Below are positions 1 to 50,408 of a stretch of 50,408 bases of DNA, one piece after another. The number at the start of each line of letters is the position of its first letter. Within the stretch, counting starts at the first letter, position 1. This stretch comes from an uncultured Gammaproteobacteria bacterium (GTDB taxonomy: Bacteria > Patescibacteriota > Patescibacteriia > UBA9934 > GWF2-40-263): NCBI GenBank assembly GCA_964499955.1, contig CAZCMI010000002.1, positions 17,078 through 67,485 on the forward strand, in the 5' to 3' direction. The position numbers and the translations under genes were made by a program. The notes beneath the pieces are model-generated. The model ran no database searches, was not told the DNA's origin, and saw only the letters and a list, made by a program, of their open reading frames with translations.

Positions 1-705
1 GCGAGCAAGGGTAAATCGCGGCAACATCCGCTTTGCACGGATTTCATACCGCTTCCCTTCCTCGTTCCAGCGCATCTCGTAGACGCGCGTTTCGAGATTG
101 AGCGACAGGTCGGGCTCGATCCCCATCTTGTTCGTGGTGAGATACGTTTCCCACATCTCCCCAAAGAGTTCGGGGACCGACAGGAAAGTTCCGTTCGGCG
201 TTGGGATCGCCTTCTCCTCCACCTGCTCGATCTGGATCGCGTGCAGTCGGACCGGGAACCACTTGGGGTTGTTCCCAATGAAGACGTTGATCAGGACGAA
301 CCCGATCCACGTCGCCGTCAGCACGGAGCTGACCAGCATGCCGCGGGCCTTCTTCTGTACCTCGCTTGCGCAGAGGTAGAAGGCCATCCATCCAGCGGTC
401 ATAACCGCCAGGATGAACACGAGTGCATCCGCGTCGCTCCGGTTCCACCGGATGCCGGCGATGCCCGCCACGATCATCCCGAGAACGATCAGGACGCTGG
501 CCATGGCACGCTGGAGATCGTCCCCCAGCCCGTTAATCCACTGGCCGACCTGCTTTCCCGCGGAAGGCGGGGCGCCGCCCGCAGGAGGCTTGCCGTCGTC
601 CAACTTGCCACCGATCGCGCGACCGGCGACGAACAGGAGGAACGCGGCCGCGGCCGCGAGTCCCAGGATGACGTACGTTCCGTACGCCAAGATATCCGCC
701 CACAT
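1..705 (-). CDS. Hypothetical multi-pass membrane protein (3' end cut by window edge)
   Basis: Absent from the ORF track because it has no stop inside the window. ATG at 705-703 follows an AAAGGA SD. My translation is MWADILAYGTYVILGLAAAAAFLLFVAG...VLIVLGMIVAGIAGI...LVFILAVMTAGWMAFYL...VLTATWIGFVLINVFIG, giving at least 4 hydrophobic helices. It lies 53 nt downstream of 759..2039 on the same strand. Confidence 0.6.
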   Translation of the reverse strand, partial: MWADILAYGTYVILGLAAAAAFLLFVAGRAIGGKLDDGKPPAGGAPPSAGKQVGQWINGLGDDLQRAMASVLIVLGMIVAGIAGIRWNRSDADALVFILAVMTAGWMAFYLCASEVQKKARGMLVSSVLTATWIGFVLINVFIGNNPKWFPVRLHAIQIEQVEEKAIPTPNGTFLSVPELFGEMWETYLTTNKMGIEPDLSLNLETRVYEMRWNEEGKRYEIRAKRMLPRFTLAR

Positions 706-758
706 GGGGTACGTCCTTTCTGGCAGACAAAGCCTGCCTGTTTGTTTGGTTTGCGTTC

Positions 759-2039
759 CTAGTGGGTGGCGATGGTGAGGACCACCCACACCACCGCGAT
801 CACGACGGGGATGATGATTCCCCACGGCAGCCGCTTCGGCGGCGGATTGATCTCTGCCTGGATCTTCTTGAGCTTTTCCTCAGCCGTGATCTTCACGGCC
901 GGGTTGGCGGCGTTGAGGACGGCCTCTTCGGCTTCCTTGAGACGCTTGGCCTGCTCGGCCTTCTTCCTCTTGCCGGTCAGGCTCTCCAACAAGGCCTTCA
1001 GGTGCGTGAGCTTGTCGAGCGAGACCACGCCGGAGACGAACAAGTTGCGGATGACCGCTTCCTTCTCCTCGTCCGACATGACGCGCGCGCCCATCAACCT
1101 GCGCTCCGTCTTTTTTGAAAGCGACCCGTCCGGGTTCACTTCCGGCGCTTCGTTGAAGTGGTCGAAATACCACTCACGCGCCTGGCGCTCCAGAAAGTCC
1201 GGATGCTCCTTGAAGACCTCGTTGGCCTCGTCGGCCTCCGACGTGTCCACGGACCGCCCGAAGGCGGCCAGGAACGCCAGCGCGAGCTGGCTGAATCCGG
1301 TTTCCGGACGGCCATCCGCCACGCCTTTCTTGGCCATCTTTTCCTCCTTGGCCGCTTTCGCGGCCCTATCGTACGGCCGGCACCGCGGGCACTGCTCGTA
1401 CCCGATTTCCCGCGCCCGTTCGACGGTGAGGAACTCCTCCGGAAAGGGTTCGGCCGGGATCGTCTTGCCGCCCTTTCCGTCCTTCCCGCCGACGTGCTTG
1501 GGCTTGTGGGTCTTATTCCACGCGTCCCGCTCGTTGCGGTGGTCGAGGCAGACGACGTCGCCGTCCTGCGCGACGTAGTGCACGATGGTCGGGTGGTCCC
1601 CGGCTGGATTCCGCACGACCTGACCACTCGTCGCCTTGGCGGCCGAAGGGCCGGGTGCGGTTGCGGCGTGTGTCGGTGTCGCACCGCTGCGCGCGGTTTC
1701 CGCCAACGCCTCCACGATACCGCGGATGACGTTGTCCGGCGTGTCCGCCAGCGCGCGGACCAACTTGTCCTCCGTGTCGATCCCCAGCTTCTGGAGAGCA
1801 CGGAAGATAGCCTCGCGGGTGAGTTCACCGGCGGAGATCCCCGCCAGCTTTACCGTCAGCTCGGGAAACCCCGCCACATAGGTGAGCAGAGTCTGTGCCC
1901 ATGCCGCCGGGTTTCCGGTGAGGTAGTCCTTCGTAAGGCGCTCAGCGACTTCCTCGCTGAAGTGCCCGACGGTACGGGCACCTGTACTTCCAGGTGCCCC
2001 AGACGTGGGGCGGGGGGCAACGGGAGCGGGTGTGGTCAT
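759..2039 (-). CDS. Hypothetical tail-anchored protein (426 aa) with K/E-rich coiled-coil-like region and C-terminal TM helix
   Basis: Track ORF 759..2183 trimmed to the ATG at 2039 (MTTPAPV), which follows an AAAGGAAG SD. The C-terminus WGIIIPVVIAVVWVVLTIATH is a TM anchor. It has a GYEQCPRCRPY motif. I recognise no family. Confidence 0.6.
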   Translation of the reverse strand: MTTPAPVAPRPTSGAPGSTGARTVGHFSEEVAERLTKDYLTGNPAAWAQTLLTYVAGFPELTVKLAGISAGELTREAIFRALQKLGIDTEDKLVRALADTPDNVIRGIVEALAETARSGATPTHAATAPGPSAAKATSGQVVRNPAGDHPTIVHYVAQDGDVVCLDHRNERDAWNKTHKPKHVGGKDGKGGKTIPAEPFPEEFLTVERAREIGYEQCPRCRPYDRAAKAAKEEKMAKKGVADGRPETGFSQLALAFLAAFGRSVDTSEADEANEVFKEHPDFLERQAREWYFDHFNEAPEVNPDGSLSKKTERRLMGARVMSDEEKEAVIRNLFVSGVVSLDKLTHLKALLESLTGKRKKAEQAKRLKEAEEAVLNAANPAVKITAEEKLKKIQAEINPPPKRLPWGIIIPVVIAVVWVVLTIATH

Positions 2040-2154
2040 GATCTTCTTCCTTTTCTGCTGGCTGTGCCAGCGAAAACTGTTTTGGCCTCGCGAATTGTGA
2101 ACGTTCGCTTTCTTGGCCGAAAATGCGCGGAATTGCGCGGTTTGCCAAGGGAGG

Positions 2155-2183
2155 TTTATAGCAGGTTTTTTGGGTTTTGTCAA
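2155..2183 (-). promoter_or_regulatory. Sigma70-like promoter for 759..2039
   Basis: The minus strand reads TTGACA (2183-2178), a 17-nt spacer, then TATAAA (2160-2155). Confidence 0.5.
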
Positions 2184-2192
2184 TCGTAAACG

Positions 2193-2225
2193 AACAAAAC
2201 GGGCGCCGAAACGCCCGTCTTTTCT
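2193..2225. terminator. Bidirectional intrinsic terminator
   Basis: Stem ACGGGCG/CGCCCGT with a short loop, flanked by an A-run and a T-run. It sits directly after the stop of 2241..3416 (minus). Confidence 0.6.
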
Positions 2226-2240
2226 GCCGCCCGGTTTATC

Positions 2241-3416
2241 CTATAACTTCACGCCGGCCGCTTCCGCGCCCTCGCCGATCCATTTGGTGACGGCCGCGCG
2301 GTCGGCGTTGCGGTTCACCAACGTGGCGCCCACCACGCGCCCGCCGCGGACGAACAACTGGGCCACGCCGCCCTCCGCCGCGGACCCGTACGCAACGACC
2401 TGGTCGGCGGCTTCCCGCACCGTGTCGCCCACGAAGATGATTTCCAGCCCCAGCACGTTGGTGGCGTAGGAGGAAACAAGGCGGAACGGCGCACGTTCTC
2501 CCGTTATCATCTTGGCAACCGCACGACCCTGCATCTGCGCGCTCATCCAATTTCCCGCCATGCGCGGGCGGCCAACCGTAACGTCGAAGAACTCGGCGAC
2601 GTCCCCCGCCGCATATACGCCGGGTACGTTGGTTTCCAAATATTCGTTCGTCCGGATACCGGCGCCGACCTCCACGCCTGCCTCGCGCAACCACCCGAGG
2701 TCCGGCTCAATGCCTACGCCCACGCCGAGCAGTCCGCATGGGAAGCGGCCTTTGTCCGTCACCAAGGCTTCCACGTGGCGGTCGCCTTCCACGCCGCGCA
2801 CCGCGGCGCTCGGCACCACTTCCACACCGCCTTCCGCCAACTGCTTGGCGATCAACGCGCCGCTCTCGGCGTCCAACACGCGCGACCAGAAATGCGGTCC
2901 GCGATGCGCCACCGTGCACGGCACGCCGAAATGCGCGAAGAGATTGACGTACTCGCAGGCGATGAACCCGCCGCCATAGACAACCGCGCGGCCCGTTGGC
3001 GGCACCTCCCGCAGCAACTGCAGCAGATGGTCCGCGTCGTCCAAAGTGCGGAAATACGACATGCCGCGCCGGTCCTCGTGCAGCGGGCGCACGTCCCCGC
3101 CGGTGGCGAGCAGCACGGCGTCGTACGGCAATTCCCGACCGTTCGACAACCGTACAAAGCGGTTGCGAACGTCCAAATGCTCCGCCCGCTCCCCGGTGAT
3201 CCATTCGATATTCTGCTCCGCGTACCAGGTTTCCTTCTTCAAAAACACCCGTTCGCGCGGCACCTTGCCCTTCAGATAATGCGGCAACAACACCCGGGAA
3301 TAACACGGATGCTGTTCTTCGCTGATGATGGTGACGTCGGCGTCGGGCCGGCGTTTGCGCAGCTCTTCGGCCGCCAAGGTGCCCGTGATGCCGCCGCCGA
3401 GAACGAGGAAGCGCAT
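2241..3416 (-). CDS. FAD/NAD(P)-dependent pyridine nucleotide-disulfide oxidoreductase (ferredoxin/rubredoxin reductase-like)
   Basis: Track ORF trimmed to MRFLVLGGGITGTLAAEEL (GxGxxG). It has a second dinucleotide fold, VVYGGGFIACEY, and an AAGDVAEF motif. It lies immediately downstream of a ferredoxin gene. Confidence 0.8.
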   Translation of the reverse strand: MRFLVLGGGITGTLAAEELRKRRPDADVTIISEEQHPCYSRVLLPHYLKGKVPRERVFLKKETWYAEQNIEWITGERAEHLDVRNRFVRLSNGRELPYDAVLLATGGDVRPLHEDRRGMSYFRTLDDADHLLQLLREVPPTGRAVVYGGGFIACEYVNLFAHFGVPCTVAHRGPHFWSRVLDAESGALIAKQLAEGGVEVVPSAAVRGVEGDRHVEALVTDKGRFPCGLLGVGVGIEPDLGWLREAGVEVGAGIRTNEYLETNVPGVYAAGDVAEFFDVTVGRPRMAGNWMSAQMQGRAVAKMITGERAPFRLVSSYATNVLGLEIIFVGDTVREAADQVVAYGSAAEGGVAQLFVRGGRVVGATLVNRNADRAAVTKWIGEGAEAAGVKL

Positions 3417-3433
3417 AGGTCGCGACGCGGTGG

Positions 3434-3715
3434 TTACATTTCCGGAAACAGCTGCGTCCCCGCTTCGTCGTAGATGAAGATGGCCAGCGTGGGGCAGGAC
3501 TGTGCGGCCAAGATGATCGTTTCCTTTTCGTCTTCGGTCACCTCCAGCACGCGTTCGTAGACGCGCGTGGGGTCCGGCACCGGGGCGGGCGCTCCGTGGT
3601 CCAGCACGTACGCCTTGTTTTCGTCGTTCATTTGGAACGTGCTCGGATCGACCGTCACGCACGAGGCGGCGCCGATGCACAGGTCCGGGTCCACTTTCAC
3701 AGTGAGTTTGGGCAT
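3434..3715 (-). CDS. Small ferredoxin (single Fe-S cluster type)
   Basis: 93 aa. The motif KVDPDLCIGAASCVTVDP ... AAQSCP is the typical Cys pattern of single-cluster ferredoxins. Confidence 0.75.
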   Translation of the reverse strand: MPKLTVKVDPDLCIGAASCVTVDPSTFQMNDENKAYVLDHGAPAPVPDPTRVYERVLEVTEDEKETIILAAQSCPTLAIFIYDEAGTQLFPEM

Positions 3716-3727
3716 AACGAATGCGGG

Positions 3728-4402
3728 TTAGACGCCGAAATATTTCTCGCGATAGAACCGGATCAGGTCCTCCACGGCGGGCAGGACGCCCGGGTTGCCG
3801 ATGCCGACCTTCGTTTTGGCCTGCACCTGCTCGAGCGTGTGCGCGCCTTCCAGCACGGCTTCTTCGATGTCATGGTCCGTGACTTTGGACACGGGATCCA
3901 CCAGGCGGGACGCTTCGGCCACCACGCGGTCGAACTTCTCCGCACGGCGGTAGTAGTCGTTGATGGCGTCGCGCAGGGCTTTGTCGCACAGCACGGAGCA
4001 GTGGAACTTGCGCTGCGGGAGCCCGCCCAGGCGTTCCATGATGTCCTGGGGTTTGAGCTTGCGCGCTTCTTCCAGGGTGAGGCCGCCGTTTTCCGTTACC
4101 ATCACCGAGGCCATGGAGGTGGACGCGATGGCGCTGCCGCAGCCGAAGGTCTTCCATTTGAACTCCGCGATGCGTTCCGTGTCCGGATCCACGCGCAGCC
4201 AGACGCGCAATTCGTCCCCGCAGGCGGGCGAGCCCACCTTGCCCACGGCGTTGAAGCGGGACACGTCTTCGTCCCCCTGCACGAAGTTCTTGGGGTTGAA
4301 GAAATGTTCCTTCACCTCGGGCGTGTAAAACCAGGACTGGCCGCCGTCTTTCGACGCGACGTCGCCTTGCGTGCCGGGAACGGCGGGTTGAGCGTGGGAC
4401 AT
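3728..4402 (-). CDS. nifU: NifU/IscU-type Fe-S cluster scaffold with degenerate C-terminal BFD-like domain
   Basis: All three scaffold Cys motifs are present: GSPACGDE, FGCGSAIAS and KFHCSVL. The C-terminal ~70 aa align in pattern to the NifU central or BFD-like domain but contain no Cys. Confidence 0.8.
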   Translation of the reverse strand: MSHAQPAVPGTQGDVASKDGGQSWFYTPEVKEHFFNPKNFVQGDEDVSRFNAVGKVGSPACGDELRVWLRVDPDTERIAEFKWKTFGCGSAIASTSMASVMVTENGGLTLEEARKLKPQDIMERLGGLPQRKFHCSVLCDKALRDAINDYYRRAEKFDRVVAEASRLVDPVSKVTDHDIEEAVLEGAHTLEQVQAKTKVGIGNPGVLPAVEDLIRFYREKYFGV

Positions 4403-4492
4403 AGGAAGAACATCAATGTTGAGTGATGATAGACCGCATCGACGGGGAAAGTAAAGGCATGCAGGCCCGTTGCCGGAGGCGCGCTGAAACGG

Positions 4493-5344
4493 TTATTCCA
4501 GCAGTATTGCCCGCACCTGTTGTTCAAGAATCTTTCGATCTACCTGCAGAAGGTCTTGTGGTCGAAGGTTCTCCCGGCGCATAAATTCTTCCGTGAACCA
4601 AAGCCCCGCGAAATATCCTGATCGGTATTTGAAGATATTGTTTGGATCGTTCGCAAGAAACAATTCGTTCTGTTCTGGAGATTCATTCCATTGTTCGTAT
4701 ATGACCTTACCCAGTTCTGACAAATGCTCCTTGCAATCAGACATCCACCGATCTGCTTGGGTGGGCGGTAAATAATCTGCCCAGAGAGCCGTCGTGTCGC
4801 CACAATCAAGGACATGCTTGGTCAGACAGGTTGCCATCCCTTCGGTCAGGAATTGACGCCCCGTTTGCTGCTGCTCTTTCTTTGACGTGAAGAAAAATTC
4901 CGGACGCGCTTGATAGTGGAGGGCGTGCACGATTTCGTGCGTCACGAACACGTCGACTTGTTTTTCCGTTTCATACGCTTCCACCGGAATCCAAACCGTA
5001 CTTTTCCCCTGTTCCAGAAACGCGTGGCCGTTACTCGTTCCCTGCCCAACAAAGAGCACGAGGGAAAGATCGTGTATCCGCAGTCCTTTTCGTACCATCG
5101 TTTCCTCAATGATAGGCAGACGCGTGCGTAAAAGATGTTGCTTCTGCTGCAGGTCCCGTTCGGAAAGCACAGGAACCCCGTCCATCGGCCGTTTCGCCCA
5201 GTACGAAAAATAATGCGCAAACAAAGAAGGTGCTGTTTGCACATATTCTTCAAAACGATTTTGACGAATGACGAGGTCTTTATAGACGTCCGTAAGATCA
5301 GTGATACGCATACCTTCACACGTAAAGGACGACCTCGTACTCAT
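4493..5344 (-). CDS. HExxH (THEIVHALH) putative zinc metallopeptidase-like protein, low-GC gene
   Basis: 283-aa ORF. Its ATG overlaps the nifS stop (ATGA at 5341-5344). It is clearly AT-richer than its flanks: 23/60 G+C in 4621-4680 and in 5221-5280, versus 39/60 in 5401-5460. Confidence 0.65.
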   Translation of the reverse strand: MSTRSSFTCEGMRITDLTDVYKDLVIRQNRFEEYVQTAPSLFAHYFSYWAKRPMDGVPVLSERDLQQKQHLLRTRLPIIEETMVRKGLRIHDLSLVLFVGQGTSNGHAFLEQGKSTVWIPVEAYETEKQVDVFVTHEIVHALHYQARPEFFFTSKKEQQQTGRQFLTEGMATCLTKHVLDCGDTTALWADYLPPTQADRWMSDCKEHLSELGKVIYEQWNESPEQNELFLANDPNNIFKYRSGYFAGLWFTEEFMRRENLRPQDLLQVDRKILEQQVRAILLE

Positions 5345-6546
5345 TGAAAATACTTTTCGTCCACGCGCACGGGGGAGATTGCGCGCAGCTTGGCCACCAA
5401 GGGCGGCAGGACGTCCAACACGTAGTCGATGTCCTCTTGCGTGGTGGAACGGCCCAGGGTGAAGCGCAGCGAGCCGTGCGCCACTTCGTACGGCAACCCG
5501 AGCGACAAAATCACGTGGCTGGGGTCGAGTGAGGCCGACGTACAGGCGGAACCGGTGGAGGCGTACACGCCCGCGGCATCCAAATACAGCAGCAGGGCCT
5601 CGCCTTCCACGTCCAAGAAGGACACGTTGGCGTTGTTGGGAAGGCGTAGCGAAGGATGGCCGTTCAACCGCGTTTTCGGCAGGGCCAGCAAGCCGTTGAT
5701 GAGCCGGTCGCGCAGCGGAATGAGGCGCGCGTTTTCCGCCTCGCGGTCTTCTTGGGCGAGCGTGAGCGCTTCGGCCAAACCGACGATCCCGGCGACGTTC
5801 TCCGTGCCGGGGCGAATGCCGCGCTCCTGCGCCCCGCCGAAGAACAGCGGCCGCAGTTTCAACCCGCGCCGCGCATACAGCACGCCCGCTCCCTTGGGAC
5901 CGTAGATTTTCGACCCGTTCAAGGTGAGAAAATCAACGTGGAGTTTGACCACGTTCATGTCGAAGGTTCCGGCGGCTTGGCAGGCGTCGGTGTGGAAGGC
6001 CACGGCGCACCTGGGGTTGGCCGCGCGGAACTTCGCCACGGCCGCGCCAATTTCCGCCACGGGCTGGACGGTGCCGATTTCGTTGTTGGCATACATCACC
6101 GACACCAGCACGGTGTCCGGGCGCAGGGCTTCCGCCACCTGCTTGGCCGTCACCACGCCGGAGCGGTCGGGGCGCAGATAGGTCACCTCGAACCCTTCCT
6201 TCTTTTCCAAAAACTGGGCGGCTTCCAGCACGGCCTGGTGTTCCATGGCCGTCGTCACGATATGCCGGCCCTTGTCCGCGTACATGCGGGCGTAGCCCAA
6301 CACCGCCAGGTTGTCGGATTCCGTTCCGCCGGAGGTGAACAGGATTTCGTCGGGGCGGGCGCCGAGCGCTTCGGCGATGCGCGCGCGGGCCGCGTCCACG
6401 GCGTCCTTGGCGCGCTTGCCTTCCGTGTGGAAGCTCGACGGATTCCCGTGCGCCTGCGCCAAAAACGGCCGCATGGCCTCAAGGACCCGCGGGTCAAGCG
6501 GCGTGGCGGCGGCATGGTCGAGATACACGCGGCGGAGGGCGTTCAT
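5341..6546 (-). CDS. nifS: Cysteine desulfurase (class V aminotransferase, NifS/IscS type)
   Basis: 401 aa. Motifs include LDHAATTP-like YLDHAAATPL, TSGGTESDN, the PLP-lysine context LNGSKIYGPKG, and the catalytic loop STGSACTS. Confidence 0.9.
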   Translation of the reverse strand: MNALRRVYLDHAAATPLDPRVLEAMRPFLAQAHGNPSSFHTEGKRAKDAVDAARARIAEALGARPDEILFTSGGTESDNLAVLGYARMYADKGRHIVTTAMEHQAVLEAAQFLEKKEGFEVTYLRPDRSGVVTAKQVAEALRPDTVLVSVMYANNEIGTVQPVAEIGAAVAKFRAANPRCAVAFHTDACQAAGTFDMNVVKLHVDFLTLNGSKIYGPKGAGVLYARRGLKLRPLFFGGAQERGIRPGTENVAGIVGLAEALTLAQEDREAENARLIPLRDRLINGLLALPKTRLNGHPSLRLPNNANVSFLDVEGEALLLYLDAAGVYASTGSACTSASLDPSHVILSLGLPYEVAHGSLRFTLGRSTTQEDIDYVLDVLPPLVAKLRAISPVRVDEKYFQ

Positions 6547-6595
6547 AGCTGGTTGACGGTACCAACCAAACGCCCGTCCGTCCAGGCGGCGCGCC

Positions 6596-6796
6596 TTATT
6601 CTTCCTCTTCGTCCAAGGCCAGCAGGTACCGCTCCGGATCCTCCAAAAAATCCTTCAGGCATTCTTGGCGGTCGAAGGCGAGCAGTTGGCCGTGATGGTT
6701 CTCCACCAGGGCCTGGCGCATATCGGGAATGGGGGCGTCGCACACGGGGCAGGTCGCGGCGTCTTGGGCGGCTTCTTGTTCAAAACGGATGGTCAT
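6596..6796 (-). CDS. YHS-domain small metal-binding protein (66 aa)
   Basis: Only the C-terminal part of track ORF 6596..7366 looks real. MTIRFEQ...CPVCDAPI...FDRQECLKDFLEDPERY fits the YHS pattern CPVC...F..xxC...F...PE.Y. Confidence 0.55.
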   Translation of the reverse strand: MTIRFEQEAAQDAATCPVCDAPIPDMRQALVENHHGQLLAFDRQECLKDFLEDPERYLLALDEEEE

Positions 6797-6804
6797 ACGG
6801 TGAA

Positions 6805-7347
6805 TTACCACAAATGCCGCACGGCCCAGCCAATGCCGTAGCCGATGGCGGCGGCGCTTAACGAAACGACGAGCATTTCCGCACCCCCGCGCGCCAGCGG
6901 GCGGCGCGACACGGACGCGGCGAACATGCCGACGGCAAACAGCGTGACGGCCGTCAGCGCGATGGCCACGACGGAGGCGGCATTGAGCGCGTCCATGAAG
7001 ATGAACGGAGCGAGCGGAATGCAGCCGCCCAGCACGTAGAAGACGCCCATGACGGCGGCCGCGCGGGCGGGGCGCGCCCGCAGGCCGTTGGCCTTCTTGC
7101 CTTCCTCCCGCAGGATTTCCGTTTCCGCCTCCAGGGCGGACTTGGAGGAGAGGAAACTCCCGGCGGTCATGGACACGGCTTCCACGGCCACCAGGACGAT
7201 GCCGGAAAGGATGACGATGTAGCGGTCCTGCGCCCCGGCGGCAATGCCCACCACCGCCCCGAGCGTGGACACCAGGCTGTCTTCCAGTCCGAACACGATT
7301 TCCCGAATGAATTTCGCCAGCGACCGGCGCCCGACCGTTCCGTTCAT
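6805..7347 (-). CDS. VIT1/CCC1-family Fe/Mn transporter
   Basis: Contains FGLEDSLVSTLGAVVGIAAG and several TM helices. Start trimmed to MNGTVGRR (ATG at 7347). Confidence 0.75.
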   Translation of the reverse strand: MNGTVGRRSLAKFIREIVFGLEDSLVSTLGAVVGIAAGAQDRYIVILSGIVLVAVEAVSMTAGSFLSSKSALEAETEILREEGKKANGLRARPARAAAVMGVFYVLGGCIPLAPFIFMDALNAASVVAIALTAVTLFAVGMFAASVSRRPLARGGAEMLVVSLSAAAIGYGIGWAVRHLW

Positions 7348-7410
7348 ACGGCGGCAAGTATAGCACGCTCTGGTATACTCAAAACACATTCACTTCCCCT
7401 TTGGTTCCCT

Positions 7411-7851
7411 ATGCACATCCCCGAACCCTTGCGCGCGTTTGCCGCGCCCACCTACATCGTCGCCACGGACAACGTCCAAGCGCGCGTTTATCGCGCCGAC
7501 GGGCGGGAAATCGAACCGGTCCTGCATCTGTCCACCAAAACGGACGACCTGCCCGGCGAACGCTCCGCGGTAAAACTCGGCGGCGGGCAAATGTCCTCCG
7601 CCGAACCGGAAGACGACCGGCAGGAATGGTCCCGCGAACGCCTGTACGACCAACTCAACCACGAACTCTTGGCCAGGCTGAAAAACGGCGAATTCCAAGA
7701 GGTGGCCTTCACGGTCCCACAGGAAAACGTCGAATTGTTCAAGGAATCCCTGCATATCGACTTGCTCAAGCGCACCGTGGCGTTCGTGCCGAAGAACCTG
7801 GTGGGCGAAGATCTCGTGGACTTGGCCGCCCACGTGCAGGAAGAACGGTAA
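7411..7851 (+). CDS. Host_attach-family (baeRF-like) protein
   Basis: 146 aa. The pattern YIVATDNVQARVYR ... GGGQMSSAEPEDD ... ERLYDQLNHELLARL..FQEVAFTVPQENV..L matches my memory of the 'protein required for attachment to host cells' family. Confidence 0.55.
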   Translation: MHIPEPLRAFAAPTYIVATDNVQARVYRADGREIEPVLHLSTKTDDLPGERSAVKLGGGQMSSAEPEDDRQEWSRERLYDQLNHELLARLKNGEFQEVAFTVPQENVELFKESLHIDLLKRTVAFVPKNLVGEDLVDLAAHVQEER

Positions 7852-7865
7852 AACATACCCAAACG

Positions 7866-7892
7866 AAAACCCCGCCACGCGGCGGGGTTTTT
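7866..7892. terminator. Bidirectional intrinsic terminator
   Basis: AAAA CCCCGCC acgc GGCGGGG TTTTT. Confidence 0.75.
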
Positions 7893-7917
7893 GATCTTCC
7901 CTCATCTTCCTTCCCTC

Positions 7918-8097
7918 TTAGTGCATCAAGCTCCACAGCCGGTCTTCCACGGAGATGATATTGGCTCCGTACGGAAGCGCGGTCCATCCGGCCGCGGCAT
8001 GCGCCGTAGCGGGAGCGAGCAACCCGACGAATGGCGTGAACGGGCTGCACAACACGGCGAGCGCCAACGCGCTGGCGGACAGACGGCGGAAGGTCAT
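7918..8097 (-). CDS. Possible small secreted peptide (59 aa)
   Basis: MTFRRLSASALALAVLCSPF...ATAHAAAG is signal-peptide-like. The SD is weak and I recognise no similarity. Confidence 0.3.
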   Translation of the reverse strand: MTFRRLSASALALAVLCSPFTPFVGLLAPATAHAAAGWTALPYGANIISVEDRLWSLMH

Positions 8098-8174
8098 AAG
8101 CCTTATGGTTTGGTAACCGATAAATGAGTTTGGGTAGTAGTGTACCACGGATCACCAAAGCCGCTGTGGAAAAC

Positions 8175-8207
8175 AAAAAACGCACGTCCGATGTTGGACG
8201 CGCGTTT
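8175..8207 (-). terminator. Intrinsic terminator after tRNA-Cys
   Basis: The minus strand forms an ACGCGCGTCC ... GGACGTGCGT hairpin followed by TTTTTT. Confidence 0.65.
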
Positions 8208-8208
8208 T

Positions 8209-8285
8209 TGGAGGCCACGGCCGGGGTCGAACCGGCGCATAGCGGTTTTGCAGACCGCCGCGTTAACCACCTTCGCCACGTGGCC
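8209..8285 (-). tRNA. tRNA-Cys (GCA)
   Basis: Hand-folded cloverleaf. Acceptor GGCCACG/CGTGGCC, anticodon arm GCGGT-CTGCAAA-ACCGC, T arm GCCGG-TTCGACC-CCGGC, discriminator U, encoded CCA. Confidence 0.9.
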
Positions 8286-8434
8286 GCGTAACGCGTTGGG
8301 AATGTAGCAAAATTGCGGATGGGACGCAACGGGAGCCGCACCCGCTCGAAAACGCTTCAATTTTTCGCTGTGTTCCGCTATCATCCCTTGTAATATACCC
8401 ATCTTTCCTTTAGGATCTCTTCTTTCCCTTTTCT

Positions 8435-11353
8435 ATGTCGTATCCCCGCCCGTCTTCCTCGGACTGGAAGCGGCACGGCCGCAAACAGCTGCGCCTGCCC
8501 AAGAACTGGCTTAAAAACCTGCTGCTGGTGCTGTTGATTTTGGGCGTGGCCGGCACGTTGGGGCTCTTGGGCCTCTTCGCTTACGTCAGCCGGGATCTGC
8601 CGGATCCGAACGCGCTGACCCGCCGCACCATCAAGCAAAGCACCAAGATTTACGACCGCACGGGCGAGCATTTGCTGTACGAAATCCACGGCGACGAAAA
8701 CCGCACCTTGGTAAAAATCCAAGACGGCTTCTGCGACCCCGACTTCACGTCCGAGGGCGAGGGCGGCATTCCCTTGGTCGCCCTGCAAGCCACCATCGCG
8801 GCCGAGGACCGCGCGTTTTGCGACCACGGGGGCTTCACCGTGCGCGGCATCGGGCGCGCCGTGCTCTTCGGCGGCAGCCGCGGGGGCGGGTCCACGCTCA
8901 CCCAGCAGCTGGTGAAAAACGCCATCCTTTCCAACGAACGCACGCTCACCCGCAAGGTGAAGGAACTTATCTTGTCCGTGGAATTGGAACGCCGCTACGC
9001 CAAGGACGAAATCCTGCAGATTTACTTCAACGAAATTCCCTACGGCTCCACGTACTACGGCATCCAGGCCGCCGCCACGAATTTCTTCGGCAAGACGGTG
9101 GACACCCTGACCTTGGCGGAAACGGCCACCCTGGCGGCCATTCCCCAGCTACCGACGTACTACATCAACAACCCGGACCGGCTGAAGATCCGCCGCGACT
9201 GGATTTTGGACAGCATGGCGGAGCTGGAGTTCATTTCCCAAAGCCAGGCGGACGAAGCCAAAGCCCAGGACACGCCGCTGCGCGCGCGCGTCACCAACAT
9301 CCAGGCGCCGCACTTCGTCTTCTACGTCAAAGAATTGCTGGAAACCCAGTTCGGCCAACGACAGGTTGAAGAAGGCGGGCTGCGAGTGGTCACTTCGCTG
9401 GACTACGACCTACAGAAGGCGGCCGAGGAAGCCGTGGTGAACGGCGTAAACGAACGCGGCGAGGCGCACAATTTCACCAACGCCTCCCTCGTGGCGGCCG
9501 ACCCGCACACCGGCCAGATCCTCGCGATGGTGGGGTCCAAGGACTACTTCAACGACGCCATCGCCGGCAAGGTGAACGTGGCGCTGCGCCCGCGCCAGCC
9601 GGGGTCGAGTTTCAAACCCATCGTCTTCGCCCAGGCGTTCGACCTGGGGTACACGCCTAACACCGTGCTGTGGGACGTAAAGACGGACTTCCCCACCGCC
9701 ACCGGCCCGTACAGCCCCAACAACTACGACCTGCGGGAGCGCGGACCCATCCGCATCCGGGAAGTTCTGCAGGGGTCGCTCAACATCCCCGCCGTGCAGA
9801 TGCTGTACATGGTGGGCGTGGAACGGGCGCTCGATTTCGCCGCGTCGCTCGGCTATTCCACCTTCCAAGACCGTTCGCGCTTCGGCCTGGCCATCGTGCT
9901 GGGCGGCGGCGAGGTGCAGCTGCTGGAACACACGCTCGCCTACGGGGCGCTCGGCAACGGCGGACGGCGGTTCGACGCCGCGCCCATTCTGGAAGTGACG
10001 GATCCTGATGGGAACGTCCTGATGGAATGGAAACAGACGGACGGCGACCGCGTGTTGTCTGAAAACGCCTCCCGCATGGTGACGAACGTGCTGACGGACA
10101 ACGCGGCCCGCAGCTATGTCTTCGGCCCGAACAGCTTCCTGCAGCTGGGGAACATTCCCGCGGCGGCGAAGTCCGGCACCACCAACCGCAACTACGACGC
10201 CTGGACCGTCGGGTACGTGCCGTCGCTCGTGACCGGCGTGTGGGTGGGCAACGCCGACAACAGCCGCATGGGGTCGCGGGCGGACGGTTCCGTGGTGGCT
10301 GCCCCCATTTGGAACGCCTTCATGCGCGCGGCTCTGGCCGGCAAGCCGGTGGAATCCTTCCCCGCGCCGGACATTCCGCAGACGGGCAAGCCCGTGCTGG
10401 ACGGCGAGATTCCCAGCACGCGCGTGGTCGTGGACCGGGCGTCCGACAAACTCGCCACGGAATTCACGCCCGCTTCCTACCGCGAGGAACGCTTGTACGC
10501 GGAATACCATTCCCTGCTGCATTACGTAAACCGCGCGGACCCGTTGGGCCCGCCGCCGGAGAACCCGGAGCGCGACCCGCATTACGAGGCGTGGGAAGCC
10601 GCCATCGCCGATTGGATGCGCCGGGAGGAAGAACGCACGGGCATCGTCATTTCTTCCCAGCAGCCGCCGACGGAATACGACGACGTGCACGTCCCCGCCA
10701 ACCAGCCGTCCGTGTTCCTCGCCTTCCCCCAGGCGAACGACACGCTCTTCGACCGCATGCTGGACGTTTCGGCGGACGCGTTCGCTCCGCGCGGCGTCTC
10801 GCGCATGGAATTCTACCTGGGCGGCAAGCTGGTGGGCGTGGATACCTCCGCGCCATATACGCTGCGCGCCACGCTGCCCGGTTCCATTGGGCGGGGCACG
10901 CACACGCTCAAGGTGGTGGCCTACGACGACGTGGACAACGCCGGTTCCGCCAGCGTGAACATCCGCGTGGAAACGGACGCCGAGAGCGCGGGCGCGGACA
11001 TCGTGGACCCGCGCCACGGCCAGAACATCGACGGCACGGAAACGTACATGGTGGCCGTGTCCTTGGACCGGCCGCAACAATACGGCTCCGTGGCTCTGTA
11101 CGCCCAGCGCGTCGGGCAGGCCGAACGCACGTTGGTGGGCCTGCGCCCCGAACCGGATTCCCCGTTCGTCCAGTTTGCCTGGACGTTGCCCATGGAAGGC
11201 GGCGACTGGATCCTGACGGCCACGGCCGAGGGCCGCGACGGCCTGCCGGGCACGGAAACGGCCGGGTACCTGGTCCACGTCCGCGCGCCGCAACCGCAAC
11301 CGTCGTCCGAGGAACCGACGGAAGCACCGCTCAATCCGTTCGCCGTTGAGTAA
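8435..11353 (+). CDS. Class A penicillin-binding protein (glycosyltransferase + transpeptidase) with C-terminal Ig-like extension
   Basis: 972 aa with an N-terminal TM helix. GT51 motifs EDRAFCDHGGF and GGSTLTQQLVKN. Transpeptidase motifs SSFKP, SLN and KSGTT. Confidence 0.9.
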   Translation: MSYPRPSSSDWKRHGRKQLRLPKNWLKNLLLVLLILGVAGTLGLLGLFAYVSRDLPDPNALTRRTIKQSTKIYDRTGEHLLYEIHGDENRTLVKIQDGFCDPDFTSEGEGGIPLVALQATIAAEDRAFCDHGGFTVRGIGRAVLFGGSRGGGSTLTQQLVKNAILSNERTLTRKVKELILSVELERRYAKDEILQIYFNEIPYGSTYYGIQAAATNFFGKTVDTLTLAETATLAAIPQLPTYYINNPDRLKIRRDWILDSMAELEFISQSQADEAKAQDTPLRARVTNIQAPHFVFYVKELLETQFGQRQVEEGGLRVVTSLDYDLQKAAEEAVVNGVNERGEAHNFTNASLVAADPHTGQILAMVGSKDYFNDAIAGKVNVALRPRQPGSSFKPIVFAQAFDLGYTPNTVLWDVKTDFPTATGPYSPNNYDLRERGPIRIREVLQGSLNIPAVQMLYMVGVERALDFAASLGYSTFQDRSRFGLAIVLGGGEVQLLEHTLAYGALGNGGRRFDAAPILEVTDPDGNVLMEWKQTDGDRVLSENASRMVTNVLTDNAARSYVFGPNSFLQLGNIPAAAKSGTTNRNYDAWTVGYVPSLVTGVWVGNADNSRMGSRADGSVVAAPIWNAFMRAALAGKPVESFPAPDIPQTGKPVLDGEIPSTRVVVDRASDKLATEFTPASYREERLYAEYHSLLHYVNRADPLGPPPENPERDPHYEAWEAAIADWMRREEERTGIVISSQQPPTEYDDVHVPANQPSVFLAFPQANDTLFDRMLDVSADAFAPRGVSRMEFYLGGKLVGVDTSAPYTLRATLPGSIGRGTHTLKVVAYDDVDNAGSASVNIRVETDAESAGADIVDPRHGQNIDGTETYMVAVSLDRPQQYGSVALYAQRVGQAERTLVGLRPEPDSPFVQFAWTLPMEGGDWILTATAEGRDGLPGTETAGYLVHVRAPQPQPSSEEPTEAPLNPFAVE

Positions 11354-11355
11354 CG

Positions 11356-11389
11356 AAAAACACCCTCGTAATAGGCGGGGGTGTTTTAT
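11356..11389 (+). terminator. Intrinsic terminator after the PBP gene
   Basis: AAAAACACCC ... GGGGTGTTTT hairpin plus a T-run. Confidence 0.6.
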
Positions 11390-11943
11390 TGCTCCACCAC
11401 TTCGGGATACGCGTCCGGCTGGTGGAAGTCGGGGCGTTCGCCGGGCACGGGGAAGGCGGCCAGGTATTCCCCTTCCGCCGCCACGAAGGCGTTGATGGCC
11501 CGCACGGGCCGCGGAACCATCGCGGAAGGAATGCGGATGACGGACGACCACCAGCCACCGTCCGGTTCTTCTTCCCGCACGTGGGCCAATTCCGGCGCGA
11601 AGGTCAGATATTCATCCGACCGCTGGCGGATTCCATCGAAGCCCAGTACGAGAAAATGCCCGCCTGCGCCCAATTCCACCTCCAAATATTGATGCCCAGG
11701 GCCAACGACGAATAGTTCGGCTACATCATATTCCCACAGGTTGCCCACAGGGTTATCCACAGGTGCATTCGGGATGCGTTCCTGCGGGCGCACAGGCATG
11801 CGCGCCCGGATTTCCCAATCCCCGTTTTCCAACGTCCGAACGGCCACGTCCGCGCGCAAACGCGGGTTCGGGTTGGCCGATCCGTCCCACCGGTCGCGCA
11901 CAGGAAGCGTCAGCCACGCGGGGGCTTTGGGAACGCGGAGCAT
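11386..11943 (-). CDS. Hypothetical protein, CBM9-like/DOMON-like pattern
   Basis: Trimmed to MLRVPK (ATG at 11943), 5 nt after the dnaN stop. NLWEYDVAELFVVGPGHQYLEVEL and ERPDFHQPDAY resemble the carbohydrate-binding family 9-like domain pattern. Confidence 0.5.
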   Translation of the reverse strand: MLRVPKAPAWLTLPVRDRWDGSANPNPRLRADVAVRTLENGDWEIRARMPVRPQERIPNAPVDNPVGNLWEYDVAELFVVGPGHQYLEVELGAGGHFLVLGFDGIRQRSDEYLTFAPELAHVREEEPDGGWWSSVIRIPSAMVPRPVRAINAFVAAEGEYLAAFPVPGERPDFHQPDAYPEVVEQ

Positions 11944-11948
11944 ATCCG

Positions 11949-13085
11949 TTACGCCTTGATCGGCATGATGATGTACAGGTACCCCGTCCCGCCGTCTTGG
12001 GCGCGCAAAATGCACGGGTTGGCAGCGTCGATCATCTGCACCTGCACGCGCTCCGTCCCCACGGCGGAGAGGCCGTCGAGCAGGTAGCGGTAGTTCAAGG
12101 TGACCGTGTTTTGCGGGCCGGACACCTCGGCCGCGCACGACGCCGTGTTTTCGCCGCGGTCGGCGTCCACGGACTTCACTTCCAATTTCTTTTCGTCCGG
12201 GTGGAAAGCGAGCGTGACGTCGAACAGCCCGGCGCGGGAGAACAAACTGGCCGTTTTCACCGCCTTGGTGAAGTCGTCGCGGTCCACGACGGCATTGGTT
12301 TGGAATTGCTGCGGGATGATCTGGCGGTAGTCGGGATAATTCCCCTCGATCATGCGCGAAACGATTTCCACGGAACCGTAGGAGAAAACGACCTGGCCCT
12401 CGGACAGCCCGAGCGAAACGGTGGTTGGTGCCTCCACGGAATCGCGGAACACGGACAACACGCGATTCACCTCCGCCAGCGTTTTGGCCGGGATGATGAC
12501 GCGCTGTTCTTCCACTGACTGGCCCGGCAGGTCGATGACGCCTTCCGCCAGGCGATAGGAGTCCGTGGCGGCCAGCACCGCTTCCCCGCCGCCGTCTTTC
12601 TTCCTGAATTCGACGGAGACGCCGGTGAGCTCCGGACGCGCCTCGCTGGTCGAAACCGCGAACAGGACGCGCGAGAGCGTCTCCCGGAAGCCCTCAACGG
12701 GCAACTGGTACACGCGGTCGCCCTGGATTTTCGGCACCAGCGGGAAATCCGCCGCGGACAAGCCGTTGATCTTCGTGCGGTTTCCGCCGCAGGACGCCGC
12801 CAAAGACGCCGCGTCGGCCGAAACGGACACATGTTCGTTCGGTAACAAGGCGACGTAATCGTGGAACAGGCGCGCCGGCACAGTGAATTCTCCCGGTTCG
12901 TCCACTTTTCCGCGCACCACGCAGGAGGTGGCGATTTCCAAGTTCGTGGTGGTCAGACTGATGGTCCCGCCTTCCGCACGGATGAGCACGTTCTGCAAGA
13001 TGGGAAGATTTACGTTTTTCCCCGTTACGTGACTCGCAATGGAAAGTCCCTGGGAAAGATTGTCACGCGTGCACGAGAACTTCAT
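11949..13085 (-). CDS. dnaN: DNA polymerase III beta sliding clamp
   Basis: 378 aa. MKFSCTRDNLSQGLSIASHV...LPILQNVLI is the canonical DnaN N-terminus. It sits directly downstream of dnaA. Confidence 0.92.
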   Translation of the reverse strand: MKFSCTRDNLSQGLSIASHVTGKNVNLPILQNVLIRAEGGTISLTTTNLEIATSCVVRGKVDEPGEFTVPARLFHDYVALLPNEHVSVSADAASLAASCGGNRTKINGLSAADFPLVPKIQGDRVYQLPVEGFRETLSRVLFAVSTSEARPELTGVSVEFRKKDGGGEAVLAATDSYRLAEGVIDLPGQSVEEQRVIIPAKTLAEVNRVLSVFRDSVEAPTTVSLGLSEGQVVFSYGSVEIVSRMIEGNYPDYRQIIPQQFQTNAVVDRDDFTKAVKTASLFSRAGLFDVTLAFHPDEKKLEVKSVDADRGENTASCAAEVSGPQNTVTLNYRYLLDGLSAVGTERVQVQMIDAANPCILRAQDGGTGYLYIIMPIKA

Positions 13086-13352
13086 ATTCAGAAAGGGGAC
13101 TTTAAATAAGAAGTAGAAGCAGTAGGGCGGTGGACGGAGTGGATGAACGGGAGAATGTCGCTCAACCTCGCGTCGTTTTCCTGTGGGCTCTTGTGGACGC
13201 CCTTGGGATGAATCCGTGGATGAAATGTGGACGGCTGGGGTAGGACGTTTCGGCGGCCGAAGTCGTCCACAGGATTGTCCACGTTTCAGCGGCGGTTATC
13301 CGTTCGTTGTCCACGGCTTGTCCCATGTGGAAGGGTTGTGCCTTCCTTGTGG
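13086..13352. other. Candidate oriC: DnaA-box cluster in the dnaA-dnaN intergenic region
   Basis: Ten 9-mers contain the TCCAC core. TGTGGA orientation: 13129, 13138, 13192, 13215, 13226, 13326. TCCACA orientation: 13263, 13275, 13307, plus TTATCCGTT at 13296. An AT-rich tract lies at 13081-13125. Confidence 0.6.
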
Positions 13353-14882
13353 CTAAACCGTGTACAGCCGCTGGCGGATCAGTTCCACGTCATGCTGGAG
13401 CTGTTCGTCCTGCGTGAGGCAGGAGCAAATCTTCCCGTAGGCGTGCATGGCCGTGGTGTGGTCGCGCCCGCCGAGCTCCGCCCCGATGGACGGATAACTC
13501 GACTTCATCTCCTCCCGCATGAGGTACATGATGATTTGCCGCGGGAAAGCGTAGCGCTTTTCCCGGCTCTTCCCGACCAGGTCCTCTATTTGCAGGTCGT
13601 AGTGTTCCGCCACAGTTTGGATGAGCTGCCGCGCGGTGACGGTGCGTTTGGTGTGCGCCGGCTGGAAGCTGGAAAGGATGGGTTTGACCGTATCCAGGGT
13701 GGCCGGGATGTTCTTGAAGTGGTGGAAGGCGATGACCTTGTTGAGCGCGCCTTCCAATTCCCGGATGTTGCTCTGCACCGACGTGGCGACGTGGTGCAGG
13801 ATGTCCCGCGCCATCGGGAAGGATTTTTCCCGGCATTTCGCCTCCAGGATGGCCACGCGGGTTTCGAAGTCCGGCGTGCCGATGTCGGCCATCATGCCGC
13901 TTTCGAAGCGGGAGATGAGGCGGCTTTCCAGGAACGGAATGGCCTTGGGCGGCCGGTCCGCCGTGATGACGAGCTGTTTGTTGTTTTGGTGCAGCTGGTT
14001 GAAGGTGTGGAAGAACTCCTCCTGCGTGCCTTCCTTTCCGGTGAGGAATTGGATGTCGTCCACGAGCAGCAGGTCCACGCTGCGGTAGTAGTTGCGGAAG
14101 TCCCGACCCTGGCCCGTGCGAACCGCGTTGATGAAGTCCGTGGTGAAGCGCTCGCTGGTGACGTAGAGCACGCGGGTGTGCCCGGCGCGGCGCAGGATTT
14201 CGTTGCCGACGGCCTGCAATAGGTGGGTTTTGCCCAAGCCCACGCCGCCGTAGATAAACAGGGGGTTGTAGACGCCGCCGGGTTGGGATGCCACGGCCTG
14301 GGCGGCCGCGTGGGCCAGCTCGTTTTGCTTGCCGACCACGTAGCTGCCGAACGCGTACTTGGCGTTCAGAGTGAATTCCCCGAGGCGGGAGCCGGGCGGC
14401 GGGGCCGCGGGCGGGCTTGCGGGAGCGGGGGCGGCGGCGTTTTGGACGGACGACGGGTTGGTGGGGGCGGATGCGGGCTGGCTGGGTGCCCGTTCCTGTT
14501 CCACGATAACCGTTACGTGCCCCGCGGCGGGGCTTGCCGACGCCGGTTCGTACACGGGCACCGGTTCGGGCGGGGTTTCCGGCAGGACGGTGGCCGGTTC
14601 CGCCTCAACCATGGCGACGGGGGCGGGCGGTTGGCGCGTTTCCACGCGGTAGGTGATGGTCCGGACGTTCTGCTGCGCGTGGGTTTGTAAGGATTGCAGG
14701 ATATCCTTGTGGTATTTCTTTTCCAACCACGCCTTGGTGAACAGGTTGGGAACACCGATAACGACATCGCCGTCGCCGAAGGACGCGATGAAGGTATTGC
14801 GGAACCAGGTCGTAAAATTCGCCTTGCTCAGCGAAAGTTCCAACCCGCCCAGCACCGCCAGCCACAGTTCATGGGTGTTCAT
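13353..14882 (-). CDS. dnaA: Chromosomal replication initiator DnaA
   Basis: AAA+ motifs GGVGLGKTHLL and LLVDDIQFL, and a C-terminal DNA-binding helix region. It has a long P/A-rich domain II. The start could be 14882 (MNTHELW) or 14915. Confidence 0.92.
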   Translation of the reverse strand: MNTHELWLAVLGGLELSLSKANFTTWFRNTFIASFGDGDVVIGVPNLFTKAWLEKKYHKDILQSLQTHAQQNVRTITYRVETRQPPAPVAMVEAEPATVLPETPPEPVPVYEPASASPAAGHVTVIVEQERAPSQPASAPTNPSSVQNAAAPAPASPPAAPPPGSRLGEFTLNAKYAFGSYVVGKQNELAHAAAQAVASQPGGVYNPLFIYGGVGLGKTHLLQAVGNEILRRAGHTRVLYVTSERFTTDFINAVRTGQGRDFRNYYRSVDLLLVDDIQFLTGKEGTQEEFFHTFNQLHQNNKQLVITADRPPKAIPFLESRLISRFESGMMADIGTPDFETRVAILEAKCREKSFPMARDILHHVATSVQSNIRELEGALNKVIAFHHFKNIPATLDTVKPILSSFQPAHTKRTVTARQLIQTVAEHYDLQIEDLVGKSREKRYAFPRQIIMYLMREEMKSSYPSIGAELGGRDHTTAMHAYGKICSCLTQDEQLQHDVELIRQRLYTV

Positions 14883-14952
14883 ACCGCGGACGACGTCAAA
14901 AAAGAGATGCCCCATTCCCGGAAAACGGGAAGGAACGATTGGCGATGGCGCT

Positions 14953-15034
14953 AGTGTAAATCAGATATCCACATGTGGGCAAGTTGCATTTTTCCGCCGA
15001 ATGGGTTGATAACCTGTGGACAGTGTGGTAACGT
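14953..15034. promoter_or_regulatory. Divergent dnaA and rpmH promoters overlapped by DnaA boxes
   Basis: Back-to-back boxes ATATCCACA (14965-14973) and TGTGGGCAA (14974-14982) lie within the dnaA promoter TTGCCC-18-TACACT (minus strand). TGTGGACAG (15015-15023) lies in the spacer of the rpmH promoter TTGATA(15006)-17-TAACGT(15029). Confidence 0.5.
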
Positions 15035-15067
15035 GCCCGCACGTCGCATCTCATTCGTTTTGCCGCT

Positions 15068-15223
15068 ATGTCCAAGCGCACCTATCAACCAAAAAAGGCC
15101 CGCCGCGCCAAGGTGCACGGGTTCCGCGTCCGTTCCCGTACCAAGAACGGCCAGACCGTGCTCAAGCGCCGCCGCGTGAAGGGACGCACCCGTGTGTCCG
15201 TCCAAGCCAAGAAATTGAAGTAA
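15068..15223 (+). CDS. rpmH: 50S ribosomal protein L34
   Basis: Not in the track (51 aa). My translation is [51 protein letters not shown]. It has the classic position upstream of rnpA. Confidence 0.9.
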
Positions 15224-15271
15224 GAAGGAAACGCGCGTGAAAACGCGCGTTTTGTTCATGAACCGCCCCGT

Positions 15272-15613
15272 ATGCTCGCCCCCGCCCATCGTTTGCGAAA
15301 AGAAACGGACATCCGCACCCTTTTTTCCAAGGGCAAGGGCGCGTTTGATCCAACCTGCGGTGTGAAATTCCGCGCCAACGGCCTGGACGTGTCCCGGTTC
15401 GCCGTGGTGGTGGGGTCCGCCGTATCCAAAGAGGCCGTGATGCGCAATCGCGTCCGCCGCCGGTTGCGCGAAATCGTCCGGGCGCGTTTGCCGCGCATCA
15501 AGCCGGGGTTCGACGTGGCCTTGATGGCCCGCCCGCCCGCGGCGCGCGCGTCGTTCGCCGCCTTGGAGGCCGCGGTGGAGCGTTCCTTGCGGAAAGCCGG
15601 GCTGTTGGTATGA
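15272..15613 (+). CDS. rnpA: RNase P protein component
   Basis: 113 aa, basic, with the VSKEAVMRNRVRRRLRE motif. It follows rpmH. Confidence 0.85.
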   Translation: MLAPAHRLRKETDIRTLFSKGKGAFDPTCGVKFRANGLDVSRFAVVVGSAVSKEAVMRNRVRRRLREIVRARLPRIKPGFDVALMARPPAARASFAALEAAVERSLRKAGLLV

Positions 15614-15855
15614 GGCGCGCGTTCATGGCGGCCATCCGCGTGTACCAGCGGACCTTGTCGCCGGACCATGGGCCGCTGCGCCGCTTCTTTCCCTACGGGT
15701 ACTGCCGATTTCACCCCAGCTGCTCGCAATACGGCCACGACGCCTACCGCCTGCACGGGGTGGCCCGTGGCTCCGTCCTTACGGCGTGGCGCATCCTGCG
15801 TTGTAACCCGTTCAACGAAGGAGGCGAAGATCCGGTGCCCGAACCGCAACCGTAA
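15610..15855 (+). CDS. yidD: Membrane protein insertion efficiency factor YidD
   Basis: Contains YQRTLSP....CRFHPSCSQY and LRCNPF. ATGA overlap with rnpA. Confidence 0.85.
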   Translation: MRRAFMAAIRVYQRTLSPDHGPLRRFFPYGYCRFHPSCSQYGHDAYRLHGVARGSVLTAWRILRCNPFNEGGEDPVPEPQP

Positions 15856-15877
15856 CCCCGGCCCTAGGGCCGGGGTT
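15854..15877. terminator. Bidirectional terminator hairpin between convergent genes
   Basis: Perfect palindrome AACCCCGGCCC TA GGGCCGGGGTT. Confidence 0.6.
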
Positions 15878-16109
15878 ATTCGTACTTCCCCGCCACGCGC
15901 ACGTGCTTCAAGCGGGCCGCGGCCCCGCGCACGATCGTCACGGCGGATTTCGGCACGCCGAGTTCTTCGGCCAGGACGTCGACGACCGCGTCATTCGCCT
16001 TGCCGCCTTCCGGGGCCGCCGTCACGTCCACTTTCACCGTGGAGTCGTCCAGCCACGCGGCAACGGCGTTGCGCTTGGCGCGCGGTTTTACATGGACGGT
16101 GAGAAGCAT
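15876..16109 (-). CDS. DUF167 (YggU-like) protein
   Basis: 77 aa. The pattern VKPRAKRNAV...KVDVTAAPEGGKANDAVVDVLAEELGVPKSAVTIVRG is typical of DUF167. Confidence 0.75.
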   Translation of the reverse strand: MLLTVHVKPRAKRNAVAAWLDDSTVKVDVTAAPEGGKANDAVVDVLAEELGVPKSAVTIVRGAAARLKHVRVAGKYE

Positions 16110-16144
16110 ACGCGGACCAGTGTATGTCCGGCGGCGGCAAACGC

Positions 16145-16171
16145 AAAACGGGCCCCCAAAGGCCCGTTTTT
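16145..16171. terminator. Intrinsic terminator after tig
   Basis: AAAACGGGCC cccaaa GGCCCGTTTTT. Confidence 0.7.
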
Positions 16172-16173
16172 CG

Positions 16174-17469
16174 CTACGCGTTTTTCACGGCCAGTTCCTT
16201 CAACCGTGCGATCGTCTTGCGGTTGCGGATGATGGTCGCCACGTATTCGCGGTACGCCGGTTCGTAGACGCGTTTCTTGGTTTCCTTGTCTTCGTAGCGG
16301 GAGGCGAGTTCGTCCACCTCGGCGTCGATTTCCGCCTCTTCCGGCGCGATCTTTTCCTTCTTGGCGATTTCCTTCAGCACCAGCGCCACTTTGATACGCG
16401 TGAGCGCCTGCGGCGTGAAGTCCATCTTCATGTCGGCCAAGGTCTTCTTGAGGTTCTTCAGATAGGCGTCAAAGTCCATGCCTTGGCCTTCCACGGCTTG
16501 CTGCAATTCGTGGACCATCTTGTTGATTTCCTCGTTCAACAGCAGGTCCGGGATGTCCTCAAAGCGGGATTCCTCGGCGATGCGCTCAAGCAGGGTTTTC
16601 TCGATCCGCTGCTCTTCCTCCTGGAGTTTTTCTTTGTCCAAGTTGGCCTTCACCAGCCCTTTGAGCGTGGCGAAGTCCTTCTGGCCGAGGGAAACGGCGA
16701 AGGCGTCGTCGGCCGCGGGCGTTTCCAGGGCGTAGATTTCCTTCACGGCAACGTCGAATTCCACGGGTTGGCCGGCAAGCAGTTTGGAATTATGGTCGGC
16801 CGGGAAGGTCAGGGTGAAGGTTTTCTTGTCGCCTTCCTTGAGTCCCGTGATCTGCTCCTTCATGCCGGGGATGTAGTGCTCTTCCCCGAGGTAGATGGCA
16901 TGGTTGGGCGATTGGCCGCCTTCCACCGAAACCCCGTCCTTTTTCATGTCGATGGACACGACGACTTTGTCCGTACCTTCGGCCGCCTTGCCGGCGGCGC
17001 CGCGCACTTCGCGGGTCTGCATGCGGCGCAGGTCGTCCACGGCGCGGGTGATGTCTTCCTCGCCCGCTTCCGCCTTCTTGCGTTCCACGGTGATCTTGGC
17101 GTAGTCGGCCAGGCGGGTGACGGCGGGCAGCAAGGACGCCTCGGCCGTGTACACCAGGTCGTTGCCCGGCACCATCTTTTCGACGTCGATGTGCGGCGAA
17201 CCGACGGTGTCCAATTCGTGTTCTTCCAAGGCGCGCACGTACGTGGCGCGGACGATGGGTTCGAGGGCTTCCTCCAGGATTTTCATTTCGCCCACGCGCT
17301 GTTTCACGACGTCGTAGGGCGCCTTGCCGGGGCGGAAGCCGGGAATCGTGCTGGCTTCGGAAATGCGCGCCGCGGCCGCCTCCATGAACGGGCGGACGTC
17401 CTCGGCGGGAACCGTGACGGTGAGTTTGACGGCGTTCTTGGGCAGCCGTTCGATTTTTGCGGTGGACAT
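16174..17469 (-). CDS. tig: Trigger factor
   Basis: 431 aa. N-terminal ribosome-binding motif GFRPGKAP, a central PPIase-like region and a C-terminal helical arm. Confidence 0.88.
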   Translation of the reverse strand: MSTAKIERLPKNAVKLTVTVPAEDVRPFMEAAAARISEASTIPGFRPGKAPYDVVKQRVGEMKILEEALEPIVRATYVRALEEHELDTVGSPHIDVEKMVPGNDLVYTAEASLLPAVTRLADYAKITVERKKAEAGEEDITRAVDDLRRMQTREVRGAAGKAAEGTDKVVVSIDMKKDGVSVEGGQSPNHAIYLGEEHYIPGMKEQITGLKEGDKKTFTLTFPADHNSKLLAGQPVEFDVAVKEIYALETPAADDAFAVSLGQKDFATLKGLVKANLDKEKLQEEEQRIEKTLLERIAEESRFEDIPDLLLNEEINKMVHELQQAVEGQGMDFDAYLKNLKKTLADMKMDFTPQALTRIKVALVLKEIAKKEKIAPEEAEIDAEVDELASRYEDKETKKRVYEPAYREYVATIIRNRKTIARLKELAVKNA

Positions 17470-17646
17470 AGCGAAATTTTATGGGTGAAACCGCGGAAAA
17501 CAGTGCGGCGATGGTATCGTTCCGATGATCGTGTGTCAATGTCGATTCCTTGCGTCTTTTGCCGTTTCGGCCTATGCTCCGCCGTTGCCCGAACCGAAAT
17601 GGGTCGGTTGGGCGGCAGACATCCTGGGGATGAAACGAGGTGAAAC

Positions 17647-18162
17647 ATGGATGGGAAAGACGCGCATCCGCTCCCGATCTGGTTCACCGTGCAGGTGGAT
17701 CTGCGGGAGAAGGAGCTGAAAGCGCTGATCAAGCAGTACAAGCACAGGGCACGGCGTGGGCGCAGTGCAATCGCGCCCGGCGCCTTCGACGTTCTGTGCC
17801 GGTTGGAAACGTTCCAACCGCCGCGGTCCTACACGCTTTCGCTTGTGACCGGCGCCCGGCTCGGCCTGGCGGGATCGTATACGCGAGCGGCCTTGTACGC
17901 GGCGGCCGAAGCGCGCGGGTTGCGCCCGTGCCCGCCGGAACTCGGCCTGCTGCTCGTGGAACGGCACCAAACGCGGTTTCCGAGGGACGCGTGGGTGACG
18001 CTCGGCATGACGCCCGCGCCGGATTCCTTCGGGGACGACATGCTTTTCCACGTTTCCGTGGATGAAGAACGCGTCTGCGGCATCTCCGTCGGTTCCGGAC
18101 ATCCACAGACGACGTTTAACGCCCAGACGATCTGGTTGTGGTGGAATCCCGCTGCCGACTGA
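17647..18162 (+). CDS. Hypothetical protein (171 aa), no recognised family
   Basis: The GAGGTG SD lies 6 nt before the ATG. Composition is coding-like. No TM helix or signal peptide. Confidence 0.5.
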   Translation: MDGKDAHPLPIWFTVQVDLREKELKALIKQYKHRARRGRSAIAPGAFDVLCRLETFQPPRSYTLSLVTGARLGLAGSYTRAALYAAAEARGLRPCPPELGLLLVERHQTRFPRDAWVTLGMTPAPDSFGDDMLFHVSVDEERVCGISVGSGHPQTTFNAQTIWLWWNPAAD

Positions 18163-18241
18163 CCGGCGCTGCTTCCGCGAAACACCAACTCCTGCCGCCC
18201 CGGTTCTTCCGAGGTGGCGTTTTTGTTATGATCGGGTTCAT

Positions 18242-18847
18242 ATGCGCCCACCGTCTTTCCAGATGGAAAAACAATTGCTGGCCGAGGGGTTTCGTTTTGT
18301 GGCGGGCGTGGATGAAGTTGGATGCGGGGCCTTGGCTGGGCCGGTGATGGCTGGGGCGGCGATTCTGCCGCTCGATTCCCGGCTGGGGGCGTTGCGCGAC
18401 AGCAAATTATTATCGCCCGCCGCGCGCGAGGACCTGTATCCGTTGATTATGAAACGCGCCGTCGCTTGGGCCGTGGGGTCGGCGTCGGTGGAGGAAATCG
18501 CCGCGTTGAACATTCGGGGCGCGTCGTTGCTCGCCATGCGCCGGGCGGTGGAAGGTCTGCGCGTTCCGCCCGACTTCGTTCTGGTGGACGCATGGAAGAT
18601 CCCCGGTATTCCGCATCCGCAACGCGGCGTGGTGCGCGGAGACCGGACGGTGAAGTCCATTGCCGCGGCGTCTATTCTCGCCAAAGTCACCCGGGACCGC
18701 CTGATGGTGCGGGCGGCGGACGCGCATCCGGCCTACGGTTTCGACATACACAAGGGCTATGCCACGGCGGCCCACCGCGCCGCCATCGCCGCGCACGGCC
18801 CCTGCCCCTTGCACCGGCTGTCATATCGGACGTTCGGGGCGGTATAA
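18242..18847 (+). CDS. rnhB: Ribonuclease HII
   Basis: Trimmed to the ATG at 18242. Contains the GVDEVGCGALAGPV catalytic motif and SKLLS. 201 aa. Confidence 0.88.
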   Translation: MRPPSFQMEKQLLAEGFRFVAGVDEVGCGALAGPVMAGAAILPLDSRLGALRDSKLLSPAAREDLYPLIMKRAVAWAVGSASVEEIAALNIRGASLLAMRRAVEGLRVPPDFVLVDAWKIPGIPHPQRGVVRGDRTVKSIAAASILAKVTRDRLMVRAADAHPAYGFDIHKGYATAAHRAAIAAHGPCPLHRLSYRTFGAV

Positions 18848-18931
18848 TGCCGATTGACGCGCACGGCCTTTTGCCGTACCGTGTTGTCTCCGTTTATCGG
18901 GTTTTCTATCCGTGTTTCCTTCAAACAATTG

Positions 18932-20329
18932 ATGGTCCGTGCGGCGCTTTCCGTGCTCCGCGGTCTGATTCTTCTGAAGCGCCATGCCGGCCCCGTCCTG
19001 CGAGTCCTCGTCTCGCCGTTCTTGGCCGTCGGGCGCTTTTTGCTGTTTGCGGTCGGGGTGCCGTTGTACCGCGCCTTCTTTTTCCTGCGCCGCCTGTTCG
19101 GACGCATTGCGGGCGCGGCCAAGCACCGGGCGTTCTTCGTGGTGGCCAGCCGCCATCTCATCCACGCGGTCGCCTTGGCGGTCGCCTTGTCCGTGGTGGC
19201 CGCCAACGTGCAGGCGCGCGGCCAGTTGCGTGCCGAACATTACGGCCGTGACAGCATCCTCTACCACCTGGTGGCGGACGGAACCATGGTGGAAGTCTTG
19301 GAAACCGAAAGCGCGGAAACGGCCTTCCGGTTCGTGCCGTCCCAATACGCCGCGGACGCGTCCCTGCGCGCCGACGCCCATTTAGACTTCATTTCCTTCG
19401 ACAGCGAATACGCCACCACGATGGTCGGCGGATCCATCGCCGTCCTGCCCGGCGGCATGCCCAGTTCTTCTTCCGGCTCTGCCCCCACCGCGTCTCCCAC
19501 CACGCCCCGTCCGCCCGTTCCGACCCGCACGGAAACGGAAACGTACGTCATCCAATCCGGCGACACGCTCTCCGGCATCGCCGCGAAATTCGGTCTGAAC
19601 CTCAACACGATTTTGTGGGCGAACAACTTGTCGTCCCGCAGCGTGCTCCGCTTGGGCGCGTCCCTGACCATTCCGCCCGTGGACGGCGTGTATTACACGG
19701 TGAAGAGCGGGGATACGGTGGCCCGCATCGCCCAGACGCATCGGGCGGAACAATCGGACATTCTTTCGGCCAACCAACTGAGCGGAGCGGGTACCTTGCG
19801 CATCGGCCAGCAGTTGGTGATTCCGGGCGGGACGCCTCCCGCCACGCCTGCGCCTGCGCGCACGACTCCCGCGCCGATTCAGCAGCTGTTCCAGCCCCCC
19901 GCCGCTGTCACCGTCACGCCCCGCCCCGCCGACCAGCAGCCCGTGGCTTCGCGCGGTTCGGCCGCCGGGCAAGGCACGTGGATTTGGCCGACGGAATGGC
20001 GCATCATTACCCAGTATTACGGCTGGAGCCATACGGGCGTGGACATCGACGGCGACTATTCCACCCACTCCTTCGCCGCCGCGGACGGCACGGTTATCTA
20101 CAGCGGCTGGCGCAACGGCTACGGCATGACGGTCGAAATCGACCATGGCGGCGGCTACGTGACCCGCTACGCCCACCACTCCAAGCACTACGTGGACGCG
20201 GGCGACGTGGTGAAGGCGGGCGACATCATCGCCCAGACGGGTACGACGGGCCGGTCCACCGGCACCCACTTGCACTTCGAAGTCATTAAGGACGGCCGGT
20301 TCCAGAACCCGTTGGAATACGTGCGGTAA
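18932..20329 (+). CDS. Membrane-anchored LysM (x2) / M23 peptidase
   Basis: Two LysM repeats (YVIQSGDTLSGIAAKF..., YTVKSGDTVARIAQTH...). M23 motifs HTGVDI and GTTGRSTGTHLHFEV. The start is uncertain: ATG at 18932 or TTG at 18854. Confidence 0.85.
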   Translation: MVRAALSVLRGLILLKRHAGPVLRVLVSPFLAVGRFLLFAVGVPLYRAFFFLRRLFGRIAGAAKHRAFFVVASRHLIHAVALAVALSVVAANVQARGQLRAEHYGRDSILYHLVADGTMVEVLETESAETAFRFVPSQYAADASLRADAHLDFISFDSEYATTMVGGSIAVLPGGMPSSSSGSAPTASPTTPRPPVPTRTETETYVIQSGDTLSGIAAKFGLNLNTILWANNLSSRSVLRLGASLTIPPVDGVYYTVKSGDTVARIAQTHRAEQSDILSANQLSGAGTLRIGQQLVIPGGTPPATPAPARTTPAPIQQLFQPPAAVTVTPRPADQQPVASRGSAAGQGTWIWPTEWRIITQYYGWSHTGVDIDGDYSTHSFAAADGTVIYSGWRNGYGMTVEIDHGGGYVTRYAHHSKHYVDAGDVVKAGDIIAQTGTTGRSTGTHLHFEVIKDGRFQNPLEYVR

Positions 20330-20375
20330 CGAACGCGGAGCCAGCGCTCCGCGTTTCGCGTATAATGGCGGACAT

Positions 20376-20771
20376 ATGGGACACACCTGCACCAATTGCC
20401 GCGCGCACATCGAGGAGTGGAACAAATCCTGCGGGTCCTGCGGATTCCGATTGGTGCTGGTGCCCGAGGCTGAGGCGCGCGAACGATATCTGCGCGTGCC
20501 GTCCTTGGGCGCGCTGCTTTGGACGCAAGGGTGGGCCTTTGGCGCGCGGTTGTACCTATGGTTTGTTCTGTCTTTGATTCCGCCGGTGGGGCCGTTCGTC
20601 TTGGTGTTGTGCGTGATCTTCGGGCGGCGGTGGAGCTGGAAACACGGCTCCTGGACGGATTGGGAAGAATTCCGTTCGCGGATGCGGTTGCTGGATATTC
20701 TGGCGGGTGTGTGGGCGGCCTGCCTGCTGGGTGCGTACCTGTATTTCCGGTTCGTCGTTCAGGCCTCGTGA
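20376..20771 (+). CDS. Zinc-ribbon membrane protein
   Basis: N-terminal CTNC-x11-CGSC zinc ribbon followed by two hydrophobic helices. A perfect TATAAT at 20361-20366 lies 10 nt before the ATG. Confidence 0.6.
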   Translation: MGHTCTNCRAHIEEWNKSCGSCGFRLVLVPEAEARERYLRVPSLGALLWTQGWAFGARLYLWFVLSLIPPVGPFVLVLCVIFGRRWSWKHGSWTDWEEFRSRMRLLDILAGVWAACLLGAYLYFRFVVQAS

Positions 20772-22279
20772 AGACGATAGTGGAGGGCTTCGGCGATATG
20801 CGGCGGTTCGATGGTTGCGCTGGTTGCCCCGCCGGCGAGGTCGGCGATGGTGCGGGCGACTTTGCGCAGGCGGGATACGGCGCGACCGGAGAGCACATGT
20901 CGGTCGGCTGCGCGGGAAAGCAGGGTGGCCGCCTCGGGTGAAAGCGCGCACCAGTCGTCCAGCCGGCGCGGCGGGATATCGGCATTGGTGAGGAACGGTG
21001 TGCCTTTGCCGCGCCGTTGTTGGTGCGTTCGCGCGCGCATGACTCGTTTTCGCACCGCTTCGGAAGGCTCTTCCTCCGCACGCGTCAATTGTGCGGATGC
21101 CGCTTGCAACGGGACTTCCACGAGAACGTCGAACCGGTCCAACAGCGGCCCGGACACCCGGCGGCGGTAGCGTTCGCGGACGGCGAGCGAACATACGCAG
21201 GGTTTGCGCGGGTCGGAGGCGAATCCGCACGGGCACGGGTTCATGGCGGCGGCGATGAGACAGCGGGCGGGAAACCGAACCGTGCCGTGCGCGCGGGCCA
21301 CGGTGACGTCCCCGTCTTCCATCGGCTGGCGCAGCTGTTCCAACACGCGGCGTTGGAATTCAGGGAGTTCGTCCAAAAACAGCACGCCGCGATGCGCCAA
21401 ACTCACCTCACCGGGGCGCGGGACGGCGCCCCCGCCCACCAAGGCGACGGCGGAACTGGAATGATGCGGATGTCGGAACGGCCGCACGCGCATCAACGAC
21501 GCGCCTTCGGGCAGCAGGCCCGCCACGGACGCCACAACGGTCGTTTCGACGGCTTCTTCTTCGGACAGCGGCGGCAGAATACCCGGCAACGCGCGCGCCA
21601 GCAGGGTTTTGCCCGTGCCGGGCGGTCCGTTCAACAACACGTTATGCCCGCCTGCGGCCGCGATTTCCAACGCGCGTTTGGCATGGGCTTGGCCGCGGAT
21701 ATGGGCGAAATCCGTTTCCGGCGGCGGATGGGCCGCGCGCGCTTTTTGCCGCGGCCACGCGGGGATGTTCTCCTTCCCCGCCGCCCAGTCCGTGAGTTGC
21801 CGCACATGACGCACGCCTCGTACGGAAACACCACGCACGGCCGCCGCTTCCGCCGCATTGCGTTCGGGCACGAACAAAGCGCGGAACCCCCGCCGGGCGC
21901 ACAGCAGGGCCGCGGCGAGCGCCCCGCGCACCGGTCGCACGCTCCCGTCCAAGCCCAGTTCCCCCAACACCAGGCAATCCGCGAACGCGTCCGGTGGAAA
22001 GACACCCTGCGCGCCCAAGACGGAAAGCGCGATGGGCAGGTCGAAGGCCGGTCCCTGCTTGCGCAAGTCGGCGGGCGCCAGATTCACCGTCACGCGCGTA
22101 TCCGGGAAATCCAAGTTGCTGGCACGAGCGGCGGCGCGGATACGTTCCTTTGCTTCCTTCACGGCGGCATCCGGCAATCCCACAATGAAAAAATTCGGCA
22201 GGCCGAAACGGACGTCGGTTTCCACCTGCACGGGCACGGCCTCCACGCCAACGACGGCGGCGGTAAAAACGGCGGACAT
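20759..22279 (-). CDS. comM: Mg-chelatase-like AAA+ ATPase, YifB/ComM family
   Basis: 506 aa. N-terminal Lon-protease-like ChlI domain (FFIVGLPDAAVKEAKERI), Walker A NGPPGTGKT and Walker B VLFLDELPEF. Confidence 0.88.
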   Translation of the reverse strand: MSAVFTAAVVGVEAVPVQVETDVRFGLPNFFIVGLPDAAVKEAKERIRAAARASNLDFPDTRVTVNLAPADLRKQGPAFDLPIALSVLGAQGVFPPDAFADCLVLGELGLDGSVRPVRGALAAALLCARRGFRALFVPERNAAEAAAVRGVSVRGVRHVRQLTDWAAGKENIPAWPRQKARAAHPPPETDFAHIRGQAHAKRALEIAAAGGHNVLLNGPPGTGKTLLARALPGILPPLSEEEAVETTVVASVAGLLPEGASLMRVRPFRHPHHSSSAVALVGGGAVPRPGEVSLAHRGVLFLDELPEFQRRVLEQLRQPMEDGDVTVARAHGTVRFPARCLIAAAMNPCPCGFASDPRKPCVCSLAVRERYRRRVSGPLLDRFDVLVEVPLQAASAQLTRAEEEPSEAVRKRVMRARTHQQRRGKGTPFLTNADIPPRRLDDWCALSPEAATLLSRAADRHVLSGRAVSRLRKVARTIADLAGGATSATIEPPHIAEALHYRLHEA

Positions 22280-22280
22280 A

Positions 22281-22311
22281 CAAAAACTCCCCCGAACGGG
22301 TCGGGGGAGTT
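22281..22311 (-). terminator. Intrinsic terminator after lspA
   Basis: The minus strand reads AACTCCCCC gacccgttc GGGGGAGTT TTTG. Confidence 0.7.
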
Positions 22312-22327
22312 AATTTATGCTTGCATC

Positions 22328-22804
22328 CTACGTCTTTTGCGGCGGTTTGTCAATCGATTCTTCCGTGCGCGCGGCGTCTTGGCCCGCCGAAAGCAGCCAA
22401 ACGATGCCGCCGATGATCACGACATCCGACAAGTTGAAGGCGGAACGACCGAACAGCAGCAGATAGTCCACCGTGAAGCCGTACCACGCCCGGTCAATCA
22501 CGTTTCCGATGCCGCCGATGATCACCGTGAGCGCCGCCAAGGCCGCGGCGGGATTGCTTGCACGCGCCGTCCACGCCAGCCGGCCCAAGGCCAGGCCCAA
22601 AGCGATGGAAATGACGAGAATCACCCAGCCGCGCATGGGGATGTTGAACGCGATACCGAAATTCTTGTGAACCACCAAGGCCAAAAGACCGGGATCCTGC
22701 ACGGACGTGTCCGGCGGGAAATGCGCCAAGGCGTAGCGCTTCAACCACCCGTCCGCGGTAACGGTGAGGGCGGCCAGCAAGGGGAAGACGGCCCGGCGGT
22801 CCAT
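22328..22804 (-). CDS. lspA: Lipoprotein signal peptidase II
   Basis: Trimmed to MDRRAVF (ATG at 22804). Motifs HKNFGIAFN and GNVIDRAWYGFTVDYL. Confidence 0.85.
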   Translation of the reverse strand: MDRRAVFPLLAALTVTADGWLKRYALAHFPPDTSVQDPGLLALVVHKNFGIAFNIPMRGWVILVISIALGLALGRLAWTARASNPAAALAALTVIIGGIGNVIDRAWYGFTVDYLLLFGRSAFNLSDVVIIGGIVWLLSAGQDAARTEESIDKPPQKT

Positions 22805-22814
22805 GAAGGGGTGG

Positions 22815-23213
22815 TTATACTTCCTGAGTGAAGGTCTTTTTGCATTCGATGCAGGAGCCGGAGGTCGGCCGGGCGCGCATGCGGCGTTCGTCGATGTCTT
22901 GTTTGCAGTAGGTGCAGACGCCGTAGGTGCCCTTTTTGATGGCTTCCAGGGCTTTTTCCACGTCGCGCAGGGCGCGGGACAGTTCCGTTTCCACGGACAG
23001 GCTGTCGCTGAAGGCGGCGACTTCCGCCGCGCTTTCATCTTCGCTTTCTCCCGCATGGTCGTCCGCGGGGCCGTGGGAAGACGCTTGGCGGTGGCTCAGG
23101 CGGGACAGTTCCTCCTCCAGGCGCGTTTTCTCGGTCTGCAGGCGGGTTTCCATTTCTTGGACGAAGGAAGGAGCAAGGGCCATATCGTCTGAACGATGAA
23201 TGAATGTTGCCAA
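22815..23213 (-). CDS. DksA/TraR-family C4 zinc-finger protein
   Basis: Coiled-coil N-terminal part, then CTYC-x17-CIEC. The start is 23213 or 23183. Confidence 0.75.
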   Translation of the reverse strand: MATFIHRSDDMALAPSFVQEMETRLQTEKTRLEEELSRLSHRQASSHGPADDHAGESEDESAAEVAAFSDSLSVETELSRALRDVEKALEAIKKGTYGVCTYCKQDIDERRMRARPTSGSCIECKKTFTQEV

Positions 23214-23234
23214 AGAATGTACCAGGGATTTTCT

Positions 23235-23613
23235 AAAAAAACAACGGACCGATAGGCCCTACAAGTATAAGTGCAGGGACCGTAATCGGTCCGGAAGGAA
23301 CAAGATGACGCCAACTCGCGTTGGCGCAGGGATACACGGAAAACGGCCAAAGGCGTTTCACGCATGTCTCTGCGCCACACAGCGAATATGAAGCGTCTCA
23401 TCTTGCAAGATGACACGCCTTCTCTACCGATTCATCGGTCTTATCCGCGGACGTTCCCGGAGGAACGCTATGGTGCGGACGGGCCCAGCCACGCGCCGGA
23501 CTAGGACGACGTATGGCAGAACAGTAGAGAAGCGGGATATCCCTCGAAAGCGTGGGGTGCCTTCGGGGGAACTCTCTGTGGTGTCTTGGAAAGAACGTCG
23601 CACCTCTAAGGTA
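23235..23613 (-). ncRNA. Candidate ~375-nt structured RNA or long leader of unknown class
   Basis: No credible ORF. It has a promoter upstream (23621-23649). On the minus strand, perfect hairpins carry stable loops: 23452-23467 (UCCG loop), 23426-23439, 23394-23417 and 23309-23326 (GCGA loop). It ends in the nested hairpin 23246-23292 plus a U7 run. Confidence 0.45.
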
Positions 23614-23620
23614 CACAAAC

Positions 23621-23649
23621 AGTTTACCCGTTTTTGGTCATTTTGTCAA
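23621..23649 (-). promoter_or_regulatory. Sigma70-like promoter for the candidate RNA
   Basis: The minus strand reads TTGACA (23649-23644), a 17-nt spacer, then TAAACT (23626-23621). Confidence 0.5.
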
Positions 23650-23731
23650 TTGATATATCTACCGTATTTTTAGCTGAAAAATCGAATGGTCTACACGAAA
23701 AGTCGTCAACGGATTTTTTCCAAGGGAAAAG

Positions 23732-23771
23732 TTATCCACATTTCCACCGTTTTTCACACAACTTATCCACA
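23732..23771 (+). promoter_or_regulatory. Two perfect DnaA boxes (TTATCCACA), same orientation, 31 bp apart
   Basis: Exact 9-mers at 23732-23740 and 23763-23771. They lie next to an AT-rich tract (23620-23730). Confidence 0.7.
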
Positions 23772-23774
23772 GTT

Positions 23775-25175
23775 CTAATAACACAGGCGAATTGTCGTGG
23801 AAAACGGGGAATTCTTGAGGGAACCTTCGCTGAACGTGAGGGAAAGGTCACGCAGGACATTTGGTTGGTGGAACGTGGCGGATGAGGCGGCGAATAAATC
23901 CCGCATGGACGCATAGGCCGCGCCTTGGAAGCAGACGCTGGCCTTAGTCGGTTCCCCGTCCGGTTCTTCTTCGATGCCAAGCCAGGCAAACGCCAGGCGT
24001 TCCCGGTTCGTCAGGGCGAAGGACTGGTCTTTTTCCGCCAGAACGGCCACGTGCCCGTTCGGAGAACGTACATGCCGCACCCGTCCACCGGCCAACAGAC
24101 GCTCTTCCACGGTGACGGAGGCGGGGTCCGCGACGATTTCATCTGCCTGCGTTTGGTCCGGCAGAGTCCACGGGCGTAGCGTAGGTGCGTAAAAGGCCGC
24201 GGAAGCCGTGAGTAACCGCAAACGGTCTTCAGGCGACAACCCGTCGTTTTCCGTGGAAAGAACGTACCCGAACCCTTCCGATTCCGTCTCGTCGGGTTCC
24301 CGTGCAAGCAACAGGGTGCTAAAGGTGTTCGCGACCGCAGGTGCGTGGATTTGGCGGAGCAAGGTATCTATGTGCGCGGACGCGCCGAGCGAGGCTTCTT
24401 GTTCTTCCAGACCGTTGTTTGGCCACACTGGTGTAGACATATGGAGAACCGTTCCGGCGGGAAAGCGTTTCCATGGGGACGCCGGCAGGGGCAGACGCGG
24501 CAGGCGGATCGCCCAGCCGTCCGCATCCGCCGTCACCACGCCTGTTTTCCACGATCCGTCCGGTTTCCCTTCCCATTGTACGTAGGCCGTGCCCACGCGG
24601 GGGAAAAACAATCCCCAGGCCCGCCGAACCCAGGGCTGCGGCAGGCGAACGGCGGTGAGCGGCCGGGAACGGTCCGTCAGGACCACCAGGCCGGAGCTGG
24701 CGGACGTAGCCGTGATGCCATGGGTGTCCAACAGGTCTTCCAAGGAGGGCGGTTCGTAATTGTCTTCATCTGCGGGCGTTTCCTCCGTCGGGGTCTGCCA
24801 AAACAGAAGTCCTTCCGGCACAGCAAGCGTTTCCGAGCGGATGGCGGCGGACCGGCGGCCGTCGGCGTCGAAAAACACGGCGAGGTCCCCGTTCGCGTAC
24901 GGGGCGAGTTCCCGCAGGGTCAGCCCGCGGTCGGACACGGCCGTCAGGTGCCCGACGGCGTCCAGGACGCGTTCCCAGCCGTTTGCGCCCGGATGCAGGC
25001 GCAGGATGGCGACCGTGCCCTCCGGCACGGCGGAACCGACGTCCGTACGTTCAAACCAGGCCGTCGTGCCCGCATAGGCGGCCGCCAAGCAGGCGATCAG
25101 CCCCAAAAACCACGCAACCCGCCGGGCGGGGCGGGTTGCGGAGGTTCTTCCCAAGGGGATGTTCAGACGCGACAT
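23775..25175 (-). CDS. Hypothetical membrane-anchored protein (466 aa)
   Basis: The ATG at 25175 lies 4 nt after the pnp stop. N-terminal TM helix VAWFLGLIACLAAAYAG. The remainder is soluble with no motif I recognise. Confidence 0.6.
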   Translation of the reverse strand: MSRLNIPLGRTSATRPARRVAWFLGLIACLAAAYAGTTAWFERTDVGSAVPEGTVAILRLHPGANGWERVLDAVGHLTAVSDRGLTLRELAPYANGDLAVFFDADGRRSAAIRSETLAVPEGLLFWQTPTEETPADEDNYEPPSLEDLLDTHGITATSASSGLVVLTDRSRPLTAVRLPQPWVRRAWGLFFPRVGTAYVQWEGKPDGSWKTGVVTADADGWAIRLPRLPLPASPWKRFPAGTVLHMSTPVWPNNGLEEQEASLGASAHIDTLLRQIHAPAVANTFSTLLLAREPDETESEGFGYVLSTENDGLSPEDRLRLLTASAAFYAPTLRPWTLPDQTQADEIVADPASVTVEERLLAGGRVRHVRSPNGHVAVLAEKDQSFALTNRERLAFAWLGIEEEPDGEPTKASVCFQGAAYASMRDLFAASSATFHQPNVLRDLSLTFSEGSLKNSPFSTTIRLCY

Positions 25176-25179
25176 GCGA

Positions 25180-27417
25180 TTATCGGCGGGGCGGGCGCGG
25201 ACCGGACGGACGGGGGCCGCGCGGGCCGCCGGCACCCATGCTGGGGGCGGCGGCGGTGTTGGCGGCGGTTTGTTCCGGGTACACGTTGCCTTCCGCCTGC
25301 TTCATGGACAAGTTGATGCGCCCGAGGTCGTCGATTTCCTTCACGACCACGGACACCTCGTCGCCGACCTTCACGATATCACGCACGGCATTGAGCCGCC
25401 ACGGGGCCATTTCGCTGATATGCACGAGGCCTTCCTGCTTCGGGAGGATTTCCACGAAGGCGCCGAAATCCATCAGGCGGGTGACCTTGCCGCGGAAGGT
25501 TTCGCCGGCCATGACTTCGCGGGTCAGGTTCTTCACCCATTCCTCGGCCTTTTTGGCGCCTTCGGCGTTCACGGAGGTGATCATCACCAGGCCGTCGTCC
25601 TCGATGTCGATGGTCTGCACGCCGGTGACGGCGATGATTTCGTTGATGGTCTTGCCGCCCGGGCCGATGACGTCGCCGATGCGTTCCGGGTTGATGCGCA
25701 GGGTGATGATGCGCGGGGCGTACGGGGACAGGTCCGGGCGCGGCGCGGCGATGGTCGCCTGCATGACGTCGAGGACCTGCAGACGCCCTTCATGGGCCTG
25801 CGCGAGCGTTTGTTCAATCACGTCCAGGCCGACGCCGTGGGTTTTCGTGTCCATCTGCACGGCGGTGATGCCCGCGCGGCTGCCGGCGATCTTGAAGTCC
25901 ATGCCGCCCAAGCCGTCTTCCAGGTCCTGCAGGTCGGTGATGACCTGCCAGCGGCCGTTGCCATCCGTCGCCATACCCATGGCCATGCCGGCCACCGGGG
26001 CCTTGATGGGCACGCCCGCGTCCATGAGCGCCAGGGTGGAGCCGCAGGTGGACGCCATGGAGCTGGAGCCGTTGCTGCCGAACACCTCGGACACGACGCG
26101 GATGGTGTACGGGAAGGATTCCTTATCCGGCATCATGGGCGAAAGGGCCTTTTCGGCCAGCGCGCCGTGGCCGATTTCACGGCGGCCGGGGCCGCGCATG
26201 GGCTTCACTTCGCCCACGGAGAACGGCGGGAAGTTATAGTGGTGGAAGTAGCGCTTGCTGCCCACGGTTTCCATGTTGTCGAGCGTCTGGGCGTCGCCGG
26301 GGGCGCCCAAGGTGGCGATGGACAGCACCTGGGTTTCGCCGCGCATGAAGTGGCCGGAGCCGTGCACGCGCGGGACCTGGGCCACCTCCGCCAACAACGG
26401 GCGGATGTCCGTAAGGCCGCGGCCGTCCACGCGGCGGCCGTTGTCGAGGATTTCGCGGGAAATGGTCTGTTCGATGACGTCGGTCACGATGGCCGTGCCG
26501 AATTTCACGTCGTCCGCTTCCACGCCCTGTTCCTTCAAGAAGGCCTCCGTGCGGCGCTTTACCTCGCGCTTTTGCTCAGCGCGTTCCACCTTGGTGGCGC
26601 GCGGAACGCCGAAGAACAATTCCTGGGTCTGCGCGGCGATGAACGGACGGGCGATGGCTTCCACTTCCGCGCGGCGCGCGGCGATGGCGGCGGCCTGTTC
26701 CGTCTTCGGCGTGAGCATGTCGCGCTTGGGCTTGCCCGCGGCGGCGCGTACTTCTTCCATCAAACGCAACGGCTCGGCCATGTGGGACAGGCCGAAGCGG
26801 AAGGCGTCCAGCACGGTGGATTCCGGGGCCTCGTTGGCGCCCGCCTCGACCATGATCACGCGTTCCTCCGTACCGGCGAAGGCCAGATCCAGCACGGATT
26901 TGGCGCGGGCGTCATAGGTGGGGTTGATGACCCATTCCCCGCCGATCTGGCCCACGCGGATGTCGGCGATGGGGCCGTTCCACGGAATGTCGCTCAGGTG
27001 CAGCGCACAGCTGGCGGCGACCAGCCCCGGCACGTCCGGGTCGTTTTCGCCGTCGAAGGACAGGCAGGTGACCACGACCTGCACTTCGTTGCGCATGCGG
27101 CCGTCGAACAGCGGGCGGATGGCCCGGTCGATGTAGCGGGCGGTCAAAATCGCCTCGTCGCTTGGGCGGCCTTCCTTCTTGATGAAGCGGCTGCCTTTGA
27201 TGCGTCCGGCGGCGTAGAGTTTTTCCTCGAACTCCACCATCAACGGGAAGAAGTCGATGCCGTCGCGCGTGGTTTCGCTCATGACGGCGGTGGCCAGTAC
27301 CACGGTGTCGCCGTACTGCACCACACAGGCGCCGTTGGCCTGGTTGGCGTACTTGCCCGTCTGGATGCGGAGCGCCTTGCCGCCCCACTGCGTTTCAAAC
27401 GTCTTGATGTCCGGCAT
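25180..27417 (-). CDS. pnp: Polyribonucleotide nucleotidyltransferase (PNPase)
   Basis: Track ORF trimmed to MPDIKTFETQWGGK (ATG at 27417). Two RNase PH domains, a KH domain (GPGGKTINEI) and an S1 domain, followed by a short R/G/P-rich tail. Confidence 0.92.
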   Translation of the reverse strand: MPDIKTFETQWGGKALRIQTGKYANQANGACVVQYGDTVVLATAVMSETTRDGIDFFPLMVEFEEKLYAAGRIKGSRFIKKEGRPSDEAILTARYIDRAIRPLFDGRMRNEVQVVVTCLSFDGENDPDVPGLVAASCALHLSDIPWNGPIADIRVGQIGGEWVINPTYDARAKSVLDLAFAGTEERVIMVEAGANEAPESTVLDAFRFGLSHMAEPLRLMEEVRAAAGKPKRDMLTPKTEQAAAIAARRAEVEAIARPFIAAQTQELFFGVPRATKVERAEQKREVKRRTEAFLKEQGVEADDVKFGTAIVTDVIEQTISREILDNGRRVDGRGLTDIRPLLAEVAQVPRVHGSGHFMRGETQVLSIATLGAPGDAQTLDNMETVGSKRYFHHYNFPPFSVGEVKPMRGPGRREIGHGALAEKALSPMMPDKESFPYTIRVVSEVFGSNGSSSMASTCGSTLALMDAGVPIKAPVAGMAMGMATDGNGRWQVITDLQDLEDGLGGMDFKIAGSRAGITAVQMDTKTHGVGLDVIEQTLAQAHEGRLQVLDVMQATIAAPRPDLSPYAPRIITLRINPERIGDVIGPGGKTINEIIAVTGVQTIDIEDDGLVMITSVNAEGAKKAEEWVKNLTREVMAGETFRGKVTRLMDFGAFVEILPKQEGLVHISEMAPWRLNAVRDIVKVGDEVSVVVKEIDDLGRINLSMKQAEGNVYPEQTAANTAAAPSMGAGGPRGPRPSGPRPPRR

Positions 27418-27504
27418 AGGTTGGATGTGGGCGTTCCGACGAAGCCTGGGATCTCGATGCGTGATCGAAATCGGCGGTCTCGCCGGGACGCGGGGTGAAT
27501 AATT

Positions 27505-27546
27505 CGCAAAGAACCCCCGGCCCACGTAAAAATGGGCCAGGGGTCC
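27505..27546 (-). terminator. rpsO-pnp intergenic hairpin (terminator/attenuator or processing site)
   Basis: 12-bp stem with one mismatch (27513-27524 pairs with 27533-27544), followed on the minus strand by TTCTTT. Confidence 0.6.
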
Positions 27547-27551
27547 GATGC

Positions 27552-27815
27552 TTACTTCAGGCCCAGGGATTCCTTCAGGGCCTTGAACGCCTTGGCGTCT
27601 TCGCGTTCGAGGTACTTCAGCAGGCGGCGGCGCTCGTTGACCTTCTTGATGAGGCCGCGGCGGGACGAGAAGTCCTTCTTGTGCATCTTCAGGTGCTCGG
27701 TGAGCTCCGCGACTTCCGCGGTGAGGATGGCGATCTGCACCTGCGGCGAACCCGTGTCCGACGCGTGGGTGCGGTACTTCTCGATGATCTTCAGCTTCTT
27801 CTTGTTGTCCAGCAT
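27552..27815 (-). CDS. rpsO: 30S ribosomal protein S15
   Basis: 87 aa with GSPQVQIAILT and HLKMHKKDFSSRRGL. Confidence 0.92.
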   Translation of the reverse strand: MLDNKKKLKIIEKYRTHASDTGSPQVQIAILTAEVAELTEHLKMHKKDFSSRRGLIKKVNERRRLLKYLEREDAKAFKALKESLGLK

Positions 27816-27895
27816 AGGTATCGGTTAACGCGCGCGTCCGAGCGACGGGAGCTGATCCCCGCGCCCAGGCGTGCGCCGATTGAATGACGCGGCCC

Positions 27896-27924
27896 ACTTT
27901 ACGTGCCCGCGAGCCGTTCGTCAA
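27896..27924 (-). promoter_or_regulatory. rpsO promoter
   Basis: The minus strand reads TTGACG (27924-27919), a 17-nt spacer, then TAAAGT (27901-27896). This leaves a leader of about 75 nt. Confidence 0.5.
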
Positions 27925-27928
27925 GGCA

Positions 27929-28525
27929 TTACATGCTCCAGTCGCCCAGGTCCGGTAACGTTTCCAGGAACATGTAGGTGAGGGCCACCGTGGTGGAATT
28001 GTCGCTTTGGCGCTCCATGCTCATGGTGCCGGCGTAGCGCTCGTCCCCGCGGCGGGAGAACATGATGAAGGAGCTGTCGCCGTAGGTGGACGTGGACGTG
28101 ACGGTCCAGTTGCCTTCGGGGAGTTCGTCACGGTAGTAGGCGAAGACGTCGCCCACGGACGCCGAGGTGGTCCATTCCCCGCCCGCCATGAAGCCGTCGG
28201 CCTGGTTGATGGAAGAATAGTGCAGCGCCGTCATGCCGCGCATGACCGGGAAGTCCGAGGGGAAGTTCTCCGGCGGGCGGTCGCCCTGGCCGCGCACTTC
28301 GATGGTGCCGGTGGTGCCGTCTTCGTTGGTGAAGGTGATGGTGCCGGTTTCCGTGCGTTCGTCGTAGCGGGTGGTGTCGACGACGGTGCCGTCTTCCGTG
28401 ACCGTGCGCTGCGCGGGTTTGGCGCAGCCGAAGCCCGCGAGGACGAGCAGGGCCAGGACGGCCAGCAAGGCGGGAACGGCGAGGCGCGAACGGGACGGTT
28501 CGCGAACGGCGGGTACATGGGGCAT
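27929..28525 (-). CDS. Putative lipoprotein
   Basis: Trimmed to MPHVPAV (ATG at 28525). The signal peptide ends in LAGFGC. The mature part is T/G/D-rich. Confidence 0.6.
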   Translation of the reverse strand: MPHVPAVREPSRSRLAVPALLAVLALLVLAGFGCAKPAQRTVTEDGTVVDTTRYDERTETGTITFTNEDGTTGTIEVRGQGDRPPENFPSDFPVMRGMTALHYSSINQADGFMAGGEWTTSASVGDVFAYYRDELPEGNWTVTSTSTYGDSSFIMFSRRGDERYAGTMSMERQSDNSTTVALTYMFLETLPDLGDWSM

Positions 28526-28582
28526 ACGCGGGAAAAAATGAGTTTCCGCAAGTATATCACCGCCGCATTCCCGCCGCCACCG

Positions 28583-28614
28583 AAACGAAAACGCCCCCAA
28601 GGAGGGAGCGTTTT
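28583..28614 (-). terminator. Intrinsic terminator after the DsbA-like gene
   Basis: The minus strand reads AAAACGCTCCC tccttg GGGGCGTTTT CGTTT, with one mismatch. Confidence 0.55.
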
Positions 28615-28628
28615 CCCGCAGGCGCGCG

Positions 28629-29375
28629 TTAGCGGGCGAGCGCGGCGTCGATCATCGGCTTCACGTTTTCGTACGGCAGAGCGCCGCGGATCGGCGTGAC
28701 GGAGCCGTCGGCAGCGATGATGAAGGAACCCGGGGTGCCGTTCACGCCCGCGCCCACGCCGCCCTGGTACTGCTCGCGCACCTTGGCCAACATGCGGCCG
28801 GAGGACACGCAGTCGTCGAAGCGCTGCATGTTCAGGCCGAGTTCGCGGGCGGCCTGGCTGTAGTAGGCCGTGCTGAGCATGGTCTGGTTTTCAAACAGCT
28901 TGTCGTGGAATTCCCAGAACTTGCCCTGTTCGGCCGCGCATTCCGAGGCCGCGCCGGCCGGTTCGGCCTGCGGGTGGAAGGACAGCGGGAAGTGGCGGTA
29001 CACGATGCGCACCTGGCGCGGATACTCGGCGGCGATCTGCTTAACGGTCGGGAAGAAGCGGCTGCAGAACGGGCATTCGAAGTCCGAGTATTCGACGAGC
29101 GTCACCGGGGCGTTGCGGTCGCCGAGAACGTGGTCGTCGTCGGTCACCGGCGGGATGGGGCCGACGAATTCGTCGTCCGGCATGCCGGTCGGGGGTGCCG
29201 TGGGCGCGACGTAGCCCGACGGGGCCGCGGAGCCGCCGGCGCCGCAGGAACCGGAGAGCATGCAGGCGCCCAGGACGATGAAGCCCAAGGTGCCCAAGAG
29301 GAGGATGGCGGTGACAATGCCGCCGATGAAAGCGGTCTTCGGCGGAAGCGAGTTGACGAAGGAGTTGGATTCCAT
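28629..29375 (-). CDS. DsbA-family thiol:disulfide oxidoreductase, membrane-anchored
   Basis: Trimmed to MESNSFV (ATG at 29375). It has a TM helix, the thioredoxin-fold CPFC active site in YSDFECPFCSRF, and GTPGSFI. Confidence 0.82.
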   Translation of the reverse strand: MESNSFVNSLPPKTAFIGGIVTAILLLGTLGFIVLGACMLSGSCGAGGSAAPSGYVAPTAPPTGMPDDEFVGPIPPVTDDDHVLGDRNAPVTLVEYSDFECPFCSRFFPTVKQIAAEYPRQVRIVYRHFPLSFHPQAEPAGAASECAAEQGKFWEFHDKLFENQTMLSTAYYSQAARELGLNMQRFDDCVSSGRMLAKVREQYQGGVGAGVNGTPGSFIIAADGSVTPIRGALPYENVKPMIDAALAR

Positions 29376-29419
29376 AAAAGGATGAAGAAAGAAACGGGAT
29401 GGGCGGCGTGGACGGAACG

Positions 29420-29758
29420 TTACGGATCCCGCAGCGTGAGGGCGTGGGAGAGGAAGGGTTCGCGCCAGGCATGCGGGGCCTGCACGGTTTCTTCCGCGGC
29501 CGGACGCAGGATTTTCGGCACGGCCAGTTCCGCCACGTCGGTGCGCGGCGGCAGGACGGCCGCCAAGGCGAGGCGTGCGGGCACCGGGGCTTCCTCCGAC
29601 GGGAATTCCGGCAGGTCCGTTTTGACCAGGCGTTCCGCCGCGCAGTGCGGAATATGGACGACCGGCGGGCAGACGGCCGCACGGGCGGACAACCCGGAAA
29701 CGGCCGTCACGGCCGCGAGCGCCAGACACGCGATGGATGTACGCCAAGTCGAGAACAT
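29420..29758 (-). CDS. Possible small secreted protein with a C-x8-C pair
   Basis: Signal-like N-terminus MFSTWRTSIACLALAAVTAVSGLSARA, then CPPVVHIPHC. It ends 44 nt upstream of the DsbA-like gene on the same strand. Confidence 0.4.
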   Translation of the reverse strand: MFSTWRTSIACLALAAVTAVSGLSARAAVCPPVVHIPHCAAERLVKTDLPEFPSEEAPVPARLALAAVLPPRTDVAELAVPKILRPAAEETVQAPHAWREPFLSHALTLRDP

Positions 29759-29841
29759 AGGACAAGCGGCCCCATGATACCACGCCGCGCCGCCGATGCG
29801 GACGCGCCATCGCCCGTCAAGTGTCGTATAATGAGCGCGCT

Positions 29842-30762
29842 ATGCCCTCCGAGCTGCGAAAACGCCTGACGGATTTCCTGGAGTACTTGGAAGTGGACCG
29901 CGGCCGCTCCGCCCGCACGGTCCGCAATTATCATTTCTACCTGCACCGCTTCGCCGATTGGGCCAAGGATCCGGCGCCTTCCGCCATCACCCGCGAGATG
30001 GTGCACAAATACCGCCTGTGGCTGAACCGTTCCCTGCCCGGCCGCGACGCGGAAACGCTCAAGAAGAACACGCAGAACTACCATCTCATCGCCTTGCGAG
30101 CCTTCCTCAAATATTTGTCGAAGAACGGCGTGGACTCGCTTTCGCCCGAGCAGATCGAGTTGTCCAAGTCATCCGCGCGGGTGGTGGATTTCCTGGAGCC
30201 GGATGAATTGGAACGGTTGCGCGCCGCGCCGGGGCGCATGGCCGAAGGGCTGGTGGCCCTGCGCGACCGCGCTATTTTGGAGACGCTGTTTTCCACCGGC
30301 TTGCGCGTGTCGGAGCTAGCCGCGCTGGCCATCGAGCGGGTGAACTTGAAACGGGACGAATTCACCGTGCGCGGCAAAGGGGACAAGCCGCGGGTGGTGT
30401 TCCTCTCCCCCGCCGCCCGCGAGGCGCTGCAGGCGTACGTGGCCGCCCGCCGCGATACGTCGCCGTACCTGTTCGTCTCGCACGACCGGGCGAAGAAGGG
30501 CCGCGCGGAAACCGGCTCGCTGACGCCGCGCAGCGTGGAACGCATCGTCTCCGGCTACGCCCGCGCCTGCGGCATCGCCAAGCGCATCACCCCGCACACG
30601 CTGCGGCACACCTTCGCCACGGACCTGCTGCGCAACGGCGCGGATATCCGCTCCGTGCAGTCGCTGCTCGGCCACGCGTCCATCACCACCACCCAGGTGT
30701 ACACGCACGTGACCAACAAGCAGCTCAAGGACGTCCACAAGAAGTTCCACGGAAGAAGCTAG
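29842..30762 (+). CDS. Tyrosine recombinase, XerC/XerD type
   Basis: Catalytic pattern GLRVSEL (R), HTLRHTFAT (H-x-x-R) and LGHASITTTQVYTHV (H...Y). A perfect TATAAT at 29827-29832 favours the ATG at 29842 over the track start at 29821. Confidence 0.85.
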   Translation: MPSELRKRLTDFLEYLEVDRGRSARTVRNYHFYLHRFADWAKDPAPSAITREMVHKYRLWLNRSLPGRDAETLKKNTQNYHLIALRAFLKYLSKNGVDSLSPEQIELSKSSARVVDFLEPDELERLRAAPGRMAEGLVALRDRAILETLFSTGLRVSELAALAIERVNLKRDEFTVRGKGDKPRVVFLSPAAREALQAYVAARRDTSPYLFVSHDRAKKGRAETGSLTPRSVERIVSGYARACGIAKRITPHTLRHTFATDLLRNGADIRSVQSLLGHASITTTQVYTHVTNKQLKDVHKKFHGRS

Positions 30763-30831
30763 AGGATGGGTCGGCGCATTGACCGGCGTGGAAAAATTCG
30801 TTAGATTGCCTCGTCCCGCGTGGGACGCCCT

Positions 30832-30908
30832 GCCCCCGTGGCGCAACTGGATAGCGCGGCGGGCTTCTATCCCGTAGGTTGTAGGTTCGACTCCTACCGG
30901 GGGCACCA
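30832..30908 (+). tRNA. tRNA-Arg (TCT)
   Basis: Acceptor GCCCCCG/CGGGGGC, anticodon arm GCGGG-CTTCTAT-CCCGT, T arm GTAGG-TTCGACT-CCTAC, A73, encoded CCA. Confidence 0.9.
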
Positions 30909-30944
30909 AAAACACCTGTCCTTGTGGCGGGTGTTTTCGTTTTG
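30909..30944 (+). terminator. Intrinsic terminator after tRNA-Arg
   Basis: ACACC ... GGTGT hairpin followed by TTTTCGTTTT. Confidence 0.55.
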
Positions 30945-30978
30945 CCGCCGTATGCGGGTCGTGGTACAAGCGGGGCGT

Positions 30979-31575
30979 ATGCAGGTTCTACCGCCGACGG
31001 ATGAAGCCGTTCAAGCTGCCGTGCGCGTGTTGCATGCGGGCGGCGTGATTGTCTATCCCACGGACACGGTGTACGGCTTGGGCGCGGATGCCACGAACGC
31101 CGACGCGGTGGCCTTGGTCCGGCGCATCAAAGGACGGGACGCCGCCAAACCGATCCTTGCCATGGTCGCGGACCTGCCCATGCTGGAAGCGTACGCGGAG
31201 ATGACGCCGTTGGCGCGCCGCTTGGCCGAGGCGTATCTGCCCGGGCCGCTTTCGTTGGTGCTTGCCGTTCGCGGTGAGGCGTTGGCACCCGTGGCCTCCG
31301 TGGATGGGTCGGCGGGGTTCCGCCTGCCGGACCAGCCGTTTTGTCGGGCCGTCGCGGCAGCATTCGGTCGTCCCGTCACTTCCACCAGCGTGAATCGTTC
31401 CGGCGAACCGCAGGCGCGCGACATACAAAACATGCTCGCCCAATTAGGCGAGCATGCACGGGACATTTCCTTGATCGTCGATGCCGGGACGCTCCCATTG
31501 CGGCCACCTTCTACGATCGTGGACGCGCGCGGCACGGAGCCGGTCGTCTTACGTGCAGGCGGCATTTCCCTTTAG
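30979..31575 (+). CDS. tsaC: L-threonylcarbamoyladenylate synthase (TsaC/YrdC/Sua5 family)
   Basis: Motifs VIVYPTDTVYGLGADA, KGRDAAKP, LPGPLSLVL and TSTSVNRSG. The alternative start is 30952. Confidence 0.85.
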   Translation: MQVLPPTDEAVQAAVRVLHAGGVIVYPTDTVYGLGADATNADAVALVRRIKGRDAAKPILAMVADLPMLEAYAEMTPLARRLAEAYLPGPLSLVLAVRGEALAPVASVDGSAGFRLPDQPFCRAVAAAFGRPVTSTSVNRSGEPQARDIQNMLAQLGEHARDISLIVDAGTLPLRPPSTIVDARGTEPVVLRAGGISL

Positions 31576-32015
31576 GCCACTTCGAACGAGTGGCCGAGGA
31601 TGGCGCGATAAATCGTGCCGCGGCTGACCAAGCCCACGGGTGCGCCGTCTTCCACCACCGGCACATGGTGGATGCCGCTCGCGACCATCTGCGCGCCGAC
31701 CTTCAGCACGGGCGTGTCGGGCCGGGCGCTGATGATGCGCCGCGACATGACGTCCCCCACCGTGCGGCCGTCCATGCGCACGGTTTCCATCTCCTCGAAG
31801 TCCAGGAAGCCATGCGGCATGCCCGCCCATTCGGCGTGGGAGGGAAACAGGCCGCGGAACAAGTCCTTTTCCGAAAGAATCCCCACGAGGCGGTTGTTTT
31901 CCACGACGGGCGCGCTGGACGTTTTGCGTTCGAGCAGGAGCCGGGCCGCTTCGCGCCACGACAGGTCCGGGACGAGCGTGACGAAATCCGTCACCATGAT
32001 GTCTTTGACGAGCAT
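31572..32015 (-). CDS. CBS-domain pair protein
   Basis: 147 aa with two CBS repeats (VKDIMVTDFVTL...APVVENNRLVGILSEKDL and VGDVMSRRIISA...HHVPVVEDGAPVGLVSRGTI). Confidence 0.8.
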   Translation of the reverse strand: MLVKDIMVTDFVTLVPDLSWREAARLLLERKTSSAPVVENNRLVGILSEKDLFRGLFPSHAEWAGMPHGFLDFEEMETVRMDGRTVGDVMSRRIISARPDTPVLKVGAQMVASGIHHVPVVEDGAPVGLVSRGTIYRAILGHSFEVA

Positions 32016-32144
32016 ATGGGTGTGGGATGAGGGTGAATTTTATTCATCGTACCTTCTTTCCAGGTTCTGCCAACCCCCGGTCTTGATATTTGGCCGCGTC
32101 AATGCTACATTCGCCTGCGCCACGCCTCCGCGCGTCCGCAAGAC

Positions 32145-32219
32145 GGCGGCCATAGCTCAGTGGTAGAGCACCGGATTGTGGCTCCGGCTACACGGGTTCA
32201 ATTCCCGTTGGTCGCCCCA
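32145..32219 (+). tRNA. tRNA-His (GTG) with encoded G-1
   Basis: G-1 lies opposite C73. Acceptor GCGGCCA/TGGTCGC, anticodon arm CCGGA-TTGTGGC-TCCGG, T arm ACGGG-TTCAATT-CCCGT, encoded CCA. Confidence 0.9.
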
Positions 32220-32220
32220 G

Positions 32221-32252
32221 AAACGCCCCGCTTCGGCGGGGCGTTTCTTTTT
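32221..32252 (+). terminator. Intrinsic terminator after tRNA-His
   Basis: AAACGCCCCGC ttcg GCGGGGCGTTT CTTTTT. Confidence 0.8.
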
Positions 32253-32293
32253 GACATTCGTCGTCGGTTTCCGTAGGGTGTCCGGGACTTCGT

Positions 32294-33304
32294 ATGAAAC
32301 ATTGGCTCGCCGCCATCGTGACGTTTCTGGTCCTGACGGGCGTGGGGTGCGCCGCGTTTTCGTTCCGTTCTTCGGGCGTGGACGCTCCCGCCCCCGTTAC
32401 GGAACCGGTGGACGCGCTGCTCGCCGTCGTCGGAACGCGCGACGCGGACGGGCGTCGTTTGGAACTCATTCTGCCGGACGGCAGCGTGGAGGACGTCGAC
32501 TACGGCGAACTCGACGCGTCGCTTGCGGAAGAAGGAACCTTGGTGCGCGTCTCCGGCGTCCGTGATTTGTCCACGCGCGCCATCCGCGCGGAGGCGTTGG
32601 ACCGGGAACAGGCCGCCGGTATCCGCGTCACGTCCCCCGCCCCCGGCGCCACCGTCACCTCGCCCGTGGTGGTGTTCGGCTTCGTCCGTGCGGAAACGGG
32701 GGAGATCTCCTGGCAGTTGTCTGACCAGGACGGTGCGGTTGCCGACCACGGATCGGCGCGCCTGTCGGATGCGCCGCAGGATGCCTTTGTTCCGTTCCGT
32801 TTGGAATTGTTCCCGCCGGCGTTTGAACGGGCGGCTTTCACCTTGGAACTGTCCGTGCGCGGCCGCGATGGGCGCGACCAGGACGCCGTTTCCCTGCCCC
32901 TCTCTTTGTTGTCCGCGGACGCGACGGACCTGACCCTGTATTTTGCGCACGATGCCCAGGGGTCCGCCCGCGACTGTTCGCTGGTGTTCCCGGTAACGCG
33001 TCGGATCGCCCGTACGTCGGCCGTGGCCCGTGCCGCCGCGGTGGAATTGGTGAAGGGTCCGACCGTCGAGGAAATGGCGAGCGGGTACCGCAGCCGCCTG
33101 CCGCCGGAAACGTCCCTGCGTTCCCTGTCCGTCACGGACGAAGGCGCGGTGGCGGACTTCTCCGCGGCGCTCGGCCGCCTGCCGTCGAATTGCCGCAACA
33201 TGGGCATTCGCGCCCAGCTGGCGCAAACGTTGCTGGCCGTGCCGGGCGTTCACGACGTGTCCGTGTTGGTGGAAGGGGTGCCTGCGCCGGCGTTTCAGCC
33301 CTGA
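32294..33304 (+). CDS. Lipoprotein with Gmad2-like Ig domain and GerMN-like domain
   Basis: Lipobox LTGVGC. The middle segment IRVTSPAPGATVTSPVVVFGFVRAETGEISWQL has an Ig-like pattern. The C-terminal LTLYFAHD...VFPVTRRI...AAAVELVKGP fits the GerMN pattern. Confidence 0.65.
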   Translation: MKHWLAAIVTFLVLTGVGCAAFSFRSSGVDAPAPVTEPVDALLAVVGTRDADGRRLELILPDGSVEDVDYGELDASLAEEGTLVRVSGVRDLSTRAIRAEALDREQAAGIRVTSPAPGATVTSPVVVFGFVRAETGEISWQLSDQDGAVADHGSARLSDAPQDAFVPFRLELFPPAFERAAFTLELSVRGRDGRDQDAVSLPLSLLSADATDLTLYFAHDAQGSARDCSLVFPVTRRIARTSAVARAAAVELVKGPTVEEMASGYRSRLPPETSLRSLSVTDEGAVADFSAALGRLPSNCRNMGIRAQLAQTLLAVPGVHDVSVLVEGVPAPAFQP

Positions 33305-33333
33305 GGGGCGGCCGTGCTTCAAAAAAGCGTTGG

Positions 33334-33358
33334 AAGCCCCGCGTTTGCGGGGTTTTTC
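33334..33358 (+). terminator. Intrinsic terminator after the lipoprotein gene
   Basis: CCCCGC gttt GCGGGG TTTTT. Confidence 0.75.
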
Positions 33359-33378
33359 GTTTGCGCAGGATGCGACGC

Positions 33379-33407
33379 TTGACAGGATTCCGGCCCGGCC
33401 GTACTAT
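33379..33407 (+). promoter_or_regulatory. Near-consensus sigma70 promoter of orphan gene A
   Basis: TTGACA (33379-33384), a 17-nt spacer, then TACTAT (33402-33407). Confidence 0.6.
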
Positions 33408-33435
33408 ACGCCGCGCTGCTCGGAAACCCGTGGCC

Positions 33436-33461
33436 AAAAAGCCCCGATCCGTCGGGGTTTT
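33436..33461 (+). terminator. Promoter-proximal terminator-like hairpin in the gene A leader (attenuator?)
   Basis: AAAAA G CCCCGA tccg TCGGGG TTTT. It lies about 30-55 nt downstream of the -10 element. Confidence 0.5.
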
Positions 33462-33601
33462 GAAGATCCCGGAGAACGGCACGACGCTCTCTCACAACCG
33501 AGCGAACCAATTCCGGAACCTTCCGGAAAACCCGCCGAAGGCATGTTGCCAACGGCACCAACCCCGCCTCCGCAAACAGGAGGCAAACGCAGGAGTACGT
33601 G

Positions 33602-34846
33602 ATGCAGAAGCAGACGCAGACCAAGAGCCTCAAGATCGGCGGCAAGACCATCACCGGGAAGAACTTCTCGGAGATGCGGCACCAGATCAAGGCCCTCGAC
33701 CTCGCGGCCGAGGAGCGCAACGCCTGGCTGAGCCAGGCCGGGCAGCTCTTCTCCAAGAAGGACAACGGCTACGCCGGCAAGACCCCGCGCAACCGCCACG
33801 AGCGGCGCGCGCAGGCGAAGAGCGACGTCTCCCGCAAGGAGATGGAGCTCGACGGCATCGCCCTCGAGATCTTCGAGGGCCCGATGCGTCAGGTGCTCGG
33901 CCACGTGCGCCGCCGCCCGCGCAACGTGATCTTCGCCTCGGTCGAGAGCCGCCTCTCGACCAAGAACGTCATCATCGTCGCGGTCAAGGGGGAGGTGGGG
34001 AAGATCACCTGGGGCCGCATCGACAAGGCGGACCTCAAAGCCTACTTCGAGCGGGACGGCTACTCCATGCTCTCGAGCATGAAGGCCGTCGGCGACGCCC
34101 GCAACGGCGTCATCATCCACGCGACGGGCCAGAACCTGCGCCTGCCCAACGTGCGCAGCTTCGTCCAGGCGTTCGCGCGCCAGGCCTACCGGGGCACCAC
34201 GCTCGTCGGCGCCAAGCTCAACGGCGAGGAGGTCTCGACGAACGTGTTCGTCACCCCCGACGGCATCGAGCGCGAGGCGGCCTCCTGGCCGGCGTCGAAC
34301 CTCGGCGCCTACGCGGTGGTGAACATCGGCAGCGAGCCGGTGACCTACCTCGGGGAGAGCGGCTACGCGGCCATCACGGCCAAGGGCCAGCTGCTCGTCG
34401 CGGGCTTCACGGCGCTCATCGCCGGTGGCGTCCACCGCCTCTTCAACAAGGCCGCCGTCATCGCGAAGATGCCGTGGACGGAGATCGTCGGCCTCGAGCT
34501 CAAGAAGCTCGACACCGTCCTCGACGTCGCGGTCTCGCACCGCGTGGAGGGCAAGACCGACACCTTCAAGGTCTACGTGACCGGGAAGGGGCAGATCGCC
34601 ATCCTGAACGTCGTCTTCAAGAACGGCACGTTCGCGCTCGACGGCAACGTCGAGTACAAGCCGTTCAACTACGACGGCATGGCGCTCTTCGGCCGGACGA
34701 ACGACCGCACGGTGACGCTCGCCAACCGCAACGGCGGGCCGACCGCGCTCGAGTTCGTCCCCACCAGCACGTTCGCGGACATCGACCCGGCGTTCGCCGC
34801 CTGGTCGAACACCGCCGACGCCCCCGCGTCGCAGCCGAACGCCTAG
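33602..34846 (+). CDS. Orphan protein A (414 aa), no recognised family
   Basis: The AGGAG SD lies 6 nt before the ATG. Amino-acid composition is balanced, whereas the antisense ORF is R/G-rich junk. GC3 bias is very strong (AAG, CTC, ATC, GAG, GGC). The N-terminal ~95 aa are K/R/E-rich and the rest has mixed beta-like character. No TM helix or signal peptide. Confidence 0.7.
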   Translation: MQKQTQTKSLKIGGKTITGKNFSEMRHQIKALDLAAEERNAWLSQAGQLFSKKDNGYAGKTPRNRHERRAQAKSDVSRKEMELDGIALEIFEGPMRQVLGHVRRRPRNVIFASVESRLSTKNVIIVAVKGEVGKITWGRIDKADLKAYFERDGYSMLSSMKAVGDARNGVIIHATGQNLRLPNVRSFVQAFARQAYRGTTLVGAKLNGEEVSTNVFVTPDGIEREAASWPASNLGAYAVVNIGSEPVTYLGESGYAAITAKGQLLVAGFTALIAGGVHRLFNKAAVIAKMPWTEIVGLELKKLDTVLDVAVSHRVEGKTDTFKVYVTGKGQIAILNVVFKNGTFALDGNVEYKPFNYDGMALFGRTNDRTVTLANRNGGPTALEFVPTSTFADIDPAFAAWSNTADAPASQPNA

Positions 34847-34900
34847 CGCGCCGTCGGCCGCTGGGCAGAGCGGCAGATGACCCTGGTTCGTTCGGTACGT

Positions 34901-34941
34901 CCGCCCGCCTTCCCCCACTCGGGAAGACGGGCGGTTTTTTT
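34901..34941 (+). terminator. Strong intrinsic terminator of gene A
   Basis: Nested stem CCGCCCG..CTTCCC ccactc GGGAAG..CGGGCGG followed by TTTTTTT. Confidence 0.8.
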
Positions 34942-34953
34942 GTTCGTCTTCCC

Positions 34954-34982
34954 TTGACAGAATCGGATTTTCCGCTTATCCT
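34954..34982 (+). promoter_or_regulatory. Sigma70-like promoter of orphan gene B
   Basis: TTGACA (34954-34959), a 17-nt spacer, then TATCCT (34977-34982). Confidence 0.55.
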
Positions 34983-35103
34983 CGCGACGTCGCCCGCTCG
35001 GGTGATATCCGGTTCCGCCGGATCCTTGCGGCAGGCATCGTGCCCGCCGCCTTCCCTGACTGGTGCCGCGCCTTTGCGCGCACCAAGACCTCGAGGAGAG
35101 GTA

Positions 35104-36099
35104 ATGTCCGAGAACGTTTCGACCGACCGCGCCACCCACCGTTCCACCCGCATGCGTGCCGGCGAAAGCCCGCCGTCGCAGGTGGTGCCGATCTCGCAGG
35201 CCCCCACGCTGTTGCGTGTGGGCACGCCCATCGCCATCGGCATCGCGCCCGGCAAGCGCGGAAAGGAGCCGATCGTGCACCTCGTGCACGCCGACTTCTC
35301 CGCCCACGCCGACCCGGACGCCTTCGCGTACGTCGCGTCCGCGGCGGTGTTCGGCCGCATGGGTGTCGGGGACGGCCCGGTGGCCATGCTGTCCTTCGCG
35401 GGCAGCCTGCCCCCGCTCGGCATCGCCGCTTCCTTCGGGAAGCTGATGCTGGAGGAGGGCGCATGGGCGACCCCGTCCCGCTACCGGCTCTTCGACACGG
35501 TCGACGGCCCGGTGGCCTGGTGCGTGGCGGACATCCGCCACGCGCAGGCGGTGCCGATCACCTCCGCGGGCGCCGCCCGCGGAAACGCACGCGTCCTGTT
35601 CGCTCCCGTGGGGCCGAACATGGCCGTGGAGGTCGTCCAGGGGCGCAGCGACATGCGTCTCCTCAACCTCCTCAACATGCGCGAGATCCTCGCGGCGGAG
35701 GAGCCGTCGAGGCAGAAGTGCCCGTGGGGGCGCAGCGGCAACGTCGTGTACCTGCCGCACCCCGTCGTCGCCATCTCCGATGGCTACTGGAAGGGCAAGC
35801 AGGCCAACGGCGTTCTGCTGCAGGACGAACTCCGCGTCCTGGTCACCATGGAGTCCATCAAGGGCACCATGTGCCAGGTCGTCGACCTGCACCTGCCGGG
35901 TTCGCCGTTCCGCGCCCGTCCGCCGCAGTTCATGCTGCGGTCGGAGCCGTTCCCGCTGGAGGAGGGTGGGAACACCCGCCCGTTGGCCATCGGGCCCGAG
36001 GGCGTGGCCGTCGCCCGCCGCGCGGACGGCTTCCGCTTCATGGAGGTTCGGCCTCCCGAGGCATTCACGAACGCCTTCGCCCAGGCGCTGAAGTTCTAG
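35104..36099 (+). CDS. Orphan protein B (331 aa), no recognised family
   Basis: The real start lies inside track ORF 33190..36099: GAGGAGAGG SD, then the ATG at 35104 (MSENVSTDRATH...). The stretch upstream contains a terminator and a promoter, so it is not coding. No TM helix, signal peptide or catalytic motif that I recognise. Confidence 0.65.
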   Translation: MSENVSTDRATHRSTRMRAGESPPSQVVPISQAPTLLRVGTPIAIGIAPGKRGKEPIVHLVHADFSAHADPDAFAYVASAAVFGRMGVGDGPVAMLSFAGSLPPLGIAASFGKLMLEEGAWATPSRYRLFDTVDGPVAWCVADIRHAQAVPITSAGAARGNARVLFAPVGPNMAVEVVQGRSDMRLLNLLNMREILAAEEPSRQKCPWGRSGNVVYLPHPVVAISDGYWKGKQANGVLLQDELRVLVTMESIKGTMCQVVDLHLPGSPFRARPPQFMLRSEPFPLEEGGNTRPLAIGPEGVAVARRADGFRFMEVRPPEAFTNAFAQALKF

Positions 36100-36120
36100 C
36101 GCCCTGTTCCGTTCTCTCTT

Positions 36121-36165
36121 CGTCGCCCGTCCTCCCCAGGACGCGGCGACGTTTTTCTTTTTCCG
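36121..36165 (+). terminator. Strong intrinsic terminator of gene B
   Basis: 12-bp stem with a one-nt bulge (CGTCGCCCGTCC ... GGACGCGGCGACG), followed by TTTTTCTTTTT. Confidence 0.8.
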
Positions 36166-36188
36166 CCGCCTTGCTACCATGCGGGCAC

Positions 36189-38831
<2,643 letters not shown>

Positions 38832-38851
38832 CGGAACGGCCGACGTCCAAG

Positions 38852-38880
38852 AAAAAACCGCCCCTGCGTGGGCGGTTTTA
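38852..38880 (+). terminator. Intrinsic terminator after polA
   Basis: AAAAAACCGCCC ctgcgt GGGCGGTTTT. Confidence 0.75.
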
Positions 38881-38936
38881 TGGCGTCAGAATTTCGATAG
38901 TTGCGTCCCGCGGCCGCTCGCGTAAGATGGGCGGGT

Positions 38937-39911
38937 ATGGTGATCGTCGTTTACGGGGACGGGTTTCGCACGCGCGAGCGGGTGCGGGAAATGCACGCGG
39001 CTTTCCAGGCGAAATATGATCCGTCCGGCTTCAATTTCTCTTCCTTTCCCGCCGAAGGGCAAAGCAAAACCACGCCCGCGGAGGTTTTCCAAGCGGCCAT
39101 GGCTTCGCCGTTTTTGGCGGAGCGGCGCATGGTGGTTGTGCGCGACGCATGGACGGGATTAAAGAAAGACGCGGAAAAGCCGTGGGTGGAGGGGCTTGCG
39201 CGCGTTTCCTCTTCTACCGTGCTGGTATTTTGGGAGACGTCGGCGCCCGCGGCCGTGGAGAAATCCGGCGTGTTCAAGAAGATCAAAGAAATGGCGGACG
39301 CGCATGTGTACGCCTATCCTCCGTTGGAAGGTGCGGCGTTGGCGCAGTGGACGGCCCAGCGGGCCAAGGCGCACGGAGCGGCCATGGAAGCGGCCGCCGC
39401 CCAGGAGTTGGCGGCGCGGTGCGGCGGGGATTTGTGGCAGATGGACGCCGAGATTGGCAAACTGGCGGCCTACGTTTCCGGTGGCGCCATTTCCGCCGCG
39501 GCCGTGCGCGAACTTGTACGTCCTGCCTTCGAAGGCCAAATGTTCGCCTTGATGGACACGATCAGCCGCCGGGACACGTACGCCGCCTTGCGTCTGTTGG
39601 AAGAAGAACGCCAGGCAGGTAGCGCGGACTTCTACCTGTTCACTATGCTGCAGCGCCAGATTCGCCTGCTGCTTTCGGCACGTACGTTGTTGGATGCACA
39701 ACCGCGCGCATCCGGCGCCGAGGCGGCCGCGGCCTTGGGCGCCCACGCATTCGTGGCGGGAAAAGTCCTGGGCCAGGCACGCGGGTTCGCGTCCCCCACC
39801 CTGCGCGCGGCGCACGACATGGCGTATGCGTTCGACGTCGGTGCCAAGAGCGGCCGCATCGACGCGGGGCTGGCGGTGGACCTGTTGGTCGCCCGGTTGA
39901 TGGCGGCGTAA
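38937..39911 (+). CDS. holA: DNA polymerase III delta subunit
   Basis: 324 aa starting at MVIVVYG. Overall delta-like pattern (SPFLAERRMVVV, LWQMDAEIGKLAAY, FALMDTI). Sequence divergence is high. Confidence 0.7.
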   Translation: MVIVVYGDGFRTRERVREMHAAFQAKYDPSGFNFSSFPAEGQSKTTPAEVFQAAMASPFLAERRMVVVRDAWTGLKKDAEKPWVEGLARVSSSTVLVFWETSAPAAVEKSGVFKKIKEMADAHVYAYPPLEGAALAQWTAQRAKAHGAAMEAAAAQELAARCGGDLWQMDAEIGKLAAYVSGGAISAAAVRELVRPAFEGQMFALMDTISRRDTYAALRLLEEERQAGSADFYLFTMLQRQIRLLLSARTLLDAQPRASGAEAAAALGAHAFVAGKVLGQARGFASPTLRAAHDMAYAFDVGAKSGRIDAGLAVDLLVARLMAA

Positions 39912-39953
39912 GTAAACGTCTGTCGCGCGCGACCTCCCTTGCCCGCCAAACGC

Positions 39954-39980
39954 AAAACCGACCCGGGCGGGTCGGTTTTT
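39954..39980. terminator. Bidirectional terminator between holA and rpsT
   Basis: AAAACCGACCC gggc GGGTCGGTTTTT. Confidence 0.8.
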
Positions 39981-39982
39981 GG

Positions 39983-40255
39983 CTACACCTGTTTAGACAA
40001 ACCGTTCAAGGTTTTCATCAGGCGCGACTTGGTGCGGGACACGGTGTTCTTCTTCATGAACCCGCGGGAGACCGCTTTGTCGAGCTTTTGGCCGATGAGG
40101 CGGGCGAGCTCGGCGGCTTCCTTTACTTTCTTGTCCGCGGCCATTTTGCGGAACTTCACGCGCATCGAGTGCAGCTCGGACGTCGCAAGCAGGTTGCGGC
40201 GCGCGCGCTTCACGCTTTGGCGCAGGGCCTTTTTGGCGTTTGCCTTGATCGGCAT
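39983..40255 (-). CDS. rpsT: 30S ribosomal protein S20
   Basis: 90 aa. MPIKANAKKALRQSVKRARRN is the canonical S20 N-terminus. Confidence 0.9.
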   Translation of the reverse strand: MPIKANAKKALRQSVKRARRNLLATSELHSMRVKFRKMAADKKVKEAAELARLIGQKLDKAVSRGFMKKNTVSRTKSRLMKTLNGLSKQV

Positions 40256-40310
40256 AGGTCGTCGGCGTCCAGTTATCGAGAGCGAATCGATTTAATCGGA
40301 GCGTGCGGGG

Positions 40311-40339
40311 AGTATACGGGCAGGACGCGAAAACGTCAA
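40311..40339 (-). promoter_or_regulatory. rpsT promoter
   Basis: The minus strand reads TTGACG (40339-40334), a 17-nt spacer, then TATACT (40316-40311). Confidence 0.55.
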
Positions 40340-40356
40340 GATTAGGCGGGAAACAC

Positions 40357-41487
40357 TCAGTCCAGCGACGGCTTTTCGGCCTCCAGCAGCTCAAAGGTCT
40401 TCCCTGCCTGCCCTTCCGTAATACGGTAAATGTCCTTGTCGATCTTCCCGAATTCCTTGGCGGCCAAATTGTATTGGTTGGCCGTGGTCGTGAGGTGTTT
40501 GCCGACGTTTTGGAAATACCCGGCATAGGCCTCCATGTGCTTGCCGAATTCCGCCATGCGCTGGCGGATTTCCTGCGTGCGCGCTTCCAGTTTCATGGCG
40601 TTCAAGCCCTGCAGGACCGTTTGCAGGTACGCGAGGAACGACGTTGGGGACACGATGATGACATGGTGTTTCGCGGCGGCGCGCTGCAGGATGTTTTCCT
40701 GCTCGTCCCCGTTGCCCGCGCCGATCTTGTTGACCAGCAATTCGTAGTAAATGGCTTCGTGCGGAATGAACATGAACGCGAAATCCACCGTCCCTTCCGT
40801 CGGCCGAATGTACTTGGCCGTTTCCAGGATCCGGGCCTTCAGGTCGCCCAAGAATGCCTGTTCCAGCCGTTTCTTCGAGTCCTGGTTCGTTTCAACCGCC
40901 AAGCGATTGTAGTTTTCCAGGCTGAATTTGGAATCCACCGGCACCACCTTTTCCTGCACGAATACGGCGGCGTCGACGATGTCCCCGTCTTGGAACTTAT
41001 ATTGCATTTGAAAGGACGCGGGCGGCAGCGTGTTCCGCAGGACGGTTTCCAGGAAATATTCCCCCAAAATACCACGTTGTTTGGGGTTCTTGAGAATGTT
41101 TTGCAGATCCGCGAGTTGGGAACCGTAGTCAAGGATTTGCTTCTGCGTTGCTTTGAATTCCCCCGCCTGTTCCTTGAATTGACCGGTGAACTGCGTCACA
41201 AGCGTTTGGATCATGTCGCTGGTCTGTTTCAGGTTGCTCTGCAGCAGTGTGGATTGATCGTTTGAGCTGCGGAAGAGGCGGTCGTTCATTGCATCCAAGC
41301 GTTGTTGCAGTTCCGTGCGGTGCTGCGCGTTCAGCAGTTCGACGTCGCGGCGCAGGTGCCGCAATTCATCAACCAAAGCGGTATTTTCAGGCGTGTCAGA
41401 TGTTTGTTTTTTCCGTGCAAACACGTAGAGAGCGACACCGAGCGCGCCGGCGGCAAGCAGAAGAGTGGCCAAGGTAAGGGCGTCCAT
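40357..41487 (-). CDS. rmuC: DNA recombination protein RmuC
   Basis: Trimmed to MDALTLATLLLAAG (TM helix). It has a long coiled coil, then the RmuC nuclease-like core (GILGEYFLE..., VDFAFMFIPHEAIYYE, VIIVSPTSFLAYL). Confidence 0.82.
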   Translation of the reverse strand: MDALTLATLLLAAGALGVALYVFARKKQTSDTPENTALVDELRHLRRDVELLNAQHRTELQQRLDAMNDRLFRSSNDQSTLLQSNLKQTSDMIQTLVTQFTGQFKEQAGEFKATQKQILDYGSQLADLQNILKNPKQRGILGEYFLETVLRNTLPPASFQMQYKFQDGDIVDAAVFVQEKVVPVDSKFSLENYNRLAVETNQDSKKRLEQAFLGDLKARILETAKYIRPTEGTVDFAFMFIPHEAIYYELLVNKIGAGNGDEQENILQRAAAKHHVIIVSPTSFLAYLQTVLQGLNAMKLEARTQEIRQRMAEFGKHMEAYAGYFQNVGKHLTTTANQYNLAAKEFGKIDKDIYRITEGQAGKTFELLEAEKPSLD

Positions 41488-41756
41488 AAGAAAAGTGGAT
41501 AGGTGATCGTTGACGATGACAAACCGTTCCCGTATCATACTCGCACCGCACGCGGGCTTCCAGTCATTTGTCCGGACTGGTGTACGCCGTGTCGCCCCTT
41601 CCCTCTTTACACGCACGATTTCTCCGGAACGTTAGGGTTTTCTGTAGACTTAAATATTTTGCGACACAAGAAGTCTGCTCCCAACTCGCCCTTGTACTTC
41701 GTTCAAGGGCTCATCCCTCGGAAGAACAAAACATTTTGTTCTTCACTCGGAATTTT

Positions 41757-41831
41757 GCCCTTGTAGCTCAACGGATAGAGCAAATCCGTCCTAAGGATGA
41801 GATGGGGGTTCGATTCCCTCCAAGGGCACCA
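41757..41831 (+). tRNA. tRNA-Arg (CCT)
   Basis: Acceptor GCCCTTG/CAAGGGC, D arm GCTC-AACGGATA-GAGC, anticodon loop GTCCTAA, T arm GGGGG-TTCGATT-CCCTC, A73, encoded CCA. Confidence 0.85.
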
Positions 41832-41842
41832 GCGGGACGTTC

Positions 41843-41860
41843 GTTTCACGTGAAACATTA
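41843..41860. repeat. Copy 1 of an 18-nt motif containing a 14-bp palindrome (GTTTCACGTGAAACATTA)
   Basis: It lies 12 nt after tRNA-Arg(CCT). It matches 42347-42364 at 17 of 18 positions. Confidence 0.6.
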
Positions 41861-41876
41861 GTTGAGCAGTTACCAT

Positions 41877-41952
41877 GGGCCGATAGCTCAGTTGGTAGAG
41901 CGCTGCATTCGCATTGCAGAGGTCTGGGGTTCGACTCCCCATCGGTCCACCA
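41877..41952 (+). tRNA. tRNA-Ala (CGC)
   Basis: Acceptor GGGCCGA/TCGGTCC with the G3:U70 pair, anticodon arm CTGCA-TTCGCAT-TGCAG, T arm TGGGG-TTCGACT-CCCCA, encoded CCA. Confidence 0.9.
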
Positions 41953-41986
41953 AAAGAACACCCAATTTCGGGTGTTCTTTTGTTTT
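41953..41986 (+). terminator. Intrinsic terminator after tRNA-Ala
   Basis: AGAACACCC aatttc GGGTGTTCT TTTGTTTT. Confidence 0.8.
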
Positions 41987-42346
41987 CCGTTTCGTCTTAT
42001 ACAGATTCGGCGTGTGCATGTTTTTTATTTTGATGCGTGAAACCAATTCAGGAGTTAATCGGCAGCAGCGGGAGAGCGTTTCATTTCGGTTGCGTAATCG
42101 AGGGTGGGATGAAAGGAACACAGGATCAGTTGTTTATAGGCGCTCATCTGTACTTGATTTCTTCAGACCAAATTTACCCTTCGAATTGATCATTGCGTAT
42201 CAGCATGAACAGTTGTTGGAAAATTCCCCAGACTGATCTCTAGCCGTGAAGACATGTTGGTATTCTCATTCTGATTATTCATTGAACTTGCCGCGTTATT
42301 TTGTGTTCCACATGTTAGGAACGAGTTCCGAAAATTTCATGAAAAT

Positions 42347-42364
42347 GTTTCATGTGAAACATTA
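42347..42364. repeat. Copy 2 of the 18-nt motif (GTTTCATGTGAAACATTA)
   Basis: It sits inside the AT-rich non-coding region and is preceded by the related palindrome TTTCATGAAA (42334-42343). Confidence 0.6.
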
Positions 42365-42447
42365 AATATAATTAATTTGTCTACGCCAGTTTAGACAAAG
42401 TTAAAATTTTGATCAAACAAAATTGAACACATCGTTTAACCACCATT

Positions 42448-42456
42448 TTATCCACA
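42448..42456 (+). promoter_or_regulatory. Perfect DnaA box TTATCCACA upstream of the surface-locus promoter
   Basis: Exact 9-mer, about 25 nt upstream of the putative -35. Confidence 0.5.
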
Positions 42457-42478
42457 TAGTGGGGATTGCCTGTTTCGC

Positions 42479-42507
42479 TTCAGGAACCTTCTTGCACATG
42501 GTATGAT
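42479..42507 (+). promoter_or_regulatory. Extended -10 promoter of the surface locus
   Basis: TTCAGG, a 17-nt spacer, then TGgTATGAT (TG at 42499-42500, TATGAT at 42502-42507). It is followed by an AGGAGG SD (42519-42524) and the ATG at 42529. Confidence 0.5.
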
Positions 42508-42528
42508 GTGGGGTGAATAGGAGGACCT

Positions 42529-43440
42529 ATGCGCGTTGTTGCTCTCATTTGCGCGTTTGTAGCCGGTTTGTTCGGCTGGGTTTCGTTTGGGCGGGCGGAA
42601 ATGAACTCCGCCAACTACATGATTCGGTGGGACAGCATCGGATCCGGAGGAGGCGACACAGCCGCGTCCGCAAGCTTTCTTCTGCGGGACACCGTGGGGA
42701 ATCTTGGCGTGGGGGCGGGCGCGTCCGAGACGTATTTCCTTCAATCCGGGTACCGAGCAGGAGTGCTAGATCAGTTCGTTTCGTTTGATGTTTTCGCGCA
42801 AGTGAGCGCGTCGGCCGTGGCGGCGACCGCGCGGACGGGTGAGACAGTCACGGTCGCCTCCGCCGCGGGGTTCGGCGTCGGGGACTATCTCGCGCTGGTG
42901 CAGGATCGCGGTGCGTCCCAGGTTTCCGCCGTCGGGCGCATCGTTTCCATTGTGGGCAACCAGGTGACGGTGGACCAGTTTGCAGACAACGGCACGTCGC
43001 CGGTGATCGACGGAACAAACGATTATGCGTATCGCCTTGCGGGCGTGGCGGCGAATTTGGGAACGCTGAGCACGTCGGAGGTCGCGACGGCCCTGATCGG
43101 TTTTGAGGTGACGGCCGACGTGGACGGCGGATATACGGTTTTCGTGGCGGAAGACGGCGGTTTGCGCAGCGGGCCGGAGGAAATCAACAAGGTGTCGGAC
43201 GGCGCCGTGACGGCCGGATCGGAAGAATATGGCGGCCAGTCGTCGGATACGGCGGTCACCGGCTCCACGTTCGGCACGCAAGACACGGCGTTCACGATGG
43301 TACTTCAACCGATCGTTGAATACGGGTCGAACGCGTTCCAGCGCCGCGATTTTCTGACGTTGAAAGCCGCGATTTCGTCCTCAACCCCGAATGCCACGTA
43401 CAGCCACGTCCTGTCCATGATTTTTGTGCCGAATTTCTGA
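42529..43440 (+). CDS. Secreted protein (303 aa), first gene of the surface locus
   Basis: Signal peptide MRVVALICAFVAGLFGWVSFGRA. Duplicated S-x-x-Y/F-x-L...G motifs (SANYMIRWDSIGSGGG, SASFLLRDTVGNLG, SETYFLQSGY). The mature part is Cys-free and G/T/S/V-rich. Confidence 0.7.
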   Translation: MRVVALICAFVAGLFGWVSFGRAEMNSANYMIRWDSIGSGGGDTAASASFLLRDTVGNLGVGAGASETYFLQSGYRAGVLDQFVSFDVFAQVSASAVAATARTGETVTVASAAGFGVGDYLALVQDRGASQVSAVGRIVSIVGNQVTVDQFADNGTSPVIDGTNDYAYRLAGVAANLGTLSTSEVATALIGFEVTADVDGGYTVFVAEDGGLRSGPEEINKVSDGAVTAGSEEYGGQSSDTAVTGSTFGTQDTAFTMVLQPIVEYGSNAFQRRDFLTLKAAISSSTPNATYSHVLSMIFVPNF

Positions 43441-43444
43441 CCTT

Positions 43445-44374
43445 ATGCGCCGCTTCGCCTCCCTCTTTCTCGCCTTGTTCCTGACGGTTGTTCCAGCCGC
43501 CGCGTCCGCGTTTTCCGTTTCTCCCGGCACGGCGGACCTGCGTTTGGAGGCGGGGCAGGGCGACACGCGCGAACTCGTGCTGACGAACACGTCCCCGCAG
43601 GCGGAAACGTATTACCTGCGCACGGTGCCGTTCCAGGTGGAAGAAGGCGCCGCGGGCCCTGTTTTCGGCGGGGAAGACCCGTTGGGGGTGGCGGGTTGGC
43701 TTCGTGTGCCGCCGTCCGTGCGGGTGGAAGCGGGCGCCCGGGAAACGGTTTCCGTGCAGGTGGCCGTTCCGCCGGCCGTTCCGCCGGGCGGGTATTATGC
43801 GGCCGTCCTGGTTTCCCCCACGCCGTCCGAGGTCGTGGCTGTGGCGGGCGGCGCAGGCGTTCAGGCGACCATCGCCGTCCCGTTCTATCTTGCGGTGGGC
43901 GGCATGGGCGTCGAGCGCGTGGGTCTGCTTTCTTTCGGCCCGACCGATGGCAAACAGGTAACGGACGGGTTGTGGGGCTTCTATGAATTCCAGCTGCAAA
44001 ACCAAGGGACCGTGCACGTCGTGCCCGAAGGATCCATCACGGTCCGCGACGTCTTCGGCCGCCGCATGGCCGAAGGCCCCGCGAACCCGAAGGAATTACG
44101 GATCATGCCGGGGCAAACCCGCGCGTTTTCGGAAGGCTTGGTATTGGAGCGGCCACCGACGTTTTGGGACGTCGTGAAGGCACAAGGGCGGTATTTCGCG
44201 CTTGGACCCGTCACGGTGGAGTTGGCCTTGGAACAGGGGCCGACGCCCGAGCAGCCGGTCAACGCCTCGTACCGGTTGTGGGTGTTGCCATGGCAGCTGG
44301 CGGCCGTGGTTGTGGGCGGCGTGGCCGTCCTGTACGGCGTGTTGCGTCTTCTGACGCGCCGCCACCCCGTTTGA
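43445..44374 (+). CDS. Signal-peptide protein with two Ig/PapD-like modules and a C-terminal TM anchor (DUF916/DUF3324-like architecture)
   Basis: Trimmed to MRRFASLFLALFL. FSVSPGTADLRLEAGQGDTRELVLTNTSPQAETYYL is a chaperone-like beta-sandwich pattern. The C-terminal TM helix is WQLAAVVVGGVAVLYGVLRLL, followed by RRH. Confidence 0.65.
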   Translation: MRRFASLFLALFLTVVPAAASAFSVSPGTADLRLEAGQGDTRELVLTNTSPQAETYYLRTVPFQVEEGAAGPVFGGEDPLGVAGWLRVPPSVRVEAGARETVSVQVAVPPAVPPGGYYAAVLVSPTPSEVVAVAGGAGVQATIAVPFYLAVGGMGVERVGLLSFGPTDGKQVTDGLWGFYEFQLQNQGTVHVVPEGSITVRDVFGRRMAEGPANPKELRIMPGQTRAFSEGLVLERPPTFWDVVKAQGRYFALGPVTVELALEQGPTPEQPVNASYRLWVLPWQLAAVVVGGVAVLYGVLRLLTRRHPV

Positions 44375-44436
44375 CGGCGGGGGACGGCCGGTCCGCGCCG
44401 CGGGCCCGCGCGTCCTCCTCCGCCAAAGGAGGAACT

Positions 44437-47400
44437 ATGCGTTTTCGGTTCGTTCGCGCGTTTTTTGCTTTCTTAATCACGGCCTTCGCCTTGGGGGGCG
44501 GGGCTGTTTCGGCGTTTGCGGCAACCGTCACGTCCGCCAACATCTTTCTCAGTACACAGCAAGCAGGACAGGCGGCGAATTATACCTTCGTCTTCACGAC
44601 GCCTTCGGGCGCGGACGAAGGGGACACAATCCAGTTGATCTTCAACGATTCGTTCGGCAGCGCTCCCGGTCCCATCACGGGAGATGACGTAGACGTTTCC
44701 GTTGGAGGAAGTCCGCTTATAACTGCGACATCTACCTGTGGGGGGTTGGAGCAGGTGGGCATATTTATCACGCCGAATGTTCTCACGGTGGAGATTTGTG
44801 TTGGTAACGGCGGCGCCATTGCGCCGGGCAGCGAGGTGGCCATCCGCATTGGCACGCATGCCGTAGATTTCGGCACCGGTTTGAACCAACTCATCAATCC
44901 GTCCACCCCTGGCAACTATTACGTCGCCCTGGACGGCACGTTCGGCGACAGTGGGACGTATATTCTCACCATCGGCGGGGATGACGGTGTGTCCGTGTCC
45001 GCCACGGTGACAGGCAATGAACCACCCCCCGTCGGTTGTCCGCCGAATTGCGGTGGTGGAGGCCCGCCCCCGGAACCGCCGCCCCCGGATACGACCCCTC
45101 CCATCATTTCCAACGTCGTCGTTTCGAACGTCACCGCCACGTCCGCCCAGCTTTCCTTTACGACCAGCCAACCCGCCCGTTCCGACATCCAGTACGGCAC
45201 GAGCACCGCGTACGGCCAAACCTACGCGGAAACCGGTTTTACCGAATCCCACAGCGTTCCGTTGGTCGGATTGCTGGAAGGGACGACCTACCACGTCCAC
45301 ATCACCGCCACCAACTTCAACGGCTACAGCGGGGTGAGCGGCGACTTCACGTTCACCACGTTGGACGAAACCCCGCCGGTCCTTTCGGAGATCGTCGTAA
45401 CGGACATTACGGAAACGTCCGCCCGCGTGACGTGGACGACGAACGAACCCGCCACGTCGGCGGTGGATTTCGACACAAGCGACGCCTACGGCCAAACCGT
45501 TTCCTCCGGCGCGCTGGTGACCGCGCACGACGTGCTGCTCACCGGGCTCACGCATTCCACGCTCTACCACTTCCGCGTCCGTTCCAGCGACGCCGCGTCC
45601 AACGAAACCGTTTCGGCGGACGGAACGTTCAACACGACGGCGAACCTGCCGCCGGGCAACGTGGCCAACCTTGCGGCCGTGGCGGGGAACCAGCGTGTGT
45701 CGTTGGCGTGGACAAACCCGCCGGACGCCGATTTGGAAGCCGTGCGCGTGGTGGCCTGCACGGGCGGTCCGCCGTCCGGTCCGTTGGATACCGAAGGATG
45801 CGCGGTGGTCTTCGACGCCTTGGGCGAAGCGTTCGAGCATGAAGGCCTGACCAACGGCACCGCCTATCATTACGGCGTGTTCGCGCGCGACGCAGCCGAC
45901 CAGTATGCGTCCGGCGCTTTGGCCCAGGCCACTCCCATGGGCCCCGACTTGCCGCCGGGTTCGGTGACCGGCCTGTCTATTGCCCCGGGAAACCAGCAGC
46001 TCACGTTGTCATGGACGAATCCGTTGGACGAAGACCTGGCTGCCATTCGCGTCGTCGTCTGTACGGCCGGGTTCCCGCCCGATCCGGTGAACGCGCCCGG
46101 GTGTTCCGTCGCCTTCACGGGATTGGACACGTCCTTCGCGCATAGCGGGTTGGTGAACGACCAAACGTACTATTACGGCGTGTACGCCATGGATGTGGCC
46201 GGCCAATTCTCCGGTGGTGCCTTCGGGTCCGGCACGCCCAGGGAATTCATCGTGGACGAACCGCCCCCGCCGGTTTCGGCGTTTACGGCCGCTTCGGGGG
46301 ACGGCGAAGTACGCCTTTCTTGGATCAATCCCACGGACGAAGACCTGGAAGCCGTGCGCCTCATTTCCTGCACGGGCCGGTTTCCCGGTTCTCCCGCGGA
46401 CGTGGGCGGGCCGTGCGTCCTGCTGTTCGACGGATTCGGCACCGCGTACATCCACGCGGGACTCACGAACGGCCAAACGTATTATTACGGCATCTACGCC
46501 CGCGACGCCGCCAGCCAGTATTCCACGGGCGCGTTCCGTTCCGCCGTGCCGTCGGCCTTGGCGCCCGTCTGCGGCGACAACATGTGCAACGGGGACGAAA
46601 CGGCGTTTTCCTGCCCGTTGGACTGTGGCGCGCCGCCCATCATGTGCGGCAACAATATCTGCGAATTGGGTGAGACGGCGCAATCCTGCCCCGCGGACTG
46701 CGGCTTCATCCCCACCTGCGGCAATGCCATGTGCGAAGAAGGGGAAACGGCCCTGACCTGTCCGTCGGACTGCGCGGCGGAACTACCCCCACCCACTACC
46801 GTGGAGCCGGACCACCGGGTGGATTTGTCCGACACCCGCATGTCCGTGGCCGAGAGGACCGTCCTGCAACCACCGTTCGACGGCGGATTCGACCTGCTCA
46901 CCGGCACGCCCGGCGTGTTCGAAATTCCAGCTTCCGTGTTGGCTGGGCCGTTGGAGCGCGCCCAGCTCGTTATCGGCCAGCAGACCTATGTCCTGGCGCC
47001 ACGCACGGCGGCGGACGGCACCGTCACGTACCAGGCGTCCATTCCGTTCCCGGCCGTTCCCGGGCTGATCGCGTCTTCCCTGCGCCTCTTCTATGAGGAC
47101 GGCACCACCCAGACCGTGCCGTTCGTTTCGCGCGTGCGCGGATTCGGCCAGGTGCATGAGATTTGGGAAGGCGAACGCCTGCCGGTCGCCGGCGCCACCG
47201 TCACCTTGTTGGTGGGCACTTCGGGGAACACGGCGTGGGACGCCGCGCGTTTCGGCCAGGAAAACCCGCGCCTGACCGGTTCGTCGGGGACGTTCGCGTG
47301 GTATGTGCCGAGCGGGACGTACCGCATCCGCGCGGAAAAAGAAGGGTATCGGACGGAAACTGTGCGTGTGGACGCGGCGAACCACATCGCCGCCGCGGAC

Positions 47401-48435
47401 ATCCGCCTGCGCCGCGAGCAGCCCTTTATCCCCACCGTCATCGAGGCCATCCAGGACATCGGCACCGCCGTTGAGGAAATCCGCCAGAGTCCGGCCGCGC
47501 AGGAAAGCGCGGTGATTGCCGCGCCCGTGGTGGCGACCGTCGCCGTGGCCAGCACGGCTTCCCTGGTTGCCGGCTTCGGCCTCGTCCAGTACCTGCAGTT
47601 CATCACCACGGCCCCGGTGTTGTTCTTCGCGCGCCGCCGCCGCAAGGGCTTCGGCGTTGTCTACAACGCCTACACCAAGATGCCGGTGGACCTGGCCATC
47701 GTGCGCCTCTACCGCATGGACGAAACCAAACCGGACGCGCCCGGCCGGCTGGTGGCCAGCCGCGTGACGGACAAGGGCGGCCGCTATTTCTTCCTCGCCC
47801 AGCCGGGGCTGTACCGCCTGACGGCCACCAAGCCCGGCTTCTCCTTCCCGTCCGCTTACCTGGCGGGTAAGAAGGACGACGGTCTGTTCCTGGACGTCTA
47901 CCACGCCGAGCCCATCCGTGTGACGGAGGCCTCGGCCACCATCGCCGCCAACTTGCCGATGGATCCGGTTGCCGGCGGGGCGGAACCGCGCCAAATCATT
48001 TGGAAACGCCGCTTCCGCCGCGCGCAAAGCGCCGCCGCCTTCCTCGGCAACATCGTGGCGGTGGGCGTGTTGATCGTGCGGCCCAGCATGTTCACGGCCG
48101 CCCTGGCCGTGGGCCAGCTGATCGTGTACGCCCTGGTCCGCCGCCTCGCCGCCCCGAAAAAACCCAAGAGCTGGGGCATCGTCTACGATTCGGCGACGGG
48201 TCGCCCGCTATCCCAGGTGATCGCCCGCGTGCTCGAACCCACCTACAACAAAGTGTTGGAAACCACCGTGACGGACACTCGCGGCCGCTTCACCTTCCTG
48301 CTCGGCCCCAACGAGTATTACGCCGTCTTCCAAAAGCCCGGCTTCGAACAGGCGGAACTGCGCCCCATCGACTTCACGAAGAACGCGGAACCGAAGGAAG
48401 TGTCTGCCAAGATCCAAGTGAAGCGCGCGCCGTGA
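44437..48435 (+). CDS. Giant multi-domain surface protein (1332 aa)
   Basis: Trimmed to MRFRFVRAFFAFLITAF (AAAGGAGG SD). It has a signal peptide, 2 FN3-like domains, 3 repeats of about 104 aa, 3 Cys-rich mini-repeats, CarboxypepD_reg-like domains (GTYRIRAEKEGY, GLYRLTATKPGF, NEYYAVFQKPGF) and interleaved TM helices. Confidence 0.8.
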   Translation: MRFRFVRAFFAFLITAFALGGGAVSAFAATVTSANIFLSTQQAGQAANYTFVFTTPSGADEGDTIQLIFNDSFGSAPGPITGDDVDVSVGGSPLITATSTCGGLEQVGIFITPNVLTVEICVGNGGAIAPGSEVAIRIGTHAVDFGTGLNQLINPSTPGNYYVALDGTFGDSGTYILTIGGDDGVSVSATVTGNEPPPVGCPPNCGGGGPPPEPPPPDTTPPIISNVVVSNVTATSAQLSFTTSQPARSDIQYGTSTAYGQTYAETGFTESHSVPLVGLLEGTTYHVHITATNFNGYSGVSGDFTFTTLDETPPVLSEIVVTDITETSARVTWTTNEPATSAVDFDTSDAYGQTVSSGALVTAHDVLLTGLTHSTLYHFRVRSSDAASNETVSADGTFNTTANLPPGNVANLAAVAGNQRVSLAWTNPPDADLEAVRVVACTGGPPSGPLDTEGCAVVFDALGEAFEHEGLTNGTAYHYGVFARDAADQYASGALAQATPMGPDLPPGSVTGLSIAPGNQQLTLSWTNPLDEDLAAIRVVVCTAGFPPDPVNAPGCSVAFTGLDTSFAHSGLVNDQTYYYGVYAMDVAGQFSGGAFGSGTPREFIVDEPPPPVSAFTAASGDGEVRLSWINPTDEDLEAVRLISCTGRFPGSPADVGGPCVLLFDGFGTAYIHAGLTNGQTYYYGIYARDAASQYSTGAFRSAVPSALAPVCGDNMCNGDETAFSCPLDCGAPPIMCGNNICELGETAQSCPADCGFIPTCGNAMCEEGETALTCPSDCAAELPPPTTVEPDHRVDLSDTRMSVAERTVLQPPFDGGFDLLTGTPGVFEIPASVLAGPLERAQLVIGQQTYVLAPRTAADGTVTYQASIPFPAVPGLIASSLRLFYEDGTTQTVPFVSRVRGFGQVHEIWEGERLPVAGATVTLLVGTSGNTAWDAARFGQENPRLTGSSGTFAWYVPSGTYRIRAEKEGYRTETVRVDAANHIAAADIRLRREQPFIPTVIEAIQDIGTAVEEIRQSPAAQESAVIAAPVVATVAVASTASLVAGFGLVQYLQFITTAPVLFFARRRRKGFGVVYNAYTKMPVDLAIVRLYRMDETKPDAPGRLVASRVTDKGGRYFFLAQPGLYRLTATKPGFSFPSAYLAGKKDDGLFLDVYHAEPIRVTEASATIAANLPMDPVAGGAEPRQIIWKRRFRRAQSAAAFLGNIVAVGVLIVRPSMFTAALAVGQLIVYALVRRLAAPKKPKSWGIVYDSATGRPLSQVIARVLEPTYNKVLETTVTDTRGRFTFLLGPNEYYAVFQKPGFEQAELRPIDFTKNAEPKEVSAKIQVKRAP
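45643..46563 (+). repeat. Three tandem ~102-104-aa coding repeats inside the giant protein
   Basis: Units start at 45643, 45949 and 46261. Each reads LPPG-V--L-A--G---V-L-W-NP-D-DL-AVR...C.....P....GC...F......H-GLTNG-TY-YG-YA-D. Confidence 0.8.
46570..46773 (+). repeat. Three tandem Cys-rich mini-repeats (CG-N-C--GET---CP-DC)
   Basis: CGDNMCNGDETAFSCPLDCG / CGNNICELGETAQSCPADCG / CGNAMCEEGETALTCPSDC. Confidence 0.8.
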
Positions 48436-48468
48436 TACAATGGGGCGGTAATGACTTTGAGATGACGT

Positions 48469-50408
48469 ATGTCGTTTTGGTCGTGGGGTAAAAATCGGCC
48501 GCTCTACGCCGCATGTTTTTTCGCGGCGTTGGCGTTATTCGTACTCCCATTTATTTCTCCATCCGCCGCCACGCCCGCTTCCGTCCTCACGTACCAAGGC
48601 CGGTTGTTGGATGCCAACGGCGTGCCCGTGGCAGACGGGACCGCGGACATGGAATTCTCCCTGCATACCGAGCCAACCGACGGCGTGTGTTTGTGGGCCA
48701 ACGCGGACGATACCTGCGCCGCCAACACACCCCGTTCCGTCCCCTTGTCCCAAGGGTTATTTTCCCAAGACCTCGGCCGCGTTTCCGACGGGTTCGCCGC
48801 CATCGGCACCAGCGTGTTTGCCGACAATGCCGCGGTATATCTCCAGGTCGTCGTGAACGGGGAACCGCTGCTGCCGCGCCGCCTGCTGACGGCCGCGCCG
48901 TACGCCTTGAACGCCGCCACGCTGCAGGGCCTGGCCGCCACGGACTTCCTGTCGGTGTCGGGAGGCATCGCGACCGGTTCGTATACGTTCGCGCTGGGGG
49001 AAGCGGAGGTTTTCCAGATCGACGCCGCGTCGGTGCCGCACAGCGCGTCCATTCCCGCCTTCGCGCTGCATTACCAGCCGCTCTTTGAGTCGGGATTGTT
49101 GTCCGCCTCCGTTCTGACATTGACGTCTCCCGCCACCGGCATATCGGACGAGTCGGTTCTCGCGGGCCATTTAACCACCTTGAACGGTGACGACGATGAC
49201 ACGGACGACGGGATATTGGTCGGACACCTCGTACAGATGGGAAATGCGCTTGGAAGCGCGGAACGCCTTGGTTTCGTTGTTGATTTTTCAGGCGTTACCG
49301 GCGGAACGACGTTGGACGACCAGTATGGCGTCGGGTTCTTAGCCGACATGACCGTGATTGGCGGTGGAGAGGCTTCCGCCTTCCACGCCGAATTATCCGG
49401 CCAGGACACCGACGCTTCCCTTGTCGGCCTCGAGGTGAACATTGCCGACATGGTTGCGGGCGCGGATGTGCGCGGTGTGTACGCGCAGCAGGCATCCGGG
49501 GTGCCGGGTGGAACCGGGGTAGACGTGTCTGGCACATGGGATGCCGGTCTTCTCTTTAACGGCGCTATCGGCACCGACATTACGACCGCACCCGACCGCA
49601 ACCTGACCATCATGCCCGGTGGGACGGGGCAGGTGGTTGTCGGTTCCGGCATCCTGCCGTCCGCGGACAACGCCTATGATTTGGGCAGTTCTTCGTTCCG
49701 CTGGCAGGACCTGTACCTCGGCCCGGCCTCGCTGCATATCGCCTCCTTGACCACGGACGGCGCGGGCTATCTTGATACGTCTTGGCGCCTGGGCATTGCC
49801 GACGACGGGTTCGGCAGCTTCCAGGTACAAAACGGGGAAACCGCCGCCTTGTCCGTCGACCTGGCCGGCCAAGTTGCCTTTGGCGGGGACGTGGCCGTGG
49901 CGGGCACGCTGCGCCCGGCCGCCGCTATGGACGCGCCGGACGTTCTGATGGATACGTTTATTGATGGCTTCGGCGGTATGCATGGTGTCGAAACGTTTTC
50001 CGTCGCCAAGGATCCGACGGATGACTTTCCCGCTATTGCCTATGTCCATTACGACGGGGATGTTGGTGCATACACATTGCGTTACGTTAAATGTTTGGAC
50101 GCCGCCTGCGCAGCCTTTACGGGGCCAGTCATCGTTGATGGGGCGGATGAACAGGTGAATTTCAACTTTGTTTCAATGACTTTTGCAGGAACAACTCCTG
50201 TGATTGCGTATTTCACGGATTCAAATGACTTAAAGGTTGCCGCCTGGGTGGGTGGATCATCCGGTACATGCGCTGCCACCGGTGGTTCCGACGCGTGGGA
50301 TTGCCACGTTGTTGATAACGGAATAAGCCCATCTCTTGTGGCGATCGCCGCGGATCCGTCCATAAACGGCGGTCAACCCATTCTTGCGGTTGGAACCAGC
50401 GTGGGGTT
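48469..50408 (+). CDS. Large secreted protein, 3'-truncated by window edge (at least 646 aa)
   Basis: Not in the track because it has no stop. It starts at the ATG at 48469: MSFWSWGKNRPLYAACFFAALALFVLPFISPSAA (signal peptide). It contains NAYDLGSSSFRWQDLYLG, and later repeated P-(V/A)-IAY beta-strand-like units. Confidence 0.7.
   Translation, partial: MSFWSWGKNRPLYAACFFAALALFVLPFISPSAATPASVLTYQGRLLDANGVPVADGTADMEFSLHTEPTDGVCLWANADDTCAANTPRSVPLSQGLFSQDLGRVSDGFAAIGTSVFADNAAVYLQVVVNGEPLLPRRLLTAAPYALNAATLQGLAATDFLSVSGGIATGSYTFALGEAEVFQIDAASVPHSASIPAFALHYQPLFESGLLSASVLTLTSPATGISDESVLAGHLTTLNGDDDDTDDGILVGHLVQMGNALGSAERLGFVVDFSGVTGGTTLDDQYGVGFLADMTVIGGGEASAFHAELSGQDTDASLVGLEVNIADMVAGADVRGVYAQQASGVPGGTGVDVSGTWDAGLLFNGAIGTDITTAPDRNLTIMPGGTGQVVVGSGILPSADNAYDLGSSSFRWQDLYLGPASLHIASLTTDGAGYLDTSWRLGIADDGFGSFQVQNGETAALSVDLAGQVAFGGDVAVAGTLRPAAAMDAPDVLMDTFIDGFGGMHGVETFSVAKDPTDDFPAIAYVHYDGDVGAYTLRYVKCLDAACAAFTGPVIVDGADEQVNFNFVSMTFAGTTPVIAYFTDSNDLKVAAWVGGSSGTCAATGGSDAWDCHVVDNGISPSLVAIAADPSINGGQPILAVGTSVG

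Follow-up and report, generated by a model that had tools for sequence, protein, structure and literature searches.

On the minus strand of the 50,408-nt stretch of DNA analyzed here (the window), a candidate RNA region of ~380 nt lies in the gap between the PNPase region and a dksA-like gene. An earlier note had described this gap as running from the pnp operon to the dksA-like gene. The dksA side of that description stands, but the gene directly upstream of the RNA encodes a 486-aa hypothetical protein (23775-25235) and pnp is further out. The 486-aa protein has no Pfam or NCBIfam match, and shows no recognizable kinship with the products of the upstream genes in two related loci (L005 and L008). 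Downstream of the RNA lies the gene for a DksA/TraR-family C4 zinc-finger protein of 122 aa that is YteA/DksA-like (22815-23183, minus strand), followed by lspA and then a gene for a YifB/ComM-type ATPase. The order RNA-dksA-lspA-comM is kept in all relatives. Comparison with these relatives moves the start codon of the dksA-like gene from the TTG at 23213 to the ATG at 23183, and the distance from the RNA terminator to the start codon is therefore ~52 nt, not the ~22 nt given previously. The gap had been described as lacking any credible ORF, and none of the ORFs within it has a Pfam match. Indels among the aligned homologs are not multiples of three, which counts against coding, and a block that is invariant in the family falls in different frames in L001 and L002. 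Protein coding was rejected on the missing Pfam matches and this difference in frame.

The RNA is predicted to form its own transcription unit, with a near-consensus sigma-70-type promoter and a strong nested intrinsic terminator. The promoter (23621-23649, minus strand) is present as originally claimed, with TTGACA as the -35 element (23649-23644), a 17-nt spacer and TAAACT as the -10 element (23626-23621). Two promoter-like sites occur in the region against 0.4 expected, and relatives carry TTGAC-N16-19-(TG)nTAnnnT at the equivalent position. The start of the RNA is placed near 23614 from the -10 element and both transcript ends are drawn from sequence only, which gives an RNA of ~380 nt (23235-23614, minus strand). 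In the terminator (23235-23292, minus strand), an inner hairpin is enclosed by a stem in which GGACCGAU (23292-23285) pairs with AUCGGUCC (23253-23246), followed by GUUG and a U7 tract (23241-23235) within which the 3′ end of the RNA is predicted to fall. This nested structure, ending at 23235, had been proposed before and was confirmed, with a hairpin dG of -28.7 kcal/mol; a hairpin with dG <= -10 kcal/mol followed by a U-run is found in 22 of 24 homologs. The ~52-nt spacer beyond it contains a separate predicted promoter for the dksA-like gene, with an extended -10 element TGGTACATT (23216-23224, minus strand) and, 17 nt upstream of this, a TTGTTT that overlaps the U-tract. The motif TGnTAnnnT is kept between the terminator and the dksA-like start codon in Uhrbacteria, and fuller sigma-70-type dksA promoters, with -35 TTGACx and -10 TATAAT, TACAAT or TATACT, are found in L006, L067, L071 and L078. 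A predicted dksA promoter is thus present between the RNA terminator and the dksA-like gene in every lineage examined, and in L006 ~190 nt and a long inverted repeat lie between terminator and promoter.

Just upstream of the RNA promoter are two perfect DnaA boxes, which the earlier note had missed. Box 1 (23763-23771) reads TTATCCACA on the plus strand and TGTGGATAA along the RNA strand, and box 2 (23732-23740) has the same orientation at a distance of 31 bp, or three helical turns. The window contains four perfect DnaA boxes against 0.09 expected, and the box pair with its 31-bp phasing is exact in 37 of 37 related loci, ahead of the RNA promoter. Consensus boxes conserved beside a promoter are the arrangement of a DnaA-regulated locus, with DnaA binding itself putative. 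Could this be a replication origin instead? An origin at 23.7 kb was rejected, as the chromosomal origin lies ~10 kb from the RNA locus in the dnaA-dnaN spacer, where numerous DnaA boxes, a DnaA-trio-like run and an end rich in AT make up the canonical set, and cumulative GC skew is lowest near 12 kb. At one related locus (L065) DnaA boxes precede dksA and the RNA is missing; the boxes may therefore serve the dksA operon or DnaA titration instead of the RNA.

Four core helices are shared by around 30 homologs, non-redundant and drawn from Uhrbacteria-type genomes and metagenomes, and the same four are present in a Magasanikbacteria member found by covariance model (L006). Matches to the family pattern were obtained in 18 genome and 17 metagenome sequences, one per contig and with the same context in all; a further metagenome match (L053) was due to chance. 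The covariance model finds L007, L063, L064 and L076 (E < 1e-15) as well as L006 (E = 3e-4), where the upstream gene is different, encoding an AP endonuclease, and the order DnaA boxes, RNA, dksA is retained. On viral contigs a loose pattern gave 120 chance matches, none of which was confirmed by profile search. The family is limited to one part of the CPR, comprising Uhrbacteria and Magasanikbacteria, and full-text searches on non-coding or structured RNA in Patescibacteria, Uhrbacteria or CPR returned no description of this RNA.

The region is a conserved structured RNA. The minus strand (391 nt) folds at -167.7 kcal/mol compared with -125.5 +/- 5.4 kcal/mol for shuffled sequences (z = -7.76), with z = -6.49 for the opposite strand. 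An independent MAFFT alignment of 24 homologs, covering 59 pairs, has standard pairs in 93.6% of cells, compared with 38-54% when the partners are slid; the corresponding values for a 30-sequence model-based alignment are 94.8% and 30-46%. Double changes occur in 30 of the 59 pairs of the MAFFT alignment, and double-compensatory cells number 138 against 42.9 +/- 6.3 in shuffles, with none of 500 shuffles as high. Across paired columns G-U and U-G together (169) exceed A-C and C-A (35) by ~5:1, and this asymmetry fixes the transcribed strand as the minus strand. The structured minus-strand RNA of ~375 nt first suggested for this gap is thereby supported by covariation in ~30 homologs as well as by the asymmetry, and the homologous regions of relatives bear out four core helices.

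At least four helices (P1, P2, P3, and P5) are supported by covariation and are accompanied by variable hairpins. Local domains in series and one mid-range helix make up the consensus fold, in which the 5′ and 3′ ends do not pair with each other. All elements lie on the minus strand. Near the 5′ end, the conserved single-stranded motif GUUCUUUCC (23588-23596) is near-invariant in the alignment and is also found in the diverged relatives L005, L006, L008, L067, and L078. Helix P1 (23534-23576), in which 23576-23562 pairs with 23548-23534, has 94.6% of cells paired, with double changes in six pairs, and encloses a hairpin with a CCCCA loop. The sequence CCCCACG (23551-23557) is invariant here: the CCCCA pentaloop sits on a freely covarying stem and is unchanged on 22 distinct stems of 5-11 bp among the 24 homologs. 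The 5′ strand of P1 is Shine-Dalgarno-like (GGGAGG) in most relatives; a short ORF follows it in L001 and L002, and the start codon of this ORF is missing in most homologs. The P3 domain is closed by the long-range helix P2, in which the 5′ strand GCUUCUCUACUGUUC (23519-23533), with the invariant junction UG after it, pairs with the 3′ strand GAAUCGGUAGAGAAG (23419-23433); 94.5% of cells are paired, with double changes in 8 of 14 pairs (alignment A5). Between P2 and P3 the alignments place an unstructured linker of 30 nt (23487-23516) that keeps its length and position but not its sequence, being A/C-rich (AAAACAAAAACAAAA...) in low-GC relatives and GC-richer in the window. In helix P3 (23437-23485), 23485-23475 pairs with 23448-23437; 95% of cells are paired and six pairs have double changes. 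P4 (23393-23418) is a hairpin of conserved position and variable sequence. Helix P5 (23322-23377) is formed by UGGCGCAG... with ...CUGCGCCA and has an internal extension and hairpin. Its family consensus is GGGCRUCG-A-GUUUU / AAAAC-C-CGAYGCCC, and 15 of its 21 pairs show double changes. The P6 hairpin, GCGCCAAC-GCGA-GUUGGCGU (23308-23327), has a GNRA loop, and 6 nt of its 5′ strand also belong to the 3′ strand of P5, so that P5 and P6 may be alternative pairings.

The hairpins listed in the earlier note can be read from the sequence, and most have a place in this fold. CGUUCC-UCCG-GGAACG (23467-23452) is the variable inner hairpin of P3, with double changes in five of five pairs, and CGCCAAC-GCGA-GUUGGCG (23326-23309) is present within P6. 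The 10-bp stem with a UGCA loop exists as P4, at 23418-23393, but is not perfect as had been stated, having one mismatch. ACCGA-UGAA-UCGGU (23439-23426) is also present; it competes with the conserved long-range helices P2 and P3 and probably lies outside the family consensus fold. The single-stranded elements that the helices keep at fixed positions are the 5′ GUUCUUUCC tail, the CCCCA pentaloop, the UACUGUUCUG strand with the junction, and the 30-nt linker. An all-against-all column screen for pseudoknot partners of the CCCCA loop and the 5′ tail returned only noisy low-complexity candidates. Ideas of a triplex, of Shine-Dalgarno/anti-Shine-Dalgarno pairing and of tRNA mimicry were dropped, as no consistent complementarity was seen by eye.

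Three options had been put forward for this locus, namely a divergent known RNA, an attenuating leader of dksA-lspA and an undescribed RNA. The last fits best, a divergent RNase P RNA or tmRNA is rejected and the leader is weakened. RNase P RNA and tmRNA resemble this RNA in their similar length, in their multi-domain fold and in apparently being present as one copy per genome. The RNase P protein RnpA is encoded (as read from the sequence), and the genome must therefore carry a gene for RNase P RNA; none of RNase P RNA, tmRNA, 6S and SRP RNA is found in the 50-kb window. A highly divergent version of one of these four universal RNAs, beyond the reach of current models, is nevertheless very unlikely. 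Rfam 15 at gathering thresholds gave no match for the RNA in the window or at 14 loci, only tRNAs elsewhere, and the Rfam check proposed for the region thus assigned no known family. Searches at E <= 10 of the window, L001, L016, and L006 produced only scattered hairpin or miRNA noise. The RNase P RNA models (RF00010/RF00011) matched neither the window at gathering nor any of these four sequences at E <= 10, and the 6S RNA model (RF00013) likewise did not match them. Motif scans agree with the earlier remark that the universal motifs of RNase P RNA and tmRNA are missing: regex searches found no RNase P CR-I/CR-V, T-loop or SRP motifs, and neither strand contains the RNase P P4 core sequences (GNAAAGUCC and ACAGAA..GGCUUA). 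ARAGORN detected no tmRNA, the Rfam tmRNA models were negative, and neither a GGUUCGA-type T-loop nor a tRNA-like end is present. A tag reading frame is lacking, and the A/C-rich segment is stop-ended in only some homologs and in differing frames in the alignment. RNase P RNA, tmRNA and 6S RNA all bring their 5′ and 3′ ends together in a helix (P1 in RNase P RNA) that is missing from the consensus structure, which consists of branched local domains with an asymmetric P2-linker-P3 loop and not of a 6S rod. A family confined to one part of the CPR also argues against a universal RNA. Least probable of all is that the conserved entity is DNA, a replication-origin accessory or DnaA-titration locus and not an RNA. 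The two perfect phased boxes with an AT-rich stretch (GC 38% vs ~65%) within ~10 kb of the origin, and the retention of boxes at the RNA-less L065, would suit such an element. However, compensatory changes keep the helices, the five-fold excess of G-U over A-C fits only one transcribed strand, a promoter and an intrinsic terminator are conserved, and the canonical origin with its GC-skew minimum is elsewhere.

A long cis-acting leader of the dksA-like/lspA/comM operon, riboswitch-like or a protein- or tRNA-sensing attenuator, is improbable on balance but remains a serious rival. In such a leader the 5′ domains would sense a signal; a closed P5 would free the next segment for the base of the terminator and transcription would stop, and with P5 open P6 would form and the polymerase would read through into dksA. 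The dksA-like gene always follows the RNA directly and on the same strand, as is classic for a leader, even at loci with a different upstream gene (L006 and L008). The competing pairings needed are plausible. P6 shares 4-6 nt with the 3′ strand of P5 in 22 of 24 homologs. L016-type and L001-type sequences use the 3′ strand of P6 a second time, as the basal 5′ strand of the terminator, and in L007 the shared segment has changed from GCCC to GUCUC with both of its possible partners changed too (read from the sequence). In most homologs the alternative pairings of the P5 3′ strand, P6 and the terminator base resemble an expression platform. The overlap is, however, barely above chance for GC-rich 4-mers, at 21-22 of 24 against a shuffle mean of ~14.3 and a maximum of 21; counted as >= 3 nt it is found in 22 of 24 homologs, and shuffles reach 21 of 24. 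Pairing topology varies between subgroups and is also different in the window, and L031 and L060 have a weak competitor hairpin. P5 is far more stable than P6, which would make termination the default state. No known aptamer was detected by Rfam at E <= 10 in four homologs, nor a T-box (RF00230), and T-box sequence and specifier architecture are missing. The three downstream genes have no obvious common ligand and are unrelated to aminoacyl-tRNA or a metabolite. In B. subtilis the gene order ileS (with its T-box), ylyA, lspA puts a long leader RNA in an equivalent neighborhood. The leader is weakened by the separate predicted dksA promoter that follows the terminator in all lineages, where attenuating leaders have no intervening promoter; it is near-consensus and sigma-70-type in several Magasanikbacteria-type loci and ~190 nt from the RNA terminator in L006.

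The best reading is therefore an undescribed trans-acting structured RNA family. As predicted from the sequences, the locus combines its own promoter and terminator with a non-coding transcript of conserved structure, as independent sRNA and ncRNA genes do, and it is probably a stand-alone gene for an undescribed multi-domain structured ncRNA of ~380 nt in the Uhrbacteria and Magasanikbacteria of the CPR. Once terminated, the RNA would work in trans, its fold serving as a scaffold on which the invariant elements are displayed to a protein or RNA partner, and occupancy of the upstream boxes by DnaA would tie expression of the locus to the state of replication initiation.

The nearest likenesses are to the OLE, raiA, ROOL, GOLLD and HEARO-type RNAs, which are also several hundred nt long, with multiple covarying helices, invariant loops or junctions and GNRA tetraloops, and which are likewise lineage-restricted, were found by comparative genomics and have no function evident from sequence. 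This RNA differs in having no Rfam 15 match and a CPR host clade, and in its fixed chromosomal context near the origin and after DnaA boxes, where orphan RNAs occur in phage or tRNA-rich contexts. What, then, might be its partner? The most specific guess, and a doubtful one, is a component of the transcription machinery, as for 6S and Ms1 RNA, because the RNA gene stays linked to the gene of an RNA-polymerase-binding DksA/YteA-like protein despite its changing upstream neighbor. Like 6S and Ms1 RNA, this RNA would be stand-alone and probably abundant, with its own promoter and terminator and a large single-stranded region flanked by helices (P2, linker, and P3), and its gene is linked to that of an RNA-polymerase-binding factor. 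In contrast to 6S RNA, this RNA is about twice the size, has no closing stem joining its ends and no Rfam 6S match, and its loop is strongly asymmetric (~35-45 nt vs 3-7 nt) where 6S has a two-sided central bubble. The likeness would thus indicate a possible mode of action and not membership, with polymerase binding hypothetical.

Genomes of the CPR (Patescibacteria) are ~1 Mb in size with very little non-coding DNA, and, to our knowledge, descriptions of non-coding RNAs specific to their lineages are few. It is rare for a new large structured RNA to come to light, and those found earlier have proved to be ribozymes, scaffolds of ribonucleoproteins or regulators of core machinery. This 380-nt RNA has a near-consensus promoter, invariant loops and a structure under strong selection, and in genomes with so little non-coding DNA it is likely to be important to these organisms. 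The family alignment and model allow its annotation in CPR genomes, where it is now an unexplained gap of 560 bp, and its fixed pairing with DnaA boxes and a DksA/YteA-like gene makes DnaA, RNA polymerase and the DksA-like protein candidate partners. It is conceivable, if rather unlikely, that this is a new class of large functional RNA peculiar to the Uhrbacteria/Magasanikbacteria branch of the CPR, a ribonucleoprotein scaffold or ribozyme made at an origin-proximal locus under the control of DnaA. Its target would be the machinery of transcription or replication; it might, for instance, sequester RNA polymerase or cooperate with the DksA-like protein encoded next to it. In a variant of this idea, the RNA would be terminated conditionally and would thereby control read-through to dksA-lspA as well. 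If the idea is true, global gene expression in these minimal-genome episymbionts would be coupled through this RNA to the status of replication initiation.

The minus strand upstream of the dksA-like gene carries a structured RNA of about 380 nt (23614-23235) that is real and conserved, that current libraries cannot classify, and that constitutes a new RNA family. At Rfam 15 gathering thresholds, the whole window yielded five tRNAs only and 14 related loci gave no match; at E<=10 the RNA region of the window and of three relatives (loci L001, L006 and L016) returned scattered sub-threshold hairpin noise in which no family recurred. The covariance scan thus speaks against a divergent known RNA, one of the options in an earlier note. 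A motif search again found no RNase P P4 motifs or T-loops, and no SRP domain IV sequence in the RNA region; ARAGORN detected no tmRNA. RNase P RNA, tmRNA and 6S RNA all possess a helix joining their ends, whereas the consensus fold of this RNA has none. Since rnpA is present, the organism must use an RNA-based RNase P and encode the RNA for it; no Rfam match to an RNase P RNA lies within the 50-kb window, and the gene presumably lies elsewhere. With neither an Rfam family nor a published description found in the full-text literature, the note's alternative of an undescribed RNA is the best fit.

Direct reading of 23000-24000 located the minus-strand elements named beforehand. The promoter TTGACA-17-TAAACT (23649-23621), also the best match in a promoter consensus scan, is followed by the hairpin CGUUCC-UCCG-GGAACG (23467-23452), a 10-bp stem with a UGCA loop (23418-23393), the hairpin CGCCAAC-GCGA-GUUGGCG (23326-23309) and a nested terminator stem, GGACCGAU...AUCGGUCC, then GUUG and U7, ending at 23235. 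The sequence ACCGA-UGAA-UCGGU (23439-23426) is present, but its nucleotides belong to helices P3 and P2 in the family consensus, so this hairpin is at best an alternative pairing. The region is highly structured, as proposed: over 391 nt the folding energy is -167.7 kcal/mol, compared with -125.5 +/- 5.4 in dinucleotide-shuffled sequences, which gives a z of -7.76 (-6.49 for the complementary strand). The gap was said to hold no credible ORF, and its ORFs are without Pfam match. Of the flanks assigned to it, the dksA-like side is correct but pnp (25180-27924) is not the immediate neighbour, as a gene for a 486-aa hypothetical protein (23775-25235; no Pfam or NCBIfam match) intervenes. The dksA-like start, formerly placed about 22 nt past the terminator, is ATG 23183 by comparison with relatives. 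The first reading overlooked a pair of perfect DnaA boxes a short distance upstream of the RNA promoter.

A profile search found the entire intergenic region upstream of dksA-like genes conserved in the first relatives. Further loci were sought with a pattern that combines two invariant sequences, CCCCACG...CTYTACTGTTCTG. In 185,579 species genomes it matched 18 Uhrbacteria-type loci, which the presence of DnaA boxes and of a GGTAGAG block at a fixed distance set apart from 14 chance matches; 18 metagenome loci matched, one of them (L053) by chance. Once near-duplicates were dropped, 24 full-length homologs were kept. Four RNAalifold-predicted helices were tested for covariation on a plain MAFFT alignment. 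Standard pairs filled 93.6% of cells (59 pairs), compared with 38-54% when the 3' partner was slid by 1-3 columns; 30 pairs changed on both sides (19.4 in shuffles), and double-change cells numbered 138 against 42.9 +/- 6.3, a value reached by none of 500 shuffles. In paired columns G-U and U-G together outnumber A-C and C-A by 169 to 35, an excess that identifies the minus strand of the window as the folding strand and the element as an RNA and no DNA palindrome. The double changes and this asymmetry bear out the proposal of a structured minus-strand RNA. Searching with a P2-linker-P3 covariance model recovered four Uhrbacteria variants (L007, L063, L064 and L076; E < 1e-15), in which “invariant” P2 positions are altered in compensatory fashion, and one member from Magasanikbacteria (L006; 30 bits, E = 3e-4). 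In the resulting 30-sequence alignment, which is biased towards the model as the MAFFT result is not, 94.8% of cells pair, where sliding the partners leaves 30-46%, and double changes occur at 8 of the 14 P2 pairs.

From a 5' end inferred at ~23614, a short variable hairpin leads to a near-invariant single-stranded motif, GUUCUUUCC (23596-23588; all coordinates minus strand). P1 (23576-23562 with 23548-23534) surrounds a hairpin with a CCCCA pentaloop, part of an invariant CCCCACG (23557-23551), below which the stem takes 22 different sequences of 5-11 bp in the 24 homologs; relatives frequently add a second small hairpin in this region. The long-range helix P2 (23533-23519 with 23433-23419) contains the invariant blocks CUCUACUGUUC and GAAU-GGUAGAG. 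What is conserved in the ~30-nt linker (23516-23487) is therefore not sequence but length and the absence of structure: low-GC relatives have AAAACAAAAACAAAAGCAAAC here, and the window has a GC-richer version. P3 (23485-23475 with 23448-23437) has a freely covarying inner hairpin, here CGUUCC-UCCG-GGAACG, and P4 (23418-23393) is a variable hairpin. P5 (23377-23361 with 23338-23322), which also has an inner hairpin, follows the consensus GGGCRUCG-A-GUUUU / AAAAC-C-CGAYGCCC with double changes in 15 of 21 pairs. P6 (23327-23308), a small hairpin often with a GNRA loop, precedes the nested terminator (23292-23235).

Every relative of the dksA-like protein belongs to a Patescibacteria (CPR) genome bin, in most cases one with the label Candidatus Uhrbacteria. 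Overall GC content of the window is ~65%. All Uhrbacteria-type loci share the order pnp, hypothetical protein, DnaA boxes, RNA, dksA-like, lspA, YifB/ComM ATPase, M23 peptidase and rnhB. When DksA-like proteins were surveyed more widely with a profile, loci encoding a protein of 41-58% identity (L066-L073, L078 and others, labelled Uhrbacteria, Magasanikbacteria or unnamed Patescibacteria bins) likewise had 520-880 nt of non-coding DNA, with one or more DnaA boxes lying 540-740 nt ahead of dksA. Judged by eye, they share the RNA architecture, including an A-rich linker, with compensatory P2 strands in L069 (UCUUACUGUUC/GAGUGGUAAGA), L073 (CCUUCUAACUGUUC/GAAUGGUUGGGAGG) and L072 (CUUCUUUACU/AGUAGAGAAG). 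The same scan found short gaps and no such RNA in the more distant Moraniibacteriota, Parcubacteria and Paceibacterota. The upstream gene of L006 is instead an AP endonuclease, so linkage of the RNA to dksA outlasts its linkage to pnp. The RNA is absent from L065, where DnaA boxes and dksA come straight after pnp.

Several further features of these loci were noted. DksA-like proteins adjoining the RNA retain CxxC...CxxC in a protein alignment, and those of CPR lineages without it (L009, L010 and L012; Moraniibacteriota/Saccharibacteria bins) have no C4 zinc-finger cysteines; the correlation is imperfect, since a close DksA-like gene persists in L065, which has no RNA. The PNPase ORF (25180-27924) encodes 914 aa, with an N-terminal extension of ~170 aa ahead of the first RNase PH domain. 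In relatives (L016, L025, L030, L033, L035, L038 and others) matches to residues ~17-125 and 170-885 lie ~830-1,230 nt apart rather than ~150 nt, which suggests a variable insertion, extra domain or intervening element. Many TPA bins labelled “uncultured Gammaproteobacteria” (L004, L005, L008, L024, L025 and others) carry the CPR-specific locus and synteny, and are evidently mislabelled Patescibacteria.

Is the RNA a gene in its own right or a leader of dksA? TTGAC-N16-19-(TG)nTAnnnT lies upstream of the RNA in all homologs, and in 22 of 24 a hairpin of -10 kcal/mol or stronger is followed by a U-run. Between this terminator and the dksA-like start codon, an extended -10, TGnTAnnnT, is conserved in every Uhrbacteria homolog (e.g., TGCTATTCT in relatives; TGGTACATT at 23224-23216 in the window). 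More diverged loci have a fuller sigma-70-type promoter at this position: TTGACC-17-TATAAT in L067, TTGACT...TATAAT in L078, TTGACA...TACAAT in L006 and TTGACA...TATACT in L071. In L006, ~190 nt and a long inverted repeat separate terminator and promoter. The main rival, less likely than an independent gene, is an RNA leader governing read-through into dksA by regulated termination. In its favour, the final 4-6 nt of the P5 3' strand are also able to pair within P6 in 22 of 24 homologs, the P6 3' strand doubles as basal terminator strand in many, and in L007 the shared P5/P6 segment has changed together with both partners. Against this, shuffled controls show such overlap in 14 of 24 on average and in up to 21, with 21 observed; the P5/P6/terminator topology differs among subgroups and in the window; and an independent dksA promoter makes read-through control needless. 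An independent RNA gene therefore ranks above a leader, given its own predicted promoter and terminator and the separate dksA promoter downstream.

Promoters in the genomes of the window and of L001-L060 depend on the extended -10 element (TGnTAnnnT), and at 23216-23224 and the equivalent positions the dksA-like promoter begins inside or just past the U-tract of the RNA terminator. The L006 repeat (1817-1948), a near-perfect inverted repeat of ~130 nt, is the source of many spurious miRNA-precursor Rfam matches. In many relatives (e.g., L016 ~570-540, minus) the stretch separating the DnaA boxes from the RNA promoter contains a palindrome and T-run, AAAAATATCGC...GCGATATTTTT, which probably terminates the upstream hypothetical gene and is not conserved in the window.

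The window contains four perfect TTATCCACA sites where 0.09 are expected. Two (23763-23771 and 23732-23740) lie ~110-150 bp upstream of the RNA -35 element; the pair, set three helical turns (31 bp) apart, recurs exactly in 37 loci, and in most relatives the two are followed by a weaker, inverted box-like element, TTGAACACA, which may be a weak inverted DnaA box. A third perfect box (42448-42456) lies 17 nt from a TTGAACACA element in an AT-rich intergenic region (42300-42530) upstream of an ORF (42529-43440), and the fourth (11753-11761) falls inside an ORF without Pfam match (11386-12138), just downstream of dnaN. The spacer (13086-13352) between dnaA (13353-14915) and dnaN (11949-13085) holds at least eight DnaA-box-like TGTGGAC/GTCCACA sites and a GC cluster, then a run resembling DnaA-trios, CTACTGCTTCTACTTCTT, and, adjoining dnaN, an AT-rich end; it looks like a chromosomal replication origin of the Bacillus type. 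Upstream of dnaA and divergent from it are rpmH (L34) and rnpA (RNase P protein; 15068-15600, plus strand). The spacer features and a cumulative GC-skew minimum near 12 kb rule out the RNA locus as the origin and place it ~10 kb away.

What, then, could the RNA do? It is stably linked to a DksA/YteA-like gene. That it engages RNA polymerase as 6S or Ms1 RNA does, a guess drawn from this neighbourhood and the P2/single strand/P3 layout, is improbable. The conserved box pair argues for DnaA binding, which may control the RNA promoter or the dksA operon, or serve titration. As an independent gene, the terminated RNA would act in trans as a scaffold offering its 5' tail, CCCCA loop, P2 junction and linker to a partner, at a level that would be set by DnaA.

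Follow-up and report, generated by a model that had tools for sequence, protein, structure and literature searches.

Comparison with described variable loci

S-layer genes, such as slpA of Lactobacillus and the Clostridioides difficile cassette, are single-gene units with one or more very strong promoters, extreme codon bias, an mRNA-stabilising 5' leader that is long and structured, a strong SD and a strong terminator. Their products are basic, cysteine-free proteins of 40-50 kDa (pI above 9 in lactobacilli) with almost no conservation between strains, and alleles or cassettes are replaced at a fixed locus. In the window (the whole 50,408-nucleotide stretch of DNA that was analysed), two genes designated A and B lie between a lipoprotein gene and polA, and S-layer or antigenic-variation loci appear to be the closest analogy to this arrangement, except that an export signal is missing. 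Judged by sequence signals, A and B share with S-layer genes the strong promoter, structured leader, codon bias and terminator; their proteins are basic and hypervariable at a fixed locus, and most A alleles are free of cysteine. Unlike S-layer proteins, A and B lack a Sec signal peptide and an SLH, CWB2, LysM or other anchoring domain, and neither resembles any S-layer protein in sequence or structure. The locus also consists of two independent genes rather than one.

Replacement-type islands and antigenic loci (O-antigen, flagellin, pilin) offer a second comparison. As in those loci, the position of A and B is fixed between core genes, and the two genes are highly divergent in close relatives, with sharp boundaries and patterns of similarity that conflict with those of the flanks. 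They differ in that the A and B alleles are still homologous and keep their promoter, leader and terminator, and in that no glycosyltransferase or surface-structure genes are present. Replacement-type islands are usually lower in GC, whereas the GC3 of A and B is above that of the genome.

Position and gene order

Both genes were found as initially annotated, A at 33602..34846 (414 aa) and B at 35104..36099 (331 aa), each on the + strand. The left neighbour of the slot (32294..33304, + strand) encodes a Gmad2/Germane lipoprotein (Pfam PF10646, 1e-14; PF10648, 2e-8) with a lipobox signal read directly from the sequence, and is followed by its own terminator, a hairpin and U-tract at 33327..33360 (+ strand) that was identified by RNA folding and keeps its position in the intergenic alignment. 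The right neighbour is the conserved polA gene (36189..38831, + strand, identified by translation), whose orthologues carry Pfam domains and are 61-75% identical to it within the clade. The polA start noted earlier was correct as to the gene, but the ATG is at 36189 and not at 36190.

Homologues of A and B occupy the lipoprotein-polA slot in all seven related genomes recovered, wherever the contig reaches; the loci with an occupied junction are the window, L001, L004, L007, L008, L009 and L010. The order Gmad2/Germane, A, B, polA is identical in the window, L001, L004, L007 and L008, and part of it is visible in L009 and L010; the lipoprotein gene itself has an equivalent position in L001, L004, L007, L008 and L010, and holA, S20 and RmuC come after polA where the contig extends. 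Among the occupied slots are those of genomes whose holA is only 61% and whose Gmad2 protein is only 43-48% identical to that of the window. The suggestion that A and B co-occur holds for every related locus in which both positions are visible.

The initial annotation had taken the pair for a laterally acquired two-gene island, partly because tRNA genes and a recombinase lie nearby, and had proposed comparing the junction in relatives. This comparison revealed no empty site, with A and B present in all relatives found. The tRNA-His gene is one gene upstream of the pair and the tyrosine recombinase 2.5 kb upstream, and these, together with tRNA-Arg(TCT), belong to the conserved housekeeping synteny, the recombinase being of the Xer type. 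Odd codon usage together with a nearby tRNA and recombinase is thus no proof of an island, and at this locus synteny across relatives overturned that reading. In outgroup CPR genomes A and B are absent upstream of polA, which indicates that the pair either originated or was acquired at the clade's base.

The GC-skew minimum of the window is at 12,062, adjoining dnaN/dnaA, and the A/B slot lies on the leading strand, approximately 20 kb away from the replication origin. The host belongs to an uncultivated, high-GC lineage that is probably Patescibacteria-like and may be of the episymbiont type.

Expression signals

Each gene has its own TTGACA-17 promoter, long structured leader, SD and terminator, as initially described, and a promoter scan, RNA folds and direct reading of the sequence bear this out. 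The scan found four sites in 5 kb where 0.3 were expected. On both strands of the whole window only seven sites match the consensus this well; two of them are the promoters of A and B, and the remaining five precede S20, trigger factor, ComM, a tRNA pair and one unannotated region. Both promoters are conserved in all loci, and from such signals A and B are predicted to be very highly expressed.

The promoter of A, TTGACA-17-TACTAT, is at 33379..33407 (+ strand), and TTGAC[A/G]-17-TATCTT precedes A in L001, L004, L007, L008 and L010. The leader extends approximately 188 nt from the predicted transcription start to the gene (33414..33601, + strand) and includes the SD, AGGAG, at 33591-33595. It is strongly structured (fold z = -3.4) and includes a 5'-proximal stem in which 33417-33423 pairs with 33498-33504; this stem (TGCTCGG/CCGAGCG) is retained in six loci with compensatory changes. 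The leader had no match to an Rfam family, and its motif TCACAACCGAGCGAA occurs once in the window. An intrinsic terminator with a 13-bp stem followed by U7 lies at 34901..34941 (+ strand) in a conserved position, and the 71-nt stretch folded gave -28.8 kcal/mol (z = -2.5).

For B, the promoter TTGACA-17-TATCCT is at 34954..34982 (+ strand), with TTGACC-17/18-TATCTT preceding the gene in L001, L004, L007, L008 and L009. A leader with a predicted length of approximately 115 nt (34989..35103, + strand) contains short conserved hairpins, and the SD, GAGGAGAGG, is at 35093-35101 (+ strand). The intrinsic terminator (36121..36165, + strand) has a 13-bp stem followed by U5CU5 (z = -3.8).

Protein features and homology searches

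Neither protein could be assigned to a known family, in agreement with their first description as orphans: there was no Pfam, NCBIfam, PHROGs, PADLOC, PDB or structural match. The A family consists of only five clusters among 1.84 billion representative proteins. A single-sequence search with B returned no homologues. The positional counterparts of B are nevertheless related (L001 versus L002, E = 3e-16; window versus L002, E = 2e-4), their alignments show shared motifs, and a local HMM detects B in all loci. Searches of 5.8 billion clusters and 1.84 billion representatives yielded no relatives of A or B beyond this clade and slot, and none were found in the phage, plasmid and IMG/VR collections. 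No Pfam domain was detected in any A or B allele even at E <= 10, and no PADLOC defence protein at E <= 1.

The A protein has a pI of 9.7, no cysteine and no signal peptide; across the alleles the pI is 9.4-10.0, seven of eight lack cysteine, and none of the invariant columns is acidic, histidine or cysteine. Residues 53-73 form a K/R-rich disordered linker, which in the L008 allele is replaced by a hydrophobic helix that points to membrane association. A disordered C-terminal tail, in many cases with AP-x-AQA at its end, is common to the A alleles and could serve as a recognition signal. The segment GxxxxGKN near residue 15 was considered as a P-loop and rejected, as homologues have FGKDFQGRN or NGTAVNGST there; the window sequence, with GKN, does not match the Walker A pattern GxxxxGK[ST], and the segment is not conserved. 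B has a pI of 9.1 (8.5-9.7 among its alleles) and no signal peptide. The AF2 model of A was weak (pLDDT 62) and the structure model of B unusable (pLDDT 35).

No N-terminal hydrophobic signal was found in eight A alleles or six B alleles. No Sec/Tat signal, lipobox or cell-wall-anchoring domain was seen in either protein, whereas the lipoprotein next to them carries a signal of canonical form; a surface location of A and B is accordingly unsupported.

Divergence and possible allele exchange

The comparison of alleles draws on approximately eight alleles from low-coverage metagenome contigs. Between the sister genomes L004 and L007 the flanking proteins are closely related (Xer 97%, polA 92%, RmuC 91%, holA 88% and Gmad2 87% identical), yet A is only 34% and B 62% identical. 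The intergenic regions of this pair are 0.87-0.93 identical, compared with 0.58 in the flanking genes at 1049 four-fold sites. At the nucleotide level, identity falls to approximately 0.5 precisely over the A coding sequence, and the divergence of A and B extends over the whole coding sequence.

All A alleles are 27-55% identical to one another, and their relationships conflict with those of polA. The window A is 47% identical to that of L004, while the L007 and L004 proteins are only 34% identical; for polA the order is the opposite, with 75% for the window and L004 and 92% for L007 and L004. A and B are also discordant with each other (L004 and L007: A 34%, B 62%; L001 and L004: A 44%, B 29%), which indicates that the pair is not inherited as a single unit. 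B evolves faster even than A. In respect of a diversity-generating retroelement target or of silent-cassette antigenic variation, which would call for a template repeat or silent copies elsewhere and, for the retroelement, a reverse transcriptase, no second copy of any A or B segment was found in the 50-kb window, L001, L004, L007 or L008, and no reverse transcriptase was among the annotated genes, in both cases within partial genomes.

Codon usage

GC3 and codon counts confirmed that the G/C-ending codon choice of A and B is unlike the rest of the window. Against a background of the 34 other ORFs of the window (GC3s 0.779±0.062), A has a GC3s of 0.993 (z = 3.4) and B of 0.930 (z = 2.4). The GAA:GAG ratio is 479:215 in the other genes, 0:22 in A and 2:15 in B, and CTC:CTG:TTG is 25:5:0 in A compared with 204:418:317 in the background. 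Across loci GC3 is 0.975-0.995 for A and 0.85-0.96 for B, while neighbouring genes range from 0.54 to 0.91, and it is equally extreme in A alleles that are 30-50% identical and reside in genomes with differing backgrounds. The initial annotation had offered unusual selection as an alternative to foreign origin, and this alternative fits the codon usage better.

The bias correlates in direction with that of S20/S15 (Spearman 0.53) and trigger factor (0.49; p < 1e-4 for both), and NNC and NNG codons are favoured in these genes as in A and B. Where the bulk of the genes prefers CTG, GTG and ACG, the enriched codons here are CTC, GTC and ACC, a reversal that GC pressure alone cannot account for. 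The four-fold sites of A are constrained, with 0.66-0.76 identity between alleles that are 30-48% identical, and dS of S20 is depressed to a similar degree. Since synonymous sites are constrained, positive selection cannot be concluded from a dN/dS above 1 in A. The match to the ribosomal-protein pattern, for which the reference is small (436 codons), is partial: GAA is used at 0.57 in S20/S15 and 0.02 in A, and the Ala and Gly codon choices differ as well.

Origin and possible role of A and B

We consider it probable, though well short of certain, that A and B are native, clade-specific, highly expressed genes whose coding sequences are replaceable cassettes in a conserved regulatory frame. 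Each gene would form a separate transcription unit geared to very high output, through a sigma-70 promoter of the top class, a long structured leader with its 5'-proximal stem, and an SD and terminator that are both strong. Selection linked to expression or to properties of the mRNA, rather than foreign origin, would have pushed the codons to G/C-ending and mostly C-ending forms. Strongly diverged alleles may be exchanged by homologous recombination or kept as ancient polymorphisms, in A and B independently of each other, with promoters, leaders and terminators staying conserved around the changing coding sequences. As to what the selection acts on and where the proteins function, we infer that A and B may be basic, abundant proteins with no enzymatic role. 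They would probably serve in structure or binding, and probably at an interface exposed to an antagonist (phage, host cell or competitors), where diversifying or frequency-dependent selection would keep many alleles. A more specific proposal, which is possible but doubtful, is that they are major interface proteins (of the envelope or toward a host cell) of a deep Patescibacteria-like lineage, exported or assembled by a Sec-independent route and forming a new system of cassette variation, in which many ancient alleles recombine independently within promoters and leaders more conserved by far than neutral sites and selection on mRNA or translation drives GC3 to approximately 1. Few of the proteins that candidate-phyla bacteria use at the cell surface or in contact with a host are known. 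With the strongest expression signals of the region, an almost absolute codon bias and cassette-like hypervariability, A and B are concrete candidates for proteins of this kind or, alternatively, for a conflict system of a new type. In addition, the locus offers a clean natural example in which synonymous-site selection can be told apart from mutation bias, with GC3 near 0.99 across A alleles only approximately 30% identical and neighbouring genes at 0.54-0.91, and it may help to explain how a non-coding frame can be much more conserved than neutral sites around a hypervariable gene.

Other explanations account for part of these data. A foreign module, integrated near the tRNA genes and recombinase and retaining the codon usage of its donor, is very improbable. 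The pair resembles tRNA-integrated islands in its atypical composition and codon usage, its orphan genes and the nearby tRNA-His and tyrosine recombinase, and its absence upstream of polA in the outgroup CPR genomes would fit, but it occurs at the same junction in all seven related genomes, divergent ones included, the Xer gene and the tRNAs are core synteny with Xer outside the variable segment, and the promoters belong to the high-expression class of the host itself. No att-like flanking direct repeats were found, only short chance ones, nor any relatives in phages, plasmids and IMG/VR or outside the slot among 1.84 billion representatives. Over the divergence that separates alleles 30-50% identical, the imprint of a donor would have been lost, but the codon anomaly is undiminished, and recent acquisition is already contradicted. 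We regard as unlikely, though less so, that A and B are cytoplasmic proteins of an intracellular conflict system, for example an undescribed anti-phage defence or decoy, or effectors passed into a host cell by a non-Sec route. Such an arms race would account for both the missing signal peptides and the hypervariability; the disordered A tail with AP-x-AQA as a possible recognition signal and the (tentatively) episymbiotic host agree with it, and extreme allelic divergence in a slot between housekeeping genes, encoding proteins with no known domains, is reminiscent of defence hotspots. Those hotspots, however, swap unrelated systems along with their own promoters, and defence genes known to date do not as a rule carry signals for maximal expression, whereas this slot always contains the same two homologous families in a conserved, strong regulatory frame. 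PADLOC and PHROG matches and nuclease, NTPase or protease motifs are lacking, and A has no invariant acidic, histidine or cysteine residue.

That GC-biased gene conversion at a recombination hotspot, and not selection on expression, yields a GC3 of approximately 1, with frequent exchange of alleles pushing third positions to G or C, seems to us decidedly unlikely. Clear signs of allele exchange or incongruence at the slot, the tolerance of G as well as C at the third position of Ala, Thr, Pro and Ser codons, and a GAA-to-GAG reversal that is absent from S20/S15 and trigger factor are consistent with conversion, but it does not predict the strong C:G shift at Leu, Val, Gly and Arg codons (the Leu CTC:CTG fractions are 0.82:0.17 for A and 0.21:0.38 for the bulk). 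Nor are the intergenic regions, the expected sites of crossover, GC-enriched (GC 0.53-0.65), A shows no increase in GC1 or GC2, and alleles approximately 50% identical in nucleotides cannot form the heteroduplex needed. It is improbable that A and B are abundant cytoplasmic nucleic-acid-binding proteins, nucleoid or RNA chaperone-like and possibly autoregulating via their own leaders, even though the basic pI (9.4-10), the K/R-rich disordered linker at residues 53-73 of A, leaders conserved far past neutral expectation (0.87-0.93 versus 0.58) and a slot among replication genes suggest it. Known nucleoid proteins are small and conserved, hypervariability is unexpected in a housekeeping binder, no DNA- or RNA-binding domain was detected in A or B, and the L008 allele of A has its hydrophobic helix in place of the basic linker. 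Finally, minus-strand ORFs of 504 and 445 codons (33404-34918 and 34843-36180) cover A and B, but that these are the real genes, or that A and B are non-coding, can scarcely be credited: an open mirror frame is automatic when TTA, CTA and TCA are absent, as at a GC3 of approximately 1, the SD sites, promoters and terminators are all in the sense orientation, eight A and six B alleles show protein-level homology with in-frame indels, and the periodicity GC3 > GC1 > GC2 in A and B is typical of coding sequence.

Gene architecture and expression signals

The two genes proposed in the initial annotation, A (33602-34846, 414 aa) and B (35104-36099, 331 aa), were both recovered on the plus strand together with the signals ascribed to them. 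The promoter scanner confirmed TTGACA-17-TACTAT at 33379 for A and TTGACA-17-TATCCT at 34954 for B, with predicted leaders of ~188 nt and ~115 nt, and Shine-Dalgarno sites lie at 33591-33595 (AGGAG) and 35093-35101 (GAGGAGAGG), respectively. Both genes end in a 13-bp GC-rich hairpin followed by a U-tract (34901-34941 and 36121-36165; folding z = -2.5 and -3.8), the A leader is structured (fold z = -3.4), and the lipoprotein gene 5' of A has a separate terminator of its own.

The scanner found 4 promoter-like sites in 5 kb, compared with 0.3 expected. Only seven sites on the two strands of the window match the sigma-70 consensus at 10 or more of 12 positions with a 17-nt spacer, and these best sites belong to A, B, S20, trigger factor, ComM, the region upstream of a tRNA pair, and an unannotated region. 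At every related locus compared, TTGAC(A/C/G)-17/18-TATCTT precedes both A and B, and the 5'-proximal stem of the A leader (TGCUCGG/CCGAGCG) is kept with compensatory changes, a geometry that we infer to be that of a 5' stabiliser hairpin. Rfam returned no family for the leaders, only sub-threshold terminator-like matches. The locus is on the leading strand, with the GC-skew minimum (at dnaN/dnaA) ~20 kb away. Judged from sequence, A and B are probably highly expressed.

The leader of the window A gene contains an additional GC hairpin and T-run (CCCCGATCCGTCGGGGTTTT, 33438-33461) within the conserved 5' stem; it is not present at other loci, is terminator-like on both strands and could be an attenuator. 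The start of polA, placed elsewhere in the initial annotation, is at 36189. A motif, GCTACCAT.CGGGCAC, abuts its ATG (36170-36191) and is kept in five related loci (L001, L004, L007, L008 and L009). Since this motif includes a -10-like TACCAT ~9 nt 5' of the start codon and a Shine-Dalgarno site is absent, the polA mRNA may be leaderless or have a very short leader.

A fixed chromosomal slot

The order Gmad2/Germane lipoprotein gene (32294-33304), A, B, polA was the same in every related contig with sufficient flank, in full in L001 (GCA_964502845.1), L004 (a 43-kb Logan contig), L007 (GCA_964616135.1) and L008, and in part in L009 and L010. Beyond polA, holA is followed by S20 and RmuC, both on the minus strand, in the same order in relatives, and the remotest of the A relatives (profile E = 8e-25) is found in this slot as well. 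The upstream tRNA-Arg(TCT), tRNA-His and Xer-type recombinase are also carried by relatives, the Xer proteins of L004 and L007 sharing 97% identity, and the remainder of the window consists of chromosomal housekeeping genes (NifS/NifU, PBP1, dnaN, dnaA, trigger factor, RNase HII, ComM, LspA, PNPase, DsbA and TsaC). No att-like direct repeats were found around the A/B segment, and no relatives of A or B were found among INPHARED phages, PLSDB plasmids or IMG/VR. The suggestion of a foreign island near tRNA genes and a recombinase is therefore wrong by the comparison of the lipoprotein-polA junction in relatives that the initial annotation itself proposed, and it is the other option offered in the initial annotation, a pair under unusual selection, that holds for these orphans. 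In outgroup CPR genomes fetched through polA (42-44% identical, GC 0.36-0.48), the region upstream of polA contained no lipoprotein gene and nothing resembling A or B, and thus the pair is an innovation of this clade.

Several smaller differences were seen around the slot. With the Gmad2 gene as reference, tRNA-His has minus-strand orientation in L004 (7161-7235), L007 (4710-4784) and L010 (1147-1221) but plus-strand orientation in the window (32146-32219), which points to a small local inversion. L007 has three genes (NAGPA, Band_7 and one unknown; 1799-4534) between tRNA-Arg and tRNA-His that are extra relative to its sister L004, making a second variable spot beside a tRNA, of an ordinary kind. 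The Gmad2/Germane lipoprotein is the fastest evolving of the flanking genes, with 87% identity between L004 and L007 and 43-48% to the window copy, where holA has 61% and polA 70-75%; its dN/dS is 0.09-0.58.

Codon usage

The codon usage that had appeared foreign is indeed anomalous, with GC3s of 0.993 for A and 0.930 for B compared with 0.779±0.062 for a background of 34 ORFs (z = 3.4 and 2.4). The contrast is one of kind: GAA:GAG is 479:215 in the other genes, 0:22 in A and 2:15 in B, and CTC:CTG:TTG is 25:5:0 in A versus 204:418:317 in the background. Antisense ORFs opposite the two genes were discarded as real genes, being a by-product of GC3 near 1. Across the loci, GC3 is 0.975-0.995 in all eight A alleles and 0.85-0.96 in the B alleles, with neighbouring genes at 0.54-0.91. 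A foreign codon signature fades with divergence by amelioration. Because the anomaly is conserved across alleles with only 27-55% protein identity, we infer that it is maintained.

The bias runs in the same direction as that of the S20/S15 and trigger factor genes (Spearman 0.53 and 0.49), and the favoured codons are NNC and NNG, with CTC, GTC, ACC and CGC enriched. The likeness to ribosomal-protein codon usage is only partial, with GAA at 0.57 for S20/S15 and at 0.02 for A. Even very different alleles of A have 0.66-0.76 identity at four-fold sites, and the dS of S20 is likewise low (0.15); synonymous sites in A are therefore constrained. The dN/dS of 1.3-2.0 for A was accordingly rejected as proof of positive selection, since the ratio is uninformative under such constraint.

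Homology searches and protein properties

Both proteins are true orphans, as the initial annotation had proposed. Scans of A, B and all their alleles against Pfam, NCBIfam, PHROGs and PADLOC gave no match, with no consistent weak match to Pfam when taken allele by allele, and profile searches against PDB sequences gave none for either protein. A word-indexed search of 5.8 billion clusters returned three relatives of A (47-55% identical) and none of B, and when 1.84 billion representatives were searched exhaustively with a HMMER profile, only five clusters emerged for A. Relatives of B were first located by position, being the genes that follow A in L001 and L002; these two are homologous to each other (E = 3e-16) and weakly to the window B (E = 2e-4), share the motifs IAIGI...GK...H.V, DAF.YV...FG and ISD..W.GK with it, and a later B profile search added two further clusters. 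Profile-profile comparison detected no paralogy between A and B. A profile scan of genome contigs with the A alignment gave no further loci, a search of the metagenome collection with the promoter/leader DNA pattern gave one additional contig, carrying the L004 allele, and exact-protein look-up of the flanking genes of the window returned only the same strain.

A was modelled by AF2 with modest confidence (pLDDT 62), as a small beta-beta-alpha-alpha unit at the N terminus, followed by a disordered basic linker, an alpha/beta region and, at the C terminus, an all-beta region. Foldseek found nothing significant for this model (best E 6e-3 in PDB and 4e-3 in a viral library, TM ~0.2), and the model of B (pLDDT 35) was unusable. 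The degenerate GxxxxGKN noted earlier in A is not conserved in homologues and is thus not a P-loop. The A alleles are all basic (pI 9.4-10.0), seven of the eight lack cysteine, their linker is rich in K/R, and their disordered tail frequently terminates in AP-x-AQA; the B alleles have a pI of 8.5-9.7. Columns invariant across the A alleles hold Gly, Trp, Pro, Lys, Ser, Asn and the like. The absence of acidic residues, His and Cys from these columns speaks against a metal-dependent or thiol enzyme. No A or B allele has an N-terminal signal, unlike the adjoining lipoprotein with its canonical lipobox. In the A allele of L008 (1484-2770, protein P0011), a strongly hydrophobic helix at residues ~65-85 (FFLAILAILLPTIIARAIA, Kyte-Doolittle 2.44) replaces the basic disordered linker of the other alleles, which hints at membrane association and a possible membrane anchor.

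Hypervariability within a conserved frame

Between the sister genomes L004 and L007, protein identity is 97% for Xer, 92% for polA, 91% for RmuC, 89% for S20, 88% for holA and 87% for Gmad2; it is 34% for A and 62% for B. At the DNA level, identity is 0.87-0.98 over the Gmad2-A spacer, ~0.5 exactly over the A coding sequence, 0.93-0.97 over the A-B spacer, 0.6-0.8 over B and 0.86-0.96 thereafter. The three spacers as a whole (L004 8357-8588, 9807-10000 and 11027-11192) are 0.89, 0.93 and 0.87 identical and the four-fold sites of the flanking genes 0.58 (n=1049), so that the non-coding frame around A and B is conserved much better than neutral sites. This could reflect purifying selection on functional leaders or homogenisation by recombination.

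The similarities among A alleles are also incongruent with the genome, as the L004 A is nearer to the window A (47%) than to the L007 A (34%), while for polA the opposite is true (75% to the window and 92% to L007). A and B disagree with each other as well (L004/L007, A 34% and B 62%; L001/L004, 44% and 29%; L008/L009, 31% and 57%). Divergence of A covers its entire length, with hints of mosaicism. There is no sign of ongoing hypermutation, since an identical allele recurs across several samples. A diversity-generating retroelement (DGR) or silent-cassette mechanism was not favoured, as a search of the available partial genomes turned up neither template repeats nor silent copies. Many public contigs break inside A, B or the flanking spacers (L002, L003, L005, L006, L009, L010, L037 and L038), which could reflect branching of the assembly graph at coexisting alleles or, alternatively, low coverage or breaks at hairpins.

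Interpretation

A and B are native orphan genes confined to this clade. Their slot is fixed, their strong expression signals and anomalous codon usage are conserved, and their coding sequences, independently of one another, are either exchanged or maintained as alleles that have diverged strongly. They probably encode very abundant, non-enzymatic proteins, which would act at an interface exposed to diversifying or frequency-dependent selection. Beyond the first reading of the locus, its interest comes from this cassette-like hypervariability within a highly conserved regulatory frame.

The nearest analogy is with Gram-positive S-layer genes, in the sense of "works like" at best. S-layer genes are single-gene units with a strong promoter, a stabilising leader and codon bias, and their products are basic, Cys-free proteins of ~45 kDa that are replaced at strain level. 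A and B resemble them in having their own transcription units, strong promoters, structured leaders and codon bias, and in being basic, with A mostly Cys-free, but differ in having neither an export signal nor an anchoring domain. A literature search on CPR S-layer or abundant proteins found nothing relevant. The phenomenon is not demonstrably without precedent. It is unlikely that the pair forms an intracellular conflict system, and a role as nucleic-acid binders seems very improbable. GC-biased gene conversion would account for the GC3 values themselves, but we consider it a poor candidate, since neither it nor plain GC pressure predicts the C:G ratio among G/C-ending codons of Leu, Val and Thr, which is the reverse of that in bulk genes.

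Host lineage and other features of the window

Outside the clade, the nearest named relatives of polA are Yanofskybacteria/Paceibacterota (Patescibacteria) MAGs at 42-44% identity, with Gammaproteobacteria at ~38%, and for this reason the "uncultured Gammaproteobacteria" label of the MAG containing L007 (contig CAZTTQ010000021.1, also listed as L011) looks doubtful on sequence grounds. The window probably contains the replication origin, since dnaN and dnaA (11949-14915) lie at the cumulative GC-skew minimum (12,062). An unannotated low-GC stretch (23200-23775; local GC 0.54) includes a minus-strand promoter-like site at 23649 that is among the best seven, with no Rfam match and no long ORF in the stretch; the ORF adjoining it (22815-23213, minus strand) is, by eye, a putative DksA/TraR-type zinc finger. 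The lowest GC in the window (0.51-0.52) is at 41000-43500, a region that holds tRNA-Arg(CCT), tRNA-Ala(CGC) and an ORF (42529-43440) with no Pfam match. A small gene at 7411-7851 matches baeRF family 12 / Host_attach, a release-factor-like family described as "required for attachment to host cells".

Follow-up and report, generated by a model that had tools for sequence, protein, structure and literature searches.

Four adjacent genes at the downstream end of the window (the whole 50,408-nucleotide stretch analysed) raise the question of whether they jointly build a surface structure and, if so, of what kind. A preliminary description, made from the sequence alone, had read them as a chaperone-plus-subunit system. 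To the extent that sequences and fold predictions can show, this reading is supported by the fold of g2, the kinship of g1 with Pam pilins and synteny. The earlier judgement that the system is not a textbook one also agrees with our results: the only described relative of the locus is the Pam pilus system of Ca. Mycosynbacter amalyticus (Saccharimonadia), which was described in 2026 (Troman et al., bioRxiv 10.64898/2026.03.03.709456).

Organization and conservation of the locus

The four genes (g1-g2-g3-g4) lie on the same strand with gaps of 4, 62 and 33 nt, as previously stated. The reading frames of g1, g2 and g3 end in TGA stop codons, and that of g4 is open at the window end. The principal features are as follows.

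41951-41982, + strand: intrinsic-terminator-like hairpin (13-bp stem and T run), directly 3' of tRNA-Ala
42499-42507, + strand: extended -10 element TGGTATGAT (TGgTATGAT), read directly
42519-42524, + strand: AGGAGG Shine-Dalgarno sequence, 4 nt before the g1 ATG
42529-43440, + strand: g1, 303 aa, ATG at 42529
43445-44374, + strand: g2, 309 aa counted from ATG
44437-48435, + strand: g3, 1332 aa counted from MRFRF
48469-50408 (window end), + strand: g4, 646 codons with no stop reached, hence at least 646 aa

The hairpin closes the upstream tRNA unit and marks the upstream boundary of the g1–g4 transcription unit. The 546-nt leader before g1 is AT-rich (40% GC versus ~63% for the window) and includes the extended -10 element, which had been reported together with the AGGAGG. 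A sigma-70 consensus scan found no full -35/-10 pair, so the promoter call for g1–g4 depends solely on the extended -10. Because the gaps are short and no strong internal terminator was found within g1–g4, the four genes are compatible with one operon. A TTG at 43424, overlapping g1, is a possible alternative start for g2. Hydropathy analysis places a hydrophobic, signal-like segment at the N terminus of all four products, in keeping with the signal peptides assigned to them earlier. We detected no LPXTG signal at the locus and no sign of a sortase, an usher or a type IV pilin, again as described before, and the locus proteins have no Pfam PapD_N/C or fimbrial matches.

Comparison of gene order in relatives, a check proposed in the preliminary description, showed that the g1-g2-g3-g4 order recurs at ~15 loci from Uhrbacteria, Magasanikbacteria and other CPR lineages (some Patescibacteria), between which the locus proteins are just 25-55% identical. 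Module variants are present in Kerfeldbacteria and Peregrinibacteria. The locus is flanked by holA, rpsT, rmuC and tRNAs, a chromosomal context that relatives keep, and no other phage-like genes were found near it. Since the order is kept across many independent genomes, the association of the four genes reflects more than chance.

The pilin-like g1 and the chaperone-like g2

The domains of g1 and the membrane segment of g2 are located as follows.

42601-42768, + strand: conserved N-terminal extension of g1 (aa 25-80), from alignment conservation; predicted disordered in the monomer
42778-43023, + strand: inserted small beta domain of g1 (aa 84-165), from alignment; missing from PamT-like relatives of 200-230 aa
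43024-43437, + strand: C-terminal pilin-type beta domain of g1 (aa 166-303); NF058581 aligns with aa 173-255
44291-44356, + strand: C-terminal membrane helix of g2 (aa 283-304), one segment, from hydropathy and AF2

We compared g1 with Pam proteins through the NCBIfam models NF058579 (PamT) and NF058581 (Pam pilin C domain). It matches the former at E 4.6e-13 (49 bits; curated cut-off 240 bits) and the latter at E 1.8e-4 (22 bits; curated cut-off 55 bits). Within the g1 family, NF058579 is matched by 59 of 60 members (best E 3.9e-18) and NF058581 by 50 of 60 (best E 8.1e-13), all below the curated cut-offs. Of 30 relatives tabulated singly, none reaches either cut-off. Scores so far below the cut-offs count against a pilus-like reading. 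By homology, g1 is a distant relative of the CPR pilus proteins PamT and Pam-pilin-C and a predicted PamT-like pilin or cap subunit, and its relatives of 200-230 aa show the PamT architecture.

The AF2 model of g1 (mean pLDDT 83.7) has a confident beta core (pLDDT >95), and residues 19-71 fall below 50 in the monomer. The N-terminal extension carries three copies (aa 27, 47 and 66) of an S-x-x-Y/F-x-L/I strand motif that had previously been recognized as a duplication, and aa 25-80 may serve as an intermolecular strand or for docking. The inserted domain weakly resembles part of 9n71, a tail tube protein of phage Mystique (E 1.1e-3 with Foldseek and 0.029 in a profile search). The hallmark V-x-D-G-A-V-T-A-G-S-E-E-Y-G lies at aa 222-235. 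Foldseek matches of g1 are weak (E >=1e-3, TM 0.4-0.5), which also counts against a pilus-like reading, and most are to chaperone-usher pilins (PapG pilin domain, CfaB, FimG, CsuA/B, PapA), with TasA in addition. The single Cys of g1 lies inside the signal peptide, so its earlier designation as Cys-free applies to the mature protein only.

Behind its signal peptide, the g2 product has two Ig-like domains of beta-sandwich type and, at the C terminus, a TM helix (AF2 mean pLDDT 85.1). A profile built from 22 family sequences matches E. faecium WxLIP1 (EfmWxLIP1) in the PDB at E 9e-9, and a profile of just 7 close orthologues still does so at E 5.9e-5; no other protein of solved structure matches g2 significantly in sequence. 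The best Foldseek match is likewise WxLIP (E 3.9e-12), for which a complex with WxL has been deposited (PDB 9i25). RbmA and other generic tandem-Ig proteins rank ahead of the chaperone-usher chaperones CfaA, EcpB, CsuC, Caf1M and FaeE (E ~1e-8 to 1e-7, target TM-scores 0.39-0.56). The structural comparison that had been suggested for g2 therefore finds WxLIP first and chaperone-usher chaperones further down, and it bears out the DUF916/DUF3324-like and PapD-like resemblances noted from the sequence. The single C-terminal TM anchor noted earlier is present as well. The Pfam family PF06030 (WxLIP_PGBD) is matched by 4 of the 22 family members, with g2 itself below the Pfam threshold, and no NCBIfam model matches g2. 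Together, the profile and fold matches point to a DUF916/DUF3324-type protein of PapD fold and a putative membrane-tethered chaperone. Published work casts WxLIP as a host-binding protein and surface scaffold, not as a chaperone, which counts against the chaperone reading of g2; the same work predicts that a hairpin strand of WxLIP inserts into the partner protein (Hassan et al. 2023, PMC10599100).

The anchored g3 and the fibre-like g4

The two long proteins contain the following segments.

44521-45015, + strand: pilin-type N-terminal domain of g3 (aa 29-193), from BLASTP, a jackhmmer family, orthologue alignment and the L031 pilin layout
45103-46551, + strand: five FN3-type repeats of g3 (aa 223-705), from Pfam and DNA repeat period
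46570-46773, + strand: three Cys-rich repeats of g3, CG-x-x-x-C-x-x-GE-x(5)-CP-x-DC (aa 712-779), read directly
47506-48387, + strand: best conserved part of g3 (aa 1024-1317), from Pfam and hydropathy
48571-48933, + strand: conserved N-terminal domain of g4 (aa 35-155), from orthologue conservation and a Bdello_MAT_N match
49669-49722, + strand: NAYDLGSSSFRWQDLYLG in the variable fibre region of g4 (aa 401-418)

The 1332-aa g3 is predicted to be a giant membrane-anchored stalk protein; it has orthologues at ~15 loci and Pfam matches to fn3, Pur_ac_phosph_N and CarboxypepD_reg. Its N-terminal domain (NTD) matches, at a BLASTP E of 6e-10, the NTD of the pilin-like protein P0108, whose two domains are arranged as NTD-linker-CTD, and a jackhmmer family agrees. 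The locus of P0108, L031, has a pam-like layout: next to P0108 are another two-domain pilin, a homologue of g2 (E 2.4e-42) and a small Ig-plus-TM protein. The pilin-type domain of g3 is closed by the amphipathic strand DDGVSVSATVTG (aa 182-193), a candidate donor strand, which is followed by a Pro/Gly linker (aa 196-222); the protein thus presents a pilin-type NTD and an amphipathic linker strand without an acceptor domain. Two of the FN3-type repeats are purple-acid-phosphatase-N-like, and the other three are ~100 aa each, with a DNA period of 303-309 nt. The conserved C-terminal region opens with a hydrophobic segment (1024-1067); two CarboxypepD_reg-like domains follow, one on either side of a TM hairpin (1197-1237). 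This region is 62% identical to locus L003 and 48-57% to other loci. Arg/Lys clusters border its TM segments. The predicted topology of this multi-pass region is odd, with beta-sandwich domains apparently cytoplasmic, which counts against a pilus-like reading. The preliminary description had mentioned neither the pilin-type domain at the start of g3 nor the multi-pass anchor, nor the third copy of the g1 motif.

The g4 product starts with a signal or anchor segment, and its N-terminal domain matches Bdello_MAT_N (NF053851) at E 9e-7, scoring 28.8 bits with a cut-off of 60 bits. Its orthologues range from 1120 to 2016 aa; their N termini and last 650 aa are conserved, and the middle varies. The motif NAYDLGSSSFRWQDLYLG, previously likened to tail-fibre proteins, is present as reported, and the proposed link is weakly supported: aa 382-420 match three tail fibre/spike PHROGs at E 1e-3 to 6.5e-3. 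One 30-aa tblastn match of g4 lies in a marine virus. In the PHROG scan, which covered g1 and g4, no matches were found for g1 or for two g4 orthologues (L003 and L021).

Assembly model, alternatives and known systems

We propose, at a probability of roughly 0.6, that this ultra-small, monoderm CPR bacterium uses the locus to make a donor-strand surface appendage that is assembled with a chaperone and without an usher and is related to Pam pili but built differently. Its parts would be a pilin-like cap (g1), a tethered chaperone-like protein (g2), a giant stalk (g3) and a long fibre (g4), most likely used for gripping a host cell. All four proteins would be exported by Sec, judging only from their signal-peptide-like N termini. 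Held at the membrane by its C-terminal helix, g2 would insert a beta strand into the incomplete Ig-like C-terminal domain of g1, as its fold, the WxLIP homology and the PamC/PamD model suggest. Domain homology points to the next step, in which the multi-pass C-terminal region would anchor g3, ~1000 residues of FN3 and Cys-rich repeats would project outward, and the distal pilin-type NTD with its linker strand (VSVSATV) would displace the g2 strand in the g1 groove. Because g3 has no acceptor domain, it would terminate the chain at the membrane and so unite a rod and a PamR-like anchor in one polypeptide. More speculatively, the variable middle of g4 would supply host-binding specificity, and g4 might dock on the triple-strand N-terminal extension of g1. 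Provided that the general model holds, a 1:1 cap-on-stalk arrangement of g1 and g3 has slightly better than even odds, and a g1 homopolymer formed through the N-terminal extension falls a little short of even. Neither the locus nor the rest of the 50-kb window contains a two-domain major pilin, so a Pam-type polymeric rod is not encoded here, which counts against the model.

The WxLIP homology also invites comparison with a WxL/Csc-type cell-surface complex. In such a complex g2, as a lasting membrane-anchored scaffold comparable to WxLIP/CscA, would keep g1 and g4 at the surface through non-covalent contacts, g3 would act separately as an anchor, and neither a chaperone cycle nor donor-strand exchange would occur. 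EfmWxLIP1 as the sole significant solved relative of g2, WxLIP as its top Foldseek match and the PF06030 matches in 4 of 22 family members fit such a complex, and so does a layout like that of cscA-D, with one TM-anchored DUF916 protein, one small secreted, one large secreted and one anchored protein (PMC10599100). However, Pfam searches at E up to 1 found no WxL domain in g1, g3 or g4, and no dual W-x-L motif was seen; g1 matches Pam pilin models instead, g3 has a pilin-type NTD, and the g2 homologues in L031 adjoin two-domain pilin-like genes. The clusters analysed in the published survey, moreover, come from Lactobacillales and Listeria (PMC10599100). We regard this complex as unlikely.

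Far less probable is that the genes are merely adjacent and encode four unrelated, independently acting exoproteins. Internal promoters could fit in the 62-nt and 33-nt gaps, but the same order at ~15 loci across Uhrbacteria, Magasanikbacteria and other Patescibacteria despite 25-55% identity, the module variants in Kerfeldbacteria and Peregrinibacteria and the failure to find a strong internal terminator all speak against it, and synteny already disfavours the idea. We give the least credence to a prophage remnant or a structure derived from a phage tail, in which g4 would be the tail fibre and g1 would be associated with the tail: the PHROG matches of g4, its short marine virus match and the resemblance of the g1 insert to 9n71 are set against conserved holA, rpsT, rmuC and tRNA surroundings with no other phage-like genes nearby, the lack of PHROG matches for g1 and for two g4 orthologues (L003 and L021), and Sec signal-like N termini on all four products.

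Among known systems, the Bdellovibrio mosaic adhesive trimer (MAT) fibres and phage tail fibres resemble g4: its N-terminal domain weakly matches NF053851, it is a long fibre whose ends are conserved and whose middle is variable and mosaic, and it has a short tail-fibre-like motif. Unlike either, g4 sits inside a pilin and chaperone operon, and its NF053851 score is below the cut-off (28.8 versus 60 bits). Chaperone-usher systems offer chaperones whose fold g2 resembles (CfaA, EcpB, CsuC and Caf1M, target TM-scores 0.42-0.56), pilins that the C-terminal domain of g1 resembles, and in PapH a similar logic of a terminator-like subunit with a donor strand and no acceptor. They differ in that our locus has no usher, no outer membrane and no Pfam PapD_N/C or fimbrial match, its chaperone-like g2 is membrane-tethered, and its candidate donor strand comes after a large N-terminal domain. 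With WxLIP (DUF916/DUF3324, CscA; PDB 9i1y and 9i25), known from WxL/Csc surface clusters of Lactobacillales (Hassan et al. 2023, PMC10599100), g2 shares profile homology (E 9e-9), its best fold match and the order of signal peptide, two Ig-like domains and C-terminal TM helix; strand insertion into a partner is predicted for WxLIP, and both reside in small clusters containing one small and one large secreted protein. In contrast, g2 belongs to another phylum and falls below the PF06030 threshold, and its partners are pilin-like, with no WxL-domain partners.

The Pam system and the locus are alike in being CPR-specific, usher-less and Sec-exported, the last judged for our locus from the signal-like N termini. 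Homology of g1 to PamT and the Pam pilin C domain is detectable, and g2, likened by architecture as described, has the layout reported for PamC and PamD, PapD-like proteins with a pair of Ig domains and a TM helix at the C terminus (10.64898/2026.03.03.709456). Both g3 and PamR are membrane-anchored, contain FnIII domains and carry a candidate donor strand, and a tail-fibre-like gene, reported as a conserved neighbour of pam (10.64898/2026.03.03.709456), is part of both neighbourhoods. The two nevertheless diverge. The g1 scores lie far below the curated cut-offs; the lineage, by named homologues, is of Uhrbacteria/ABY1 type, whereas Pam is reported in Saccharimonadia and Microgenomatia; one chaperone (g2) stands in place of two; and g1 has an extra inserted domain and is Cys-free when mature, whereas PamA and PamB have paired Cys. 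The two-domain major pilins PamA/B/E are missing; in their place, g3 joins a pilin NTD and linker to a multi-pass anchor in a 1332-aa chain. The novelty with respect to Pam pili would be the replacement of a polymeric rod by a single-polypeptide stalk, g3.

A conserved four-gene chromosomal module

All four genes proposed in the preliminary description are confirmed on the window sequence at the positions assigned to them:

42529–43440, + strand: g1, PamT-like subunit, 303 aa
43445–44374, + strand: g2, WxLIP-like putative chaperone, 309 aa
44437–48435, + strand: g3, candidate giant anchored stalk, 1332 aa
48469 to the window end, + strand: g4, candidate long fibre, 646 codons, ORF still open

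The intergenic gaps are 4 nt (g1/g2), 62 nt (g2/g3) and 33 nt (g3/g4), and a terminator scan found no convincing terminator within the locus. A strong terminator lies at 41951–41982, 3′ of a tRNA-Ala gene, and the 546-nt leader has a GC content of 40%, compared with ~63% for the window. The g1 ATG is preceded by TGGTATGAT, an extended −10 element, and then by AGGAGG; a sigma-70 consensus scan found no full −35/−10 promoter. An Rfam scan returned only tRNAs, and a DNA repeat search only the FN3 coding repeats of g3. Hydropathy analysis places a signal-peptide-like hydrophobic segment at the N terminus of all four products, predicting Sec export as in Pam, the pilus system of Ca. Mycosynbacter amalyticus. 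Because exact look-ups of g1–g3 (6.6-kb and 1.8-kb fragments of the same assembly) gave no sequence 3′ of g4, the end of that gene was inferred from its orthologues.

We identified ~100 relatives of g1 at 33–57% identity; the few that are named belong to Candidatus Uhrbacteria or "Patescibacteria group", bar one entry labelled Actinobacteria. Scanning one genome per GTDB species with the pattern DGAVTAGSE yielded 19 loci from Uhrbacteria, Magasanikiibacteriota, Kerfeldbacteria, Peregrinibacteria and other Patescibacteria. These are ABY1-type, Peregrinibacteria and other Patescibacteria loci only, with no true PamT/Pam operon found by this pattern. Conservation of gene order in related genomes had been proposed as a check, and BLAST of all ORFs from 29 fetched loci shows that the order g1–g2–g3–g4 recurs in ~15 independent loci, with protein identities of 25–55%. 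The genes upstream of the locus are housekeeping genes (holA, rpsT, rmuC and tRNAs) that are partly kept in relatives. Given the recurring order and these partly conserved flanks, the four genes are a conserved chromosomal module rather than chance neighbours or parts of a mobile element. Many MAG records carrying this CPR (Patescibacteria)-type module (loci L011–L013, L018, L019, L022–L025, L027 and L028) are titled "uncultured Gammaproteobacteria bacterium", which on these TPA assemblies looks like a placeholder or mislabel.

The module varies among relatives. In locus L016 (3–17056), two g2 paralogues are adjacent, recalling the paired PamC and PamD of the Pam system, and a 3083-aa protein has a C-terminal g1-type domain. 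In L020 (2567–11567) and L014 (8144–12467), giant proteins likewise carry a g1-type domain at the extreme C terminus; the giants of these three loci span 748–3083 aa, and their terminal pilin domain is arranged as in a tip adhesin. L017 encodes a 439-aa protein bearing the g3 N-terminal domain. A fifth gene, encoding ~770 aa with 11–13 TM segments and C-terminal TPRs, accompanies the module in seven loci, directly upstream of g1 or directly downstream of g4:

L003: 20527 onward
L012: 9949–12006
L013: 803–3115
L017: 4871–7348
L018: 7637–9952
L019: 2–2263
L023: 7686–9980

It lies downstream in L003, the nearest of the relatives whose g4 is complete, and in this genome would fall past the 3′ end of the window. 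Our guess is that its product glycosylates or otherwise processes surface proteins.

Elsewhere in the window, dnaN (11949–13085) and dnaA (13353–14915), both on the minus strand, adjoin genes for a class A PBP (8435–11353) and NifU/NifS, at ~8–16 kb. Because dnaA and dnaN lie there and the cumulative GC skew reaches its minimum at ~10–12 kb, the chromosomal replication origin is probably inside the window, ~27 kb from the locus. Directly 5′ of the tRNA-Cys and PBP genes, ~7411–7851 (+ strand) encodes a 146-aa protein with baeRF_family12 and Host_attach (PF10116) matches.

The pilin-like subunit and its putative chaperone

In Pam pilins, a beta sandwich at the N terminus is joined to a truncated Ig-like C-terminal domain (CTD) by a linker strand, which each subunit donates to the following one, and PamT is a single-domain tip subunit; the system has no usher (bioRxiv 10.64898/2026.03.03.709456). 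No Pfam match was found for g1. It matches two models derived from these pili (same preprint), namely CPR_pilus_PamT (NF058579; E 4.6e-13, 49.1 bits, below the 240-bit equivalog cut-off) and CPR_Pam_pilin_C (NF058581; E 1.8e-4, 21.6 bits, below the 55-bit cut-off). The PamT model is matched by 59 of 60 g1 family members (best E 3.9e-18) and the pilin C domain model by 50 of 60 (best E 8.1e-13). Thirty individually tabulated relatives score 20–72 bits on the PamT model, with three giving no match, and none of the 30 reaches the NCBIfam cut-offs; the best g1 relative on NF058581 scores 48.7 bits, under the 55-bit cut-off. The homology to the Pam pilin models is significant, yet these scores place g1 outside the curated family. 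An exhaustive profile search with short PamT-like relatives as the query (E up to 1e-3) showed that the family comprises at least 2,542 clusters at 50% identity; the best 150 of these 2,542 all fall in one non-canonical clade, and 20 further members scanned one by one lie below the NCBIfam cut-offs. The clusters include proteins of 1263–2757 aa with the g1-type domain at the C terminus, mirroring the pilin domain placement of two-domain tip adhesins. Judged by these profile comparisons, the g1-type clade is a sister of the curated Pam families rather than a member.

Alignment with relatives of 200–230 aa shows that g1 combines a PamT-like architecture with an inserted domain of ~80 aa (aa 84–165), and its hallmark motif is V-x-DGAVTAGSEEYG. 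The protein had been characterized as Cys-free with a duplicated S-x-x-Y/F-x-L motif; it contains one Cys, within the signal peptide, and three copies of the motif, at aa 27, 47 and 66. An AF2 model from a 60-sequence alignment (mean pLDDT 83.7) has a very confident beta core at aa 80–303 and pLDDT below 50 at aa 19–71. Few parts of g1 are as well conserved as this N-terminal segment, and its conservation together with low pLDDT is the pattern expected if folding needs a partner. Foldseek against the PDB gave weak matches (best E 1e-3), mostly to chaperone–usher pilins (PapG pilin domain, CfaB, FimG, CsuA/B, PapA and FimA) and also to TasA; the Pam structures 25PZ and 25QA are absent among the PDB sequence and fold matches. 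The insert (window 42778–43023) resembles a segment of the Acinetobacter phage Mystique tail tube protein (9n71; Foldseek E 1.1e-3, profile–sequence E 0.029), with a readable alignment near TVTV-S-GL-VGD. We also considered a WxL-domain relationship of the g1 C-terminal domain, which was dropped: among the 50 best matches of g1 in Foldseek there is no WxL chain (the partner in 9i25).

The AF2 model of g2, built from 22 sequences (mean pLDDT 85.1), shows two beta-sandwich domains between a signal peptide and a C-terminal helix (283–304), in line with the single TM segment that closes the protein. Its top Foldseek match is the Enterococcus faecium WxLIP (9i25_C and 9i1y; E 3.9e-12), followed by RbmA and then by the chaperone–usher chaperones CfaA, EcpB, CsuC, Caf1M, FaeE and YadV (E about 1e-8 to 1e-7, target TM-scores 0.39–0.56), consistent with a predicted PapD-like fold. 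The g2 family profile matches EfmWxLIP1, a WxLIP of E. faecium, at E 9e-9, and at E 5.9e-5 when built from seven close orthologues alone; with the single g2 sequence, WxLIP1 is the best match but is non-significant. PF06030 (WxLIP_PGBD, formerly DUF916) matches 4 of 22 g2 relatives (best E 2.1e-5) and not g2 itself. By profile, fold and PF06030 evidence, the likeness of g2 to DUF916/DUF3324 proteins noted in the preliminary description is therefore supported. WxLIP is reported to bind WxL proteins through an inserted hairpin strand (PMC10599100). PamC and PamD are described as PapD/FimC-like chaperones that end in a TM helix (bioRxiv 10.64898/2026.03.03.709456), and g2, with its two domains, matches that description in architecture and fold only.

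Two loci place g2 homologues in other settings. The 4.5-kb contig of L031 (3–3798) encodes two tandem two-domain pilin-like proteins (N-terminal domain (NTD), TVDPSITFT linker and CTD), followed by a g2 homologue that ends in a TM segment (E 2.4e-42) and then a 265-aa protein with a signal peptide, a Big_1/Invasin Ig domain and a TM segment, forming a compact operon with a pam-like layout. A 339-aa g2 homologue is encoded in the divergent module of L008 (hhalign probability 99.8%).

The candidate anchor and fibre

The N-terminal part of g3 consists of a signal peptide, a domain of ~165 aa and a Pro/Gly linker. It is followed by two FN3/purple-acid-phosphatase-N-like domains, three more FN3-like repeats, three Cys-rich repeats, a CarboxypepD_reg/PEGA-like domain, a hydrophobic stretch (1024–1067), a CarboxypepD_reg domain, a TM hairpin (1197–1237) and a second CarboxypepD_reg domain. 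The NTD is homologous to that of P0108, a two-domain pilin-like protein of L031 (BLASTP E 6e-10; jackhmmer) whose C-terminal half is Pam-pilin-C-like. It terminates in a conserved amphipathic strand, DDGVSVSATV, with V-V-A-V on one face and a flexible linker directly after, and this strand occupies the inter-domain linker position of two-domain pilins. With this NTD and strand and no acceptor domain, g3 thus reads, at the sequence level, as the donor half of a pilin only. By analogy with PapH and PamR, such a donor-only layout would suit a protein that ends the chain and anchors it. Conservation of g3 is highest over its last 330 aa, where identity reaches 62%. Because Arg/Lys clusters lie on their side of the bracketing TM segments, the two C-terminal beta-sandwich domains (within aa 1024–1317, window 47506–48387) are suggested to face the cytoplasm; a cytoplasmic location is unusual for CarboxypepD_reg-like domains.

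The g4 product has a conserved N-terminal domain of ~130 aa (36–55% identity in closer loci, 31–32% in L008/L011) that weakly matches Bdello_MAT_N (NF053851) at E 9e-7 and 28.8 bits, under the 60-bit cut-off. Orthologues of 1120–2016 aa or longer have a variable middle, a conserved C-terminal region (~650 aa) and a tail rich in Pro, Thr, Ser and Glu. The fragment in the window covers the N terminus and variable part. One orthologue has YadA-head repeats, and that of L008/L011 (13915–19023), a secreted giant fibre protein, contains an intein/Hint domain at residues ~603–927 (PF14890, E 2.7e-21; TIGR01443, intein C-terminal, 41.9 bits, above the cut-off). The g4 proteins are mosaic in nature. 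No g1-type domain was found in g4-type proteins, and PDB sequence searches returned nothing for g4 or for either terminus of g3.

A possible assembly mechanism and its relation to known systems

CPR bacteria depend on attachment to host cells, and to our knowledge almost nothing is known of the means of attachment in most of their classes. Beyond the lineage of Pam, CPR groups such as Uhrbacteria, Magasanikbacteria, Kerfeldbacteria and Peregrinibacteria widely carry a related module. It combines a pilin-type acceptor domain with a putative two-Ig chaperone tethered to the membrane, an anchor bearing a pilin NTD and a variable fibre, the last being a candidate host-range determinant. The 50-kb window contains no further g1-like or CTD-bearing ORF, hence no two-domain major pilin, and the pilin NTD with its linker is confined to the start of g3; a polymeric rod appears to be lacking in this version. 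We propose that g2, at the membrane, would insert a strand into the C-terminal domain of g1 and so chaperone it, that the g3 linker strand would then complete g1, and that g3 would serve as stalk and anchor. The specificity-bearing adhesin would be g4, which may dock on the triple-strand extension at the N terminus of g1. A further-reaching, tentative reading, to which we assign a probability of about 0.3, would be a pilus without a polymer, in which a membrane-tethered WxLIP-type chaperone catalyses donor-strand exchange and a PamT-like adaptor is thereby clipped onto the tip of a single giant stalk, with a phage-tail-fibre-like adhesin attached through the adaptor. If true, Pam pili of CPR bacteria and WxL/Csc surface complexes of Firmicutes would be linked by the chaperone family, implying that a single ancient system of assembly by strand complementation spans monoderm bacteria. 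The tie of g2 to WxLIP proteins, which belong to WxL clusters of Gram-positive bacteria, also yields a testable hypothesis on the role of WxLIP.

The main rival is a static WxL-like surface complex. A WxL/Csc cluster is expected to encode at least two WxL-domain proteins, and neither a WxL domain (Pfam, E up to 1) nor dual W-x-L motifs were found in g1, g3 or g4. A phage remnant would account for the weak matches of the g4 motif NAYDLGSSSFRWQDLYLG to three tail fibre/spike PHROGs, along with one 30-aa phage match; this motif is absent from all four complete orthologues examined (L003, L012, L018 and L021), and the reading is poorly supported. So is the view that the genes are unrelated neighbours, given an order that recurs across lineages.

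Among established systems, the usher, sortase and type IV pilin readings were rejected, with no signature of any. The four products have no C-terminal LPXTG and no sortase domain (Pfam), and resemblance to chaperone–usher systems is at the fold level only, with no PapD_N/PapD_C Pfam match. The locus belongs to a kind described solely in a 2026 preprint, which first reported the Pam pilus, from one cultivated Saccharimonadia species, and in which WxL and DUF916, and hence the WxLIP link, go unmentioned (bioRxiv 10.64898/2026.03.03.709456). PamR of that system is a TM-anchored FnIII protein (bioRxiv 10.64898/2026.03.03.709456) with a donor strand, and it ends and anchors the filament; g3, with its FN3 domains, TM segments and candidate strand, may resemble it, but has 1332 aa and is multi-pass. 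The present locus differs from Pam in its occurrence in other CPR lineages, in failing the curated thresholds and in its parts list: in place of a major pilin, it has a giant multi-pass anchor to which the pilin NTD is fused, together with one putative chaperone and a fibre.
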